64,000 nt of DNA from Torpedo marmorata (lineage: Eukaryota). The position numbers and the translations under genes were made by a program. The stretch is taken from assembly GCA_977017645.1 (NCBI GenBank), contig OZ360223.1, positions 193,316,001-193,380,000 on the forward strand. Direction: 5' to 3'. Below, one piece after another: positions 1 through 64,000 of the stretch. The notes under the pieces are model-generated. The model did not search any database. It was given only the letters and a program-made list of their open reading frames with translations, and had not been told where the DNA came from. Positions within the stretch are counted from its first letter, which is position 1, and each line of letters begins with the position of its first letter.

Positions 1-450
1 TTCTGCTTTAGTCTTGGACAACTTTCCTCGCTGCCCACAATACCAACTTTCATGTCATTCTCAAACTTATTAATCCTACCTCCTGCACTCCCTTTTGGCT
101 TACCAGGGCCCCAGTTCCCATGCTCTTTTCTAACTCACTGAAGCGCACTCCCATTCCACTCACCGGGGACCCATTTCCCATACTCTTGTTAAACTTACAA
201 AGTGTATCGGAAATTTGTTAGTCTGTGTTAGATCTGAAAAATGTGAATTAAAAAAATGTGATGTGGTTTTAGAAGAATAATATCCAATAGCCTGGAAAAG
301 ATTTACTGGTACTGCACCAAAGTTGGAAGCATGCCAGATTATTGGTGTATTACTCTAATGGAAAATCTCTTATCTATTGAATATCATAAATCACTAATGC
401 AGGAAATATTAATTATCTGATGTTGCATGTGCATGCAATGGCCAATTCAC

Positions 451-648
451 CTGATTAATTTCCTCATGGGATGTCCAAAGAGATTGCTGCAATGGTCCCA
501 ACCGGGCTTGACTCGCCTCCATACACTCTTCCAGCTCTGCTGTCTCCTGGTGCAGTCGGTTTAGTTCCTCTTGTGCTTTCTTCAGCTCCTCCTCACAAGA
601 TAATATTTGGGCTTCCTGATTTGATATCTCAGTCTTTAGTGATGAGAT
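451..648 (-). CDS. EPS15: EPS15 coding exon (198 bp, phase 0-0; coiled coil; equivalent to human exon ~15)
   Basis: Flanked by ggtttcag| and |gtgaat. Translates ISSLKTEISNQEAQILSCEEELKKAQEELNRLHQETAELEECMEASQARLGPLQQSLWTSHEEINQ, matching human EPS15 ISSLKAELTSQESQISTYEEELAKAREELSRLQQETAELEESVESGKAQLEPLQQHL as I recall it. Confidence 0.95.
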
Positions 649-1200
649 CTGAAACCAAAGTTAATAATAAGTCAGGAATAGTCAGACAATTCCTCGGATT
701 TAATGTGCAACAAAGTTCAGCATGTCTGCTTTTCTGTGAAAGGAGAGTTAAATGATGGCATGCGAGTTGAAGTATACATAAAAGGTATGGCAGCATAGCT
801 GTTATATTATTAAGAATAATCCAAACAAGTGGAATAATGATGCAAAAACACAAATTCAAAATCCATTGATCGAGGAATTTAAATTCAGATAATTGAATAT
901 AGTTTATTTCAATTATTTGTTCACAGTAAGTGAACATCACTGGCTTTGCTATAATTTATCATCCATCTTCAGTTACTCTTGAACAGAGGAGGCAGTTAAG
1001 AATCTACCACAAGGGTTGGTATGGAATAATATACAGGCAACTCCAGACAAAAATGACACATTTCCTTCCCCAGTCAGGCTTATCATTTTGCAGTTGAGAT
1101 TTGGGAAGAGTGGCTCTTGAAGTCCTTATAGTGTATCGAATCCCTAAAATCCTGGGGCATTTGGTCAGACGTGAGCAACAAAATCTCTGTAGATTCAAAT

Positions 1201-1430
1201 CATAAGACATAGGAGCAGAAGTAGGCCAATTGGCCCATTGAGTCCGCCCCACCATTCCATCATGGCAGATTTACTACCTTTTCAACCCCTTTCTTCTGCC
1301 TTCTCCCCATAACCCTTGATTCCCTTCCTCCTCAAGAACTTATCTACCTCACTCTTAAATATACCCAATGACTTGGCCTCCACAGCTGTCTGCGAATTCC
1401 ATAGATTCACCACCACCTGGGTAAAGAAAT
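1201..1430 (-). mobile_element. CR1-type LINE 3' fragment
   Basis: Reverse strand encodes FFTQVVVNLWNS..AVEAKSLGIFKSEVDKFL..KGIKGYGEKA (CR1 ORF2 C-terminus) followed by the typical 3' tail. Confidence 0.8.
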
Positions 1431-1999
1431 TAACACCTTTATCACTCTTCTCCCATGTCCTCTTGTACATCATTGACACAACTAGGTTGGCTAAAGCTCA
1501 TTCCGCTGTGCCACCTAGGTTACTGGCTCCCGCTGCACTACATATTCTTTGTAGAATATAATGATACTGCCACCATGACTCATTTTCCTTCCTAGCTGTC
1601 AGATTAGCGGAGCTGCCTGCTGAGAATGATCGTGGATGGATTTCGCAAAAATAATGGCACTGTCTTGATGCCAGGTGTAGAAATTCTATCATTTTGATGA
1701 GAGTGTGATGCTTTTTAGTGATTTAATTTTGTTTTAAAAATGTATTTACCAGTAGATATTTTATTTTTGAGTGTGCCTTGATGTTTTTGAAATTTTTGCG
1801 ACTATCAAAGGCATCTGCAACTAAGTTTCTAAAATCAATCTGAGCCCAAAAGGAACCATTAGACATAGGAGTGGAATTGGGCCATTCGGCCCATCTAGTT
1901 CACTTGGTTAGTATTCATGTCCAATTATCAGGCCATCTAATAAAAAGCTTGTTTTTCCCGTTTTGTTTTTAAGTTTCCCTGTGAGATAAATAACCAATC

Positions 2000-3120
2000 C
2001 AAGCACACCCTGTCCCCTGCAAGGATTCCATCCCCTTCTCTCAATTTCTCCGTCTCCGCCGCATCTGTTCCCAAGATGAGGTGTTCCAGTCCAGATCTTC
2101 TGAAATGTCTGCCTTTTTCCACAAACGTGGCTTCCGCTCCACCACCATCAACTCAGCCCTCACCTCCTCCATTTCCCGCTCATCTGCCCTGGCCCCCTCT
2201 GCCCTCAGACGCAACAAACATAGAATCCTCCTCATCCTCACCTACCACCCCACCAGCCTCCGCATCCAACACATTATCCGCCAGAATTTCCGGCACTTAC
2301 TACAGGATCCCACCACCATACACATTTTTCCTTCTCCTCCCCTCTCGGCCTTCCGTAGGGACCGCTCCCTCCACGATTCCCTCGTGCACTCATCCCTCCC
2401 CACCCATCGCACCCCCGGCACCTTCCCCTGTGCCCGCAGGAGGTGCAACACCTGCGCCCACACCTCCCCCCTCACCACGGTCCGGGGCCCCAAACAAGCC
2501 TTCCAAGTGAAACTACACTTCACTTGTACATCCAGAGAACTTATTTACTGCATCCGGTGCTCCCTTTGTGGCTTTCTCTACATTGGAGAGACCGGTCGTA
2601 GATTGGGAGATCACTTTGCTGAGCACCTCCTCTTCATCCGCAACAACAGCGACCTCCCAGTAGCCAACCATTTCAATTCCGAGTCACACTCCCACACTCA
2701 CATGTCTGTCCATGGCCTTATGTACTATCCCACCCAGACTACCCGCAAATTGGAGGAACAACATCTCATTTTCTGTCTAGGCACTCTCCAGCCAGATGGC
2801 ATTAACATTGACTTTTCTGCTTTCCACTAAACCTGCTTGTCGTTTCCTTCCCCTCCCCCCTCACCTGTCCTTCCTGTTTTTTTCCACCTACCCATCCCTC
2901 CTCCCCCTCTTTGCTGCTGTCTCCTCCCTCCTTTCTCCACCTATCATCTGCCTTTGCCACCCCCCTTCCCCCCTCACTCTTTTGTTCGGACGCCTGCCGG
3001 CATTTTCTCATACTTTGATGAAGGGCTCAAGCCCGAAACGTCGGTTATGTATTTCTACCTTTGCTACATAAAAGACACTGTTTGACCTGCTGAGTTTCTC
3101 CAGCATTTGTGTGTTTTACT
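2000..3120 (+). mobile_element. Penelope-like retroelement, 5'-truncated (RT C-terminus plus GIY-YIG endonuclease)
   Basis: ORF 2081-2830 has CxxxRCNTC, FTCTSRELIYCIRC..YIGETGRRL and LEEQHLIFCLGTLQPDGIN motifs; SQFLRLRRICS upstream; 3' UTR contains gatgaagggctcaagcccgaaacg. Confidence 0.92.
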
Positions 3121-3380
3121 AATACCAATGTTTTCCTCATTTTGTTTTAATGCAGTTCTATCCATCACATTTCACCTCCACTTCTAGTCAGCACCTTCTT
3201 GTGACAAAGTTGCAGAAATGAGACGGTAAATGTTAAGACCAGCTTTTGCTGAACAGCTGGAAAATAATTATGACCACTATATGGTGGTGTAGCTGTTAGC
3301 CCTACAATGAACTTCACGATAAAAATTGATCAAGTGATCAATTGCTCACGTAATAATGTTTACAACAAACAACAACATAC

Positions 3381-3542
3381 CAACTGTGTCTCCTCTGAGC
3401 ATTTCTGCCTTATGTCATTTAGTTGCTCCTCGAGTTTGTTTTTCTGTTGATCCAAGCCACTGAGCACATCTTGTACTTCTTGCCTCTGCTCTTGTAATTT
3501 CTGTAGGTTTGTGCTTTCCTTGTCAACTTCATCCTGGAGATC
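3381..3542 (-). CDS. EPS15: EPS15 coding exon (162 bp, phase 0-0; coiled coil; human exon ~14)
   Basis: Flanked by ttttttgactgcag| and |gtatgt. Translates DLQDEVDKESTNLQKLQEQRQEVQDVLSGLDQQKNKLEEQLNDIRQKCSEETQL; human has DLQDEVQRENTNLQKLQAQKQQVQELLDELDEQKAQLEEQLKEVRKKCAEEAQL. Confidence 0.96.
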
Positions 3543-3616
3543 CTGCAGTCAAAAAAGTCAATTAATATAAAAAACATATCTCAGCAATGAAAGTGTTAAA
3601 ATATACACACTTGATG

Positions 3617-5441
3617 GCAAAAAGAAGACATGAGGTTGCTTTGGCAGATAATGTGAAGGTAAACCCGAAGGATTTCTACAAGTATATTAAGAGTAAAAGG
3701 ATAGTAAGGGACAAAATTGGTCCCCTAGAGGATCAGAGTGGTCAACTATGTGTGGAGCCTCACAAAATGGGGGAGAACTTAAACCGTTTTTTTGCATCAG
3801 TATTTACTCAGGAAACTGGCAGTGCATAAGGAAGGAAGGGAAACAAACAGAAGTGTCATGGAACATATGGAAATTAAGGAGGAGGAGGTGATGCTTGCTG
3901 CCTTACGACGAATAAAGGTAGATAAATCCCCCGGGCCGGATATGATAATCCCTCGGACCTTGAGGGAGATGAGTGTAGTAATTGCTGGGGCCCTGGTTGA
4001 TATATTCAAAATATCCTTAGCCACGGGTGAGGTGCCAGAGGATTGGAGGGTAGCTCATGTTGTCCCGTTGTTTAAAAAAGTAGTAGGTAAATTATTGGAA
4101 GGAGTTCTGAGAGATAGGATATATAGGTATTTGGACAGCCATGGGCTGATTAAAGTCAGTCAGCATGGCTTTGTGCGTGGTAGGTCATGTTTAACAAATC
4201 TTGTAGAGTTTTTCGAGGAGGTTACCAAGAAGGTAGATGAAGGAAAGGCTGTGGATGTTGTCTATGTGGACTTTAGTAAAGCCTTTGACAAGGTCCCACA
4301 TGGGAGGTTAGTTCAGAAGGTTAAGACATTAGGTATCCATGGAGAGGTTGTAAACTGGATTCGAAATTGGCTGTGTGGGAGAAAACAGAGAGTGGTAGTG
4401 GATGGTTGCTTCTCAGACTGGAGGCCTGTGACTAGTGGTGTGCCTCAGGGAGCTGTGTTGGGACCATTGTTGTTTGTTGTCTATATCAATGATCTGGATG
4501 ATAATGTAGTAAATTGGACCAGCAAGTTTGCTGATGACACAAAGATAGGAGGCGTTGTGGACAGCAAGGAAGATTTTCAAAGCTTGCAGAGGGATCTGGA
4601 CCAACTGGGAGAATGGGCCAAAAAATGGCAGATGGAGTTTATTGCAGACATGTGTGAGGTGTTGCATTTTGGAAGGGCAAACCAAGGTAGGGCATACACA
4701 GTAAATGGTAGGGTACTGAGGAGTGCGGAGGAGCAGAGAGATCTGGTAATACAGATATAAAATTCCCTGAAGGTGGCGTCGCAGGTGGACAGGGTTGTAA
4801 AGAAAGCTTTTGGCATCTTAGCCTTTATAAATCAAAGTATTGAGTACAGGAGTTGGAATGTTATGTTGAAGTTGTTTAAGACATTGGTGAGGCCAAATTT
4901 GGAATATTGCGTGCAGTTCTGGTCACCTAACTAGAGGAAGGATATCAGTAAGATTGAAAGAGTGCAGAGAAGATTCACTAGGATGTTGCCGGGTCTTCAG
5001 GAGTTGAGTTACAGGGAAAGATTAAACAGGTTAGGACTTTATTCCTTGGAGCGAAGAAGAATGAGGGGAGATTTGATAGAGGTTTACAAGATTATGAGAG
5101 GTATAGACAGAATGGATGCGAGTAGGCTTTTTCCACTTTGACTGGGGGAGATAAATGAGAGGTCATAGTTTTAAGCTGAAAGGGGAAAAGTTTAGGGGGA
5201 ACATTAGGGGAAAGTTCTTCACTCAGAGAGTGGTGGGAGTGTGGAATGAGCTGCCATCTGATGTGGTGAATGCGGGCTCGATCATAAGTTTTAAGAATAA
5301 ATTGGATAAATACATGGATGGGAGAGGTCTGGAGGGTTATGGAATGGGAGCAGGTCAATGGGACTAGCGGAATGATGGTTGGCACAGACTAGAAGGGCCA
5401 AATGGCCTGTTTTCTGTGCTGTAGTGTTCTATGGTTCTATG
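3617..5441 (+). mobile_element. CR1 LINE, 5'-truncated ORF2 (RT) with 3' microsatellite tail
   Basis: KSPGPD, QHGFVRGRSCLTNL, DFSKAFDKV, GVPQGAVLGP and KFADD motifs; internal deletion near 4078; stop codons; ends in ttctatggttctatg. Confidence 0.95.
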
Positions 5442-7327
5442 ATGTAAAATCTCCTGTAATATTCAAAACAGAAAATTAAACCACTGCTCAGAGCACTTTT
5501 TTGACAATCTACACGGGATAATCCAATTATGACAACTTTTGTCGTGCTTGATATTCATAAATTACATTTTTCAGTCTCAGAACTGTTGCTGGCATACTTA
5601 TAATTACAATACATAAATCAGTACAGTTTTATTTCACTGAGGATTGTTTCATTTCATTTAATGTCTATTAATTTAAGCTAACAGAACCATTTATAACTCA
5701 CAGGTCTTTTTCATACTTTAAATATAATGCAATAGCACATGATATTGACTATGTATGCTAAAAACACAACCTCCAATGTGATTAAAATCAGTGGCATTAC
5801 CTTCTTGGGGAGCATTAATACCAAAACATCCTTGCCACTCCTCAGCCACTCCACAATCTCTATTCCTTTCCCAAAACACTGAATTGCAAGGTCAGGAGGT
5901 GCCGCACTTGCCCTTTCACCTCCACCTTGCCAAAGCCACAATGCTTCCCTTCCATCTGACAGCAATTTCCACTCTTCACTGGACAAATAAAATGCAAACT
6001 GGCTGATCATTCTGCTGAATTCCCCCCTTCAGTCCACAACCATGATTCAAAGCTTCCTTATATGCACCATATTAATTATCTGTCCTACTTCCATTCTGCT
6101 CAGTTCTCAACACTATTCCTTGGAAGCTCAATGTTAGTTTGTGGAATAAGCTTAAATCATTGAGTTTGAACATTTTAGAAGATAACCACTGCTCCTGTTC
6201 TTTGGTGTAGCAGGTGCTGGCAATGATACTGCTATCCATCTACCACCTTTTTCCTCATTTAAAAAAAAATATTTGACACCTTTTTTGCCTTGTCATATCT
6301 TTTATCCAACCAAATAATATTTCTTCCTCTTCATTTATTTCATCCTCTCTCCACACTTTCTCAATCTCTTTTTCTTATTATATCTCATTAAAATTCTAAA
6401 GTTTCCAGCACCGATGAAGGTCAATGAACTTATATATTAATTAACTTAAATATCAACTCTCTTTTAGTCGTCATAACTGCTAAATTATCTGTTTTTATTG
6501 CAACTTTCCAGAAATAGTAGAAATTTGGCCTTAATTAGACTGCTTGTAAATCTTATTAATTTCTAAAAGAAAGAATGCCAGTTTATATACTATTGCAAAT
6601 GTTTCTTTCCTACTTCACCAGTATTGTAATTACATGTTTGTTTCTTGCTTCCATTTCCCCAAAGACATACAAGATTTATTTTTAACACTGGTTACAGACT
6701 CTGCTTTGACTTTCGTAATATAACCCAAGGACTACAGTATCATCACACACTGAAATACAATGCTTCCTTTTAAATTCATTAATCACTTTTGTAAACCGGT
6801 GTTTCTCTCTCTTCAATTATCTATCTTAAAGCTATTTACAAAAAATATTGAAAAATTATAAGGAGAAAATATTTTACTGATGTTTCATAATACTGCACTG
6901 ATCAAGTGCCCCACCCAGAACTCATATATCCACACTGAACTTGGTCAGACGTGGAAGGCTATATAGTTGGCCCAATCATATCCCAGAGTCCAGCAGCGTG
7001 TTCTGGACAGCAGCAATGCTTTGGGTGGAGCAAGGGGAGCCTTGAGATTTTGGCTCAATTTCTATCTCTCTATTAATACTGTCTGGCCTGCTCACCATGT
7101 TCCACAACCCTGGTATTGACAAAGAAGCAAAATTTGCCACTTTTGCTCATTCTTGGCAGTTCGCAAGGCTGGAGGCAGGGTTTTGCCAGTTGTGAAGGTT
7201 TAAGTGGTTTCAACAGTATTTAAATCTTGAACATATTTTTAAAATATTAAAACTGGAGTTCATAATCATAAAAAATTAAAACCTAAAATTGTAAAGAACT
7301 AAAAATGCATAATTATAAATGTTAAAC

Positions 7328-7684
7328 TGTAGCGCGTCGCTACGGCTATAGCTCTGCGCATCGAGTTGGTCGTCGCTCTAGTTCTGGAGCTCAGGAGAGA
7401 GATACACACCCTCCGAGCGTCAAGACAGAACTGCCTATTCTGCCGTCGGCTCTGCCTTTTATAGGCGGGCCGAGCCTGACTGCTGCGTCACGGATGGGGC
7501 GTGGCCTAAGGCGTGACGCCCAGGATTGGTCGAGCCACGATCCATCCTTAGGGATTGGCCCGTTCACTCCTCGCCGTTGTGGCCTATGGGAACGGGCCGT
7601 CCGAATCACGTGCCGCCTGCGCGATCGCCGTGTTCGAACACGGCTCTCTGTGTCGGCCTGCGGAGTAGGTCGCGGGCTGCTACA
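7328..7684 (-). repeat. 3' LTR of the Gypsy element (357 bp)
   Basis: About 95% identical to 11430-11784 by my count (about 17 substitutions, mostly transitions, plus a 2-bp indel); adjacent PPT ggttctggggggggg; TATAAAA and two CCAAT boxes on the minus strand. Confidence 0.95.
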
Positions 7685-10600
7685 CAACCCCCCCCAGAAC
7701 CGGCGATCTGTGCGGTGGCCTTGTCCTTGGGAGGCCGCCCCCTGCGGCGTGGTATAGGGTGATTGACTGGTTGGCCAGGGTCCAGGTGTGCTGGCTTGAG
7801 TTGGTCAACCGCGACCGTTTCCTCCCTGCCGCCAACATCTATGACACAAGTGGAGCCGTTGTGTTTGATAACCCGGTACGGCCCTTCGTACGGTCGTTGG
7901 AGTGGTGGCCGATGCGCCCCTCGCCTTACAAACACATGCCTGCAGTCCTTCAAGTTCCTTGGAATATATGTTTTAGGCTGGCCGTGCGCCCTGGGCTGTG
8001 CCGGGGCCAGCGTACCCAGTTGTTGCCGCAGACGAGTCAGGGCTACCGCTGGAGTGTCCTCCATGTTCCGGGCGTCGGCCAGGAACTCACCCAGGATGAC
8101 CAGGGGTGCGCCATAGACCATCTCCGCTGCAGACACGTCAAAATCGTCTTTGGGCACGGTGCGGATGCCCAGAAGAACCCAAGGCAGTTCATCAGCCCAG
8201 TGTGGTCCTGTGAGCCAAGCCATAAGGGCCGATTTGAGGTGCCTGTGGAACCTCTCCACCAACCCGTTGGCCTGAGGATGGTATGTCGTAGTATGATGGA
8301 GTTGTGTTCCCAGGGTGTTGGCCAAAGCCTCCCACAGGCTGGAGGTGAACTGGGCACCTCTGTCCGACGTAAGGTGCTCCCGGACTCCAAACCGCGCCAC
8401 CCAAGTACTTAGCAAGGCCCTGGCACACGACTCTGCGGATGTTTCCACAAGCGGGACTGCTTCTGGCCACCTAGTCAGACGATCCATCATGGTCAATAGG
8501 TATCGAGCACCTCTTGACACTGGCAGTGGGCCTACAATGTCCACATGCACATGGTTGAACCTCCGTCGTGCCGGCTCGAATGACTGGAGAGGGGCTTTAA
8601 TGTGCGTCTGCACCTTTGACGCCTGGCAATGCATGCAGGTCTTGGCCCACTGACTAACCTCCTTACAGAGACCATGCCATACGAACCAGCTTGCCACCAT
8701 CTTAACCGTGGTTCTGATGGCTGGGTGCGCCAGGTTGTGGATCGTGTCGAAAACCCGTTTTCTTCACGCTGCGGGTATGACGGGTCTCGGCGTACCAGTC
8801 GAGGTGTCGCACAAAAGCATCTGCTTTCCTGGGCCGATGCGAACGTCCTCCAGACGGAGACCGGTTACCGCCGTCCGGTATGCAGGTATGCCGAGGTCTG
8901 CTCGTTGTGCCTCAGCCAGGGCTGCATAGTCAATGCCTGAGGCGAGGGCGTGTACTTCCAGTATGACTGGCCGAGATAGCGCATCGGCCACCACATTCGA
9001 CTTCCCGGCAATGTGTGCTATATCCATGGAGAACTCGGACACGTACCTTTGCTGCCTGGCTGACCATGGGTCCGACACTTTGCCGAAAGCAAAGATGAGC
9101 GGCTTGTGGTCCGTGAATATTTTGAACCTCCTGCCCTCCAGGAAGTATCGGAAATGTCGGACCGCCAGGTATAGAGCTAAGAGCTCCCGATCAAAGGCAC
9201 TGTACTTGAATTCCGGTGGGCGGAGGTGCTTGCTGAAAAAGGCCAGCGGCTGCCATTTTACAGCGATCAGCTGCTCAAGTACTCCCCCGACCGCTGCGTT
9301 GGAGGCGTCCACAGTGAGGGCTGTCGGGGCGTCTGTCCTAGGATGCACCAGAAGGGTGGCGTTTGCCAGGGCGTCTTTGGCGGCTCGGAAAGCCTCTGAT
9401 GCCCCCTGTGTCCATTCGATTTCTTTCTTTGGGCCTGCCATGAGGGAGAATAAGGGCCGCATGATGCCAGCTGCTGCCGGTATGAAACGATGATAAAAGT
9501 TAATCATACCGACAAACTCCTGCAGGCCCTTTATCGTTGCGGACTTTGAAAATGATCGGATGACCTCCACCTTTTCGGGTATTGGCCTGGCCCCATCCCT
9601 GTTAATTTTGGTGCCCCAGGAAATCGATGGACTCCCGCCCGAACTGGCACTTGGCAGGGTTGATTATCAACCCGAACTCCTTCAGGCGGGTGCACACCTG
9701 TCTTATATGGATGGCATGTTCAGCACGATTGCGGCTGGCTATCAGTATGTCGTCCAAATTAATGAAGGTGAACTTGAGATCCCGGCCCACCGCGTCCATC
9801 AACCTCTGGAAGGTTTGAGCTGCGTTCTTCAGGCCGAACGGCATTCGAAGAAACTCAAACAGACCAAAGGGGGTGATAATGGCAGTCTTGGCGATGTCTT
9901 CCAGCTGAACCAGGATCTGATGATAGCCCTTAACGAGGTCCACCTTTGAGAATATACGTGCCCCCTGTAGATTAGCGGTGAAGTCCTGGATGTGGGGCAC
10001 CGGATATCTGTCCGGTGTGGTGGCCTCGTTGAGACGGCGGTAATCCCCGCATGGTCTCCAGCCCCCTGCTGCCTTGGGCACCATGTGGAGTGGGGAGGCC
10101 CAGGGGCTGTCAGAACGCCGCACAATGCCCAACTCTTCCATCTTCCGGAACTCTTCTTTGGCGAGATTCAGCTTCTCGGGAGGAAGGCAGCGCGCCCTGG
10201 TGTGAAGGGGAGGTCCCGTCGTCATGATATGATGCTGAACTCCATGCCTAGGTTCCGCCGAGGAGAAATGTGGCGTCGTGATGGCAGGGAATTCGGCCCT
10301 AATCCGTGCCATCTCATTGTCCGTAGCTGCTACCGAGTGCAGACAGGGGGCAGTGAGCTCAGTTCCACTCAGGGAAAGAGTCTGAAAAGTTGTGGCATGC
10401 ACTAATCTTCGCCCCTTAATGTCCACAAGTCGGGAATTGGCCGCACCGCCGCCAGCGTGAACTTCCAGGTAAAATGATTATCCCCAAAACGGAGGGGGAT
10501 GGTGCGGGTGCCAAAAGTGCAAATATCCGAATTATTGGCCGCTCTCAGCCCTTGTCCAACCCTGCTGCTGCGGATGTCGGAGCTGGAAGGTGGAAAAACA

Positions 10601-10722
10601 CTGACTTCGGCCCCGGTATCGACCAGGAACCGGCGGCCCGACATGATGTCCTGTACACGGAGTAGGTTGTGATGCAGGCTGACCACCGCAACCATCAACG
10701 GCGGCCGGCGCAGGCTTTTCCC
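7606..10722 (-). pseudogene. Gypsy pol (protease, RT, RNase H, integrase), disrupted
   Basis: FLVDTGAEVS; [16 protein letters not shown]; catalytic YLDD mutated to NLDD; TVDAS..ELLALYLA..TDHKPL; VHVDIVGPL..SDRG..NGLVERFH; GPY motif. Contains frameshifts, a small deletion near 10430 and a TGA at 8764. Confidence 0.92.
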
Positions 10723-11387
10723 TGAAATGCACAGGGGGAACGGCATCGACGAGCCTCGAAACCCCACCGCTGGTGGTAGAAACAGTACTCCTGACCGGTG
10801 GGCTCCATCGGTTGGCGGGTCAACTATTCGGGAAGCCGCCCACTCGTTCGTCGCGGACGAGACGTGGACACTTGCTCCATTGTCGCACAGTCGACTTTCT
10901 TCGCCACCCAGAGCACATCCGCTCGGGCAGCTACCTTCCTGGGGTCACTGAAATCCGCTTCCGCGAGCAACAGCCGGATGTCCTCTGGCAATCGCTCCAG
11001 GAAAACCTGCTCGAGCAGCAGGCAAGGTCTGTGGTCATCCGTTAAGGCAAGCATGTCGCTCATGAGGGCGGAAGGGGCCCTGTCCCCCAAGCCGTCCATA
11101 TGCAACAATCGGGCTGCCCGCTCTCGCCTCGAGAGCCCGAAAGTGCAGGACAATAGCTCCTTGATGGCCACATACCTCCCCTGCTCTGGAGGACGCCGCA
11201 GGAAGTCCACAATCCTGGCCGCCGTCTCCTGCTCAAGGGCGCTTACCACGTGGTAATAGCGGGCTGTGTTGTCGGAGATTCTTCGAAGGGCGAACTGTGC
11301 TTCGGCTTGCTCGAACCATACCAGCGGCTGCGATGTCCAGAAGCTCGGCAGCTTCAACAAAACCACGTTGATTGAAGCTTGTTCCAT
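10695..11387 (-). pseudogene. Gypsy gag (CsRN1-type) with a premature TAG at 10824-10826
   Basis: KLPSFWTSQPLVWFEQAEAQF N-terminal motif; after the stop the same frame continues with CFYHQRWGFEARRCRSPC (C-X2-H-X9-C-X3-C). Confidence 0.9.
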
Positions 11388-11415
11388 CTTCAGGTCCAAA
11401 TCGCAGTTTGGACCA

Positions 11416-11428
11416 GTCGGGGTCACCA
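11416..11428 (-). promoter_or_regulatory. Primer-binding site complementary to the tRNA-Trp 3' end
   Basis: TGGTGACCCCGAC one base inside the 5' LTR; matches the first 13 nt of the canonical Trp PBS TGGTGACCCCGACGTGAT. Confidence 0.9.
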
Positions 11429-11429
11429 C

Positions 11430-11784
11430 TGTAGTGCATCGCTATGGCTATAGCTCTGCGCGTCGAGTTGGTCGTCGCTCTAATTCTGGAGCTCAGGAGA
11501 GAGATACACACCCTCCGAGCGTCAAGACAGAACTGCCTATTCTGCCGTCGGCTCTGCCTTTTATAGGTGGGCCGAGCCTGACTGCTGCGTCGCGGATGGG
11601 GCGTGGCCTAAGGCGCGACGCCCAGGATTGGTCGGGCTACGATCCATCCTTGGGGATTGGCCCATTCCCTCCTTGCCGTTGTGGCCTATGGAAACGGGCC
11701 GTCCGAATCACGTGCCGCCTGCGCGATCGCCGTGTTCGAACACGGCTCCGTGTCGGCCTGCGGAGTAGGTCGCGGGCCGCTACA
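11430..11784 (-). repeat. 5' LTR of the Gypsy element (355 bp)
   Basis: Direct repeat of 7328-7684, followed on the minus strand by the PBS. Confidence 0.95.
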
Positions 11785-12164
11785 AAACCAAAATATTTTT
11801 TTCTCTAAAATGGTAATGTATATTTGCCACCTAAATTTCTCACTTGACAATGTTCATTGAAATCAATGAGGTCTTGGGTGAGGTACTTATTGAGCTTCAT
11901 CTGTCAACACCGTCAGCAAGTCTCAGATATCTGAGTTTCACAGATATCAAATACTGAAGTTCAGTACAAGTTGCAATGGCTGAATTCCATCAGTTCCAAC
12001 TGCAACATTTCTCATTTCAGCATAATCCTTCCCACTGTGATTCATCCTCAAATTTCAGAGACTCCGAAGTACAATAAAAGTCCAACTTCAGACTGAAGTA
12101 CATGTAATGTTACAACATCAAAAAAGATGTATATAGTTGTAAATTTCCAAAAAAGGCTGACATA

Positions 12165-12350
12165 TTAAACTTGGGACCCAGGAACCCAAACAGTCTTTCC
12201 AGGTGAAACAGCGATCCTCTTGCACCTCCCAAACTAGTGTCTTGCTTACATAGGTGAAATCAAACGCAGGTTGAGTGATTGCTTTAAGGAGCACCCACAT
12301 TCTGTCTGCAGGTGTGACCCTCAGCTCCTACTTGCTTGCCACTTTAATTG
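12165..12350 (+). mobile_element. Degenerate Penelope GIY-YIG fragment
   Basis: ggaacccaaacagtctttccaggtgaaacag...acataggtgaaatcaaacgcaggttg resembles 2480-2680. Confidence 0.65.
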
Positions 12351-12359
12351 TGGAGTTAG

Positions 12360-13520
12360 AAAAGTCATCCAGCTTGAAAATAGGCCCTTTGGGCCACCGA
12401 GTCTGCACTGGCAATCAACTACACATTTACACTAACTACTGTATTTGACGGCATATAAGACCCCCCTTCTTTCCCCAAAAAATCACCTCAAAAACCACCC
12501 TGGGTCTTATACGCGAAGGTGACATTTTGGTGCTGCCATTTTGGGCACTGAGTGGAGTCCAGGAAGCGGGCCCACAGCTTCGCGGACCACCTTCCCTTGG
12601 GTGGCCCGTACTTTCCGGAGTCGCCGCCGCCGCTCACTTCCCTCGGTAAGAAGGCTCACTCTCAACATCCTTCCTGCCCGCTCTCTCCCCGCCCGCTCGC
12701 TCTCGCTCGCTCTCCCCGCCCGCTCGCTCTCACCAACAGTGCTTTGAGGGGAACGCTGGGCCTCGATGATCAGCCTTTGTTCGACGAGCACGGACCCTCG
12801 AGCAAATTGAATGAGGCGCGGGGGCGGGTGGCAGTGAGTGAGCGGCCTGTCAAGCTCAGCTCAACAGGCCGCCTGCTCGCTCACTGCCACCCGCGCCTCA
12901 TTCAATCTGTTCAGAGGCCGTGCGCATCGAACAAAGGCTCAGCGTGGAGCTTGATCACCGAGGCCCAGCGCTCCCCTCAAAGCAAGCGATCAATTGTCTG
13001 CTCCCCGCGACGGTGGGCCAGGACCCTGCCCGTTGTCTTGGCTTCTCTCCCTCCCACTCTCGCGCGCCCGCAGGTCCCGGTACACCTGTCAATCAATTAG
13101 CGTTTGGACGGTGGGGGTGGAAGCAGCCTGAGCCTCGGCGTGCGGCGGGCAAGAGGACGTGTTGCTGCTGTGAAGGTAAATACACTAAAACAATTTTTTA
13201 CTGAAATCTCACTCTAAAAATGGGGGGTGGGGGTCCTATATACCAGTGGGTCCTATATGCCGTCAAATACGGTAATTTCATTTCTTCCTCCCATTAATCA
13301 AATGTTTAAAAATTCTCCCACATTCTCATCTACCACTCAGCTAAATGTTAGTGGCTATTTACAGCAGTCAATTAATCCAATAATCTGCACATCTTTGGGA
13401 TATGGGACGAAACCAAAGTACCCAGAGGAAACCTCCGCGGTCACACGGAGGAAATGCACGCAGACAACACCCAAGGCCAAGATTGAACCCAAGTTTCTGG
13501 CATCACAAGGCAACAGTTGA
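12360..13520 (-). mobile_element. HE1/V-SINE-like element split by the MITE at 12439-13272
   Basis: V-domain-like sequence (reverse complement of gtttcctctgggtactttggtttcgtcccatatcccaaagatgtgcag) at about 13385-13440; CR1-like tail at 12360-12438. Confidence 0.65.
12439..13272. mobile_element. Non-autonomous Tc1/mariner-superfamily (pogo/Tc2-like) DNA transposon with a GC-rich palindromic interior
   Basis: TIRs c(t/c)gtatttgacggcatata(a/g)gaccc at both ends; TA TSD (12437-12438 and 13273-13274); no transposase ORF. Confidence 0.88.
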
Positions 13521-13789
13521 ACTGAAGGCAAGAAGGGCTCCTGAAGGGCCTTGGGCACTGAAGGCTTCCTGATCGTGTCAGAGGTTTGGATCAGGAGCTC
13601 AGGTTGCCAAGGGATCGAACAGGAGTCTGTACAGCTGCAGAGGCTGCAGCACTGGAGGCGAATCCACAGACACTCAGCGACTCTGAAGGGACTCTCTTTT
13701 GCTTCTTTCTCTCGTATTATAAAGGGCGCCAGGCAACACTAATGGCGACTCTGTCTACCTTACGGCAGGTGGAAGGCAATTTCGAGTAT

Positions 13790-14383
13790 TAAAGATCTGT
13801 GCTGATCAACTTACCAAGATATTCACAGATATCTTCAATATCTCACTCCAGCAGGGTGTGGTACCCAACTGCTTCTAACAGGTGTCAATCATACCGGTGC
13901 CCAAGAAGAGTGCAGTAACCTGCCTTAACGACTATCGACCAGTAGCACTTACATCAAAAGTGATGAAGTGTTTTGAAAGGCTGGTGTCAGCTCCTGTCTG
14001 AGCGGTGACATGGATCCATTCCAGTTCGCCTATCGCGGCAACAGGTCTACGGCGGATGCCATCTCACTGGCTCTACACAAAGCCCTGGAACACCTGGACA
14101 GCAAAGATGCATACATCAGGATGCTCTTTATCGACTACAGTTCAGCATTTAACACCATCATCCCCTCAAAACTGATCAGCAAACTCCAAGACCTGGGAGT
14201 TAACAACCCACTGCGTAATTGGATCATGGATTTCCTCACCTCCAGACCACAATCAGTGAAGATTGGTAAGAACTTCTCCTCCACAATCTCCATCAGTACC
14301 AGAGCACCACAGGGTTGTGTTCTTAGCCCCCTGCTCTACTCACTTTACACCTATGACTGTGTAGCTCGGTACGACAATAACAC
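13790..14383 (+). mobile_element. Rex1/Babar-type LINE, 5' part of RT, interrupted by the BEL element
   Basis: [34 protein letters not shown] and [11 protein letters not shown] motifs. Ends ..DNNT and resumes with IYKFADD at 21076. Confidence 0.92.
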
Positions 14384-15016
14384 TGTAAGAGCCGTAGGCT
14401 TGATTACTTACCTTGGTCGCGGCGCTCCGATGTTCTCGGCGGGTTACGGAGGAGTCGCGGTGTTTGTAGGCCGTGCTAGGCCTATTTAGTACTCTGCGCA
14501 TGCGCAGAGTGTGCGCGGTGGAGTGCGCGCGGTAGAGTGTGCGCGAATCGGGAAAATGTTATTGGAAAAAGATGGCAACGTAGGAGGGTGAGTGAGATCG
14601 CCATATCTTTTATTGACCGTTTGATTGAACATTTAAACTCGTTTCATTATGGTTTATAGTCATTTAAAGTCATTTAATTGAACATCTAAATATAGTCAAA
14701 GGAATCGTTTAAAGCAACTCATTAAACATCGTTATCAAGAACTGTATATATTTCGTTTAAAGATATTTAAGTCATTGAAGATTGCTGCAAGTCATGTGTA
14801 AATAAAGTTTTTTGAACATGTCGGACTTTGTTAGTAAATTAATTGAAACGCGTCAAAGACAAGTATCTCACCAAGCCTCCAAATGACTATTGTTGGACTG
14901 AAGTCACTATATAATTAGTCAATAAAAGTGGTTGTTTGGAACAGAAAATTGAAGGAAAGAAGATAGAATAATCTCTCTGTGCTTTGGACTGATATTTAAA
15001 ATAAAATGGCCATCTT
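14384..15016 (+). repeat. 5' LTR of the BEL element (3' boundary uncertain, may extend to about 15121)
   Basis: Aligns with 20389-21064 up to atggccatctt; the terminal actata recurs at 15116-15121 after about 100 extra bp. Confidence 0.85.
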
Positions 15017-15930
15017 GGAGATGCCTTGAGTTAGGGGCAGTTTGTAATCCACATCCATCTGCCATGAGTAACAGCCAGAGAGGGATTTAAAGCTTCAAAT
15101 CTAATAGTAAAGTGTACTATAAAAACGTTGGAGAAACCATTTTTGGAAAATCAGCGATGTTATTGACGGATGTTGTGGTTGAAACTCATTTGTGAATAGC
15201 AGCACATTACAGTCATCTGAAGTGGTAGGCATAAGTCTGTGGACTCCTTCTGTGTATCTTTGGCAAGTTTGAACACAGTTTGGATTTGCTGTCGCTAGTC
15301 CATTGGGGACTGTTGATTTGGCTAGTATTGTGTATGCTTGAAGGACAGTGGAACAAGACGAGTAAAATGGCCGCAACAGCCTCTGATGCAACAGCCACTG
15401 ATGTATCAGTAGCTGACGCAGCAACCGCTGATGTTGCTGTTAAGGACCAACGTATTGAAGACATGAAGATTGCGGATATTAAAAAAGAAATGAAGCGACT
15501 GAAACAAGATATAAATGGAAATAAAAAGGTTCTAATCGCAAGATTGAAGCTGGCAAAGGAAAAAGAGGCAGTTTCATTAGATGAACAAGAAGATAACAAG
15601 GAAATGGCTGAAATTGTATCATCAAATGAAGAGGATGAAGAAAATGAAGAGAATGAAGAAAATGAAGAGGTTGAAGATGCAAAGGATGTACAATTCGAAT
15701 TGGAGAAAGAGGTAAGTAAGAAGACAACATATGACCTGCAGGACGAAATACAAGCAAGTGACAGTGTCGCAAATGCTGAAAGCAGGAGAAGCAAACGAAG
15801 TTCTGGTTCGAGCTCCAGAGTTTCTCGTACTTCAAGTTCTGCATCGTCATGTACAAAGATTGAAGTTAACTTGGCCGCTCTTCTTGCACAACAAAAAACG
15901 CTTAAGGATAAACATATTTTAGAACGACAG

Positions 15931-16065
15931 GAGGAGCAGCTAAGACAAAAGGAGGAGCAGCTAAGACAAAAGGAGGAGCAGCTAAGACAAAAGGAGGAGC
16001 AGCTGAAGGAGCAGATAAGGCAAGAGAAGGAGCAGCTTAGGCAGAGAAAAGAACAGCAGGAGCTG
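15931..16065 (+). repeat. 21-bp coding tandem repeat (EEQLRQK heptads) in BEL gag
   Basis: gaggagcagctaagacaaaag three times exactly, then degenerate copies. Confidence 0.9.
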
Positions 16066-17304
16066 GAAGCAAACATTACTATTGCCAAGGCAAAAAAGAA
16101 AGTAATAGAAGGCTCAATGGTATCTGGTGCTAGAAGTAAATTATCTAAAGTGTCTAATAATAAAAGGTTATATTTAAAAAAAGAGTCACAGGAAAAGAAA
16201 CCAACCAAAAGGGTAGATATTTTAGAACCAAGGATACAAGACTTGCAAATACAAGGACAAATCTTTCAAGAGCATATTGGTTTTGAGTCACATGTACCAG
16301 TGGTAACATATGAAGACAAAGCTGCGGCTTGGGTTCGGTCGAACGATGCAGCTTCCTTGTTATTTGAGTCAAGCATCAGAAATATGGAAGAAAATATACC
16401 AGTGAGGCTTACAGATACATTACCTGCAACAAGAGAAGGTGAACAGAGCAATGTATTGTTATCAAAAGGAAGACAAAATGAAATTACTCCATCATTGATT
16501 CAGTTACAGTCTCTCTCTTCTTTACCCAAGAAAGAGATACAAACTTTTGATGGTGATCCACTTCAGTACCAATCATTTATGAGATCTTTCAAACGCAATA
16601 TTGAAAATAAATACCAAGATCGTGATGAATGTCTTTATTATTTAGAAATGTTCACAAAGGGACATCCAAAAGAACTTGTAAAGAGTTGTCAACATATGTC
16701 TTCAGAAAGAGGATTAGACAGAGCTAAGGCTTTACTAGGACAACATTTTGGCAACAAGCATCGAATTGCTTTAGCTTATATGGAAAAGCTCTTAAATGGA
16801 CATCAATAAAACAGAATGATGTAAAGGCTCAACAAGAATATACTCTATTTTTAAGAGGATGTTATAATGCCATGGAAGATATCGATAATATTCATGAGCT
16901 TGAAGTGCTTGGTAATATGCGAATCATCTTAGAAAAATTACCTTACAAGTTATGGGATAGATGGAGAAATTTGGCTTGTGATTTACAAGGAAATTACGGT
17001 CGAAGAGCTACCTTAAAGTATTTGGTAAATTTTCTTGAACGACAGGTGTACATTGAAACAGATCCAATATATGGAAATACCAGAGACAATTCAATGGGCA
17101 AAGATGGAAGGAGGTCTAACTCACAGCCTAGTCTGAAATTGAAAAGGAGTATTTTTGCTACTAATGTGTCAGTTATAAATAAAGAAAAGGACAAAGTAAA
17201 TAAGGAAAAGGAAAGTTTGCCTGCTGAAAAGAGTTGTTTGTTCTGTAAAGGTGGACATGCTTTGGAAATGTGTTTACGATTGGAAAAGAAGGATCATCAT
17301 GAGA

Positions 17305-18068
17305 TCAAATAACTGTTTTAGATGTGGCGAAGTGGAGGGAACTTTTCTACATTCAACATGGTTATGTTCTAAAGTAAAATGTTTCTGGATAGAGCGAGGG
17401 AACAGGTTAAAACAAATTACAGGTGTTACATTTCCACAGAATCCTGATTTATTTCTATTAGGGAATGTGGAAGGAACTAGACCAAAGTTGAAGTTATCTA
17501 CATATCAATTGAAATTTGTAAAAATTGCCTTAGCAGTTGCAAGGAAGTGTATAGCAGTAACTTGGAAATCAGATACAAATTTAAGCATGGATAGATGGAA
17601 TATAGAGATGTGGAGCTGTATTCCACTGGAAAAAATAACATATAATATGAGAAACAAATATGGGATATTTTTGCAAATTTGGCGTCCATATATCCAATCA
17701 TTAGGTATGAATATTTAAATGTGTTGCTCTACATCCCAGACCCTGTTGACTCTCTCAAATTCAAAGAATAAATATTGTTGAATGCCGCGCGTCGAGCCGC
17801 GGACCCAGCAGCGATCCGTTCAGATGTTTTTGATAAGAAATACCAATGCCTTCTTTTCTGTTCTTTTCTTTTAGTTTTTACTAAGGGGAGGGAATTAAGG
17901 GAGGGGAAGGGTGGAGGGTGGGCAACTTTATAGAAGGTGGGTTAAGAGAGGGGTTAGATACACTGTAATACAAACTATGTCTTTTATTTACTGGAATTAA
18001 TAATGTAAACTATGTATGTTGTATTACTGTGAGAAAATTCAAAATTTAAAATAAAATATTAAAAAAAA
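17305..18068 (+). mobile_element. L1-clade LINE 3' fragment inserted into BEL gag
   Basis: CFRCGEVEGTFLHSTWLC zinc knuckle and IPLEKITY..FLQIWRPY end of ORF2; G-rich 3' UTR; poly(A). The BEL frame KDHHE|KIAFLKEN is rejoined on removing it. Confidence 0.92.
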
Positions 18069-19085
18069 AGAAGATTGCTTTCTTAAAGGAAAATGAAATA
18101 TGTTTTAGCTGTCTGTGTAAAGGGCACATCAGTAAAAACTGCAAGAAGCGAATTAATTGTAACATATGTAAGTTGAAACGTCCTAGATTTTGCATATCCA
18201 TCAAAGAAACAAGGAATTGGAAAAGGAGCAAACAGAAACAAAGGAAACATCAGAAAACAATGTTATAACCTCGGTTCAGACAAGTGGTCTTACCGGGGCC
18301 GGTGTGGATAACTGCAAACTTTCAATAGTGCCTGTACAGGTCAAGACCAAGAAAGGGGATGCAACAGTACATACATATGCATTTCTAGACCCAGACAGCA
18401 CTGCATCTTTTTGCACGGAAGGACTAATGAACAAACTTAATATTCAAGGAAGAAGGTCAAGAATTATGTTAAAAACCATGGGATAAGAAAAGGTCATTGA
18501 AACCAGCATTGTTTCAGGCTTAGAGGTTGCTGGATTGGATGACAAAAAATTTTGTGATCTTCCAAGTTTATACACTCAGAAGACTATGCCTGTGCATGAA
18601 GGAAATATTCCTCATCAAAATTATATACATTATTTAGCCTATTTAGCTTATTAGGTTTATTTACCTGAAATTAACTCTGAGATAGAAATGCTGATTGGTT
18701 CAGATGTGCCAAAGGATTTGGAACCACAAGAAGTAATACAGAGTAGAAGGAATGGACCTTACGCTGTTAGAACCAAGCTTGGTTGGACAATTAATGGACC
18801 ATTGGAAAGAAATAATGATATTGCACAGGAACAATTAGTGATAAATATTAACAGGATTTCGGTTGTGAAAGTTGATGAGTTAAGGGAAGAGCAAAAGACT
18901 GTGAATAAGAAAATCACTTTTGAAGAAAAGAAAATAGATCAACATGAAAATAAATCAAAGGTAATTAAAACAACATTGAAAAATTATGTTCATCAGAAAT
19001 AAATGAAAATGAAGTATAAGAAGATGTTGCAAATAATACTATTGATTATTCATGTGTAATTGAATCAGATACAAGAATAAAACAA

Positions 19086-20003
19086 GTGACTGAGAACAAA
19101 TCTGAAAGTAGATTTTGTAGTTCAGAGGTTACAGCAGACAAAGTCAATGAAGAAATATTGCAATGTGATGTAAAACTGGAGAACGCAGAAAATTGTGCTG
19201 ATGGAATAAAGAAGAATGTGAATGATAATTTAATGCAATTGAATTCAGAGAACAAAATGTTGAAAGGGGAATTGGAAATAGTAGATAATCATGAAAACAG
19301 TAAACAGAAAGATTTAATTGTAAGTAAAATTTGCAAAGTCAGAAAGCGGAAGAAAAGAATAACTGCTGAAGATATGAATACAGTTATTGAGGAAAGAGAT
19401 TCAGCATTATCAAGATGTAAAAGGTTGGAGGAAGAAATTAATATTTTGAAAGAGAACAAGTTATTGGTTAATAACACAAAACAGTTGAATAAAAAAAACA
19501 ATCAAGATTGTAAATTGAATGTTCAGCTATTAACAATGCAGAAAGAAAGTGATATTGCATTGCAGAAATGTAACAAGCAAGATGAAGGAATTCAAAAATT
19601 TCAAGTTTACCACAGCAGGGTTGACAATAGAAATATCAATGTATCACATGATATTTTGACTTCAGATCAATTTATTAATTTATTGGAAGGAACTGAGACT
19701 GAATTGAAAGTTGCAAAATTGGATTTGGAATTGCAGGAAAAGGCAATAGAAACCAGAGTGGTTAAAGAGACTCGTTTATTAAAATCGAAAGGATCAGATA
19801 AATATTCAAATTCTCGTTCTAAGAGTTTAAATTCTTCACATGAGAAGTGGAATGCTGAAGAAAGGAATAAAGTGAAACGACATGCTGAAGAAGTGCCTCA
19901 TGTTAAATTCAAAAGAAAAACTGTATCTATTTTGTCTGAGGAAGATTTGAGGTTTACTGGTCGACGTTTTAACTCAAAGATTCTGGAGATAAAAGAACTT
20001 TGA
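19086..20003 (+). CDS. Coiled-coil ORF inside the BEL element containing a MIPOL1-derived segment (about 19317-19616)
   Basis: IVSKICKVRKRKKRITAEDMNTVIEERDSALSRCKRLEEEI...IQKFQVYHS aligns with recalled human MIPOL1 IVDRIYKTKECKMRITAEEMSALIEERDAALSKCKRLEQEL...IQTLRVYYS. Probably once continuous with gag-pro. Confidence 0.75.
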   Translation: MTENKSESRFCSSEVTADKVNEEILQCDVKLENAENCADGIKKNVNDNLMQLNSENKMLKGELEIVDNHENSKQKDLIVSKICKVRKRKKRITAEDMNTVIEERDSALSRCKRLEEEINILKENKLLVNNTKQLNKKNNQDCKLNVQLLTMQKESDIALQKCNKQDEGIQKFQVYHSRVDNRNINVSHDILTSDQFINLLEGTETELKVAKLDLELQEKAIETRVVKETRLLKSKGSDKYSNSRSKSLNSSHEKWNAEERNKVKRHAEEVPHVKFKRKTVSILSEEDLRFTGRRFNSKILEIKEL

Positions 20004-20388
20004 GGAGACTGTAATTATTGTGAACGATTCAACTACAGGAAACTTCTGGTTACTTGGAAAAATTATTGAGACTATTTAGGACAAAAGGGGACTTGTGCGT
20101 CAAGTTCGAATTAAAACTAAGACTGGCTTTCTAAATAGACCCATTAACAAGGTCTGCCTTCTGTTGGAGACGGAGGAACTTTGATAAATACAAACTGACT
20201 TTATTTGTTGTTGTATACTTCACAGGTACAGACTTTTGTTGATTCAGAGTTATGGTAAACTCTGGTCTTAAGAAGAAAGAAGAAAGAAGATTTGTATATT
20301 GTTTGAATGTTATGGTTATTGTTATTTATAATTGATTGTGTAATTATTATTTAAGACATTGCGTCTAATTATAATAATTAGGGGCCGT

Positions 20389-21070
20389 TGTAAGAACCGT
20401 AGGCTTGATTACTTACCTTGGTCGCGGCGCTCCGATGTTCTCGGCGGGTTACGGAGGAGTCGCGGTGTTTGTAGGCCGTGCTAGGCCTATTTAGTACTCT
20501 GCGCATGCGCTAGAGTGCCGACTGGTGCATGCGCAGTTGGGAATTGACGGCGGTGTGCGCGGTGGAGTGTGCGCATTGAGCATGCGCGAATCAGGAAAAA
20601 GTAATAGGAAAAAGATGGCGACGTTGGAGGGTGAGTGAGATCGCCATATCTTTTATTGACTGTTTCATTGAACATTTAAACTCGTTTCATTATGGTTTAA
20701 AGTCATTTAAAGTCATTTAATTGAACATCTAAATATAATCAAAGGAATCATTTAAAGGAACTCATTAAACATCGTTATCAAGAACTGTATATATTTTGTT
20801 TAAAGAAGATATTTAAGTCATTGAAGATTGCTGCAAGTCATGTATGTAAATAAAGTTTTTTGAACATATCGGACTTTGTTAGTAAATTAATTGAAACGCG
20901 TCAAAGACAAGTATCGCACCTAGCCTCCAAGTGACTATTGTTGGATTGAAGTCACTATATAATTAGTCAATAAAAGTGGTTGTTTGGAACAGAAAATTGA
21001 AGGAAAGAAGATAAAATAATCTCTCTGTGCTTTGGACTGATATTTAAAATAAAATGGCCATCTTACTATA
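20389..21070 (+). repeat. 3' LTR of the BEL element
   Basis: Direct repeat of the 5' LTR with an expanded GC-rich gcgcatgcgc region; contains AATAAA signals. Confidence 0.88.
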
Positions 21071-22011
21071 AGCACCATCTACAAATTTGCTGACGATACC
21101 ACGGTAGTAGGTTGCATAAAGGAAGGGGATGAGTCAGCACACAGGATGGAGATTGAAAACCTGGCTGAATGGTGCACCAAAAACAACCTTGCACTCAATG
21201 TCTCCAAAACTAAGGAGCTGATTGTTGACTTCAGGAAAGGAAAGCCAGAGGTCATTGGGGGATCAGAGGTGGAGAGGATGAGCAAATTTAGGTTCTTGGG
21301 AGTCACTATCTCGGAGGATCTTTCCTGGACCCAACATACCAATGGCATCGTGAAGAAAGCACGTCAGCACCTCTACTTCCTCAGGAGCTTGCAGAGGTTT
21401 GGTATGACACCAGAAACCGTGGCAAATTTCTACAGATGTGTGGTGGAAAGTGTGCTGACTGGCTGCATCACGGTCTGGTATGGGAACACCAATACCCCTG
21501 AGTGTAAAGCCCTCCAAAAGGTAGTGGATACAGCCCAGGACATTACTGGCAAAACCCTCCCCACTATTGAGTACATCTACAGGGAACGCTGCCGTCGGAG
21601 GGCAGCAAAAATCATCAAAGACCCACACCACCCAGCACACGCTCTGTTCTCGCTGCTGCCATCAGGAAAGAGGTATAGGTGCCACAAGACTCGCACCACC
21701 AGGTTCAGGAACAGCTGCTACCCCTCTACCAACAGAATCCTCAATGACAAAGTCAAACAAGAGACTCATTTAAGGACTCTTATTCGTGCACTTTATTGAT
21801 TTTTCTTTGCTCTCTGTATTGCAGTCATTTTCATTTTCAGTTTCATTCGTTACCCGTTAGCAGTTCTTTTGATTGTTTACATGTTTACGCTGTGTACAGT
21901 TTACTTTTTGCACGACCAGTTAGTGGTAATTCTGCCGCGCCCGCAGGAAAAAAGAATTTCAGGGTTGTATGTGACGTCATGTATGTACTCTGACAAAAAA
22001 TCTGAAATCTG
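21071..22011 (+). mobile_element. Rex1/Babar-type LINE, 3' part with tail
   Basis: IYKFADDTTVVG, LNVSKTKELIVDFRK and HPAHALFSLLPSGKRYR motifs; tail tctgaaatctga. Confidence 0.92.
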
Positions 22012-22214
22012 ATATTACATGTTCTGTATTAATTCCTGACAATAAAGGAATCTTGAATAACTGCGCCACTGTACCACCCAAATCTATCCCACGCTGACAA
22101 ATCTGTCTAGCTCCTACACGATTATAACAAGGCCCAATGCGAGCTTTACGAAGAATACATCTTGTATCAGGGTTCATGGCTGTCTTCTGGACTCGATATC
22201 AATTTCTCCAAGTT

Positions 22215-22730
22215 TTCCTGTGCTGAGTGGAAAGCCCTGCAGAAGACAGTGGAGACAGCCCAGTACATCACAGGCATAACTCTCCCCACCATCGAGAAAA
22301 TCTATACGGAAAGCTGCCAATGGAGAGCAGCAGCAATCCTCAAGGATTCACACCACCAAGGACATGCTCTGTTCTCGCTGCTGCCATCAGGAAAGAGGTA
22401 TAGGTGCCACAAGACTCGTATCACCAGGTTCAGAAACAGTTGCTACCCCTCCATCATCAGACTCCTAAACAACAGACTCAATCAGAGACTCATTTAAGGA
22501 CTCTTACTTGGCACATTATTTATTATTGAATATTTATTTTTTCTGGATTTGCAACAGTTTGTTAACATTTCTTTCTTTGTTTACATTTCTCTCTTTTATA
22601 TACATATCTTTTTCTTGAGTACTGTTTACACTACCAATAAGTAGAAATTCTGCCTGTCCTGCAGGATAAAGAATCTCAGGGTTGTATGTGATGACATGCA
22701 TGTAATCTGACAATAACTTTGAACTTTGAA
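22215..22730 (+). mobile_element. Rex1/Babar LINE 3' fragment
   Basis: HQGHALFSLLPSGKRYRCHKTR; 3' UTR similar to 21770-22010; tail actttgaactttga. Confidence 0.88.
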
Positions 22731-23392
22731 AATAAATTATTGAAATAACTTAATTAAAATTGTATATTGACCACAGTTCTTGTACACAAATCTTCAACCT
22801 TGTCACATTCTTTCACATCCTTGTGTCAACTTCTCTATTATAGATTCTGTGTTTATTTACAATAGATGTGCCCTCAGGTCCATTATGGCATGAACTCTAC
22901 AGGCACTACAGCATCATCACAGCATATAATTACAGAGTGCTCAGACCCATTATAAAATGTTGATTCGTATTGGAGAAAGATGAAAGTTTTTTAGAGTTTT
23001 AGTTGATAGTCTCTCAAATGATGTATGGTGAAAAACAAGTGCGAAAGCCATGGCACTTCTAGCTTTACACACTCCAGCTAATATTGAATTATTCATTTAT
23101 CCTTCACTGCTGGAGCTTCAAAAAAAACAAAAACTTCTTCTTCAACATCATTAACAATGACAGGGTACACAAATGTTTAATACCTCTCAGAACCAATCAT
23201 CAAGTCTGGATTCTACCTGCACCCCATCTTAGAGAAGATTCATACTGATAAAGAAAATAAAATTCCTCAAGAAATCCAGCACGTGAACAGATGACAATAA
23301 GAAAATGAAGTGGAGCTACAAAGATGGGAATGATGGGTCTCACAATGACCAGATGGAGTATCTTAGCATCATTGAGTCATACAGCACAGATG

Positions 23393-23619
23393 CAGGTTAG
23401 CACAATGCTGTTACAATGCCAGCGACCGGAGTATGAATCTGGCGCTGTCTGTAAGGAGTTTATACGTTCTCCCCGTGTCTGCATGGGTTTCCTCCAGATG
23501 CTCCGGTTTCCTCCCACCCTTCAAAACGTACCGGGGTTGTCAGTCAATTGGGTGCAATGGGTGGCATGGGCTCGTAGGCCGAAAGGGCCTGTTACTGTGC
23601 TGTATGTCTAAAAAAAAAT
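23393..23619 (+). mobile_element. HE1/V-SINE
   Basis: V-domain core gttctccccgtgtctgcatgggtttcctccagatgctccggtttcctcccac; CR1-like 3' end; A tail. Confidence 0.85.
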
Positions 23620-23744
23620 CCCATCCTCATCCCCTTTCTTTCTCTTCACATTCCCATCAATTCCACCCTGCCCCCAATTCTATCATTTTCCTATGGAGCT
23701 CTGGAACAGCTGTAAACTTGTTTTCAATTAATATTTTTAGCTAG

Positions 23745-25135
23745 ATTTGCTGATGATACAAAGAAAAGTGGTTTAGCAAGTCATGAGGAGGACACAAGGA
23801 GCCTGCAAGTGAATGTAGATGGAATAAGGAGTGGACAAGAAATTGACAGGTGCAGTGTAATGTGAAAAAATATGAGATTATTCACTGTAAAAGGAAAAAT
23901 GAAATCAATTTTTTTATATAATTCAGAGAGGCTACAAAAAAGTAAAATAAAGGGATTTGAGGGCCATAATAAATACAATACAGGAAAAGTTTATGCAGTT
24001 ATGGCAAGTAATCAGGAGAACTAGGCTTTCATTTCAAGAGGTATGGAGTATAAAACTAAGAGGTCCTGATCCAAGTTTGCAGGGAGCTGACTACCCAACA
24101 GTAATATGTGGAGAGTATACCGACTGGTTGTATCATAACCTGGTTTGGGAATATGAATATCCAAGAACATAGAAGGCTACAGAAGATAGCAAATATAGCC
24201 AGATGCATCACAGGCTCTGATCTACCATCCATTGAATACATCTATGAGAGGCACTCCCTCAGGAAGGCAGCCAACATGATAAAGGATGGCCATCACCCAG
24301 GTCACAACCTCTCCTCAGTGCTACCTTCAGGCAGAAGGTACAGAAGCCTGAAGACCAGCACCTCGAGGTTCACGAACAGCTTTCCAACAGCTATCAGGCT
24401 CTTGAATTTCCCCTTGTTACACTAATCATGGACTGCTCTGACACTACAAATGGACACTGCACTATTGCAAGGTCACTTCTTTTCTTGCACTAGGACAGGT
24501 GAATATTTATTATTTATTTTTTGTATTTATTGTCTCATTTTAATTCAAATTATATATTCTATTGTGGTCTTTATTTTTTATTAAGTACCTGTTCAGCTGC
24601 AAGCGAGAATTTTGGTGCATGTGTACATTGTACAATATAACAATAAACTCCCTATCGTGTGCAGTTTTGGCCTCCATAGTTATGAAAAAATGCTTACATT
24701 GGAGGCAATCCAGTTGAAAGCTGTAATTACAGGGCTGATGTATGAAGAAGGCTGAGCCTCATCTTACTGGAGTTTAAAAGAATGAACCATAATCTTACGG
24801 AAACATAAGATTCTGAAGGAAAATGACAGGGTGATGTTGTAAAAGTGCTTCCCGTTGTGGGGGTATCTCGAAGCAGAGGTGTAGTTTCAGAATAAGGGGT
24901 CACTCATTTCAGACAACTATGAGGAGGAATTTCTTCCCTTGCATCGAGACTCTTTGGAATTCTCTACCTCAGACAGCTGTGGAAAGCAAATCGTTGTAAA
25001 TCTCCACATTATCTATATTCACACATTTAAACGAGAAGGGAGTCAATGCCCAGAGAGAGACGAAAGGGGGTGAATGGTAGAGCAGGCTCAAGGGGCTATA
25101 TGGTTTAATCTTACCCTATTTCTAATGTTCCTATG
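23745..25135 (+). mobile_element. Degenerate CR1 LINE with a nested Rex1 3' fragment (about 24103-24651)
   Basis: FADDTK start; gtgcagttttggcctcc and gaggaatttctt motifs; nested ORF 24108-24425 with HPGHNLSSVLPSGRRYRSLK. Confidence 0.75.
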
Positions 25136-26862
25136 TAAAATAAGCTTGTGAAAGTCGAAATTTTGATGTCTGACTACTTCTCTTATCTTTTTTTCCTTCC
25201 CTTTTTTCTTATCCTCTTTTATTTTCTCCACATTTAAATCTGTAGTTTTTAACCTCCCTTGTCCTACTCGACATTTTATGAATACGGTGACCAAGTAAAA
25301 TGCCACAGCATACAGTATGGCAGCAATAATTCTGCTGGACGTAAACAAGGTATCTGGACTAATGATTCAGAAACAAGAAATCAAATCATAGAATGTGGCG
25401 TATTTAAATTCAATTATCGTTTGGAACAGAAGGCTGTTATCAGTAATTGTGACTGCCAAACTACTAGTTTCCTACCTGACTAATTAATATCCTATAGGGG
25501 AAGAAATGTACCAACCTTTTTTGACTCGGCCTACATGTGATTCCAAATCCAAAACAATGTGACTGATTCATATCTGGTTTGTGAGATGGTAAATTAGATC
25601 AATTGCAATTAGGGGAGGGCAATAAATGAGAAATTTGCTTCTTGTGAAAGAATAAAAATGTAATGGTGCATGTAGCATATTGCAAATTATCTTTCTAATT
25701 AAACATTACTCAAAGTAGCCATTATTCTTACAACGGATAGATCTTCACAATCCTGCTCCAAAGGACAAAATGTATGATATAATTATTCAAGAAACTCAAA
25801 CTTAAATTTCACAGTAAATAGTGTTTTCTAGTCTGCTCTTTTATTAAACTTTTTTCCTTCCCATGTCTAATCAAGAGACTTAGATTTAATTAAAACTTTT
25901 CTGCACTTAAAGGAGATGGACATCATTTCTGGTCAAGATAATTCTGGAAGTGGCAAAAAGATGTTATGTGGGGTTTGTTTTTGCAAAAAATCCTCTTCTT
26001 TCTTGGTAACACACCTCATCCAAACCACATTGCATGATGACAAGGAGGTGCTTTTATTGGTCATTCATCTCTCTATTTGCTTTCCTTTCACACTAAAAAT
26101 TGTTCTTTTCCCAAGTCACTGCAAGTGCTGAATATATGGAGGCACATCTATCATTTGACAAAGAGATAGCCAGCCAAGGATGCTCATAAACACGAGAGTG
26201 CAATGGTGGTGTGATGATCTCATCCCACACTGAAGTTGTGCTTAATTTTCTGACATGGCCTATGAACTATTTTTAGGAAGGAAATCTCTGGGTACTTAAT
26301 AATCAACCAGTGACCTGGCTATAATAAACCTCTTACAAAACAAGTGAAAACTGACTGAGTCATAGCTGTCACCTGTAACATCGGTCAAGAACTGCAGGAG
26401 GTGGTGTTCTAGATAGATTAAAACCAGTTAAATGCTGATGAGATCAAATTCCTTTCAATTGATAAAGGTGCTCATTGGTATTGCAGGCAATGTCAATTCA
26501 GTCTGTGGCATATAACCTGGAGAAGGGAGAGTTTGATGCTCATTCATGGTGTTTTACTTTGTTTGTTTGGAAAAGTTATTTGGCAGTTCCTCCTGGGTAG
26601 AGGAACTTCAAAATCCCCATGACACAATGATTGACCATTGGAAAAAGTTGCTTACATCAAAACTGCAGTCCATTTCACCTGAGATACCACTTAATCAATC
26701 GTCATCATCCAGCCCCAAAGACAACTTTACCAGAGACAGAATCTTCTTTTAAAAATAGTTCAAGGGAAGGCAACAAGAAACAAAGCAGCAGAAAAAATAA
26801 TTGTTCAGGCTTTGAAAACTAATGAGGTTAATCCGATCTGAAGTAACAAACCAGCAACTAAC

Positions 26863-26979
26863 CTACAAATGAATGAATGCTGCTGAAGGGTTCCATCTTG
26901 CCCATCGGCAGCACGCTGCGGGATGAGTTTGTCATGTAGCAAGTCATGTATTGGGGCAGTCCATTTTTGGACAGGGGTC
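26863..26979 (-). other. Candidate cryptic or alternative exon in the 32-kb EPS15 intron
   Basis: tgtgctttttgtag acceptor; tandem donors TTT|gtaggt and TAG|gttagt; CpG-containing unique sequence in a TE-poor stretch. Confidence 0.3.
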
Positions 26980-27829
26980 CTACAAAAAGCACAGTGCCTT
27001 AAATACTTTATTAATTCTGGTACTTTAATAGTTATAATAATTTTCTCAACGTTTGAATGTTCGATACTTACAAGTTCATTTTGCATCTGAAAACAAAACA
27101 CAATGCCCTTTCACCACCTTGGACTTGAGCTCACACATATGTGCTATAAGGTGTCATAAATTTCAAGAAATCTTGCCAAAGCCTCCACAATAGTGAAATA
27201 CTTAAAATTCCAAGGTATAGAAAGGCAAAGTTAATGAAAACTGTAAATATCAAGTAATAGTTCCATTGGAAATAGGAATTCTGAAATTATTTTTAAAAAG
27301 CCAGGATCACATGCATCAATAGTGGAGTATACGACTGAAAATAGCTTTTCTGATGTACCGGTAAGTATTAAAATGAGATTAAATCAATTCCTCCAAAACC
27401 TTAATCTGCGATAATGAATTTCATAAATCCATAATAAATCCATCCTTTATCCACTTCAATGCAATAAACAGAGTAATTAATTCAATCCATTAATATTAAA
27501 AAGATACTTTTTCAATTTTTGTATTCAGGATGTCAACTTTGCTGACAAGGCTAGTACTTAAGATCCATCTCTAATTGTCCCTGAACTGAGATGGTTACGA
27601 TTCAATTACATTGGTAAGCCAAACTGGGTAAGGATGGCCAAATTCTTTCCCTAAAGGATATTAGAGATCCAGCAGGAGCTCCACAAGGATCCAGTGGTTT
27701 CACCGTTGATGTTAATGAGACTGGCCTTATTTTAAGATCTATTTAATTATGTGAATCTAAATTTCCTTCTGACAAAATGGGGTTCAAATTCATGTCTCAG
27801 GATCAATAATTTCTGGATGCTTGTCCAAC

Positions 27830-28580
27830 AACATATCTGATGAGATAGCATTCTCCTGCTGTCAGCTTCCATCTCACCCACCAGCCTCCGTATTCACTGG
27901 ATCATCCTTTCACAATTTCTCCCACCTCCAAAGAGATATTTTCCACTCATTCCCCTTGAGCATTCTATATGGAGCTTTCCCTTCATGCCACTTTCCCATG
28001 CCACAGAAGACAATGCAGCACCAGTCCTTTTACCCCCCCCTCTTTCCCACCATCCAGGGGCTTGAGTCTTTGAAGAAATAATTCACTTGCACTTCTTCCA
28101 ATGACATGTCCTGCTGTTCACGATGTGGTCGCCTCTAACACGAGAGAACTGCACACAGATCACAGGGGTTCTTGTTATCCATCACTTGACTTTTCCATTC
28201 CACACCCACTCCCACTCTGACCTCTGCTTGTGGCTTCCTGCACTGTTATATCAAGGCCATAAGCTTGAGGAATAAAACTTCATCTTCCATCTCGATACGT
28301 TGCAGCCTTCTTGACAATATTAAATTCAACAACTTCAGATAACCCATTTTCTTCATTTGTATCAAAACTGGCCTGTTCCAGTGGATTGAGTGAAACACGA
28401 TAGGCTGCAGACGCTGTGATTGTAGTAAACACACCGAAATGTTTGAATTCTGAGACTTTCTGATATATCCTTCTGATTTTTCCTTGAAGAAGGGCTCAGG
28501 CCTGAAACGTCAGCAATATATCTTTGTCTCCTATAGATGCTGAAAAGACCAGCTGAGTTCCTCCAGCATTTCGGTGTGTT
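27830..28580 (+). mobile_element. Old degenerate Penelope-like remnant(s)
   Basis: Decayed GIY-YIG region (ttcacttgcacttcttcc, aagcttgaggaa) and 3' gaagaagggctcaggcctgaaacgtc hairpin motif. Confidence 0.65.
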
Positions 28581-28949
28581 CCAGTGGATTACCCACCTGT
28601 AATATTGAACCAGATTTTCCCTCCCCACCAGTACTTCATGACCTGCGAAGCAGTTTCTACAGCTCTGCATTTCACATTTTTATACATCCCCTTGTTTGAA
28701 CTCATTTCCTAACTGCTCTTCTGAAGCTACAACCAGAGATTCCATCAAAAGCTCATTATAATGCCAATCCTGGCCTCCCCTATCAGATATACCCTTTGTT
28801 ATAACTAGCTCTTCCCCATCCACGACACAACTTAAAAATGACTTATTTTATCTCTTTTCCCAGTTCTGAAGTAGGGCCTTCAGCCTGAAACATTAACTTT
28901 TGTTTTTTAACAAAATTCTGAGAAAGCAAATTTAATTCTGGGTGTCAAA

Positions 28950-29123
28950 TTTTTTTGCCATCAGATTCCTGAATAATCAAAGAACCAAAGACACTGCCTT
29001 ACTTTTCGTGCACTATTTTGGTTTTTTCAAATTTATTGTTGTAAAAGTGGTTTATATGAATGTTTGCACTATGATGCAAAACACCGAATTTTGTGACTTG
29101 TTCATGACAATAAATTCTGATTC
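28950..29123 (+). mobile_element. Rex1/Babar 3' tail
   Basis: gccatcagattcctgaataatcaa...catgacaataaattctgattctg, shared with copies at 37627 and 60790. Confidence 0.8.
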
Positions 29124-29411
29124 TGTTGTGGCAATCCATGAATTCTGCAAGGATGAACTTCCATAGCCTGAACGGCTATAATGTGGAAGCACCTTTAGTA
29201 GTCCAAATGCAAAACTATTTTTGTGTTTCACATTCATTAGCTGTCAGCAGAGATGAAAATGAGCCTTAATATGCTGATACAGTGTAATTATAAGGAAAAA
29301 AAATGCTACTTTTAAGCTTGGTGATTAAGGTACACTAAAGACTAAAAATTGATGCTGATCTTAGCAAACTAAAACAGTTTACAGCTTCATATGGAATAAA
29401 AACACACATTA

Positions 29412-29505
29412 CACTACCCGCAAATTGGAGGAACAACACCCAATACTCCGAATGGGCATTCTCCAACCAGATGGCATTGACATAGACTTTTCCAGTTTCC
29501 ATTAG
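29412..29505 (+). mobile_element. Short Penelope ORF-end fragment, tail-to-tail with the adjacent copy
   Basis: Encodes TRKLEEQHPILRMGILQPDGIDIDFSSFH followed by a stop. Confidence 0.75.
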
Positions 29506-29539
29506 GCCCCAAAATGCTTATCCAGATTGAACTCCATCT

Positions 29540-30245
29540 AGTAAAACACGAAAATCTGTGGACACCGTGGTTGAAGTAAAAAACACAAATGCTGGAGAAA
29601 CTCAGCAGGTCAAACAGTGTCTTTTATGTAGCAAAGGTAGAAATACGTAACCGACGTTTCGGGCTTGAGCCCTTCATCAAAGTATGAGAAAATGCCGGCA
29701 GGCGTCCGAACAAAAGAGTGAGGGGGGAAGGGGGCTGCCAAAGGCAGGAGATGATAGGTGGAGAAAGGAGGGAGGGGACAGCAGCAAAGAGGGGGAGGAG
29801 GGATGGCTAGGTAGCTGGAGAAAAACAGGAAGGACAGGTGAGGGGGGAGGGGAAGGGAACGACAAGCAGGTTTAGTGGAAAGCAGAAAAGTCAATGTTAA
29901 TGCCATCTGGCTGGAGAGTGCCTAGACAGAAAATGAGATGTTGTTCCTCCAATTTGCGGGTAGTCTGGGTGGGATAGTACATAAGGCCATGGACAGACAT
30001 GTGAGTGTGGGAGTGTGACCCGGAATTGAAATGGTTGGCTACTGGGAGGTCGCTGTTGTTGTGGACGGAGAGGAGGTGCACAGCAAAGCGGTCTCCCAAT
30101 CTACGACCGGTCTCTCCGATGTAGAGAAAGCCACAAAGGGAGCACTGGATGCAGTAAATAAGTTCTCTGGATGTACAAGTGAAGTGTAGTTTCACTTGGA
30201 AGGCCTGTTTGGGGCCCTGGACCGTGGTGAGGGGGGAGGTGGGGA
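29540..30245 (-). mobile_element. Penelope-like element 3' part (GIY-YIG), same family as 2000-3120
   Basis: ORF 29872-30297 is nearly identical to the C-terminal half of ORF 2081-2830 and has the same 3' UTR. Confidence 0.92.
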
Positions 30246-32270
30246 CTTTTCGGCTCAACTCTGTATCTTGTCTATATCCTGTTGTAACCAATGACAACTT
30301 TCTACACTATCAACAACATCCCCAACCTTCGTGTCATCTACAAACTGACTGACCCATTCTTCCATTTCTTCGTCCAGGTCATTAAAAAAAAAATCAGAAA
30401 GAGCAGAGATTCCAGAAATGATCCCTGTGGAACTCTGTTAGTCACCAACCTTCAGGCAGAATACGTTCCATCTACTACTACACTCTTATTTCTACAGGCA
30501 AGCCAATTCTGAATCTACACAGCCAAGGTTCCATGGATCCCATACCTCATGACTTTCTGAATGAGTCTACCATGGGGGACCTTGTCAAATGCCTTACTAA
30601 AATCCATTTACACCACATCTACTGCCTTTCCTTCATCAATTTCTTTTGTCACTTACTCAAAAAACTCAATTTGGCTCATGAGGCATGACCTGCCCCTCAC
30701 AAAGCCATGCTGACTATCACTGAGAAGACTATGTTTAATTTTAAATTTAGACATGCAGCACGGTAACAGGCCCTTCCAGCACACGAGCCCATGCCACCCA
30801 AATACCTCAATTAACCTACAACCCCCGTACATTTTGAAAGGTGGGAGGAAACCCATGCAGACACGGGGAGAACGTACAAACTTCTTACAGACAGACAGCA
30901 CTGGATTTGAACCTCGGTCGCTGGCGCTGTACTAGCTTTGCGCTGACCGCTACACTAACTGTGCTGCCCTTGTGCTTCTCCAAATGCTCGTAAATCCTCT
31001 CCCTAAGAATCCTCTCCAATAGTTTGCCCACCATTGACACAAGACTCACTGGTCTATTATTCCCAGGATTCTCCCTAGTACCTTTATCAAACAAGGGAAC
31101 TACATTTACCATTCTCCAATCCTCCAGTACCTCTCTTATGACCAGGGAAGGGGCAAAGATCATTGCTAATTCCCCTGCAATCTCTTCCCTCGCTTTTTGT
31201 AGTAAACTGGGGTGTATCTCATCCGGTCCCGGGGACTTATCAATCTGAATGCTTTTAAGAAGATCCAGCACTTCATCTTTCTTATCCTCAACATGCTCTA
31301 GCACATAAGCTTGTTCTATACCGACCTCACATTGACCAAGGTCCCTCTCTGTGGTGAACAATGGAGAAAAGTATTAATTTAGGACCTCTCCTACCTCTTC
31401 ACTCTCGTCATCCTTCTGTTCTTCACATGTGCATAGAACTTTGAATTTTCCTTAATCCTACTTGCCAAGGATTTCTTGTGCCCCTTCTAGCTCTCCTGTC
31501 CTTTCTTAAGTTCCTTCCTGGCTACCATACAATTCTTATGAGCCCTTCCTGTCTTTTGCTTCCTAAATCTTGTGTGTGCTTCCTTCTGTCTCTTAACTAG
31601 CAGTCTCACCTCTTTTCTCAACCACGGTTCTCTTATCCTACCATCTTTTCCCTGTCTCAATGGGAAAAGCCTATCCAGAACCCTATGCAGGTGGTCCCTA
31701 AACATCCTCCACATTACTTCTGTGGATTTCCCCCCCCCCCCCCAATGAGAACATCTGTTCCCAATGTAATCTCACCAGTACCTGCCTAATCCCATTGTAA
31801 TTTGCCCTTCCCGAATTAGTAACTTTACCATTTTGTCTACTCCCATAGCTATATTAAACATCAGGGTGTTGTGTCACTGTCACCGAAATGCTCCTCTACC
31901 GAGAGGTCTGTCACCTCACCAGGTTCATTACCTAGTACTAGATCCAGTATGGACTCTCCTCTAGTCGGCTTGTCCACATACTGTGTCAGGAATCCTTCTT
32001 GGACAAACCTGACAACTTCTGCCCCTCTATCACTCTTGCAGTAAGGAGGTGCCAGTCAATATTTGGGAAGTTGAAGTCTCCCATAACAACAATCCTGTTA
32101 TTTCTGCACCATTCCAAAATCTGCCCATTTACCTGCTCCTCAGTGTCCCGAGGGCTATTTGGGGGCCAAGAGACTACTCTCAATGGAGTGATCACTCCCT
32201 TCCTGCTTCCAACTTCCACCCACACTGACTCAGTAGACAATCCCTCGACAATATCCTCCTTACTTGTGTT
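30246..32270 (-). mobile_element. CR1 LINE ORF2 remnant (endonuclease-RT) interrupted by a SINE
   Basis: ESVWVEV..PPNS..MGDFNFPNIDW; KSPGPDEIHP; NNRPVSLVSMVGKLLE; SQHGFVRGRSCL. Confidence 0.88.
30735..30969 (-). mobile_element. HE1/V-SINE nested in CR1
   Basis: Reverse strand shows a tRNA-like head (ggcagcacagttagtgtagcgg...ggttcaaatcc) and the V-domain core. Confidence 0.85.
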
Positions 32271-32539
32271 CCTCTTTCTTAGAGGGGCTGAGAGGAATTA
32301 TGGTGCTGAATGGAAATTTACACTATCCTCTAATCTCATGCTATGGGCACAGACAATGAAAACTGGGGTTCCAAAAGTTAATTAACCAAGTAATAATCAG
32401 GTGGCTGATAGCCTATGGAAAACATGAATGCGAAAATACTCACTTTGAAAACAAAAATATGGTCATGGTATTTGCAGCACTGTTAAAACTTTGTCCACCA
32501 ATTTTCAGCTCATTACTTCAGCCTGTCTGCATTTCTGTT

Positions 32540-33310
32540 TGTATGCTCCTCACAGTTTATAATGCTTCCAAGTTTTGCGTTATTATTAAATTGGAAATTG
32601 TGCCTATTGCCAAATTAGTAATGCTGACCCTTGAGAAACTCCATGCTACATTTTCCTCCTGTCCAAGAATCCTTTTGACCAATCTCTGTTTCATAATTTT
32701 CTATTTATGTTGCTACAGCTCCTTTTACTGCACAGCCTTCGATCTCAATTGCAATAAGGCACTTCAAACATTCAATTTACCTTAGTAATTGTATTTCCCC
32801 AATTGACCCTTTCTGCTACTTTATCATGAAACTATATTAGTTGCCTTCAACAAATCCATGCTGGCTTTCTCTAATCAGCCAAATTTGACTTCTCATCTGT
32901 GAATTCTGTCCCCGATTACTTCCAGAACTTTTCTCATAATCAAAATTAATTTAACTGTAGTTAGTACTGAGTTTATCCTTGTTCGAAAAAGGGTGAAGCA
33001 GTGCAAAAAATACTATTTATCAGATTCTGGGCACCACCCTTGTACCCACAGATGTTGGGAAGTGACAGTAAAGTCCTCTAACATTTCATAATTCTCTCAG
33101 CAACCCAAACATTTGGAACTCTCTAAGGATTGAAGGTATTGGATTGTGGATGCTCAGTCAATGAGCATATTCAAGGCTGGAACTCTATGGTTCATGGACC
33201 CTGTATAAATCAAGGGATATGACCAAAGGTGTAAGATCAGCCATGATTTCATTTAATGGAGCAGCTTGAAATGTCAAATGACCTAAATATGCTTCAATTT
33301 CTTATGTTAT
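32540..33310. mobile_element. Highly decayed CR1 fragments in both orientations
   Basis: aaatccatgctggct (reverse of SQHGF) and a 3' tail ending tcttatgttatcatg. Confidence 0.5.
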
Positions 33311-35726
33311 CATGGCTAATTCTTATTTAGGCTGTTCCTTTTTGAATATTTGAAATATTAGCTTGTTACCAGCTGCCTTTAATCAATAACTACATCCGTT
33401 GTTGTCTCAAGCTTAATTGTACGAAGAACTGGGACTTTAAATCATTTTGTTGGCTTTTGGGATAGAATTTTTAATAGCACTTAGCCTTAGGTCAGTGGTA
33501 TCGCTATCACCTTGGAATCAGAGGAACTTGCTGCTTGCTCCATTCCCAAGTTTATTGCACATTTTCTTAACCACACTTAAGTGCCAAGCAGAGGAAATAC
33601 TACCACAAGTATCATCTGAGCCATTGATCTGAAGCTCCATCAAACACTCTCAGTGGACAGATGTATCACACATTATAACTTGAAGAGGAACTGTGTTTAT
33701 CTAGTGCCTTCACTACAGTTATCCTTCAACCATTATCATTAATACAAATAATTTTGTCAGTTATGTCAACGTTCATCAGACTTCACTGTGTAAAAATTGA
33801 TGCTGAATTTCTTGAATGAGGAGCTCTTGGCTTTAAATTACTTTGGGATGCCCTGAGAAAGTGGAAAAACAGCACTTGAATGGGGACATAGTCCACAACT
33901 GAAATAGACAGTGCAAGACATTTCCTTTTTGTATTATAAATAACACTGAAGTTCACATCCATTATGCTAAAGACCACAATTTAAAGTTCAGATGGAAAGC
34001 AAACTTTGAAGAAAAATACAAATGACCAGCTTAACATGAATGAACAATTTACAAACTTGTTATTGAACTCAGTAATCATCAAAGAGAGATGGATTTATCA
34101 AGATTTACCCAAGGAATATTTCACCAGTTACCTCAAAAGTAACAATTTACATGTCTGAACCCACAACTATCCTCTGGAGTCCAAATTATTCAACAGAAAT
34201 ACTGTAACTAACCATAATTACATACAAGGACTTCTCCACTTGCATATGATCCCCTGCACTATACACCTCTTCCACTAAGGGGGCGGTTGAGCAAAATAAA
34301 ACAGTCCCTTTCCAAATGCATTTTGAAACCTGGATTCAGATACACAATTGTCATCTGGAAGTAATTCTCCTTCACACATTGTGTGAAAATCTCGAGGCTT
34401 TGTTTCACGAATCTCATTATGTGATGAAAACAGAAGTGTTGTAGTCAAACAACTTGACATTTAATCAACAGAATGGGTGGTGTCTGAAGTGACCAAAGAT
34501 TATTCAACATCAATTGTTTGATAATTTCCCCAAATCACCTGATATCTCCAATATGTGCAGTCACACCACTCAAGAAAAATGTTCACTTTTTAATACTTGC
34601 ATGTTTTTACTGCCTACTGCATTTAACACCTTGGTATTAAAAACTGCAAAGCAAACTGAATTTTTTCTACATATTTGAATAATGATAATTTACAGTTTCA
34701 AAAGTATCAAAGTCAAACATTCCAAAGCTGGTATGATAATACAGCCAAATATAATCTGAGGTAAAAGGAAAGACACGAATGAATGGAAGAGCTAATTAAA
34801 GGATACTAAATTCTACATATTGCATTACTCTGCTGAAAAGCTCAAAGAACAACTAACATGCAAAAATATTAGCTTTGCTCATAGTTCTCCTGGGAAGCTG
34901 TCTGTTAGAAACAAAATGCAGGAATTCATTTTGAATTGAATTCTACAGCACAATAACAATGCAGCTACATTTCTTTGAGCTATCCATGATACTGCGTCAT
35001 GTACCGTAACTGAAATCTGGTATGATGCTTAAAGAGAGAATTTCACACTGAAGCTAATCATGATAAGAATATCTTCTGATATTTTATCATTAATAATCAG
35101 CAGATAAACAGTGTAACATTCACCCCTTACTCTCCCTTTTCCAGCTATGCTAACACCTCCATTCATAGCTTCACAGTAACTGGGGCAAATAACAACTTGC
35201 AATCTGAAAAAAATGTCATGTAAAGTATTTATTGGTCAATTTATGGTGCCAAAATGTTCATGGGGATTCTGACAAACTGTACAAGACAATTAAATTAAAT
35301 ATGCTTGTTGATGCCTTAGGCAAAAATTATTAAGTGAAGAGCTTTTGTACAAATTTTGTTCAATGTTATGTCATTGTGCTTGAACAATTGCAAAATTTGC
35401 ATGAGATGTCAATAATTTCCCTCTTTTAATCCATAATTTTTCAAACTACCTAATACATCCATGTGTCTTCATATGCTTTTTCAATTTTCTAATGCACATT
35501 TCACCCAACAATAGATTTTTTTCCATCTTGTAAAATAGCTACTACGTGGCTTCAGTAAAATTTCTGCATGACGTAACTGATTGATACCTGAACTAAAATC
35601 TTTCACTGCCAATAAAATTGGCAAAACCTCAGCTCCTGAAAAATAATCTGAAAATACAGCAAGGGCAACATGACTTTGCAGATGCCGGTCACATAACTTA
35701 AAAAAACTGAAGCAGTTAATACTTGC

Positions 35727-35799
35727 CTGGACCTCACTCGTTCGCTGCTTGATTGCTTCCTCTTTTTCTTTGATTTCCACTTCCACACTGCTTTTCTCC
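35727..35799 (-). CDS. EPS15: EPS15 coding exon (73 bp, phase 2-0; human exon ~13) with GC donor
   Basis: Flanked by ggtcttccag| and CAG|gcaagt. Translates (R)EKSSVEVEIKEKEEAIKQRTSEVQ; human has REKNNVEQDLKEKEDTIKQRTSEVQ. Phases match both neighbouring exons. Confidence 0.95.
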
Positions 35800-35897
35800 C
35801 TGGAAGACCAGCAGACAAGGCAGGTATATTTAAGGACATCAGCCACAACAGGCACAGCCAACCAGCTCCCAAATCCTGACTCGCCCTTCAAATGCAT
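35727..35897 (-). CDS. EPS15: Eps15b-type alternative first coding exon (5'-extended exon 13; unique 32-aa N-terminus; EH-less isoform)
   Basis: ATG at 35897 reads MHLKGESGFGSWLAVPVVADVLKYTCLVCWSS in frame into exon 13. Recalled human Eps15b N-terminus is MYLKSDSGLGGWITIPAVADVLKYSCIVCWSS. Confidence 0.88.
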
Positions 35898-36624
35898 CTT
35901 CTTTCAGTGAGCTAGTGTTTGAGAGGGAACGGGGAAGGGTATCAGTAACCTTTCAAACCATAAATGAAATGCCTAGTTTCAGTGAGAGACGAAAATGCCT
36001 GATGTCAGAATCTGTTCAGTGAAATACAGAGCTGAAAATCAATGAGGCGATTTCTCACCACAAATGTCAGTGTTGCTATGGAGCTGTTGGCTAATCAAAA
36101 CTGGAGCTTATAGGAAGAGGAGGAGCTAAAAGGATCATCCCACCATTAAACTACATTTTATTACAAAACTAAAATTTAAACTGCCAATACATACACACTT
36201 TGATCAGTACTTTAGATTGGAGAATAATTGTTATATGTTTATTAACAATAAATTACATTTTTAAAAGAACAGATACAACCTTCAAAATCTGAGAAGCATT
36301 ATTCATTTATTTTTCTCTTTAATTGGGGATTTTGATTGCATAAAAGCAGCCCTTCATGAGAAAGTAATGTTAGTTTGCTATTAAATTTTACAACATACAT
36401 GAATTATTAGCATTATAAATTCCTTCATATGTAAAAAAAAAATTACATATCACATTGTCATGAAAACGCATGCATGATTTCATCTAATATTAACTCCTCA
36501 AATGAGATTCTGACAGTGTACAGACATGGCTGACAATTTTATTTTGATCCATCAATTATCTTTTATCATAACACACATCACTCTCTTTCCCACCATGCCA
36601 ACCCCTGATCATTTTCAGACTCAC

Positions 36625-36686
36625 CGGTCGTCGGGTGGAGAGCGGTGCCGTGTAGATTTTAAACAATCTCTTACCACTCGCATCAT
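36625..36686 (-). CDS. EPS15: Candidate additional alternative first coding exon of EPS15 (MMRVVRDCLKSTRHRSPPDD-R)
   Basis: ATG with A at -3 and an in-frame stop upstream; 20 codons plus 2 nt; strong donor CCG|gtgagt in phase 2, matching the exon-13 acceptor (CG+G = Arg); local CpG cluster. No transcript evidence. Confidence 0.5.
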
Positions 36687-37626
36687 CTTTGCAGTACATT
36701 CTAACTTGGCACTTAGCTTAGCTTCACAAGTGTGGGTTTACAATCAAATGCACATCAACTGAATGTCATGAGTGAATCCAATGACTGCATACCTGCATGA
36801 TATAATCAGCAAAGGCTGATGTTCTCCAACAATTTTAAGTCTGCTCTTTCTCAATGCAAACTGTATGCAGACAAGGGTTTCAGCTTCTACAAAATCACTT
36901 CAGAAACCAGGAAATAGCAGTCACGTGGAAAATAACCTAGCCCAAGAGACATACTACACTGCATACAGTCATTCAATAAATGTAGCTGATATACTGGGCC
37001 TTGGGAAAAGTTGCAGTGGATGAGGGGGTGCCAAATGATTTTCATGAATTGCCCAAAACTAGATTGTGTTTTTTTATAAAAAGGTAAATTAAGTTGGTAG
37101 TTACCTGCTATGTATAGCTGTTTAATTACATTACAGCAGCAGTTTGCTGAGGGAACCCATGATTTAAACAGAAGGTGGCTGTCAAGCTAATGAGGCATGT
37201 AATGAAGTAACGTGCAGTGGCGAAGGCAACAGTGGGAGTGTCATAAACAGATCTGAAGAAAGCTAGTGGTCAATAACAAGACTAAGGGCAGTTTAGAAAG
37301 ACAGGAAGTGAAATGAAAACACAAATATTAAATTGTGGTTTCTGGCTTCCACTTAAACTATAAAATTAATGTAATATTACTCATTCCCAAATTTTTAGGG
37401 TGCTCATGCATATATTAACAGTGAATACCTTAATGCATCTGATTTACAGGCTGCTAAAATGTTTCAGACAATCTGCTCGAAATTAAAGGTCATTGGATAT
37501 AACCTATAAACTAAAGATCATTTAGTTCTTTAAATTAAATTGCTCAGATTTTCAATGTGCAGACAACTTATGGAAAATTGCAAAAGCAACAGGGTTGTTG
37601 TCATGTGAGACTTCAATTTCCCCAAT

Positions 37627-38205
37627 ATCAGAATCAGAATTTATTGTCATGGACAAGTCATGAAATTCGGTGTTTTGCGGCAGCATCATAGTGCAAACAT
37701 TCATATTATAACTATCTTATGACATTACTATAAAAAATATATAAATAATAGTGCACGAAAAGTAAGGCAGTGTCTTTGGTTCATTGATTATTCAAGAATC
37801 TGATGGCAGCGGGAAAGAAGCTGTCCTTGTGCCGTTGAGTGCTCGACTTTAAGCTCCTGTACCTTTTTCCCGATGGTAGCAGAGTGAAGAGGGCATGGCC
37901 TGGGTGGTGGGGGTCATTGAGGATAGAGGCTGCTGTTTTAAGACACCGCCTTGTGTCGATGTCCTCGATGGAGTTAAGTCTGGTGCCTGTGATGTTAACA
38001 ACCCTCTGGAGTTTATTCTTGTCCTGAGAGTTGGCGCCTCCATACCAGGCAGTGATGCAACCAGCCAGAATGCTCTCCACGGTACACCTGTAGAAGTTTA
38101 CGAGAGTCTTCGGTGACATACCAAATCTCCACAGACACCTCACAAAGTATAGCCGCTGGCGAGCCTTCTTTGTGATTGCATCAACGTGGAGGCTCCAGGA
38201 CAGAT
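37627..38205 (-). mobile_element. Rex1/Babar LINE 3' fragment
   Basis: ORF 37781-38143 FYRCTVESILAGCITAWYG..HPGHALFTLLPSGKRYRS; tail ttctgattctga. Confidence 0.9.
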
Positions 38206-38264
38206 ATTGATTAGGACGTCCATAGTACCAGAGACTTAAGATGGGACAGAATATGTTAAGAGCA

Positions 38265-40075
38265 TTTGAAGGAGACCAGACTAAACCTTATATTGACAAA
38301 TGACTCCAGCCAGGTGATCAAAGTTAAAGTGGGGGCACATTTTGGGAATAGTAATCACTCTTCCTTAACTTTCAAGATAGTTATTAACAAGGACAAGTTT
38401 GGGCCTTGTAGAAAAGTATTAAATTGGGGGAGAGCAAATTATGACATAATTAAAAAGGAGCTGGGAGCAGCCATTATTGGGTAAGTCCATAACTGACACG
38501 TGGGAATTGTTAAAGGACCAATTAATTAGAGCTCAGGACCTATATGTCTGGTGTGAAGGAAGGATAAGGGTGACAAGATAAGAGAATCTTGGATGACGAG
38601 AGGTAGTGAATTTAGGGAGAAAGAAAAAGGAGGCACCTGTATGGTTCTGGAAACTACAATAAGGCAAGGCCCTGAAGAAATGTAGATTACAGGAAAGAGC
38701 TCAAGCGGGGCATTGGAAAAGAGAAAAGGGACCTTAAAATGTTCTTCGCAAGCAGGATTAAAAAATACCCCAAGGCATTTGAAGCTTATATTTAAAACAA
38801 CAAGATGACTATGGATAGGGGAGGGAATTTATACTTGGAGTCAGTGGATGTGGGCAAGGTACAAATTGAGAACTTTGCATCGTATTTACCAAGAAGGACA
38901 TGGACAATGATAGGGATCATGTGGAGAATGCTCATGCATTGGGGCATTTTGAGATCAAGAAAGGGGTGACGTTGGGTCTTTTGAGGAGCATTAAGCTGGA
39001 CAAGTCCCCTGGAATGATGGGATATATCTCCAGTTATTGAAAGAGGCAAGTGAAAAGATTGCTGGGTCCTTTGCATCCTCACTGGTGAGGAGATCCCAGA
39101 GGACTGGAGAGTAGCCAATGTTGCACCTTTGTTCAAGAAGGGAAAAAAGGATAATCCAGGAAATCATCGTCCAAAAATACTCAGATCAGTGGTAGGGAAA
39201 CCATTGGAAAGGACATTTAGGGTTAAGATTTATGTATATTTGGAAAGTCATGGCCAAATTAGGGACAGTCAACATGGTTTTATGAGGGGCAGGTTATACC
39301 TTACCAATCTGATTGAGTGTTTTGAGGATGTGACAAAGACGGTTGATGAGGGTAGGGCAGTGAATGTTGCCTACATGGACATCAGTAAGGCATTTGACAA
39401 GGACCCCCATGGTAAGCTAATTCAGAAGGTGCAGGTGCATGGAATCCATGGTGAGTTGATGGTTTGGATACAAAATTGGATGGCCCACAGAAGACAAAGG
39501 GTAGTGATGGAACGTTGTTATTTGGGCTGGAGACCTGTGGCCAGATGTTCTGCAAGGATTGGTGTTGGAACCCCTATTGTTTGTGATTTACATAAATGAC
39601 TTGGTTGAACAAGTAGGTGGTTGGGTTAGTAAATTTTCAGATGAAACAAAGATTGTTGGAGTTGTGGACAAGGCAGATGGAGTTTAATCTGGACAAGTGC
39701 AAGGTGTTGCACTTGGGGTGGTCAAATGAAAGGGGAATGTACACAGTTAATAGCAGGACACTTAAAATTGATTTGCAGAGGGATCTGGTGGTCTAGCTCC
39801 TGAGCTCAGTGAAAATGGCCACGCAAGTAGATAGGTTAGTAAAGAAGGCATATGGTATGTTTGATTTCATGGTGCGAGATATTGAGTATAAAAATAAGGA
39901 AGTTATGGGTACAACAATGTAAGACTTTGGTTCAGCTGAATGGAGTTTTGTGTGCAATTCTGGTCACTCCATTACAGAAAGAATGCAGAGGCTTTGGAAA
40001 AGACGTGGAGGCTTTGAAAAGGGTATAGAAGAGGTTAACCAGGATGTTGCTTGGTTTCGAGGGTATGGGCAGGTT
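38265..40075 (+). mobile_element. Degenerate CR1 LINE ORF2
   Basis: HFGNSNHS; FKKGKKDNPGNHRP; SQHGFMRGR; MDISKAFDK; multiple frameshifts. Confidence 0.85.
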
Positions 40076-40679
40076 GATTATGGAGCAAATTAACTCTGTT
40101 CTCAGGAATGGGCTGGACCCACTTCAATTCACCTATTGTCACAACAGGTCAACGGAAGATGTCATCTGGCTGGCCCTCCACTCTGCATGAGATCACTACA
40201 CCACAGGAACACATTTGTTCATTGACTACAGCTCAGCGTTCACTACTATCATACCAGCAAAACTACGACAAAACTAAAGGATCTAAGAGTCTGTTTGGGT
40301 CAATAAGCAAATGTGGAGAAGTATTTCAATCCCCATGTTTACCACAAGATTCTGTCCTGATTGTGACGTAACTTAGACTGCAAAACATAATCTGCAAAGC
40401 ACAGATGTAAAGATAGATGGAGTTTCTTTGCAATATAAGCAGGAGAGTTGAGATATTCAATATTGAGGCATTGCAATACAATCACCAGGCATATGATGCA
40501 AGTACACGATTTCTCTTCTGAACTTCAGAGAAAGAAGTAAATAACAAGTTAATAAGATAATATGATTTCATATTATCAGTTGCTTTGCAAATATACCATT
40601 TGTACTTTCTTTGAGAACTTTTTTCTTCAATTTTTCTCTCTGAGGTATAACATGGTTTAGGAGGGAAAGTAACCATTAA

Positions 40680-43080
40680 AGAAATAAAAATAGAAAATGC
40701 TGGAAATACTCAGATGAGGTATCAAACCAATGCCTTTTTATTGTAACTGAGCAAAGTTAGAAATTATTTTGTTGCAGAGATTGGAAGAGAGGTAAAAAGA
40801 ACAAAAGGGAGGTTCAGTGACAGGACAGAAGCCAGATGATTCTGTCACACAACTGGTAGTGATGTTGGCTGAAAATGGGAGTAAACACCAGTGAACAGCA
40901 GAAATATGTCTGGGCAAAGAGCAGATAGGGACTGATGGAGGAAATTGAAAATAATCAGGAGAGAGAAATAAAACACTGGAAATGTGAGGCACAAGACTAG
41001 AATGGTTGATTGTCTGATATTGCAGAATACAACATCCTGTCTCGAAGGCTGTGATATTCTAAGCCTGAAGATGAGCTGGTAAGCCTTTTTGGAACAATGA
41101 AGCGGCCAAAGGCAAAGGGTTGAAGTGGGAGTGGAGTGTTGAATTACAGTGACCCACATTTGGAAGCTCGGGATCATGGTTGTGGATTGAACAGAGATGT
41201 TCTCGAAAGCAGCCACCTAATGTCAAGTCAAGTTTATTGTCATCTGATTGTACAACCCGACGAAACAGCGTTCTCCGAACCTCGGTACAAAACACAACCA
41301 GATATAACACACATACAGACAAACAATAAATATGCAGGACAAGTATTTTATTTATACAAATAAATAAATAAATATTGCTTTGTACAAATGAACGTCTTGG
41401 ATGGTTAGTATGAGCAGTTCCTTTGGTCGTTCAGCATTCTCACTGCCCGTGGGAAGAAGCTGTTCCTCAGCCTGGTGGTGCTGGCTCTGATACTCTTCCC
41501 CGACGGGATCAGCTGAAAGATGCTGTGTGCAGGGTGGAAAGGGTCCTCAATGATTTTGCGCTCCCTCTTCAGACAACGATCCCGGTAGATCACGGCGATG
41601 AGGGGTTGGGGGGTGGGGATTAGGGATACTACAGTGATCCTCTCTGTGGATTGTGGATTGACCTCCGATCCATTTCTCTGCAGCAACTGTACCACACTGT
41701 GATGCAGCCGGCCAAGACGCTCTCAATAGAGCTCCTGTAGAAGAATGACATAATGGTGGCCAGTTGCCTTCAGTCTTCTCAGGAAGTGCAGTCGCTGTTG
41801 CGCCTTCCTGACAAATGAGGAGATATTGAGTGTCCATGATAGGTCACTAGTTAAGTGAACTCCAAGGAACTTGGTGCTCTCCACTCTCTCTGCAACAGAG
41901 TTGTTGATGTGTAATGGAGGGTGACCGTTCCTGGTCCTCCTGAAGTCCATGATCATCTCCTTCGTCTTGTCCACGTTGAGACTCAGGTTGTTACTCTCAC
42001 ACCATTTCACGAGATTTTCCACCTCTTCTCTCCAGTGCGACTCATCGTTGTTGCTGATGAGGCCAACTACTGTTGTGTCATCTGCAAACTTGATGACACT
42101 GTTGGAGCTGGACTTGGTGATGCAGTCGTGGGTCAGTAGCGTTAACAGGAGTGGGTTGAACACACAGCCCTGAGGTGCGCCAGTGCTCAGCATGACGGTG
42201 CTCGACATTCTGCTACCGACCTGGACAGACTGTCATCTTTCTGTTAGGAAGTCCAGGATCCAATTACAGAGAGGGGTGTTGAGTCCCAGCGAGGTCAGCT
42301 TCTCCACTAGCCTCTGGGGAATGATCGTATTAAACCCTGAGCTGAAGTCGATGAACAGCAGCCTGGCGTATGAGGCATCGTTCTCCAGGTGGGCCAGGAT
42401 GGAGTGAAGAGATAAGGCTATAGCATCGTCTGTGGAACAGTTTCTTCTATAGGTGAATTGAAATGGGTCCAGCATCTCTGGGAGATGTGCTTTGATGTGT
42501 TCCATCACCAGACACTCGAAGCATTTCATAATGGTGGAGGTCAGTGCCACAGGGCGGTAGTCATTGAGGCCTGTTATTGTCGTCCTCTTGGGTACCGGGA
42601 TGATGGTGGCTGTCTTGAATCCTGCGGGAACGACGGACTGCTGCAGTGAGGTGTTGAAGATGTCCATGAAGACCTCCGTCAATTGGTTTGCACAGTCTAA
42701 ATGTAAAGGAGTCCATATCATGAGCACCAGTGGAATTATACTAAATTGGTAATATAACAAATAAAATGCTGCTTCACCTGAAAAGTGTATTTGAGTCCAA
42801 GGATAGCAGGAAGAGAAGAGGTAAAGGGCAGGTAATGCATCTGCTGAGATTACATGGGACTGTGCTATCAATTGGGTATTCGTGGAGAAGGAACAATGAA
42901 CTCAAGAATCACAGAGGGAACAGTCCCTTTGGATTTCTCCCAGGAAAGATGGGGATGATATCTCTGGTGATGTCTTGTATTGGAATTGTTAGAAAGTATG
43001 AAGAACCATCCATTGTTCTGGGTTGAGGTCATGAGAGCAAAGGTGTATGAAATGAGAGTCTCGGGAGGGTTGGGGGGGGA
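40680..43080 (-). mobile_element. Old Penelope remnant (about 40680-41221 and 42696-43080) interrupted by a Rex1 LINE
   Basis: Minus-strand GGCFREHLCSIHNHDPELPNVGHCNS GIY-YIG tail motif; aatgctggaaatactcag 3' end. Confidence 0.6.
41222..42695 (-). mobile_element. Rex1/Babar LINE, 5'-truncated RT
   Basis: ORFs 42233-42871 and 41723-42208: [33 protein letters not shown]; tail acttgacttga. Confidence 0.92.
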
Positions 43081-43129
43081 AAACAGGTGAAAAACTATTT
43101 ATTCCACCCCCACGCCTACAGAACTGTGT

Positions 43130-44370
43130 CACTAAATCTGTATTGTCACATCCCATCCCTTCAGTTAACTTGCACCACCTCAGTGTTTTCAATTTTAAAT
43201 TCCATTTGGTATCTGCCCTTCCTGCAAACCTATCCATGTCCAGTTGCAGCCAATTGATACAACCAATATTTTTTGCCACACCTCCACATTTTCTATCAGA
43301 GGGAAACTTTGAAATTTTATTCTGCATTTCAATATCCATGCCATATTTTAAAAAGGGAAAACATTGGTCACTGTGAGGAACACCACCATCGATATCCTCT
43401 GGTCTGGAGAAACCAGACCAAAACTTTTGTCCTTTAGTTAAATTTTATCCAAATTGATACAAATGATACCAATTCCACAAGACTCAATTTTGCTAACCAG
43501 CCTTTTATTTTGGCTTTTGTCAAACACTTTCGTAAATGCATACAAGCAACATCTACTACACTTCCTTTCTCAACCTCCCCCATTATTCCATCAAAAAATT
43601 AGCTTAGTCAAACATGTTATTCCCATTTCAAATCTATACTTGCTCTCCTTTGTTTAGTCAAACTTCTTTAAGTACCTTTTAAATTACCCCACCACATTAT
43701 TTTTTTTATTTTATCCATCACAGATTTAAACCGACCAGTCCATAGACATGTAGAATGTTCAAACCTCAGGTACCTCCCTTGTATCTGGGGAAGATTGGAA
43801 GATTATGGCAAGCCTGCCATATACCACCACCTCTACTTCTCTCAGCAACTAGGAATATGAACCTCCTGGATCAAATGACCAACCCATTCAGAGCAGAGTC
43901 AATCTTTCTCGAACATTCTCCTAATCAATTTTCACCCATCTATTACTTCTATCATCTACAGTTCCTTCAATAGAAAATTCTTCCTTTGTAAACACCAATA
44001 CTAAAGTACCCTTCTTTGGCTCTAAAAGGTTCCAACCTGCTCTTTGCTGTTTGCCTAATTTGCATGCTAGTAAATTCATTTACCGGTAAGTTCCCTCTTA
44101 CTTCAACCACCATTTTATTTTCATTTTCTCTCTAATACCAGTCTTATTTCCCCTCTCAGGTACTTAACCTGGTTCTCACTGGATGAATTCAACTGACACA
44201 TATCCTTTTTTGCATCATCATTATCTTGATTTCCTGCATCATTCAAGGAATCCTAGCTTTGGTTCCCCTGCATTTCCCTTTTGAGGGAATATATCTGGCC
44301 TGTAGCTGAAACTTTGCTCCTTCAAGAATAGCCCACTGTTCAGTATTTTCCATGATCCTTTGAAACAGAA
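43130..44370 (-). mobile_element. Highly decayed CR1 remnant
   Basis: ISKFPSDRKCGG..WLQLDMDRF..W and QWAILEG..LQARYIPSKGK fragments. Confidence 0.55.
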
Positions 44371-44580
44371 TTAACGTTTCAGATCCAAAACCCTTCATCG
44401 GTTCTGATGATGTCATTTGCAACAATGGCATTATTAACCCCAAGTATGATGACATAGCAATTGTCATCATTGTAATTATTTTTAAGACATTTTTAAATTT
44501 TCACATGGTTTGACATATGTTTACCAGTTCTATGTCTTGTTTTCAGCAAAATTGCACAGAGCCTCAAATGTTTTGTTTAC

Positions 44581-44666
44581 CTGTGAAGATCGGCAATTTC
44601 GTTGTGTATAGAATCAAGTTCTTTGATGGCTGAAAAGTCAGCTACAGTGTTCAGAGTGGCTCCATT
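44581..44666 (-). CDS. EPS15: EPS15 coding exon (86 bp, phase 0-2; human exon ~12)
   Basis: Flanked by tttccacag| and |gtaaac. Translates NGATLNTVADFSAIKELDSIHNEIADLH(R); human has NIIGSSPVADFSAIKELDTLNNEIVDLQR. Confidence 0.96.
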
Positions 44667-45090
44667 CTGTGGAAAGCATGCTTTGAGTTATTTAAGAATG
44701 TGAATTCAAATCAGTTAAAAGTTCACTGCATGACTCTATGGCAGAGTTTCATTCGGGTCGTCTTGATTAAAAAGAGCACACAAGTTTTATTGAAGAACAA
44801 TTCTTATCCTCATCTTGTCCATAATTGTCCATAATGGTGGTGAAACACAACATAAATTAACAAATCCAAATAAGTATCAAATCTAAAGCCCTGACCTAAT
44901 GAATGGAATGGAGAACTTTATGAAGCAGTGCAAAACTTGATTTTGTTCTTGATGGAATATATAACATATTTTTCAAAACTACGCATATTCAGAAACCTGC
45001 AAATAAAAGGGAAATCTGAAAAATAAGCATGCACTCTTCATAATTGAAAGGTGAACAAGGATGGATTTAACAGTAAATAATAATGCTAAC

Positions 45091-45202
45091 CTTGCGTTTT
45101 TAAACGAAGAAGTGCTACGTTAGACTTCCAGCGTTATTCACATATTACGGACATCAAAGCAGTGCAGCAAGGATGGCTGGTACATTGAGAAAGGCATAGA
45201 GC
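45091..45202 (-). other. Candidate poison (NMD) cassette exon in the EPS15 intron between exons 11 and 12
   Basis: Branch-like ttcactaat, long pyrimidine tract and ctacag acceptor; AAG|gttagc donor; 112 nt with an in-frame TAA after 22 codons; TGCATG about 60 nt downstream. Confidence 0.45.
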
Positions 45203-46391
45203 CTGTAGCAAAGCAGAGCAAGTAGAATGCAAGAAAGAAAGGTTCAGTGAGAATTAGTGAAGCTACAAAGCTGAATTGGATTGATTTCTGAGAAGTGCAT
45301 TTTCAGTGAATATTTGTTTTGCATCAAGTTGCATCTGAACAGGAAAATTAGCTTTGTCAGAGCAGAGAATGTGCAAGGAAAAGCTAATTTGAGGAGTTAA
45401 TTGTCAATAATGTCACATTTCTAATTGCAATTATATTGTTTTAATGAGATACATTCATAACACTGTCTTGAAACTCAGGAAGAAAAAGATAACAAAAGAG
45501 ATAAAAGATGCATGAGGCAGGCACAAAAACCCTGTTGTGAAATCTTTCATTTGAAGACAGAATATAAAATAGGATTATGCTGCTTCTCTACCATATTGAT
45601 GTGAAATGCAACTATTTTTGAAATGAAACTATTGAAACTCTCCCACAGCAAGTCTGAAAATGCACAACCATCACTTGAATGATTTAAGATACACATTAAA
45701 TTTCAGGACAGAGTTCTAGATCACCAAAAAAGAGATATAAAAAAATAACCAATAACAGATTTTAAAAAGTATGGAAAGAAAATAAAAGCAAATTACACTA
45801 TAATCGTAAACAGTGAGATTAACAAAAGCAGCAGCCCATTAGACAATGCACACATGTCCCCTTATGCTACAAATAGATACCAAAGTGGAAAACTGTATTA
45901 ACTGCAGCAACAATGGTAAATTGAAAGGTACAGATATCTGAAATTAAATTTCAAATGCTGGTACGGAATAAGCATTTAATCACTGCAGCATACAAGACCA
46001 AAAAAAAATTGGGTGAACAGGAAAGTGAAGTGAAGATGTAATTGAGGGTCTTTGCATTGTACTGGCCAAGTTTTACACAAGCTTCATGAAGAGGGTTGAA
46101 CATTTCTCTTGGGCATTGATACTTCACACTGAGTTTAATAAATTCAAACTCTAGCTCCATACTCTGAAGGCTAGCATTCCCATGAAAATGTCATACATAC
46201 CTTCATGCCCTTTCTCATCCTTAAAAAAAGTTCCTTTTTTTTAATGAATGTTATACAGTAAAACCCCTGGTATCCAGCACCTATGCGGATTGGTAGATGC
46301 CGGATGAGTGTATTTTCCGGTTGCTTGAGACTTACTCTTACAATGCCTAATACACCAAACTGATACTCCTGCATTAAGAATAAACTGTTTA

Positions 46392-49300
46392 GAAGGGGGG
46401 TCACGTGATGCAGCAGAGATAAGAGGACGCGAGCCCCGGGGCTCCTCAGAAAAATCTAATTTAACACCATTAAAAACGTCCAGATATGCCTCCAAACTAG
46501 CTGAATAGCTAGAATATGAGCAAAAAACGAAGAACCAAACAAGGTAATTTACTCACCAATCAAAATCCAGCTTCTACAGCAGAATCCATTTCAGCAACGG
46601 GCCGTCTGTAAAACGGCAAAATGGCGGCCGCAAAAGCCTCGAGGTCTACAGAGGGATCCATCCCTGGAACGGGGCCAGCCCAAGAGGAACTGCTGAAGGA
46701 GGGAGATTTACGTGTCCACCTCCAGGAGATTAAAAGAGGTAATGAAGCTATCTCCAATAAGATGGACTCCAAAACTCCAAATCAGTCCATCTCAGGACTT
46801 AAAACTATGTTAGACCAGCTGAATTCCCGCGTGGCTGCTGCGGAGGAACGCGTTGGGATGGCAGAGGATCGATTAACGGTGATGGACTTCTTCCTTGGTG
46901 TGTTAAGGAGGGAAAATGATTTTCTACTGGGGAAAATAGACCAGCTGGAGAACCACAGCCGATATAATAATATCCGTATTGTTAAATTGAAAGAAGGCTG
47001 TGAAGGAAATGACCACGTAGAATTCTTCACTGGCTGGATCCCAGACATTATGGGACGAGAACACTTTAATGAACCGATAATAATTGAACGGGCCCATCAA
47101 GTTTTTGTGCCCAACCCATCTGTGGGCCAGAGACCGAGACATGTCCTGATACGCCTGTTGAAGTATCAGGACCGGGAAAAAATCTTGCGTGTCGCCACAC
47201 GGCAGTTGAGAGAGGACAAGGGCCCCATTACATACAACAACAGGCTCGTGCTATTTTTCTCGACCTAAGTGCAAGTTTAATGAAGCGCAGGAGGGAGTTC
47301 GATCAAGTCAAGAAAGAATTCCGATCGAAGAACATTCCATTTGCCTTACTTCACCCTGCAACATTGAGGGTCACACTCGCTAATGGAGGGAGGAGATTCT
47401 TCAAAACGCCCGGGGAAGCGACGACATTCTTGCGTGATTGGCCAGGAGGAGAATAAAATGGTGAGCGAGAGCCGATGGAGGAAAACTGGATAGGCAGTCG
47501 TGGTCCTCACGAGCTGCCATGGATATGTGCCTTAAACTGTAGTCACCTTTTCCACTTACAATGGATAGACGAGTTCCAATTTAAACTGATTAGTTTCTAT
47601 AGTAGCTGACTTTTATAGTAATTGTTTCTGAGTTGGGTGTTTTTAAATCTATTGTTGTATTCAAAATTGAATAATCTTGTATAATAGTTCATGTTTTTTA
47701 GATAGGAGTCCTGTGCCGGGCAAAATGTTTAAGAATCAGTTAGAAATGCTGTGTTTAACGAGTGCAGGATGCACATCGTCAGTGCCTTATTCGATTTTTT
47801 ACTATCTTATCACAAGAGACATATTTTTGCTTGTATAGAGATTTTACAGAGGTCATAACACTTCGGTATATATATATATGATTATTATTGATGAACAAGG
47901 TAGTGCAATTTGTCAGCTTTAATGTGAATGGGCTGAATGGACCGGTTAAAAGGAAAAGAGTCCTGGCACACCTGAAAAAAATGCAAACTGATATTACCTT
48001 TATACAAGAAACCCACCTTACTGCACAGGAACATAAGAAACTAAGGAGAGAATGGGTAGGACATGTAATATCGTCATCTTTTAATTCCAAAGCCAGGGGG
48101 GTAGCCATCCTGATAAACAAAAACACGCCAGATAACGATTGGAGAAACTATCATTGACCCGTCAGGCTGATATGTATTAGTTAATTGTCGGCTTTATTCC
48201 GGGACCTAGACACTTTTAAACCTATACGCACCTAATTACGAAGATGAATTCTTTATTCAAGATATCTTCCTTAAGGTTTCAGGGGGATGACAAAATATAC
48301 TTCAGTTTCTGTTTGGATCCTGTCCTGGATAAGTCAATGCAGACAGTATCCAAAATAAAAGCAGCCAAGACTACTTTGGCTTTCATGAAAGATTTAAATT
48401 TGACAGATATATGGAGGCAAACACACCCTCGAACCAGGGACTACTCCTTTTATTCTTCCCCCCATGATTCCCACACTAGGATTAAACTCTTTTTATTATC
48501 AACACAGTTAATTCATAGAACATTAGAGACTGAATACTTATCTAGAACCCTGTCGGATCATTCGCCTTTGACCCTCTCTATTTTGATGCCAGAAAAACCA
48601 ACTAACTCATACAGATGGCGTCTGAATTCTACCCTACTTCAAAAACCAGGATTTTGCAAATTTATTAGAGACCAGATAAAGCTATTTTGTGAGATAAACT
48701 GTCCCTCTGCTTCCAATAGTTTTATTTTATGGGACACGTTAAAAGCCTACCATAGGGGACAGATAACCTCATATACAAAAGGTATTAAGAAGAAATACAT
48801 GGCAGACATAGAAGGACTGGAAACAGAAATTCTGAAATTGGAAAAGGAGTTCCAACAGTCTGGCTCCAAGGAAGTATATAAAGTGCTTGTAAACAAAAAA
48901 CTCAAGTATAATACACTACACACTTACAAAATTGAAAAAACCATTCTAAGAACTACACAAGGATATTATGAACTGGGAGAGAAAGCACATAAAGTCTAAT
49001 ACTGGCAATTAAAAGCAGAGGAAAGTTCGAGAACAATTAATTCAATTCAAACTGAAGTGAGCTCAGTCTCTCTGATGTCCATATCTGTACTAGGTGTGTA
49101 GAGCTGCAGATTCTTAGGGACCGTGTTAGGGAACTGGAGCTGCAGATCGATGACTTCAGACTGGTTAGGGATATTGAGGAAGTCATAGACAGGAGTTACA
49201 ACCAGGTGGTCACGCCAGGGCCACGGGAGGAGGAAAGGTGGGTAACAGTTAGGAGAGGGACAGAAAAGCGTAAGGTGCCAGAGAGGAGACGTATGACTGT

Positions 49301-51072
49301 AACCCTCAACAATAAGTACGCCTCTTTGAGTACTGTTGGGGAGGACAGCATAGTTGGGGGGAGCAGCAGTGGCTGTGCCTCTGGCACGGGGTCAGCCCCT
49401 GTGGCTCAGAAGGGTAGGGAAAGGAAGAGGAGGGCAATAGTCGTAGGGGACTCCATAGTTAAGAGGACAGATAGGGGATTCTGTGGACGTAGCAAGGAGA
49501 ACTGGATGGTGGTTTGCCTCCCTGGTGCCAGGGTCTGGGATGTTGCTGCTCGTGTCCCGGATATCCTAAAGGGGGAGGGACAGGAGCCAGAGGTCGTGGT
49601 ACATGTAGGTACCAATGACATAGGGAGGAATAGAGAAGAGGTCCTAAAAAGTGAGTACAGGCAGTTAGGTAGGGAGTTAAAAAGAAGGAACGCAAAGGGG
49701 GTAATCTCCGGATTACTCCCTGTGCCACGTGACAGTGAGAGTAGGAATAGAATGAGGTGGAGGATTAACACGTGGCTGAAGGGGTGGAGTAAGGGGCAGG
49801 GTTTCAAGTTTCTGGATCACTGGGACCTTTTTTGGGGGAGATGTGACCTGTACAGTAAGGACGAGTTACACTTGAATCCCAGGGGGACCAGGATCCTGGC
49901 AGGGGTATTTGCTAGGGCTACTCAGGAGCCTTTAAACTAGAATGGTTGGGGGGAGGGAGCAAAATAGTACAGAGCAGTAAGGAGAAAGTTAGAATGCAAA
50001 CAGAGAAAGTTTGTAGTCAGTGTTTGAATATGGATGGGCAGGTGATAGAGAAGGGAAATGCTCTGGATGAAGATGAAGGGCAATTGGCAGAAAAAGTAAA
50101 TAATAATGTTGTTACTAAAGATGAGGGCAAACAGAGATTAAGAAGTGGGTATATAAATTTATTTCTAAATGTATTTTTTATTGATGAGTGAGAGCCCAAA
50201 GCCAGGTTTGCATAAATCTAGAGTGAGATGGGAGTCAGATTTAGACATAACAATTGATGAACAACTATGGTCAGATCTATGTCAGGGAAGTTTATTGGCT
50301 ACTATCAATGCCAGGTATAGATTGGTCCACTATAATTTTCTCCATCAGCTGTTCCTCACCCCACAGAAATTACACCAATATAAACCTGAGTTATCAGAGA
50401 TGTGCTTTCGGTGTGGGAGAGAGGTTGGTTCCTTCTTACACTCTACCTGGCTATGCACGAAGGTGAGACCCTTCTGGTATGACCTGTGTGACATACTAAC
50501 TATGATCACAGGAGTCACCTTCCCAGTAGACCCAGAGCTTTGTCTTCTGGGGAATTATACAAATGTTAGTAGATCACGAACTAAATTCCAAATTAAATTC
50601 ACAGAAATTGCCTTATGTGTGGCCAGGAAATGTATAGCAGTAACATCTGAATCCCATCTCCTCATTGATGGGTGGTCTTCAGAAATGAACAGCTGCATTC
50701 CACTTGAAAAGGTCACACACAGTCTTAGGAGGGGATATAACACCTTCCTAAAAATCTGGCAGCCCTATTTAGAATATATAGGTACCTCACTGGCACCACG
50801 ATAGGGTTATGACTGCTACTGACTAGCCAGCAGACCTCTGTAAATATTTTAACATTGTGATACCATCATGTCTCTATGTGTTTTACTGTACGCACTGACG
50901 ATGGGATTTTTCTGTTTCTTTTCCTTTGTTGGTTTTTTTTTCTTCTCCCTGTTTAATTGGACTTATACAGAGGGGAGGGGGGTGGAGGGATGGGTTTTCT
51001 TGACGTTTTGTATTTTGTATGGTTGTTGATTGTTAAATATACTTAAAATGATAAATAAAATATTACAAAAAA
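46392..51072 (+). mobile_element. L1-clade LINE with 5' end, ORF1, ORF2 endonuclease and C-terminus; RT region missing and occupied by a CR1 ORF1 fragment
   Basis: TSD aataaactgttta (46379-46391 and 51073-51085); 5' GGGGGTCACGTG; ORF1 LENHSRYNNIRIV..IERAH..PRHVLIRLLKYQDREKIL; ORF2 SFNVNGLN..QETH..SDHSP; CFRC..HSTWLC; poly(A). Confidence 0.92.
49056..50145 (+). mobile_element. CR1 ORF1 fragment (Zn finger/leucine zipper plus SGNH esterase-like domain)
   Basis: ICTRCVELQILRDRVRELE; AIVVGDSIV..VCLPGARV..VVVHVGTNDIG..DELHLNPRG. Confidence 0.9.
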
Positions 51073-51191
51073 AATAAACTGTTTAAAAGACAAAATTCAA
51101 AAATACTATACTGTTCTTACACTGAACAAAATTCACTTGCATGAATATATAAACCTTAAAGCATTTTACTTTATTTTCAGTCACATTCTTT

Positions 51192-54100
51192 TTTTTAAAA
51201 TATTTTATTTAAAATTTTAAATCACAAAATACATAAAATAAAATATGAAATTATCAAAATATTTGTGATACATTTCCACTCCCACTCCCACCCTCCCCTC
51301 CCCAACCCTCCCAACCCCACTAATCTAATAAAAATAAAAATATATAAAATAAAAATAGAGAAAGAAAAAAAAAAGAAATAAAAAGATAGAGTAAGGAGAA
51401 TGCCAATCTAAAAAACATACATCTATAAACTAATTCTATTGTGGAAGTCAGGTATGCCAGTAGATCCGATACCCAGAGATCTTCAAATCCTTAAACCATA
51501 TCATATTAAACCTTAAATCATATATGGGCTCCAAATTTTTAAGAAAAAATGATATTTATTACGTAAATTATAGGTAATTTTTTCAAGTGGTATACACGAA
51601 CGAAGTTCTGCATGCCATCTTTCTAATCCTAAATCTAAATCAGATTTCCAAGTAATAGCAATACATTTCTTTGAAACAGCTAAGGCAATTCGCAAAAATT
51701 CTATTTGATACATGTTTAATTTCATCTTAATACTAAATTTTCTAATATCTCCAAACAAAAATATCATAGGATCCATTGGAAATGTAATCTTAAATACTTT
51801 ATCTAAATTTTTTTTAACTTTCAACCAAAAATCATAAACTTTTGGACAAAACCATGTAGAATGTACAAAAGAACCTTCTTCTTTATTACATCTAAAACAT
51901 AAACCTGATAATGTCGGATTAAATTTCTTTAGTTTTTTAGGTGTTAAATATAATTGATGAAAAAAATTATATTGTACTAATCTATATCTAACATTAATAA
52001 TCTTCGTCATACTTAATTTACATAATTCTTTCCAGTGATTTTCATCTATTGTTACATTCAAATCTAATTCCCATTTTAATCTTGATTTATGAATTCCTAC
52101 TTTAGAAGTTTTCCTCTGAAACAATTTATACATTTGAGAAATAAATTTATTTACATCTCCTTTAGTAACTAATAATTCTAATTCATTCTGTCTTAGTAAA
52201 ATCAAACTATAACCTAATTTCTCAATCAAAAATGCTCTAATTTGATAATAAGCAAAACGTGTATTATCTAGTATATTAAATTTATCCTTCATTCTTTGAA
52301 AAGTAATGAATTTCCCAGCTTCAAAACAGTCATTAATTTTCTTAATTCCTTTTTGAAACCAAATTTTAAATAATTGATTATTAATAGTAAATGGAATAAG
52401 TCCATTTTGATATAAAGGCATCCTTGGAGAAATCATTCTTCTTCCTCCTATTTCCTTATCCGTCTTATTCCATATTTCTAACAAATGTTTAAAGATAGGA
52501 GAATTTTTCCTTCTTGTTGATATTAATTTAGAATCCCATTTATAAATAACTTCTTCTTTGTAATCTTCTTCTATATTATTTAATTCTATTTTAATCCAAG
52601 CAGAAGATTTAGTTGGATCAAAAAGTTCATTAACAAATTTTAATTGAGCTGCTTTATAATAATTTTGGTAATTAGGAAGTTGTAAACCACCCATTTCAAA
52701 ATTCCAAGTTAATTTTTCTATACCTACTCTTGCTAACTTTCCTTTCCATAAAAATTTTCTAATAATTGAATTTAAGTCTCTAAAAATTTTTTGAGGAACT
52801 TCATAAGGAATTGATTGGAAAAGATATTGAATTCTTGGAAAAATATTCATTTTAATACAATTTACCCTTCCCATTAAAGTTATAGGTAAATCTTTCCAAT
52901 TTTCTAAATCCTTTTTTATTTTCACAAATAATGGTAAATAATTTAATTTATATAAATTATCCAATTTTGTATCAATCTTTATTCCCATATATTTAATTCC
53001 TTCTTTTGCCCATTTAAATTGTGTAATTTCTTTACACTTATTATAATCCCCTTGTGATAATGCCATAATTTCACTTTTATCAGAGTTAATTTTATATCCC
53101 GATATTTCCCCATATTCTCTCAATAACGCAAACAGTTGTACTAAAGATGTAGTAGATTTTGTCATATATATCAATACATCATCTGCAAATAAACTAATTT
53201 TATGTTCTTCCGTTCCAACTTTAATACCAACTATTTTAGGATCTTTTCTAACTAATTCTGCCAAAGGTTCTATCGCCAAAATAAATAACGCTGGTGACAA
53301 AGGACATCCTTGTCTAATAGATCTAGTCAGGGGAAATCTTGAAGAAATTTGTCCATTTGTAATTACTTTAGTGGATGGTTCTTTATATATAGTTTTAATC
53401 CAATTAATAAATATGGTTCCAAAACCAAATTTCTCCAATACCTTAAATAAAAAATTCCACTCTAATCTATCAAAAGCCTTTTCGGCATCTAACGTTAAAA
53501 CTAATGGTAAATCTTCCTTCTTTTTATGTAGATTAATTAAACTAATTAATTAAACTAATTAATCTAGCTATATTGTCTTTTGAATATCTATTTTTAATAA
53601 AACCAGCTTGATCTACATGAATTAAATCTGGTAAATAGTTAGCCATTTATTTGCTAGAATTTTTGCAATTATCTTATAATCTACATTTAACAATGAAATA
53701 GGTCTATATGATTCAGTTTTCAATACATCTCTATCTTTTTTTGGTATGACTGTAATTATTGCATTTAAGAAAGTATCTGGTAATGAGTAGGTTTCCGTAA
53801 TTTGATTCAATACATCCATATATGGAGGTATTAATAAATCTTTAAACTCTTTGTAAAATTCTGATGGAAATCCGTCTTCACCTGGAGATTTAACACTCTT
53901 TAAAGAAGTAAGAACTTCATTAACTTCCCTCATTGAGAAAGGTAAATCTAAAGATTCTCTACTTTGGGTATTTAATTTAGGTAGTGTAATTTTAGATAAA
54001 AATCTAATAATTTTAGATTCATCTTGATCAATCTGAGATTTATATAAATTCAAATAATAATCTTTAAAAGAATCATTTATTTCTCGAGGTTTATAAGTTA

Positions 54101-55335
54101 TTTCCCTAGAATTCTTTTTCCTTATGGCATTTATTGTTCTAGAAGTTTGATCTTTTTTTAATTGCCATGCCAAAACTTTATGAGCTCTTTCCCCTAACTC
54201 ATAATATCTTTGTTTAGTTCTTTCAATTAATTTTTCCATTTTATATGTTTGTAATAGATTATAATGTAATTTCTTCCCAATTAAATTATTCCTTTTTTGA
54301 ATTGATCTATTTTTTTGTAAATCTTTTTCTAAGCACTCAATCTCCTTCTCTAAATTTTCTACTTCCCTAAGATAATCTTTCTTAATTTTTGCTGAATAAC
54401 TTATTATTTGACCTCTTGAATAAGCTTTTAAAGCTTCCCAAATAATAAATTTATTGTCAGTAGAATTAGAATTTATTTGTAAAAATTCCTGAATTTCCCT
54501 TCTCATATAATCACAAAAATCTTTTCTTTTTAATAAAGAAGAATTAAATCTCCAGCTGTATACAGTTTTTTCTTTTTCCGGAATTATACAAGATATTAAT
54601 AAAGGTGAATGATCAGAAATTATTCTCGCTTTATAAGATGCTTGCATTATTCTATTTTGAACCTGTAAAGACAATAAAAATAAATCTATCCTAGAATATG
54701 AATCATGTCTAAAAGAATAAAAAGAATAATCTTTTTCTCTAGGATTCAATTTCCTCCAAATATCTATTAAATTTAAATCTTTCATCAAAGTAAGAACTCT
54801 TTTAGCAATTTTAGTTTTAGCAAGTGATCTTGAAGTTTTATCCATTATTGGATCTAAACAACAGTTGAAATCTCCACCAATTAGAATATTCTCATTAGCT
54901 TCTGACAAATGTAAAAAAGAATCTTGAATAAACTGTTCATCATCTGCATTTGGTACATACAAGTTCATAAGTGTCCAGAGTTCTGAGTAAATCTGACAAT
55001 GTACCAAAACATATCTACCTGCCACATCTATAACTACCGATTGTATCTTAAAAGGTAACTTTTTATTAATTAATATAGCTACCCCTCTTGCTTTAGAATT
55101 AAATGAAGAAGCCAACACTTGACCAACCCACTCTTTTTAGTTTCTGATGTTCCGAATCTATCAAATGCGTCTCTTGTAAAAAAGCTATATCTACATTCAA
55201 CTTTTTAATATACGCTAAAGTTCTCTTTCTTTTAATCGGATTATTAAGCCCGTTTATATTAATACTTACTACATTTATTTTCTTACTATCCATCATAACT
55301 AAATTTTATCAAATTTCTTTCGATCAAATCTACCA
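51192..55335 (-). mobile_element. AT-rich L1-clade LINE, truncated just upstream of a complete but frameshifted ORF2
   Basis: TSD agtcacattcttt (51179-51191 and 55336-55348). ORF2 51513-55296 has SININGLN, QETHL, GGDFN, SDHSP, KSPGEDGF, YRPISLLN, RQGCPLSP, LFADD and CFRC; poly(A). Confidence 0.95.
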
Positions 55336-55549
55336 AGTCACATTCTTTAAAAACATTTAACCGTCGCTGCATTTGCAGGTTCCTCCCCCTCCATGGAGCC
55401 GCCCGAAAGACAAACAATAACATTATGGATAATTAACCCTCCCCTCCTCCAAATTTACAGATAAAGCCTCTGATCGGGGCGACTCTTACTAAGCCGGGAT
55501 AAGGAAACACTTTAAGAGAGTCACTCCAACGGCAAACGGCATCAACCAG

Positions 55550-56133
55550 AATTGAAATTATCTATATGGCAATTAAAGTTCGTAAAAATTGCATTAGCAG
55601 TAGCTAGGAAATGTATAGCAGTAACTTGGAAATCGGATACAAATTTAAGTATGGATAGATGGAATTCAAAGATGCAGAGTTGTATCCCATTGGAAAAAAT
55701 AACGTACAATATGAGGAATAAATATGGATTCTTTTTGCAAATTTGGCGTCCATTTATCCAATTATTAGGAATGAATATTTAAATATGTTGCCCTACATCC
55801 CAGACCCTGCTGACTCTCTTAAGTTTAAATTTGAAGAATGAACATTGTTGAATTTCTTGCACCGAGCCATGGATCTGTACAGATATATTTTCACTTTTTC
55901 TTTTCCTTTCTCTTTTTTTTTTAGTTCGAGTATGGGGAGGGGATAAGGGATGGGAAGGGTGGAGGGTGGGTTGTTTTAGTAAGGGTGGATTTAGATGGGG
56001 TTAGATTCATGGTAATACGAAATTCCTATGTATCGAACTTAACCAATGTTTACTATGTATTTTATGTTATTTTGTATTATTGTGAAAAAATTTGAAAAAT
56101 TTAAAATAAAATATTTTAAAAAAACCCAAAAAA
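55550..56133 (+). mobile_element. L1 3' fragment (same family as 17305-18068)
   Basis: QLKFVKIALAVARKCIAVTWKSDTNLSMDRW; TSD aaccag (55544-55549 and 56134-56139); poly(A). Confidence 0.9.
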
Positions 56134-57412
56134 AACCAGCTCTTCATCCTGGGCAACGCCATTGCTGTTTCACACAACTTTATTCAAACAGCTGCTACGA
56201 GCAAAGCACGACCAAGGCACTCCACTGGCTGAATATTTGCTCCCATCTTCACCAAAGGTTTATGTGTTACTTCAGAGAACATTTACTTTTACAATTTTAA
56301 ACTTTTATTTACATTTCTATTTATTTATTTCCCCCCTCGATTTTTTTGCCGGTTGCTTGCATTCCGGACACCAGGGATTTTACTGTATTTGCTACTCAAA
56401 TGCGGTTCATTCTATCTATTAATATCTATGTTTTCACAGTGAAAGCATCTCCTTTTTTTAAAATGTTTATACTGTAGCTATTTCCTCATGCTTCAATCTC
56501 CTTCTCTTCTGGATCTATTAAATGCCCCTTTAGTCTCTCAGTATTTTGTTCCAAAGTGGGTTGCAATACAAAATAATAACTAGTCGTGTCTTCTCCACAG
56601 ATGTTGACTTGATTGCATGCTCACTGTCTTTACTGTTCCAATTCCACCAAAATAAACTCACCTTTTCCACCTACAGTACCCAACAAGACTACACAATTTA
56701 CAAAAACATTGAAAGAGCCCAGAGTATTTAGCATTCATAAAAAATTTTAATGTATGAATAAACTCAGACAATTGGGACTATAAACACAACAGTTCAAAGT
56801 GTCACCAAAGTCGACAAGATCTGCAACAACTATCAATAGCTTATGATCAGATTTGAGGTTCTTGCTTTCACAACTTGCAAAATTCATTAAAACTAATCAA
56901 ATTTACAGTGCACATCTAACTATTTCATACGTTTATTAATGGAATTTGAATGAAGCTTGCATATTCCACTTTCATAGAAATACCGTTTTCTGTTTTAGGT
57001 TCAAAGTTGACATCTTTAGCCTTGCAACAGAAGGCATTAAGGGCAGGAATGTACCATAAGACATAGGAGCAGAAATAGGTCATTCAGCCCATCGAGTCTG
57101 CCCTGTTCTTTACATCTACACAGGAATGATGTTCAAAACCAAATGACAGGATGGGGCAATTTCAATAAAACTAACAAATATTAATCAATAATACATTGAT
57201 TAGCCTTGATACCCTCATGCTTTCTTGAAACAACAGAAGCATCTTAATTTGATGATAAGGATTGAGTTATGATTTTATGAGTTGGTTGCAAACAAGTCTG
57301 AATCATTGCTCAGACCACTGCCCACGTATCACCTGAAATTGAATGACCATTGCTGGTTAAACAGCTTCACACAAAACTGTAACAACACCATTTACATCAT
57401 TCAAAAAATTAC

Positions 57413-57563
57413 CTTTTGTGCAGTGTCAGAAGGAGGCATCATCTCTGCAGTAAGAACCTGAGGTGGATCAATACCTTTTATTAGCTTCTGGTTTATTAAG
57501 TGTAAAGCCAAGGCAAATTGTTCCTTTGAAAGCTTTCCACAATCATTTGTGTCACAGAGTGCC
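57413..57563 (-). CDS. EPS15: EPS15 coding exon (151 bp, phase 2-0; second half of EH3 domain; human exon ~11)
   Basis: Flanked by cttttacag| and |gtaatt. Translates (W)[50 protein letters not shown], an EF-hand of an EH domain; closer to EPS15 than to EPS15L1. Confidence 0.96.
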
Positions 57564-57839
57564 CTGTAAAAGTAGAAAATTAAGAGATAGCATACACTGT
57601 AGCACTGAGAAGGTAAAATTGCATCTGTTTATCCTAAATTCCCACAAAGACCAAATTGACAACTTGCCCTACTGTTTACCAGTTTTAAAGTAAATTCAGC
57701 AAAAAAAATAAGTATTTCTTTGGCAGTCTTTTCCAAAAAATCTCTCTTTAAGCACCACAAAGATTTCATCTTAGCAAATAATCTTGGATCTGTGCAAATC
57801 TACCAGAATTGTAAAGATATATCCAGAAATAAAATTATT

Positions 57840-59612
57840 ATTTTTTTTTTAATTATTATTTTATTTAAATTTTTAAATCACACAATACATAAATCAAAAT
57901 ATATAGTTTCCAAAATACAAGTGATATAAATTTCCTCCCCCGGCACCCTCCCACCCTTCCCTAACCCCCCCAACCCCACTATTCTAAAAATAGTTAAAAA
58001 AAAAAGAAAAAAAAAGATTAATAGTGAGGAGAGAACCATCTAAAAACTAATTTTATTCTGGAGGTTAAACTCGCCAATAGACCTGATTTCTAGAGATTTC
58101 AAATCCTTAAACCCATAACTCTCATATATGGGCTCCAAATTTTTAAAAAAGAATGATATTTATTGCGTAAATTATAAGTAATCTTTTCCAAAGGAATACA
58201 TGAATGAAGTTCTGCATGCCACCTATCTAAACTTAAATCTAAATCTGATTTCCAAGTAATAGCAATACATTTTTTTGAGACAACTAAAACAATTCGCAAA
58301 AATTCTACCTGATACATATTCAATCTATTCCTAATACTAAATTTTCTAATATCTCCAAATAAAAATAACATAGGTTCCATTGGAAACATAACGTTAAAAA
58401 CTCTATCTAAAAAATTCTTAACTTTCAACCAAAAATCTTGAATCTTTGGACATAATCATGTAGAATGAACAAAAGAACCTACTTCATTCTTACATCTAAA
58501 ACACAAGTCCGACAATGTCGGATTAAATTTCTTTAATTTTTTTGGTGTTAAATATAGTTGATGAAAAAAATTATATTGTACTAATCTATATCTAACATTA
58601 ATAACTTTAGTCATACTTAATTTACATAAATCTTTCCAATGATTTTCAGCTATATTAACATTTAAATCTAATTCCCATTTTAGTCTTGATTTATGTAATC
58701 CTACTTTAGGCATTTTTCTCTGAAATAATTTATACATTTGAGAAATAAACTTATTAACATTTGCTTTAGTTATTAATAATTCTAACTCATTATGTCTTGG
58801 AGCAATCAAATCTTCTCCTAATTTCTCAATCAAAAAAGCTTTAACTTGATAATAAGCTAACCATGTATTGTCTAATACATTAAATTTTTCCTTCAATCTT
58901 TGAAACGTAACAAATCTTCCAGCCTCAAAACAATCTTTAAAATTCTTAATTCCTTTTTAAAACCATGCTTTCAATAACTGATTATTCATAGTAAATAATA
59001 AAAGTGGAGTTTGATATAATGGCATATTTAAAGAAATTAATCATTTCCCACCTATTTCTTTATCTACCTGTGTCCAAATTTCCAACAAATGTTTAATAAT
59101 CGGTGAATTTTTCTTTTTTACTAATAATAATTTAGAATTCCACTTATAGATAATATCCTCTTTATAATTTTCTCCTATATTATTTAATTCTATATTAACC
59201 CAAGCAGAATTTTTAGTTAAATCAAAAAATTCATTAACAAATTTTAATTGAGCTGCTTTATAATAATATTGAAAATTAGGAAGTTGCAATCCTCCCATCT
59301 CATAATTCCATGTTAACTTATCCATACTCACTCTTGCTAACTTCTCTTTCCATAAAAATTTCCTAATAATAAACTTTAAATCTTTTTTAAAAAAATTTGG
59401 AATTCCAAAAGGAATTGATTGAAAAAGATATTGAATTCTTGGAAAAATATTCATCTTAATACAATTTACTCTCCCCATTAAAGTTATAGGCAAATCTTTC
59501 CAATTTTCCAAATCTTTCTTTATTTTCGTAAATAAGGGTACATAATTTAATTTATATAAATTTTCTAATTTTGTATCCACTTTAATTCCCAAATATTTAA
59601 TTCCTTCTTTTG
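57840..59612 (-). mobile_element. AT-rich L1, 5'-truncated (same family as 51192-55335)
   Basis: 17-bp TSD ccagaaataaaattatt (57823-57839 and 59613-59629); ORF2 C-terminal fragments. Confidence 0.94.
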
Positions 59613-60220
59613 CCAGAAATAAAATTATTGATTCTATTCTATTAAATTAGGTTATGTTTTGAGAAAGAAAGACAAAAAAATGATTCGATGATTTCACATG
59701 ATTTCCACAATAGCATTGAGTACTTTTAAATAAGTCTTTACAACTTCAGTATCTTGCTAATCTAAAGTAGCTAAAGTAATCTGCAGCCACAGCATCACAA
59801 GAAGGAGAGTACTTCAAGGTAATTCATTTTCAAATATCACCTCCTATTCCTCTCTTCATTAAGTGAAATATTTAACACCTCCAAAGGTCAATTAAAAAGG
59901 ATTTGGCTATTGATCTTGCTAGCTTGCAAGAACTTTCGCATCTTTCTGGGAAGCACATCTCCATTCTAACCCCACATTGTTTAGCTCATTTCTTTTGGTT
60001 AGGAAGATGTTAGATATGTACCAATCCATCATCACAGTTAAGTCTCTCAACCAGAGTTTGGTCTACTGTTAGCTGCCCAGTGCTAATCAATTATATAACT
60101 GGCTTTCGGGGCTTATTAAGTATGCCATCCATCATTTATGGGCCCAATCTTTATGTCCTCTCAATAGCCTTGGCATGCGTTAATCACTACCATACAGAGG
60201 GGCAGAGTTCAAATACTGCC

Positions 60221-60791
60221 CTGGGGCCTCCATGTCGATGCAATCACATAGAAGGTTTGCCAGCAGCTATACTTCATGGTGTTTGAGGAGATTTGGTATG
60301 TCACCATAGACTCTTGCAATTTATACAGGTGTACCATGGAGAGCATTCTGACTGGTTGCATCACGGTCTGGTATGGAGGTGCCAATGCACAGGACAGGAA
60401 AAGACTACAGAAAGTTGTGAACTCAGCCAACACCATCATGGGCATCAATCTTCACTCCATCGAGGACATCGACAAGAGGCAGTGTCTTAAGAAAGCAGCC
60501 TCTATCCTCAACGGCCCTCACCACCCAGGCCATGCCCTCTTCACACTGCTGCCATCAGGAAGGAGGTACAGGAGCCTGAAGACGAACAACCAGCGGTACA
60601 AAAACAGCTTCTTCCCCTCTGCCATCAGATTTCTGAATGGACAATGAACCACAGATACTACCTCACTTTCTCTTCTTTTGCACTAATTTATTTATTTTTA
60701 AAATGTAATTTACAGCAATATTTGCACCTGTGATTCTGCCGCAAAACAATTAATTTTGTGACACGTTCATGACAATAAATTCTGATTCTGA
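60221..60791 (+). mobile_element. Rex1/Babar LINE 3' fragment
   Basis: ORF 60276-60647 ESILTGCITVWYG..HPGHALFTLLPSGRRYRS; tail ttctgattctga. Confidence 0.9.
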
Positions 60792-61784
60792 AGCAGGACA
60801 CTAGCAAATGTAGTTTTGAGCTCTTCTCAGGCAGTCAATATGTCAATGTGATGAGCAGATTGAGCAGTGAGGCACATCAGTGGGTCATCAATGGATCAAA
60901 TCATTCCTTTTTTTCCATATTTCTTTCCCCTTGAAGTTTTCAGCAACTTTCATCAACTTCCTGCAGCTCCTAAATCTTTATTCAAAACAAAATGTTGATT
61001 CACTTTATAACAAATCATAGATCTGCTTCTAATCAAAAGAGGAACAGAAAAGAGACAAACAGCACTTGGACCTGTTGTCCTGTGACAAGATCAATCTTTC
61101 TCAACCTAAAATTGAGTTCGCCAACACCAAATTCTTGAATGAAAGATAAAAATTCTAGATCAAATACTAATTCACTGTATGAACAGAAACCATTAATCTC
61201 CTTGCAAACATTTTTTGGACACAAAACATCATACACACCATCATTAACTAAAGGAAGCTTTACATATTGCAAAAGCAAAGGTTGCCTTAAAAGAATAATT
61301 CCTCTTTGGAGAATTATTATTCTTTTTTTTTGTTCTCAGAGCTTCATTCTCAGAATGACTGGTGTGAAAGGATTCATGGATAATTAACAGTGAGAGTCTA
61401 TGTTGCAAATATTGTTTTCACAGTTAGAAATGTCTTCAAAGCAGCTGTTAAATCTTTATGGCAGAAGTGCTTTTAAGATCTCACAACCAATACAGAGGAG
61501 AGGCTACTATCATTCACTGGATAAGTGTATCCTGTTGGATGTTAATCCAGACTTCACAGCCAGTGTTTACTTGCAAGGACTGTCTTGGACACGATTCAAA
61601 CCTTCCAGTTTCTATTTAGAAATGGGTATAAAGCCAAAGATTTGCCTCGCCATTGTTGGAGAGGCTAGACGAGTCCCTTTCAGCCCCACTTTTGATACAT
61701 TGCCAGAAGCTGACTCGCACCTCACGTAGACACAAACATTTCATGGATTTAATCAAGAAAGAATTCTTCAGTGCTACATCCTGA

Positions 61785-62455
61785 AAGAAGAATATAAAAT
61801 CGCAAGGGGATAGATCAGGTGAATGGCTGCAGTTGTTTTCTCAGGGTTAGTCTAAAACTCGAAAGCAGAGATTGAAGTTGAGAGTGGAAGGGTTTAAAAG
61901 GGAACCAATGGGCACCTTTCTCACAGAGAGGGTGGTAGGTACGTGGAATGAGCTGCCAGAAAAAGTGGTAGAGGCAGATACAATTGCAACTTTCAAAATA
62001 AATTTAGACAGGTACATGGAAGGGAAAGGTTTAGAGCAGTGGTTTTCAAACTGCCCCCCTAAACTCATATTCCACCTTAAGAAATCCCTATGCCATAAGT
62101 GCTATGTGATTAGTAAGGGATTGCTTAAGGTGGTATGTGAGTGGGAAGGGAAGGTTGAGAGCCACTGCTCCAGACCCAATTGTTACTGAAATATTTTGCA
62201 TGAGAAAAATTGTCATTGGCCCATTTCCTTTGGAGTTATGTGCACATAACGAGTCAATTAGGTACGATGAAATCACAGAGCACTTACAGCATAGCGATTG
62301 CTTAAGGTGGAATGTGAGTTTAGGGGGGCAGTTTGAAAACCACTGGCTTAGAGAAACATTGGCCAAGTGCAGGTGAAGGGGACTGCCTTAGGTAGACAGG
62401 GGGCAGTTAAGACAAAAGGTATTTTTTTCTGAGTTGGTCAACTTCAACTCCATGA
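61785..62455 (+). mobile_element. CR1 3' fragment interrupted by a hAT MITE
   Basis: FLTERVVGTWNELPEKVVEADTIATFKINLDRYMEGKGLE; continues after 62353. Confidence 0.8.
62037..62345. mobile_element. hAT (Charlie-like) MITE
   Basis: About 75-bp TIRs starting CAGTGGTTTTCAAACT; 8-bp TSD gtttagag/gcttagag. Confidence 0.9.
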
Positions 62456-62531
62456 ATTCCCCCCCCCCACTGTCTAGATTTGTTACCTTCCCCCATCTCA
62501 TTTCATCTGCCCATCAGCCCTCCCTTATATG

Positions 62532-63494
62532 TGTTACGTACTCAGAGAGCAGCAATAGAAATTAGCCAAGACAGTGTTATATTTAAAATAATATTTTTAT
62601 TATTAATTACCAATAATATAACACCTTATCTAAACCTAACCCCCAACTATGCGCGAATATACTTATGTGGGTGTGGTTATGTGTGTGTGTGGCATATCCC
62701 AAACCATTACAGCTCAGGCATGATTCTGGAACGTCAGTTCAAAGTTCAGTCTCAGAAATCCAGTGTTGACACGCAGGCTTTAAATTGATGCAACAAAGTA
62801 GTCACGAAGTAGGTGGGAGAGACCGGGCGACAGACAGTAGTAAACTCACAAAATCCTTGTCGAGGTGCTTCCAGCGAAATGTCCTTTCAGACGAGTGGTA
62901 GTCAAAATTCCCATTTTCCTGGCGTAGGGGAAACGAGATGAGGGACTTTCACGATGCCTCCAGAACTCTTTCGTGGGTCAGCCGAAATGACCGTCACAAT
63001 GGTCACGATGGGGTTTAAACAAGTTCCCTTCAAAAGTGACCTTTCCTTTGGCCACACAAAGCCAATTCAGCACAGTATTCCTCAAAGAGCTGCTGCTCCT
63101 GTGCTGCTTCCTTAAAATGGCCCCTCTTTTGGTCACGGTATGATACACTAATTCCCCTTCAAAATGACCTTTCCTTTGGTCACGGTGGGGTTCACTAAGT
63201 CCACTAACAGGGAGAATAAAACAAATTGTCCATTACCACGTGGAGCCACTCCAGCACAGTCTCTTCAGAGAGCTTCTGCTCCAAGTGCTGTTTCTTTAAT
63301 ATGTTGGTCACATGGTCTCTGCACCTGTGTTGCAGGGGCACTTCCTCTCTTTTCAGAAGTAGCGAAAATGAGTACATACTGTCCCAGCCTGTCAACCCAC
63401 AGTCAATCTCCAAAGCTTGCAGGGCTTGCAGCTTGATTTGTTCTCTTAAAGTGACAGTCCCACTCAAATGAAAATGAACTGGGAGCACGTAATA
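62532..63494 (-). mobile_element. Solo LTR (963 bp), probably Gypsy
   Basis: Termini TGTTACGT...ACGTAATA (terminal CA mutated to TA); 4-bp TSD TATG (62528-62531 and 63495-63498); no coding capacity; inserted in a Penelope 3' remnant. Orientation inferred from AATAAA only. Confidence 0.8.
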
Positions 63495-64000
63495 TATGGT
63501 TCGACTTATCACCTTTCAGCCTTTATCACAACATTCCACTTCCCTATCTGGTGCCATCTGCCCACCATTGCCGTGTTCCACCTATCATCTACCAGCCTAA
63601 CAACCTATTTTCCCCTTTACACTCAGTCCTGATGCAGAGTCTCGTCTGAAACATTAACCTCCACAAATGCTGTTTGACCTACTGAATTCCTCCAGCAGTT
63701 TTTTTTTGCTCCAAATTTCCTGGTACATTTCAGTACAGAAAACAATGACTGCTTTTCAAAAAGAGTTGATAATTTGTGAAACACTAAGAACATCATGCAG
63801 GCAGTGAAAATTATTTGTTCCCAACAAAATGCTTTGCTGAAAAGTAATCAAAAACATTTCATCTCTTTTCAAGAATTCCCAGCTTAATTATTGCATTCAA
63901 ACTACAACTGGTAACCACCAAATTCCTGAAGTCAGAATGTCACCTACAAAAACAAGCTCCACAATTCTTTCAGAAATATTGTGAATTGACATTTCCAAGA

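Follow-up and report, generated by a model that had tools for sequence, protein, structure and literature searches.

Spliced BRCA1, permuted MIPOL1 and Elongin A sequences in place of pol in a high-copy BEL/Pao retrotransposon family of Torpedo

What occupies the place of pol in the retroelement at this locus, where does this sequence come from, and does it serve the element? The window analyzed here is a stretch of 64,000 nucleotides of Torpedo marmorata, for which the first-pass annotation had proposed a non-autonomous BEL/Pao element with two host-like modules, a SAP domain and a MIPOL1-like cargo, captured from mRNA and translated as a Gag-protease-coiled-coil polyprotein. We propose, with a probability of about 70%, a BEL/Pao family in which pol has been replaced, in one frame, by spliced BRCA1, back-spliced MIPOL1, and Elongin A sequences, likely through template switching of the reverse transcriptase (RT) and, for MIPOL1, likely from a circular RNA. 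Such a family would likely make its own SAP-Gag-protease and borrow RT and integrase from a pol-bearing partner, the cargo being most likely a passenger tail.

The window contains one decayed copy of this high-copy family (Table 1). The two long terminal repeats (LTRs) and the purine tract of the first annotation are present; the LTRs start at 14384 and 20389 and differ by 3.6%, and their ends were corrected to 14911 and 20959, with termini TG...TA, not TG...CA. The resemblance to a housekeeping promoter noted in that annotation is a reading of LTR motifs, from which such an origin may be guessed. This copy carries, after the 3' LTR, a 105-nt duplicate of its leader, with a second LTR end at 21065-21070 directly before the target site duplication (TSD). 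TAATTAGTCAATAAAAG lies directly 3' of the 5' LTR, and no tRNA gene was found within the 64-kb window. A 764-nt 3' fragment, which we take to be L1-like from its CCHC motif, has been inserted into the copy; this insertion, the three-gene composition of the cargo, and the permutation of MIPOL1 had all been missed.

Table 1. Coordinates of the element, its target site and its captured segments in the window
Feature	Position	Strand	Remark
Left TSD, AACAC	14379..14383	+	within LINE reverse-transcriptase frame; RVT_1 on both flanks
5' LTR, TGT...GTCACTATA	14384..14911	+	first third CpG-rich; GGTGAGT at 14587, AATAAA at 14801
Leader	14912..15366	+	final nucleotides from 5' UTR of host SAFB-family gene
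Start codon and SAP domain	15367..15549	+	Pfam SAP; from exon 1 and beginning of exon 2 of host SAFB-family gene (G000:C68)
Gag with acidic, serine-rich and 21-nt repeat stretches	15550..17304	+	frame of this copy broken near 16.8 kb
Secondary insertion, L1-like ORF2 3' end with A tail	17305..18068	+	not family sequence; missing at same site in 20 compared copies
Zinc knuckles, aspartic protease (FLDP motif, Asp codon 18388), first pol-linker codons	18069..18889	+	several breaks in this copy
BRCA1 fragment	18890..19317	+	2 spliced exons here; 4 in less-deleted subfamilies
MIPOL1 exons F (part), G, H	19318..19615	+	
Back-splice joint (donor of host exon H, acceptor of upstream exon B)	19615..19616	+	
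MIPOL1 exons B and C	19616..19760	+	in-frame 81-nt deletion spanning B-C joint
Elongin A fragment	19760..19981	+	parts of 2 non-adjacent host exons; 5 exons in less-deleted subfamilies
BEL pol-tail remnant (DUF5641)	20005..20184	+	out of frame with cargo
Short purine tract, 5' of 3' LTR	20380..20388	+	
3' LTR	20389..20959	+	ends in GTCACTATA
Leader duplicate, then second LTR end ACTATA	20960..21070	+	copy-specific; 2/24 other 3' LTRs have one, both in tandem array L068
Right TSD, AGCAC	21071..21075	+	1 mismatch to AACAC

The assignment to BEL/Pao is based on the two LTRs with a 5-bp TSD and on a Pao-type Gag, protease, and pol tail. Gag and protease, which had been reported as kept, are 84 to 94% and about 88% identical in nucleotides to pol-bearing BEL copies that have PF05380, and their Pfam scores are all below the cut-off (DUF1759, E 1e-4 in L052; Asp_protease_2, E 0.014 in L051; DUF1758, E 0.003 in L097). 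The extreme pol C terminus does survive as a DUF5641 remnant (E 1e-10, above the cut-off, one internal stop), but outside the polyprotein in this subfamily, because it lies 3' of the cargo stop at 20001-20003 and in a different frame. As anticipated, no RT or integrase domain was detected by Pfam in the 8 scanned element frames, RVT_1 matches being confined to the flanking LINE; the window copy lacks the RT, RNase H, and integrase of an autonomous BEL/Pao element, which its partners carry.

The expectation of a multicopy family with the same internal structure was confirmed. With about 30,000 search candidates and a density estimate of 18,000 to 127,000 copies, the family is estimated to number in the tens of thousands, one subfamily showing 99 to 100% identity in all 40 scored copies. 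Dispersed copies share one deleted structure and have their own 5-bp TSDs (15 copies, 10 of them perfect), as is typical of a non-autonomous LTR family. Natural copies of 1,306, 1,020, and 927 amino acids read through in a single continuous frame. A pol-bearing partner, expected in the first pass, was also found: 2,341 candidates, with RT, Peptidase_A17, and integrase domains and the same LTR ends, which form the sister group of the window clade with a support of 100/100 (the tree row old_L168 is a neighboring window-type copy, mislabelled). The cargo-bearing form gave 5 matches in 400 kb versus 2 for the pol-bearing form. Most of the copies analyzed had been picked through cargo queries.

The annotation had correctly estimated about 3 kb of missing pol and about 1.1 kb in its stead: an interval of 3,164 nt in the pol-bearing copies L144 and L147 corresponds to about 1,110 nt in the window. 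Spliced host RNA, 1.1 kb in length, stands in for about 3.2 kb of pol, and it comes not from MIPOL1 alone but from three genes. In the same genome, the donors are intron-split genes (BRCA1 on C61, MIPOL1 on C40, Elongin A on C41, and the SAFB-family gene on C68), and the four BRCA1 and five Elongin A exons were mapped to them. Spliced host exons in place of part of the internal open reading frame (ORF) are what marks an LTR-mediated retrocopy (PMC5131818). A second Elongin-like gene, on C25, was rejected as donor, with a match of 74 to 77% versus 93 to 97% for C41. The window copy, A-rich like the element and only 73 to 92% identical to host exons, could suggest that the cargo is merely diverged BEL sequence of the usual kind or an isolated insertion at this site; this reading has virtually no chance of being right, being refuted by exon-by-exon matches, mostly of 90 to 98% in less-diverged subfamilies, with exact splice joints, by copies in the thousands, and by pol-bearing partners without cargo. 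Three capture joints show putative microhomology, AAGAA (5 nt), GACAGA (6 nt), and an imperfect CAAA-GAAAT (10 nt), and the BRCA1-MIPOL1 joint has an exact homology of only 2 nt, all four being raw lengths. No element with BRCA1 running beyond this joint was found, the four candidates giving one match, the host gene, so that either BRCA1 or MIPOL1 may have been captured first.

The annotation had invoked mRNA capture; the MIPOL1 part, however, likely derives from back-spliced RNA rather than from an ordinary mRNA. MIPOL1 exons stand in the order F-G-H-B-C(-D-E). Host exon H ends in TACTACAG and runs into gtaag, host exon B follows taatag and starts with CAGGGCT, and the elements read TACTACAG-CAGGGCT, an exact fusion of a donor to an upstream acceptor with an implied in-frame circle of 780 nt. 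This joint scored at least 34/48 in 78 of 88 loci and 29 to 33 in 8 more (background, 23 to 26), the last 2 being without the region, and no linear H-I or A-B joint occurred among the 88 loci. A non-colinear joint at exact exon ends with circle exons only is the hallmark of circRNA-derived retrocopies (PMC4897178). We thus read the permuted exons as the signature of a back-spliced circular RNA, likely captured as such. The DNA reading of the joint fits a circle, a linear exon-repeat RNA, and a trans-spliced RNA equally well, and its sequence would be identical after a since-lost genomic duplication or two template jumps on a normal mRNA; exons A and H share a terminal AG, a 2-nt homology, the circle itself was not observed, and a literature search for "circMIPOL1" returned no paper. 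Nevertheless, such non-circular sources appear unlikely: two jumps must land exactly on a donor and an acceptor, the present host locus has a single exon B across the 400 kb spanned by exons A to J, and the capture is 53 nt short of one turn, with nothing from exons A, I, or J. The near-full turn (727/780 nt) is an argument drawn from one copy, L095.

The SAP domain has a separate history. Detected in the window at E 2e-5, it is 71% identical in nucleotides to the host exon, compared to 87 to 89% in L182 and L189. Both host-like modules of the annotation do trace to intron-split host genes; however, the SAP is not part of the pol replacement, since pol-bearing elements have it too: the Gag start and SAP were captured earlier than the cargo and are common to the partners. 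The host gene on C68 has an N-terminal SAP (E 4e-11) and a downstream RRM part in a single exon (E 8e-4, below the cut-off), the architecture of the SAFB family (PMC10901741). Two pattern searches for the host SAP gene gave 7 and 1 matches, all element copies, and a candidate on C44 proved to be an element. A protein search with the window-type N terminus gave no match at E up to 10 among 6,950 candidates, and PDB and Atlas returned generic SAP matches only for its origin. The donor is presumably SLTM rather than SAFB1/2.

A codon-level comparison (dN/dS), also proposed in the first pass, gave different answers along the frame. Purifying selection is evident in SAP and protease (shared variants of the protease, 19 synonymous and 14 non-synonymous, P 1e-4; SAP, host versus window type, 14/23 synonymous versus 16/76 non-synonymous sites, P 6e-4), and the captured SAP is conserved and likely used by the element. 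Gag shared variants were not significant against a spectrum-aware null (P 0.06 to 0.15). The cargo has no fixed stop where 8.6 are expected (P 1e-4), and 13 of 15 shared indels are in frame compared to 28 of 115 private ones (P 4e-6; row pairs for one event were merged, and two apparent Elongin A indels, +1 and -1, were dropped as exon-end artefacts), while its synonymous fraction, 0.27, is not above neutral (P 0.11). The cargo frame thus stays open while its amino acids drift nearly neutrally. Of the annotated polyprotein, the single frame stands, whereas the cargo sequence is mostly not kept and any function of the cargo protein is hypothetical. A leaning toward purifying selection in Elongin A codons (P 0.015, uncorrected; w 0.36) and one toward excess replacement in MIPOL1 shared variants (2 synonymous, 23 non-synonymous; P 0.0125, uncorrected) both fit badly with a pure passenger. 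They could favor the same history with a cargo polypeptide that the protease would release and that is useful to the element, e.g., by serving the particle as a coiled-coil spacer or by acting as a decoy for host partners of BRCA1, Elongin, or MIPOL1, as could a frame left open across the four capture joints despite about 110 fixed codon changes and 13 indels, and the greater frequency of the cargo-bearing form. This is possible but rather unlikely, given the neutral overall synonymous fraction, the deletions that cost the window lineage MIPOL1 exon D, the Elongin_A Pfam domain, and further blocks, and a frameshift within the last 30 or so cargo codons common to 9 copies. The cargo is most likely a passenger tail that needs translation, with no particular protein sequence kept.

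None of the runs containing the cargo stretch is on record as RNA. Runs X2, X3, X4, and X8 cover all 30 bins of this stretch, with two contigs bridging the back-splice; X2 to X4 are uninformative on transcription because a single-copy host stretch is wholly missing from them.

We propose a stepwise model, in an inferred order. In a first step, a SAFB-family mRNA would have supplied an autonomous ancestor with a 5' UTR, a start codon, and the SAP domain. One descendant would then have traded RNase H-integrase for BRCA1 and nearly one full turn of the MIPOL1 circle, Elongin A joining the cargo later on. The cargo would finally have been trimmed by in-frame deletions and shifted onto the Gag/LTR backbone of the window. 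Selection would maintain translation to near the 3' end; a need in cis for RNA stability or packaging is our guess.

Acutely transforming retroviruses carry gag-onc fusions, with host coding sequence in frame with gag in place of pol, and depend on a helper. The ray family resembles them in its likely helper dependence and in-frame replacement of pol, but it has no env, is germline amplified, draws on four donors, and shows no sign of selected cargo sequence. With BEL/Pao retrotransposons it shares one Gag-protease-pol frame, Pao-specific PF05380 (in the partner), PF18701, and PF03564, and a 5-bp TSD, but its RT, RNase H, and integrase are replaced, its ends are TG...TA, and its N-terminal SAP is host derived. 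Pseudogenes derived from circRNA are already known, e.g., from mouse circRFWD2, and likewise show a diagnostic non-colinear exon joint, several genomic copies, no poly(A), and an LTR association; they number 33 high-confidence copies, linked to LTRs by flanking enrichment only, with a retrotransposition mechanism called unknown and left open (PMC4897178). In the ray, by contrast, the joint belongs to a defined LTR element that has TSDs and putative microhomology joints; it is in frame with Gag-protease, this frame is under selection, and the copies are estimated at tens of thousands. LTR-mediated retroposition is also known in metazoans, where, according to the main text of PMC5131818, internal ORFs are swapped for partial mRNAs via microsimilarity-dependent template switches, with multi-gene chimeras and further non-autonomous rounds. 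That text includes a mosquito case flanked by BEL18_AG, the mouse "Super" retrocopy of four genes, and, as cited there, maize Bs1 with three genes, and contains no occurrence of "circ". Its loci are young or low copy, the frame being lost in 14 of 21 older ones, unlike the ray chimera, which forms a dominant family of long standing that went through stepwise captures and a backbone swap and has retained its frame. Our literature search found no case like this multi-host-gene, back-splice-bearing LTR family.

Since the back-splice joint lies in an LTR element whose switch points, partner, and subfamily history are all preserved, its capture through LTR template switching can now be tested directly. 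Moreover, with thousands of replicate lineages, selection for an open frame can be told apart from selection on the encoded protein. At 30,000 to 55,000 copies of about 5.8 kb, the family would make up roughly 3 to 5% of a 6.2-Gb genome (an arithmetic estimate). In these rays, gene annotation and RNA or circRNA mapping will also be misled for BRCA1, MIPOL1, Elongin A, and the SAFB-family gene. A bolder and rather improbable reading is that a BEL/Pao lineage rebuilt its polyprotein from four host transcripts, the DNA-binding SAP of a transposon-repressing SAFB-family protein serving as Gag N terminus and the coiled coil of a circRNA-derived MIPOL1, together with the BRCA1 and Elongin A pieces, as a translated module aiding spread. 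If true, a circular RNA would have become a working part of a mobile element filling several percent of a vertebrate genome.

The 6.2-Gb source genome carries a cargo-bearing BEL/Pao family that is both real and unusual. A 401-nt cargo query returned 1,439 candidates, with the 40 scored matching at 96 to 100%, and protein queries returned 31,774, 35,451, and 28,777 candidates, which are first-look counts and not copy numbers. Of the 40 copies retrieved through the cargo, 38 include its two borders (18 of 20 and 20 of 20 in two sets), and none of these 38 shows pol. Target site duplications (TSDs) of 5 bp flank 15 copies (15 of 16 pairings), 10 of the 15 being perfect. As the first-pass annotation had expected, the family is thus multicopy with a common internal structure and inserts in chimeric form, and the continuous frame that it looked for is seen in natural copies open from Gag into the cargo over 1,306, 1,020, and 927 aa. 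At locus L100, an open frame of 594 aa runs from BRCA1 across MIPOL1 and Elongin A as far as the native pol stop. The two LTRs of a copy differ by a median of 4.0% among window-type copies (28 of 41 measurable) and of 8.0% among the copies retrieved for the longer cargo (11 of 33 measurable); a window-type copy within the latter set stands at 0.3%, and its subfamily gave 40 of 40 scored matches at 99 to 100%. The cargo stretch is also present in four sequencing runs from four studies with differing organism codes.

The cargo itself was traced to three host RNAs. Its coiled-coil part matches MIPOL1 (94 proteins, the named ones nearly all MIPOL1; E = 4e-19 to a bird protein), the part upstream matches BRCA1 (8 of 8 matches, E = 2e-71), and the part downstream contains an Elongin_A domain in the longer subfamilies (E = 7e-16). 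All three donors are intron-split genes: BRCA1 on contig C61 (4 exons captured), Elongin A on C41 (5 exons captured), and MIPOL1 on C40, with exons A to J across 370 kb. Host exons are mostly 90 to 98% identical to the less-diverged copies, with exact splice joints, and the printed joints show neither a poly(A) tract nor a separate TSD at the cargo borders. The host origin proposed for the MIPOL1-like coiled-coil module therefore stands, MIPOL1 being one of three sources and not the only one. A second intron-split Elongin A-like gene (L155 to L159, G000:C25:175.32-175.34 Mb) was rejected as donor (74 to 77% nucleotide identity to the cargo). In BRCA1, this genome and Narcine bancroftii share 87% identity across 127 aa, which suggests that the source is an electric ray; an annotated Narcine isoform, P0095, carries ~190 N-terminal residues where the RING is expected, which we take to be retrotransposon Gag-like and probably an annotation artefact.

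In the elements, the MIPOL1 exons run F-G-H-B-C, and L095, an element with BRCA1 and MIPOL1, goes on into D and E. The joint of the exon H donor to the upstream exon B acceptor loses or gains no base relative to the host exon ends (TACTACAG/gtaag for H and taatag/CAGGGCT for B, the slash marking the boundary) and is in frame, exons B to H totaling 780 nt, a multiple of three. L095 covers 727 of these 780 nt, from within F to within E, and exon A or I sequence is in no surveyed copy. This joint scored at least 34/48 in 78 of 88 loci and 29 to 33 in 8, the region missing in 2, and the linear MIPOL1 joint was found in 0 of the 88. On this sequence evidence, a circular RNA is the simplest source of the MIPOL1 part (probability about 85%), although a linear RNA with repeated exons would yield an identical H-B joint. 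At L101:6836-7937, an H-B-F-G block stands in tandem at 100% identity, which looks like local duplication rather than rolling-circle copying because its B-to-F joint omits C to E. The 570 kb fetched for host genes contained 5 back-splice copies, all within the 400-kb MIPOL1 region, from which ~55,000 copies are estimated genome-wide (Poisson range, 18,000 to 127,000), introns being possibly atypical. Five cargo-bearing copies (U1 to U5) lie inside MIPOL1 donor introns (G000:C40:64281000-64500000), 4 of 5 in sense orientation, so that their spliced donor exons could be mistaken for part of the host transcript or become spliced into it.

A pol query returned 2,341 candidates, and several of the 14 copies fetched share LTR ends, Gag (84 to 94%), and protease (~88%) with the window family and encode RT, Peptidase_A17, and integrase domains, thus supplying a pol-bearing partner of the kind that had been sought. 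A 47-row protease tree, with bootstrap not fully settled and one row mislabelled, places the window-type clade (100/99) as sister to the pol-bearing partners at 100/100 and most longer-cargo copies on a different backbone. The earliest pol-BRCA1 joint lies at the end of RT, suggesting that RNase H to integrase was replaced first and that RT was deleted later. Since L095 has an intact pol tail and lacks Elongin A, the latter was probably added later. The MIPOL1-Elongin A joint contains 20 nt, and of these the first 17 are identical to the beginning of the LTR of locus L168; this suggests that a nested insertion served as landing site.

Older-backbone elements start with a SAFB-like N terminus. 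The host SAP exon found by protein search on C68, presumably in SLTM, has a GT donor directly after SAP, and an exon downstream of it encodes the start of an RRM. The SAP exon matches elements L182 and L189 at 87 to 89% from 38 nt upstream of the ATG, and both run on into host exon 2 for its first 16 nt. The pol-bearing elements L233, L234, and L139 carry the same capture, and the BEL element at C40:64.517 Mb, a more distant relative, shows no match to this exon. By these comparisons, SAP is a fourth capture, older than the cargo's three host RNAs; the SLTM/SAFB-like module was rightly read as host-like, but it predates the cargo. SAFB1, SAFB2, and SLTM combine SAP with RRM and act as repressors of L1 and LTR elements (PMC10901741).

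Each ingredient has precedent, as 33 circRFWD2 pseudogenes with LTR-rich flanks, of unknown mechanism (PMC4897178), and capture mediated by LTR elements, in which microsimilarity, chimeras of several genes, and a single BEL case were noted (PMC5131818), were already described. In agreement with the first-pass annotation, the part of the open-access literature covered contains no report of this family, of a BEL element with BRCA1/MIPOL1/Elongin A cargo, or of a circular RNA joint multiplied within an LTR family on such a scale; the passages covered of bioRxiv 10.1101/2025.06.08.657570 do not mention the family. A repeat library may hold an entry with its cargo unrecognised.

The window copy sits within a LINE reverse-transcriptase frame. 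Across the 8 element frames scanned, Pfam matched SAP and the BEL tail DUF5641 and, as predicted, neither RT nor integrase. The copy is decayed, with an L1-like insertion and a frame that breaks near 16.8 kb, repeatedly between 18.2 and 19.0 kb, and again in the tail. The segment after its 3' LTR looks like a tandem element that has collapsed or like over-long strong-stop DNA. Run X8, of a different organism code, covers window 18600-20400 at high depth, with variants resembling longer-cargo subfamilies and several joints skipping ~180 to 190 nt of the DUF5641 remnant. Locus L068 (G000:C42:30185820-30205659) holds at least 6 head-to-tail, internally deleted copies, ~99.5% alike, at 3.9-kb spacing with common LTRs.

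Features of the window copy and other retroelement frames in the window
Feature	Position	Strand	Remark
5' LTR	14384-14911	+	TG...TA ends
CpG-rich LTR start	14384-14600		observed/expected 1.5
TGCGCATGCGC	14495		presumed NRF1 motif
AAGATGGC	14569		presumed YY1 motif
GGTGAGT	14587		presumed splice donor
L1-like fragment	17305-18068		inserted
3' LTR	20389-20959	+	TG...TA ends
Leader (105 nt) and second LTR end	20960-21070		between 3' LTR and TSD
Retroelement frame	7609-11441	-	these three frames, judged from translations only, appear to be an LTR-type gag-pol set plus fragments of L1-like ORF2
Retroelement frame	48220-50801
Retroelement frame	51516-55136	-

Across 55 window-type copies, 20 of which came from a protein query, single-copy variants range from near neutrality to mild constraint (w, a dN/dS-type ratio, 0.56 to 0.94 by region). 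Of the protease variants that at least 4 copies share, 19 are synonymous and 14 non-synonymous (P = 1e-4), shared Gag variants give a weaker signal (P = 0.06 to 0.15), and SAP compared with the host exon has w of 0.20 (33 codons, P = 6e-4). At the 304 cargo codons that are the same in the host and the older copies, the window lineage shows 29 synonymous and 79 non-synonymous changes. This synonymous share does not exceed that of a spectrum-matched neutral model (P = 0.11), but 0 stops were fixed versus 8.6 expected (P = 1e-4). In-frame indels account for 13 of 15 shared versus 28 of 115 private indels, and cargo composition has drifted from 37% to 44% A and from 16% to 10% C with a strand-biased spectrum. 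The cargo is probably a passenger tail that needs to be translated. Elongin A codons (P = 0.015, uncorrected) and shared MIPOL1 variants (2 synonymous and 23 non-synonymous; P = 0.0125, uncorrected) count against a pure passenger. A functional cargo seems unlikely. Capture probably occurred through template switching between co-packaged RNAs, with Gag, SAP, and protease probably made in cis and RT and integrase borrowed. An early stop might leave ~2 kb of untranslated tail at a cost to RNA stability or packaging, which may be why the frame is kept; the tolerated near-end frameshift (9 copies) and large domain deletions fit this idea.

Follow-up and report, generated by a model that had tools for sequence, protein, structure and literature searches.

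A BEL/Pao element with a spliced host cassette in place of reverse transcriptase and integrase, and a MIPOL1 piece likely copied from a circular RNA

The window, a stretch of 64,000 nucleotides from Torpedo marmorata that was analysed here as a whole, contains an LTR element with host coding sequence in its interior, which raises the question from what kind of RNA this sequence was copied and why it can still be read as one open frame. The initial annotation had recognised positions 19317-19709 as an intronless fragment of MIPOL1 (mirror-image polydactyly 1), captured in sense orientation much as retroviruses transduce host genes. Both the identity and the retrovirus-like capture are confirmed. 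In a protein search MIPOL1 is the best match (E 5e-27, 52% identity) rather than a generic coiled-coil protein, and 94 of 1459 candidate proteins have E<=1e-3; all gene-named proteins among these are MIPOL1, and the other labels are one 'unnamed protein product' and one JGI label 'ThiS'. Library-wide phmmer analysis returned 39 matches, and sequence searches with the window ORF against Pfam and PDB gave nothing useful, the MIPOL1 models of Pfam occurring only as precomputed tags. The peptide lies within a stop-to-stop frame of 327 aa (19020-20003), so that the reported open frame stands for this part, while this copy is broken upstream of position 19020.

The element and its cassette are on the forward strand and are composed as follows:

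14384-14911, + strand: 5' LTR (TG...TA), preceded by the target site AACAC at 14379-14383
15367-17304, + strand: BEL/Pao gag with SAP domain (E 2.5e-5), 84% nucleotide identity to the autonomous copy L095
17305-18068, + strand: later LINE insertion, absent from the aligned copies and private to the window copy among those compared
18069-18894, + strand: gag end and protease region, with stops in the window copy; 90% nucleotide identity to L095, pol being cut off just after it
18891-19303, + strand: captured spliced BRCA1, two exons joined at 19002 (61% amino acid identity, E 6e-35)
19304-19615, + strand: captured MIPOL1 exons f (part), g and h, joined at 19415 and 19520; 82% nucleotide identity to the host exons
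19608-19623, + strand: putative back-splice junction from the exon h donor to the exon b acceptor, the join lying between 19615 and 19616
19616-19760, + strand: captured MIPOL1 exons b and c with an 81-nt in-frame deletion, from alignment to the host exons
19760-19981, + strand: captured spliced Elongin A, a part of exon 4 and then the exon 5 tail with the exon 6 start, joined at 19920 (84% and 90% nucleotide identity)
19982-20185, + strand: pol-end-like codons and stop (20001-20003), followed by a second pol 3' end of the autonomous type, from comparison with L095
20373-20388, + strand: polypurine-tract position, a 16-mer identical before the 3' LTR in copies of the window type (subfamily B) and autonomous copies
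20389-20959, + strand: 3' LTR, from alignment of the LTR pair

Direct LTRs, the polypurine-tract position and a 5-bp target duplication agree with the structure of BEL/Pao elements. The second target-site copy, AGCAC at 21071-21075, has one mismatch to AACAC, and the element splits a LINE reverse transcriptase (RT) fragment, the frames of which end at 14383 and resume at 21071; other copies are flanked by duplications of ATCCC, CCTCA, CTGAT and CTGCC. The two LTRs of the window copy differ at 25 of 632 aligned bases (4.0%). Behind the 3' LTR the window copy carries about 105 nt of duplicated 5' leader (to 21070), where other copies end at the equivalent of 20959. The LTRs of subfamily B and of the autonomous copies (L093-L102, window 14884-14920) end in TA, not CA, the primer-binding position reads TAGTCAA instead of TGG, and an inverted repeat, TGACTA..TAGTCA, spans the end of the LTR. 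The window copy itself is dead: gag is frameshifted near 16,800 (two overlapping frames) and interrupted by the LINE, the protease region contains stops, and the BRCA1 piece is frameshifted near 18,980-19,010. The LINE insertion is 86% identical to window 55545-55829. The joint 17301->18069 is present in all three sequence runs, which are contigs of unknown or guessed type, one of them possibly the assembly's own source; under the three organism labels the whole element including the cassette is covered, which shows presence and not transcription. Elsewhere the window harbours a separate LTR element on the reverse strand (7326-11727) with LTR ends of 95% identity and fragments of gag, RT and integrase, the motifs of which we take to be Gypsy-like. 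It also holds two related LINE copies on the reverse strand, 51513-55136 and 58099-59646, the former with long endonuclease and RT frames (504 and 678 aa).

The host MIPOL1 gene resides on contig C40, where 330 kb contain one copy of each exon, all with AG..GT ends and with lengths of 136 (b), 106 (c), 130 (d), 34 (e), 171 (f), 108 (g) and 95 nt (h). In the window the f|g and g|h joins lie at 19415 and 19520 without introns; they correspond to LSR|CK and LK|AQL, the two intron positions that the initial annotation had named, and the piece spans three joined exons rather than a single exon flanked by intron. The supposed colinearity with MIPOL1 mRNA, by contrast, does not hold, as exons f-g-h are followed by b-c and the piece is exon-permuted. 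What had been read as a weak continuation, DQFINLLEGTETELK, is not the next exon; it stems from exons b and c, located further upstream in the gene, and lacks the 81 nt deleted in frame; DQFINLLEG as a candidate for the next exon was rejected, as it aligns to exons b and c of the host gene. This arrangement extends far beyond the window: a MIPOL1 protein query on the genome finds residues ~335-464 directly followed by residues 205-294 at dozens of places, and the least diverged copies consist of f (from nt 48)-g-h followed by b-c-d (18 nt), 587 nt in total. At the h->b join the host donor and acceptor are reproduced to the base. The join contains the CAG left by use of the upstream AG in a NAGNAG acceptor, the acceptor that also maintains the reading frame of the linear mRNA. 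After 13 duplicates had been dropped, 64 copies spanned the junction, and every one of them aligns across h->b without gap. Exons b-h amount to 780 nt, a multiple of 3, and are stop-free when doubled. Exon a, exon i and the uncaptured d-e-f part are absent from every copy examined, and a MIPOL1 C-terminal query on the genome hits two places, both at the host locus. A reversed exon order that is exact at the splice sites, in a piece confined to the circularised exons, is what a retrocopy of a circRNA would look like. The claim of a spliced template is upheld; an ordinary mRNA is an unlikely source in view of the back-splice junction, and the MIPOL1 piece was likely copied from a circular RNA by template switching of RT.

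A linear RNA with repeated exons, produced by trans-splicing or from a tandem duplication of b-h that has since been lost, and then captured, is an unlikely alternative source of the h->b order. It would leave an identical exon-exact junction, so that DNA alone cannot separate both, and other routes to non-colinear junctions are noted by Dong et al. 2016 (PMC4897178). Against it, the host gene has a single copy of each exon, so that a genomic duplication explaining the exon order is absent today from the 330 kb, the ancestral state not being visible, and the capture is confined to b-h, no copy having exon a or i. The introns flanking exons b-h measure 49.6 and 61.8 kb, and exons h and b are 206 kb apart; long flanking introns fit back-splicing. 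Inverted repeats between the two introns (9 hits) are not commoner than direct ones (7 hits) and thus say nothing for or against circularisation. An exonic circ-Mipol1, which may comprise other exons, has been reported in mouse (PMC9888537) and also speaks against a linear template. That RT jumped backwards within ordinary MIPOL1 mRNA at an AG shared by the ends of exons a and h, hitting both boundaries by chance, is highly improbable: switches at microhomologies of 2-8 nt would have built the rest of the cassette and exons a and h do both end in AG, but only 6 of 31,579 in-frame backward mRNA jumps with >=2-nt microhomology lead from an exon end to an exon start (2e-4), and the other shared switch points, unlike h->b, fall inside exons.

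The parental MIPOL1 gene has itself received four B-type copies in its introns, three in sense orientation (G000:C40:64324001-64654000; L061, L062, L070, L077), and these might impair its splicing or interfere with the calling of circRNAs.

The segments flanking the MIPOL1 piece had been suspected to stem from other host mRNAs, and this suspicion proved right, with BRCA1 upstream and Elongin A (ELOA) downstream. The BRCA1 part gives 9 matches in a protein search (best E 3e-79), and in subfamily A copies it comprises four spliced host exons (contig C61) at 92-96% identity. The Elongin A part is found in Pfam (E 7e-16) and PDB (E 6e-40) and comprises spliced sequence from exons 4-8 of its host gene (contig C41). 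The nearest Elongin A and BRCA1 proteins are those of rays, and introns are absent at the MIPOL1, BRCA1 and ELOA joins. In subfamily C, ELOA exon 3/4 stands before BRCA1 and IARS1 after ELOA (E 2e-66), probably followed by a piece of NDC80 (E 1e-3); IARS1 and NDC80 both occur in 17 of 40 scored matches. A genome search for the host IARS1 and NDC80 loci returned element copies only. In this subfamily (L114-L116, L118, L119 and L046; e.g., G000:C60:14622001-14632000), one frame runs through ELOA, BRCA1, circular-type MIPOL1, ELOA, IARS1 and the probable NDC80. Many further IARS1-bearing copies continue differently after IARS1 and may hold other host genes. The microhomologies at switch points, read off the alignments, are TGGATT, CAGCAA, AG and AGATTTAA; they measure 6 nt at two BEL/host joins and 8 nt at one deletion, but 2 nt only (AG) at the BRCA1/MIPOL1 switch point. 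The MIPOL1/ELOA join holds a 17-nt linker that matches none of the four references.

What the cassette has displaced becomes apparent from comparison with an intact relative. A Peptidase_A17 search of the genome gave 6618 candidates, and among 10 copies taken from these, L093-L099 have single ORFs of 2018-2134 aa. The 2018-aa ORF of L095 contains SAP, DUF1759, RVT_1, Peptidase_A17, rve and DUF5641, and with this gag-pol domain set in one ORF L095 is regarded as an autonomous BEL/Pao element. Window gag and protease are 84-90% identical to L095 at the nucleotide level, whereas L095 3695-6882, from RT to integrase, is unmatched in the window and 18895-20002 stands in its place. The cassette ends in ILEIKEL*, which resembles the end of the L095 pol frame, and the match resumes from 20003 with L095 6883 onwards. 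The internal ORF is replaced, not interrupted, by the host cassette, and the window element is non-autonomous, being without its own RT, RNase H and integrase. DUF1758 in the subfamily A copy L041 (E 0.003) and DUF1759 in L041 and L052 are below cut-off. The LTRs of the autonomous family (L093-L099), which has an N-terminal SAP domain, are 0-1.2% diverged, so it must have been active very recently.

The family is large. A 20-letter motif across the junction has 4,781 exact matches in the 6.2 Gb host genome (control, 0), and a looser junction motif with one mismatch allowed has 11,372 (control, 472). As five junction copies occur in 600 kb of host-gene and arbitrary stretches, the true copy number may be several tens of thousands. 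From the first 100 listed places, 20 junctions were sampled at about even steps; each of the 20 follows BRCA1, precedes ELOA and is surrounded by BEL sequence. Seventeen belong to the window type (B) and 3 are intermediates. Copies of A match the host exons at 92-96% identity, those of C at 88-93%, the intermediates at 85-92% and those of B at 80-84%. In a tree of 37 rows the host falls among the A copies and a ladder leads from A over the intermediates to B, while a single branch separates B (99/93) from all other rows, and another does so for C (100/99). Divergence between paired LTRs is 4.1-9.2% in A and the intermediates (8 pairs), 2.9-5.4% in B (8 pairs) and 0-2.4% in autonomous elements (9 pairs from strong-scoring, mostly long-ORF copies, and so biased towards young ones). 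Breakpoints are identical between subfamily A copies, and such common breakpoints point to a single capture. Judging from the sequences, we infer that deletions followed the capture and that the cassette was recombined onto newer gag, pro and LTRs of the autonomous type. In L048 and L113 an A-type element is directly preceded, on the same strand, by a B-type element that is probably nested in it, which fits a younger age of B. L049 (7835-8954) has 405-nt tandem repeats (100%) within its MIPOL1 piece, and the same 10 kb contains another capture that is nearly identical; a recent duplication or an assembly artefact may lie behind this.

The reading frame has been kept through this history. All 14 junctions or deletions that are common to at least two copies preserve the gag-pro frame; 12 of these were scored, and the ELOA/IARS1 and IARS1/NDC80 joins were added from the translations of L115 and L116. 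With random and independent frames this outcome has a probability of ~2e-7, a figure to be read with the fact that the A and C copies came from a protein search, which favours in-frame copies. The call 'BRC600>MIP210 out', which placed 27 of 35 B copies out of frame, was rejected as BLAST over-extension: seven copies aligned from the true BRCA1/MIPOL1 switch are in frame, and the window frame reads through. The ELOA/pol-end join, out of frame in the A copy L121 and in frame in L043, was left out of the 14. The cassette frame ends in pol's own last codons or in a decayed form of them. Comparing the commonest codon per column between A and B over 328 codons of the cassette yields 31 synonymous and 93 non-synonymous changes and 0 stops, while neutral simulations with a matching spectrum (n=5000) predict 25, 91 and 10.4, respectively, and none of the 5000 was free of stops. 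The synonymous excess is not significant (P=0.10 overall), and for the MIPOL1 piece alone, for which a dN/dS measurement had been proposed, this comparison finds no amino acid constraint (P=0.66). Gag and pro compared with L095 show mild constraint, with 55 synonymous changes against 42 expected (P=0.016). Among private single-copy changes in the B cassette, 19 of 304 create stops, as expected from decay after insertion, and changes from GC to AT outnumber the reverse by 112 to 21. The open frame, and not the protein sequence, seems to be under selection in the replicating lineages: stops were purged while amino acids behaved neutrally, so these lineages needed an open frame rather than a particular protein.

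Why an open frame would be needed can be explained in several ways. The cassette may serve as a translatable stuffer that carries the ribosome to the stop of pol near the 3' LTR, an idea to which we would give about an even chance. Translation up to a stop beside the 3' LTR would spare the RNA the decay that an early stop followed by a long 3' tail provokes; alternatively, the open frame might benefit the element by having its RNA packaged by its own Gag. This is the least certain part of the proposed mechanism. A function of the chimeric tail for the element is rather unlikely: in this case the BC-box of ELOA would bring in an Elongin BC-cullin ligase, as is known from viral proteins, or particles would assemble more readily with the help of the coiled coil. 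The kept frame, the ELOA BC-box region retained in A and C copies, and dN/dS values of 0.39-0.58 for the ELOA and BRCA1 pieces against the host would agree with a functional tail, but these ratios include the purifying branch of the host itself, the A vs B synonymous excess is as weak as given above, and the commonest subfamily (17/20 sampled) lacks the BC-box region as well as 81 nt of MIPOL1. The captured genes are housekeeping or essential ones. Small-RNA silencing of the element would then also hit BRCA1, ELOA, IARS1 or NDC80, so that the cassette could act as a shield against silencing; maize elements have been described in a comparable conflict (PMC13317346), but this is distinctly unlikely here, as the dominant subfamily has drifted to ~80-84% identity with the bias from GC to AT and has deleted much host sequence, and frame retention would not be explained by it.

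Taken together, the family is best explained as a BEL/Pao element whose RT-integrase part was replaced by spliced host RNA. Host RNAs, namely BRCA1, Elongin A and circular MIPOL1 and in one branch IARS1 and NDC80, would have been co-packaged in germ-line particles, and RT would have jumped between them at short microhomologies; for both steps we rely on the template-switch model that Tan et al. 2016 put forward (PMC5131818). Within the MIPOL1 circle, RT might have entered in exon d, run backwards over the back-splice and left in exon f, which would account for 587 of 780 nt. The element, keeping its own Gag and protease, would depend on the autonomous family for RT and integrase supplied in trans. 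The full reading, in which an LTR element reverse-transcribed a host circRNA, stitched it between BRCA1 and Elongin A and became one of the most abundant families of the genome because any in-frame host RNA can fill for pol, is one that we hold to be somewhat favoured. If true, the family would preserve a germ-line circRNA in fossil form and show directly that circRNAs can enter genomes by way of LTR particles, and it would have provided >10,000 look-alikes of BRCA1, MIPOL1 and ELOA able to feed small-RNA pathways against the parental genes. With thousands of fragments of these three genes in one vertebrate genome, the annotation of genes and the calling of circRNAs will be led astray, and silencing of the fragments may come into conflict with essential genes. 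As the family separates selection for an open frame from selection for protein sequence, the reason for the former becomes testable.

Several known systems resemble the present family in part. The circRFWD2 pseudogenes of mouse, with 33 high-confidence copies and a mechanism that was called unresolved, share with it a non-colinear exon-exon junction in genomic DNA, which is the signature of Dong et al. for circRNA-derived pseudogenes, the lack of a poly(A) tail and an association with LTRs (Dong et al. 2016, PMC4897178). According to the available text, this association is an LTR enrichment in the flanks only, whereas here a defined LTR element with recognisable switch points and an autonomous partner encloses the piece, numbers at least ~11,000 copies and keeps it in the gag-pro frame; its copy number is hundreds of times that of the known circRNA pseudogenes (tens; PMC4897178). 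LTR-mediated retroposition in animals, including co-capture of several genes and the Pao element BATUMI as an example, was described by Tan et al. 2016 (PMC5131818), the main text of which does not contain 'circular', 'circRNA' or 'Rfwd2'. In their cases, too, spliced host RNA takes the place of some of the internal ORF, in sense orientation and often in frame, and the products spread onward as non-autonomous elements; microsimilarity marks the switch points of those cases, as it may do here. As far as that text goes, those cases are young or low-copy and their in-frame status is ascribed to youth, while here the frame survives ~15% divergence, stops are purged, and three to five genes are joined. 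Maize Bs1 is likewise an LTR element, with pieces of three transduced host genes in one hybrid ORF and switch points common to all copies, but it has 1-5 copies and a circular-RNA piece is not mentioned in the accessible text (PMC13317346, PMC5131818); the present family numbers thousands and is a vertebrate BEL/Pao one. With BEL/Pao elements (Belpaoviridae) it shares TG-start LTRs and 5-bp duplications, and its autonomous partner has gag DUF1759, the Pao peptidase and DUF5641, whereas in the derivative host cassettes have taken the place of RT, RNase H and integrase. Searches of the open-access literature turned up neither this family nor any BEL/Pao element with a circRNA in it, nor a defined, amplified LTR element that contains a back-spliced RNA. 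Each ingredient has a precedent, multi-gene capture by LTR elements on the one hand and circRNA-derived pseudogenes on the other, and their combination appears to be new: a probably circle-derived piece is caught here within a copying element, together with its breakpoints, its intermediates and its autonomous partner.
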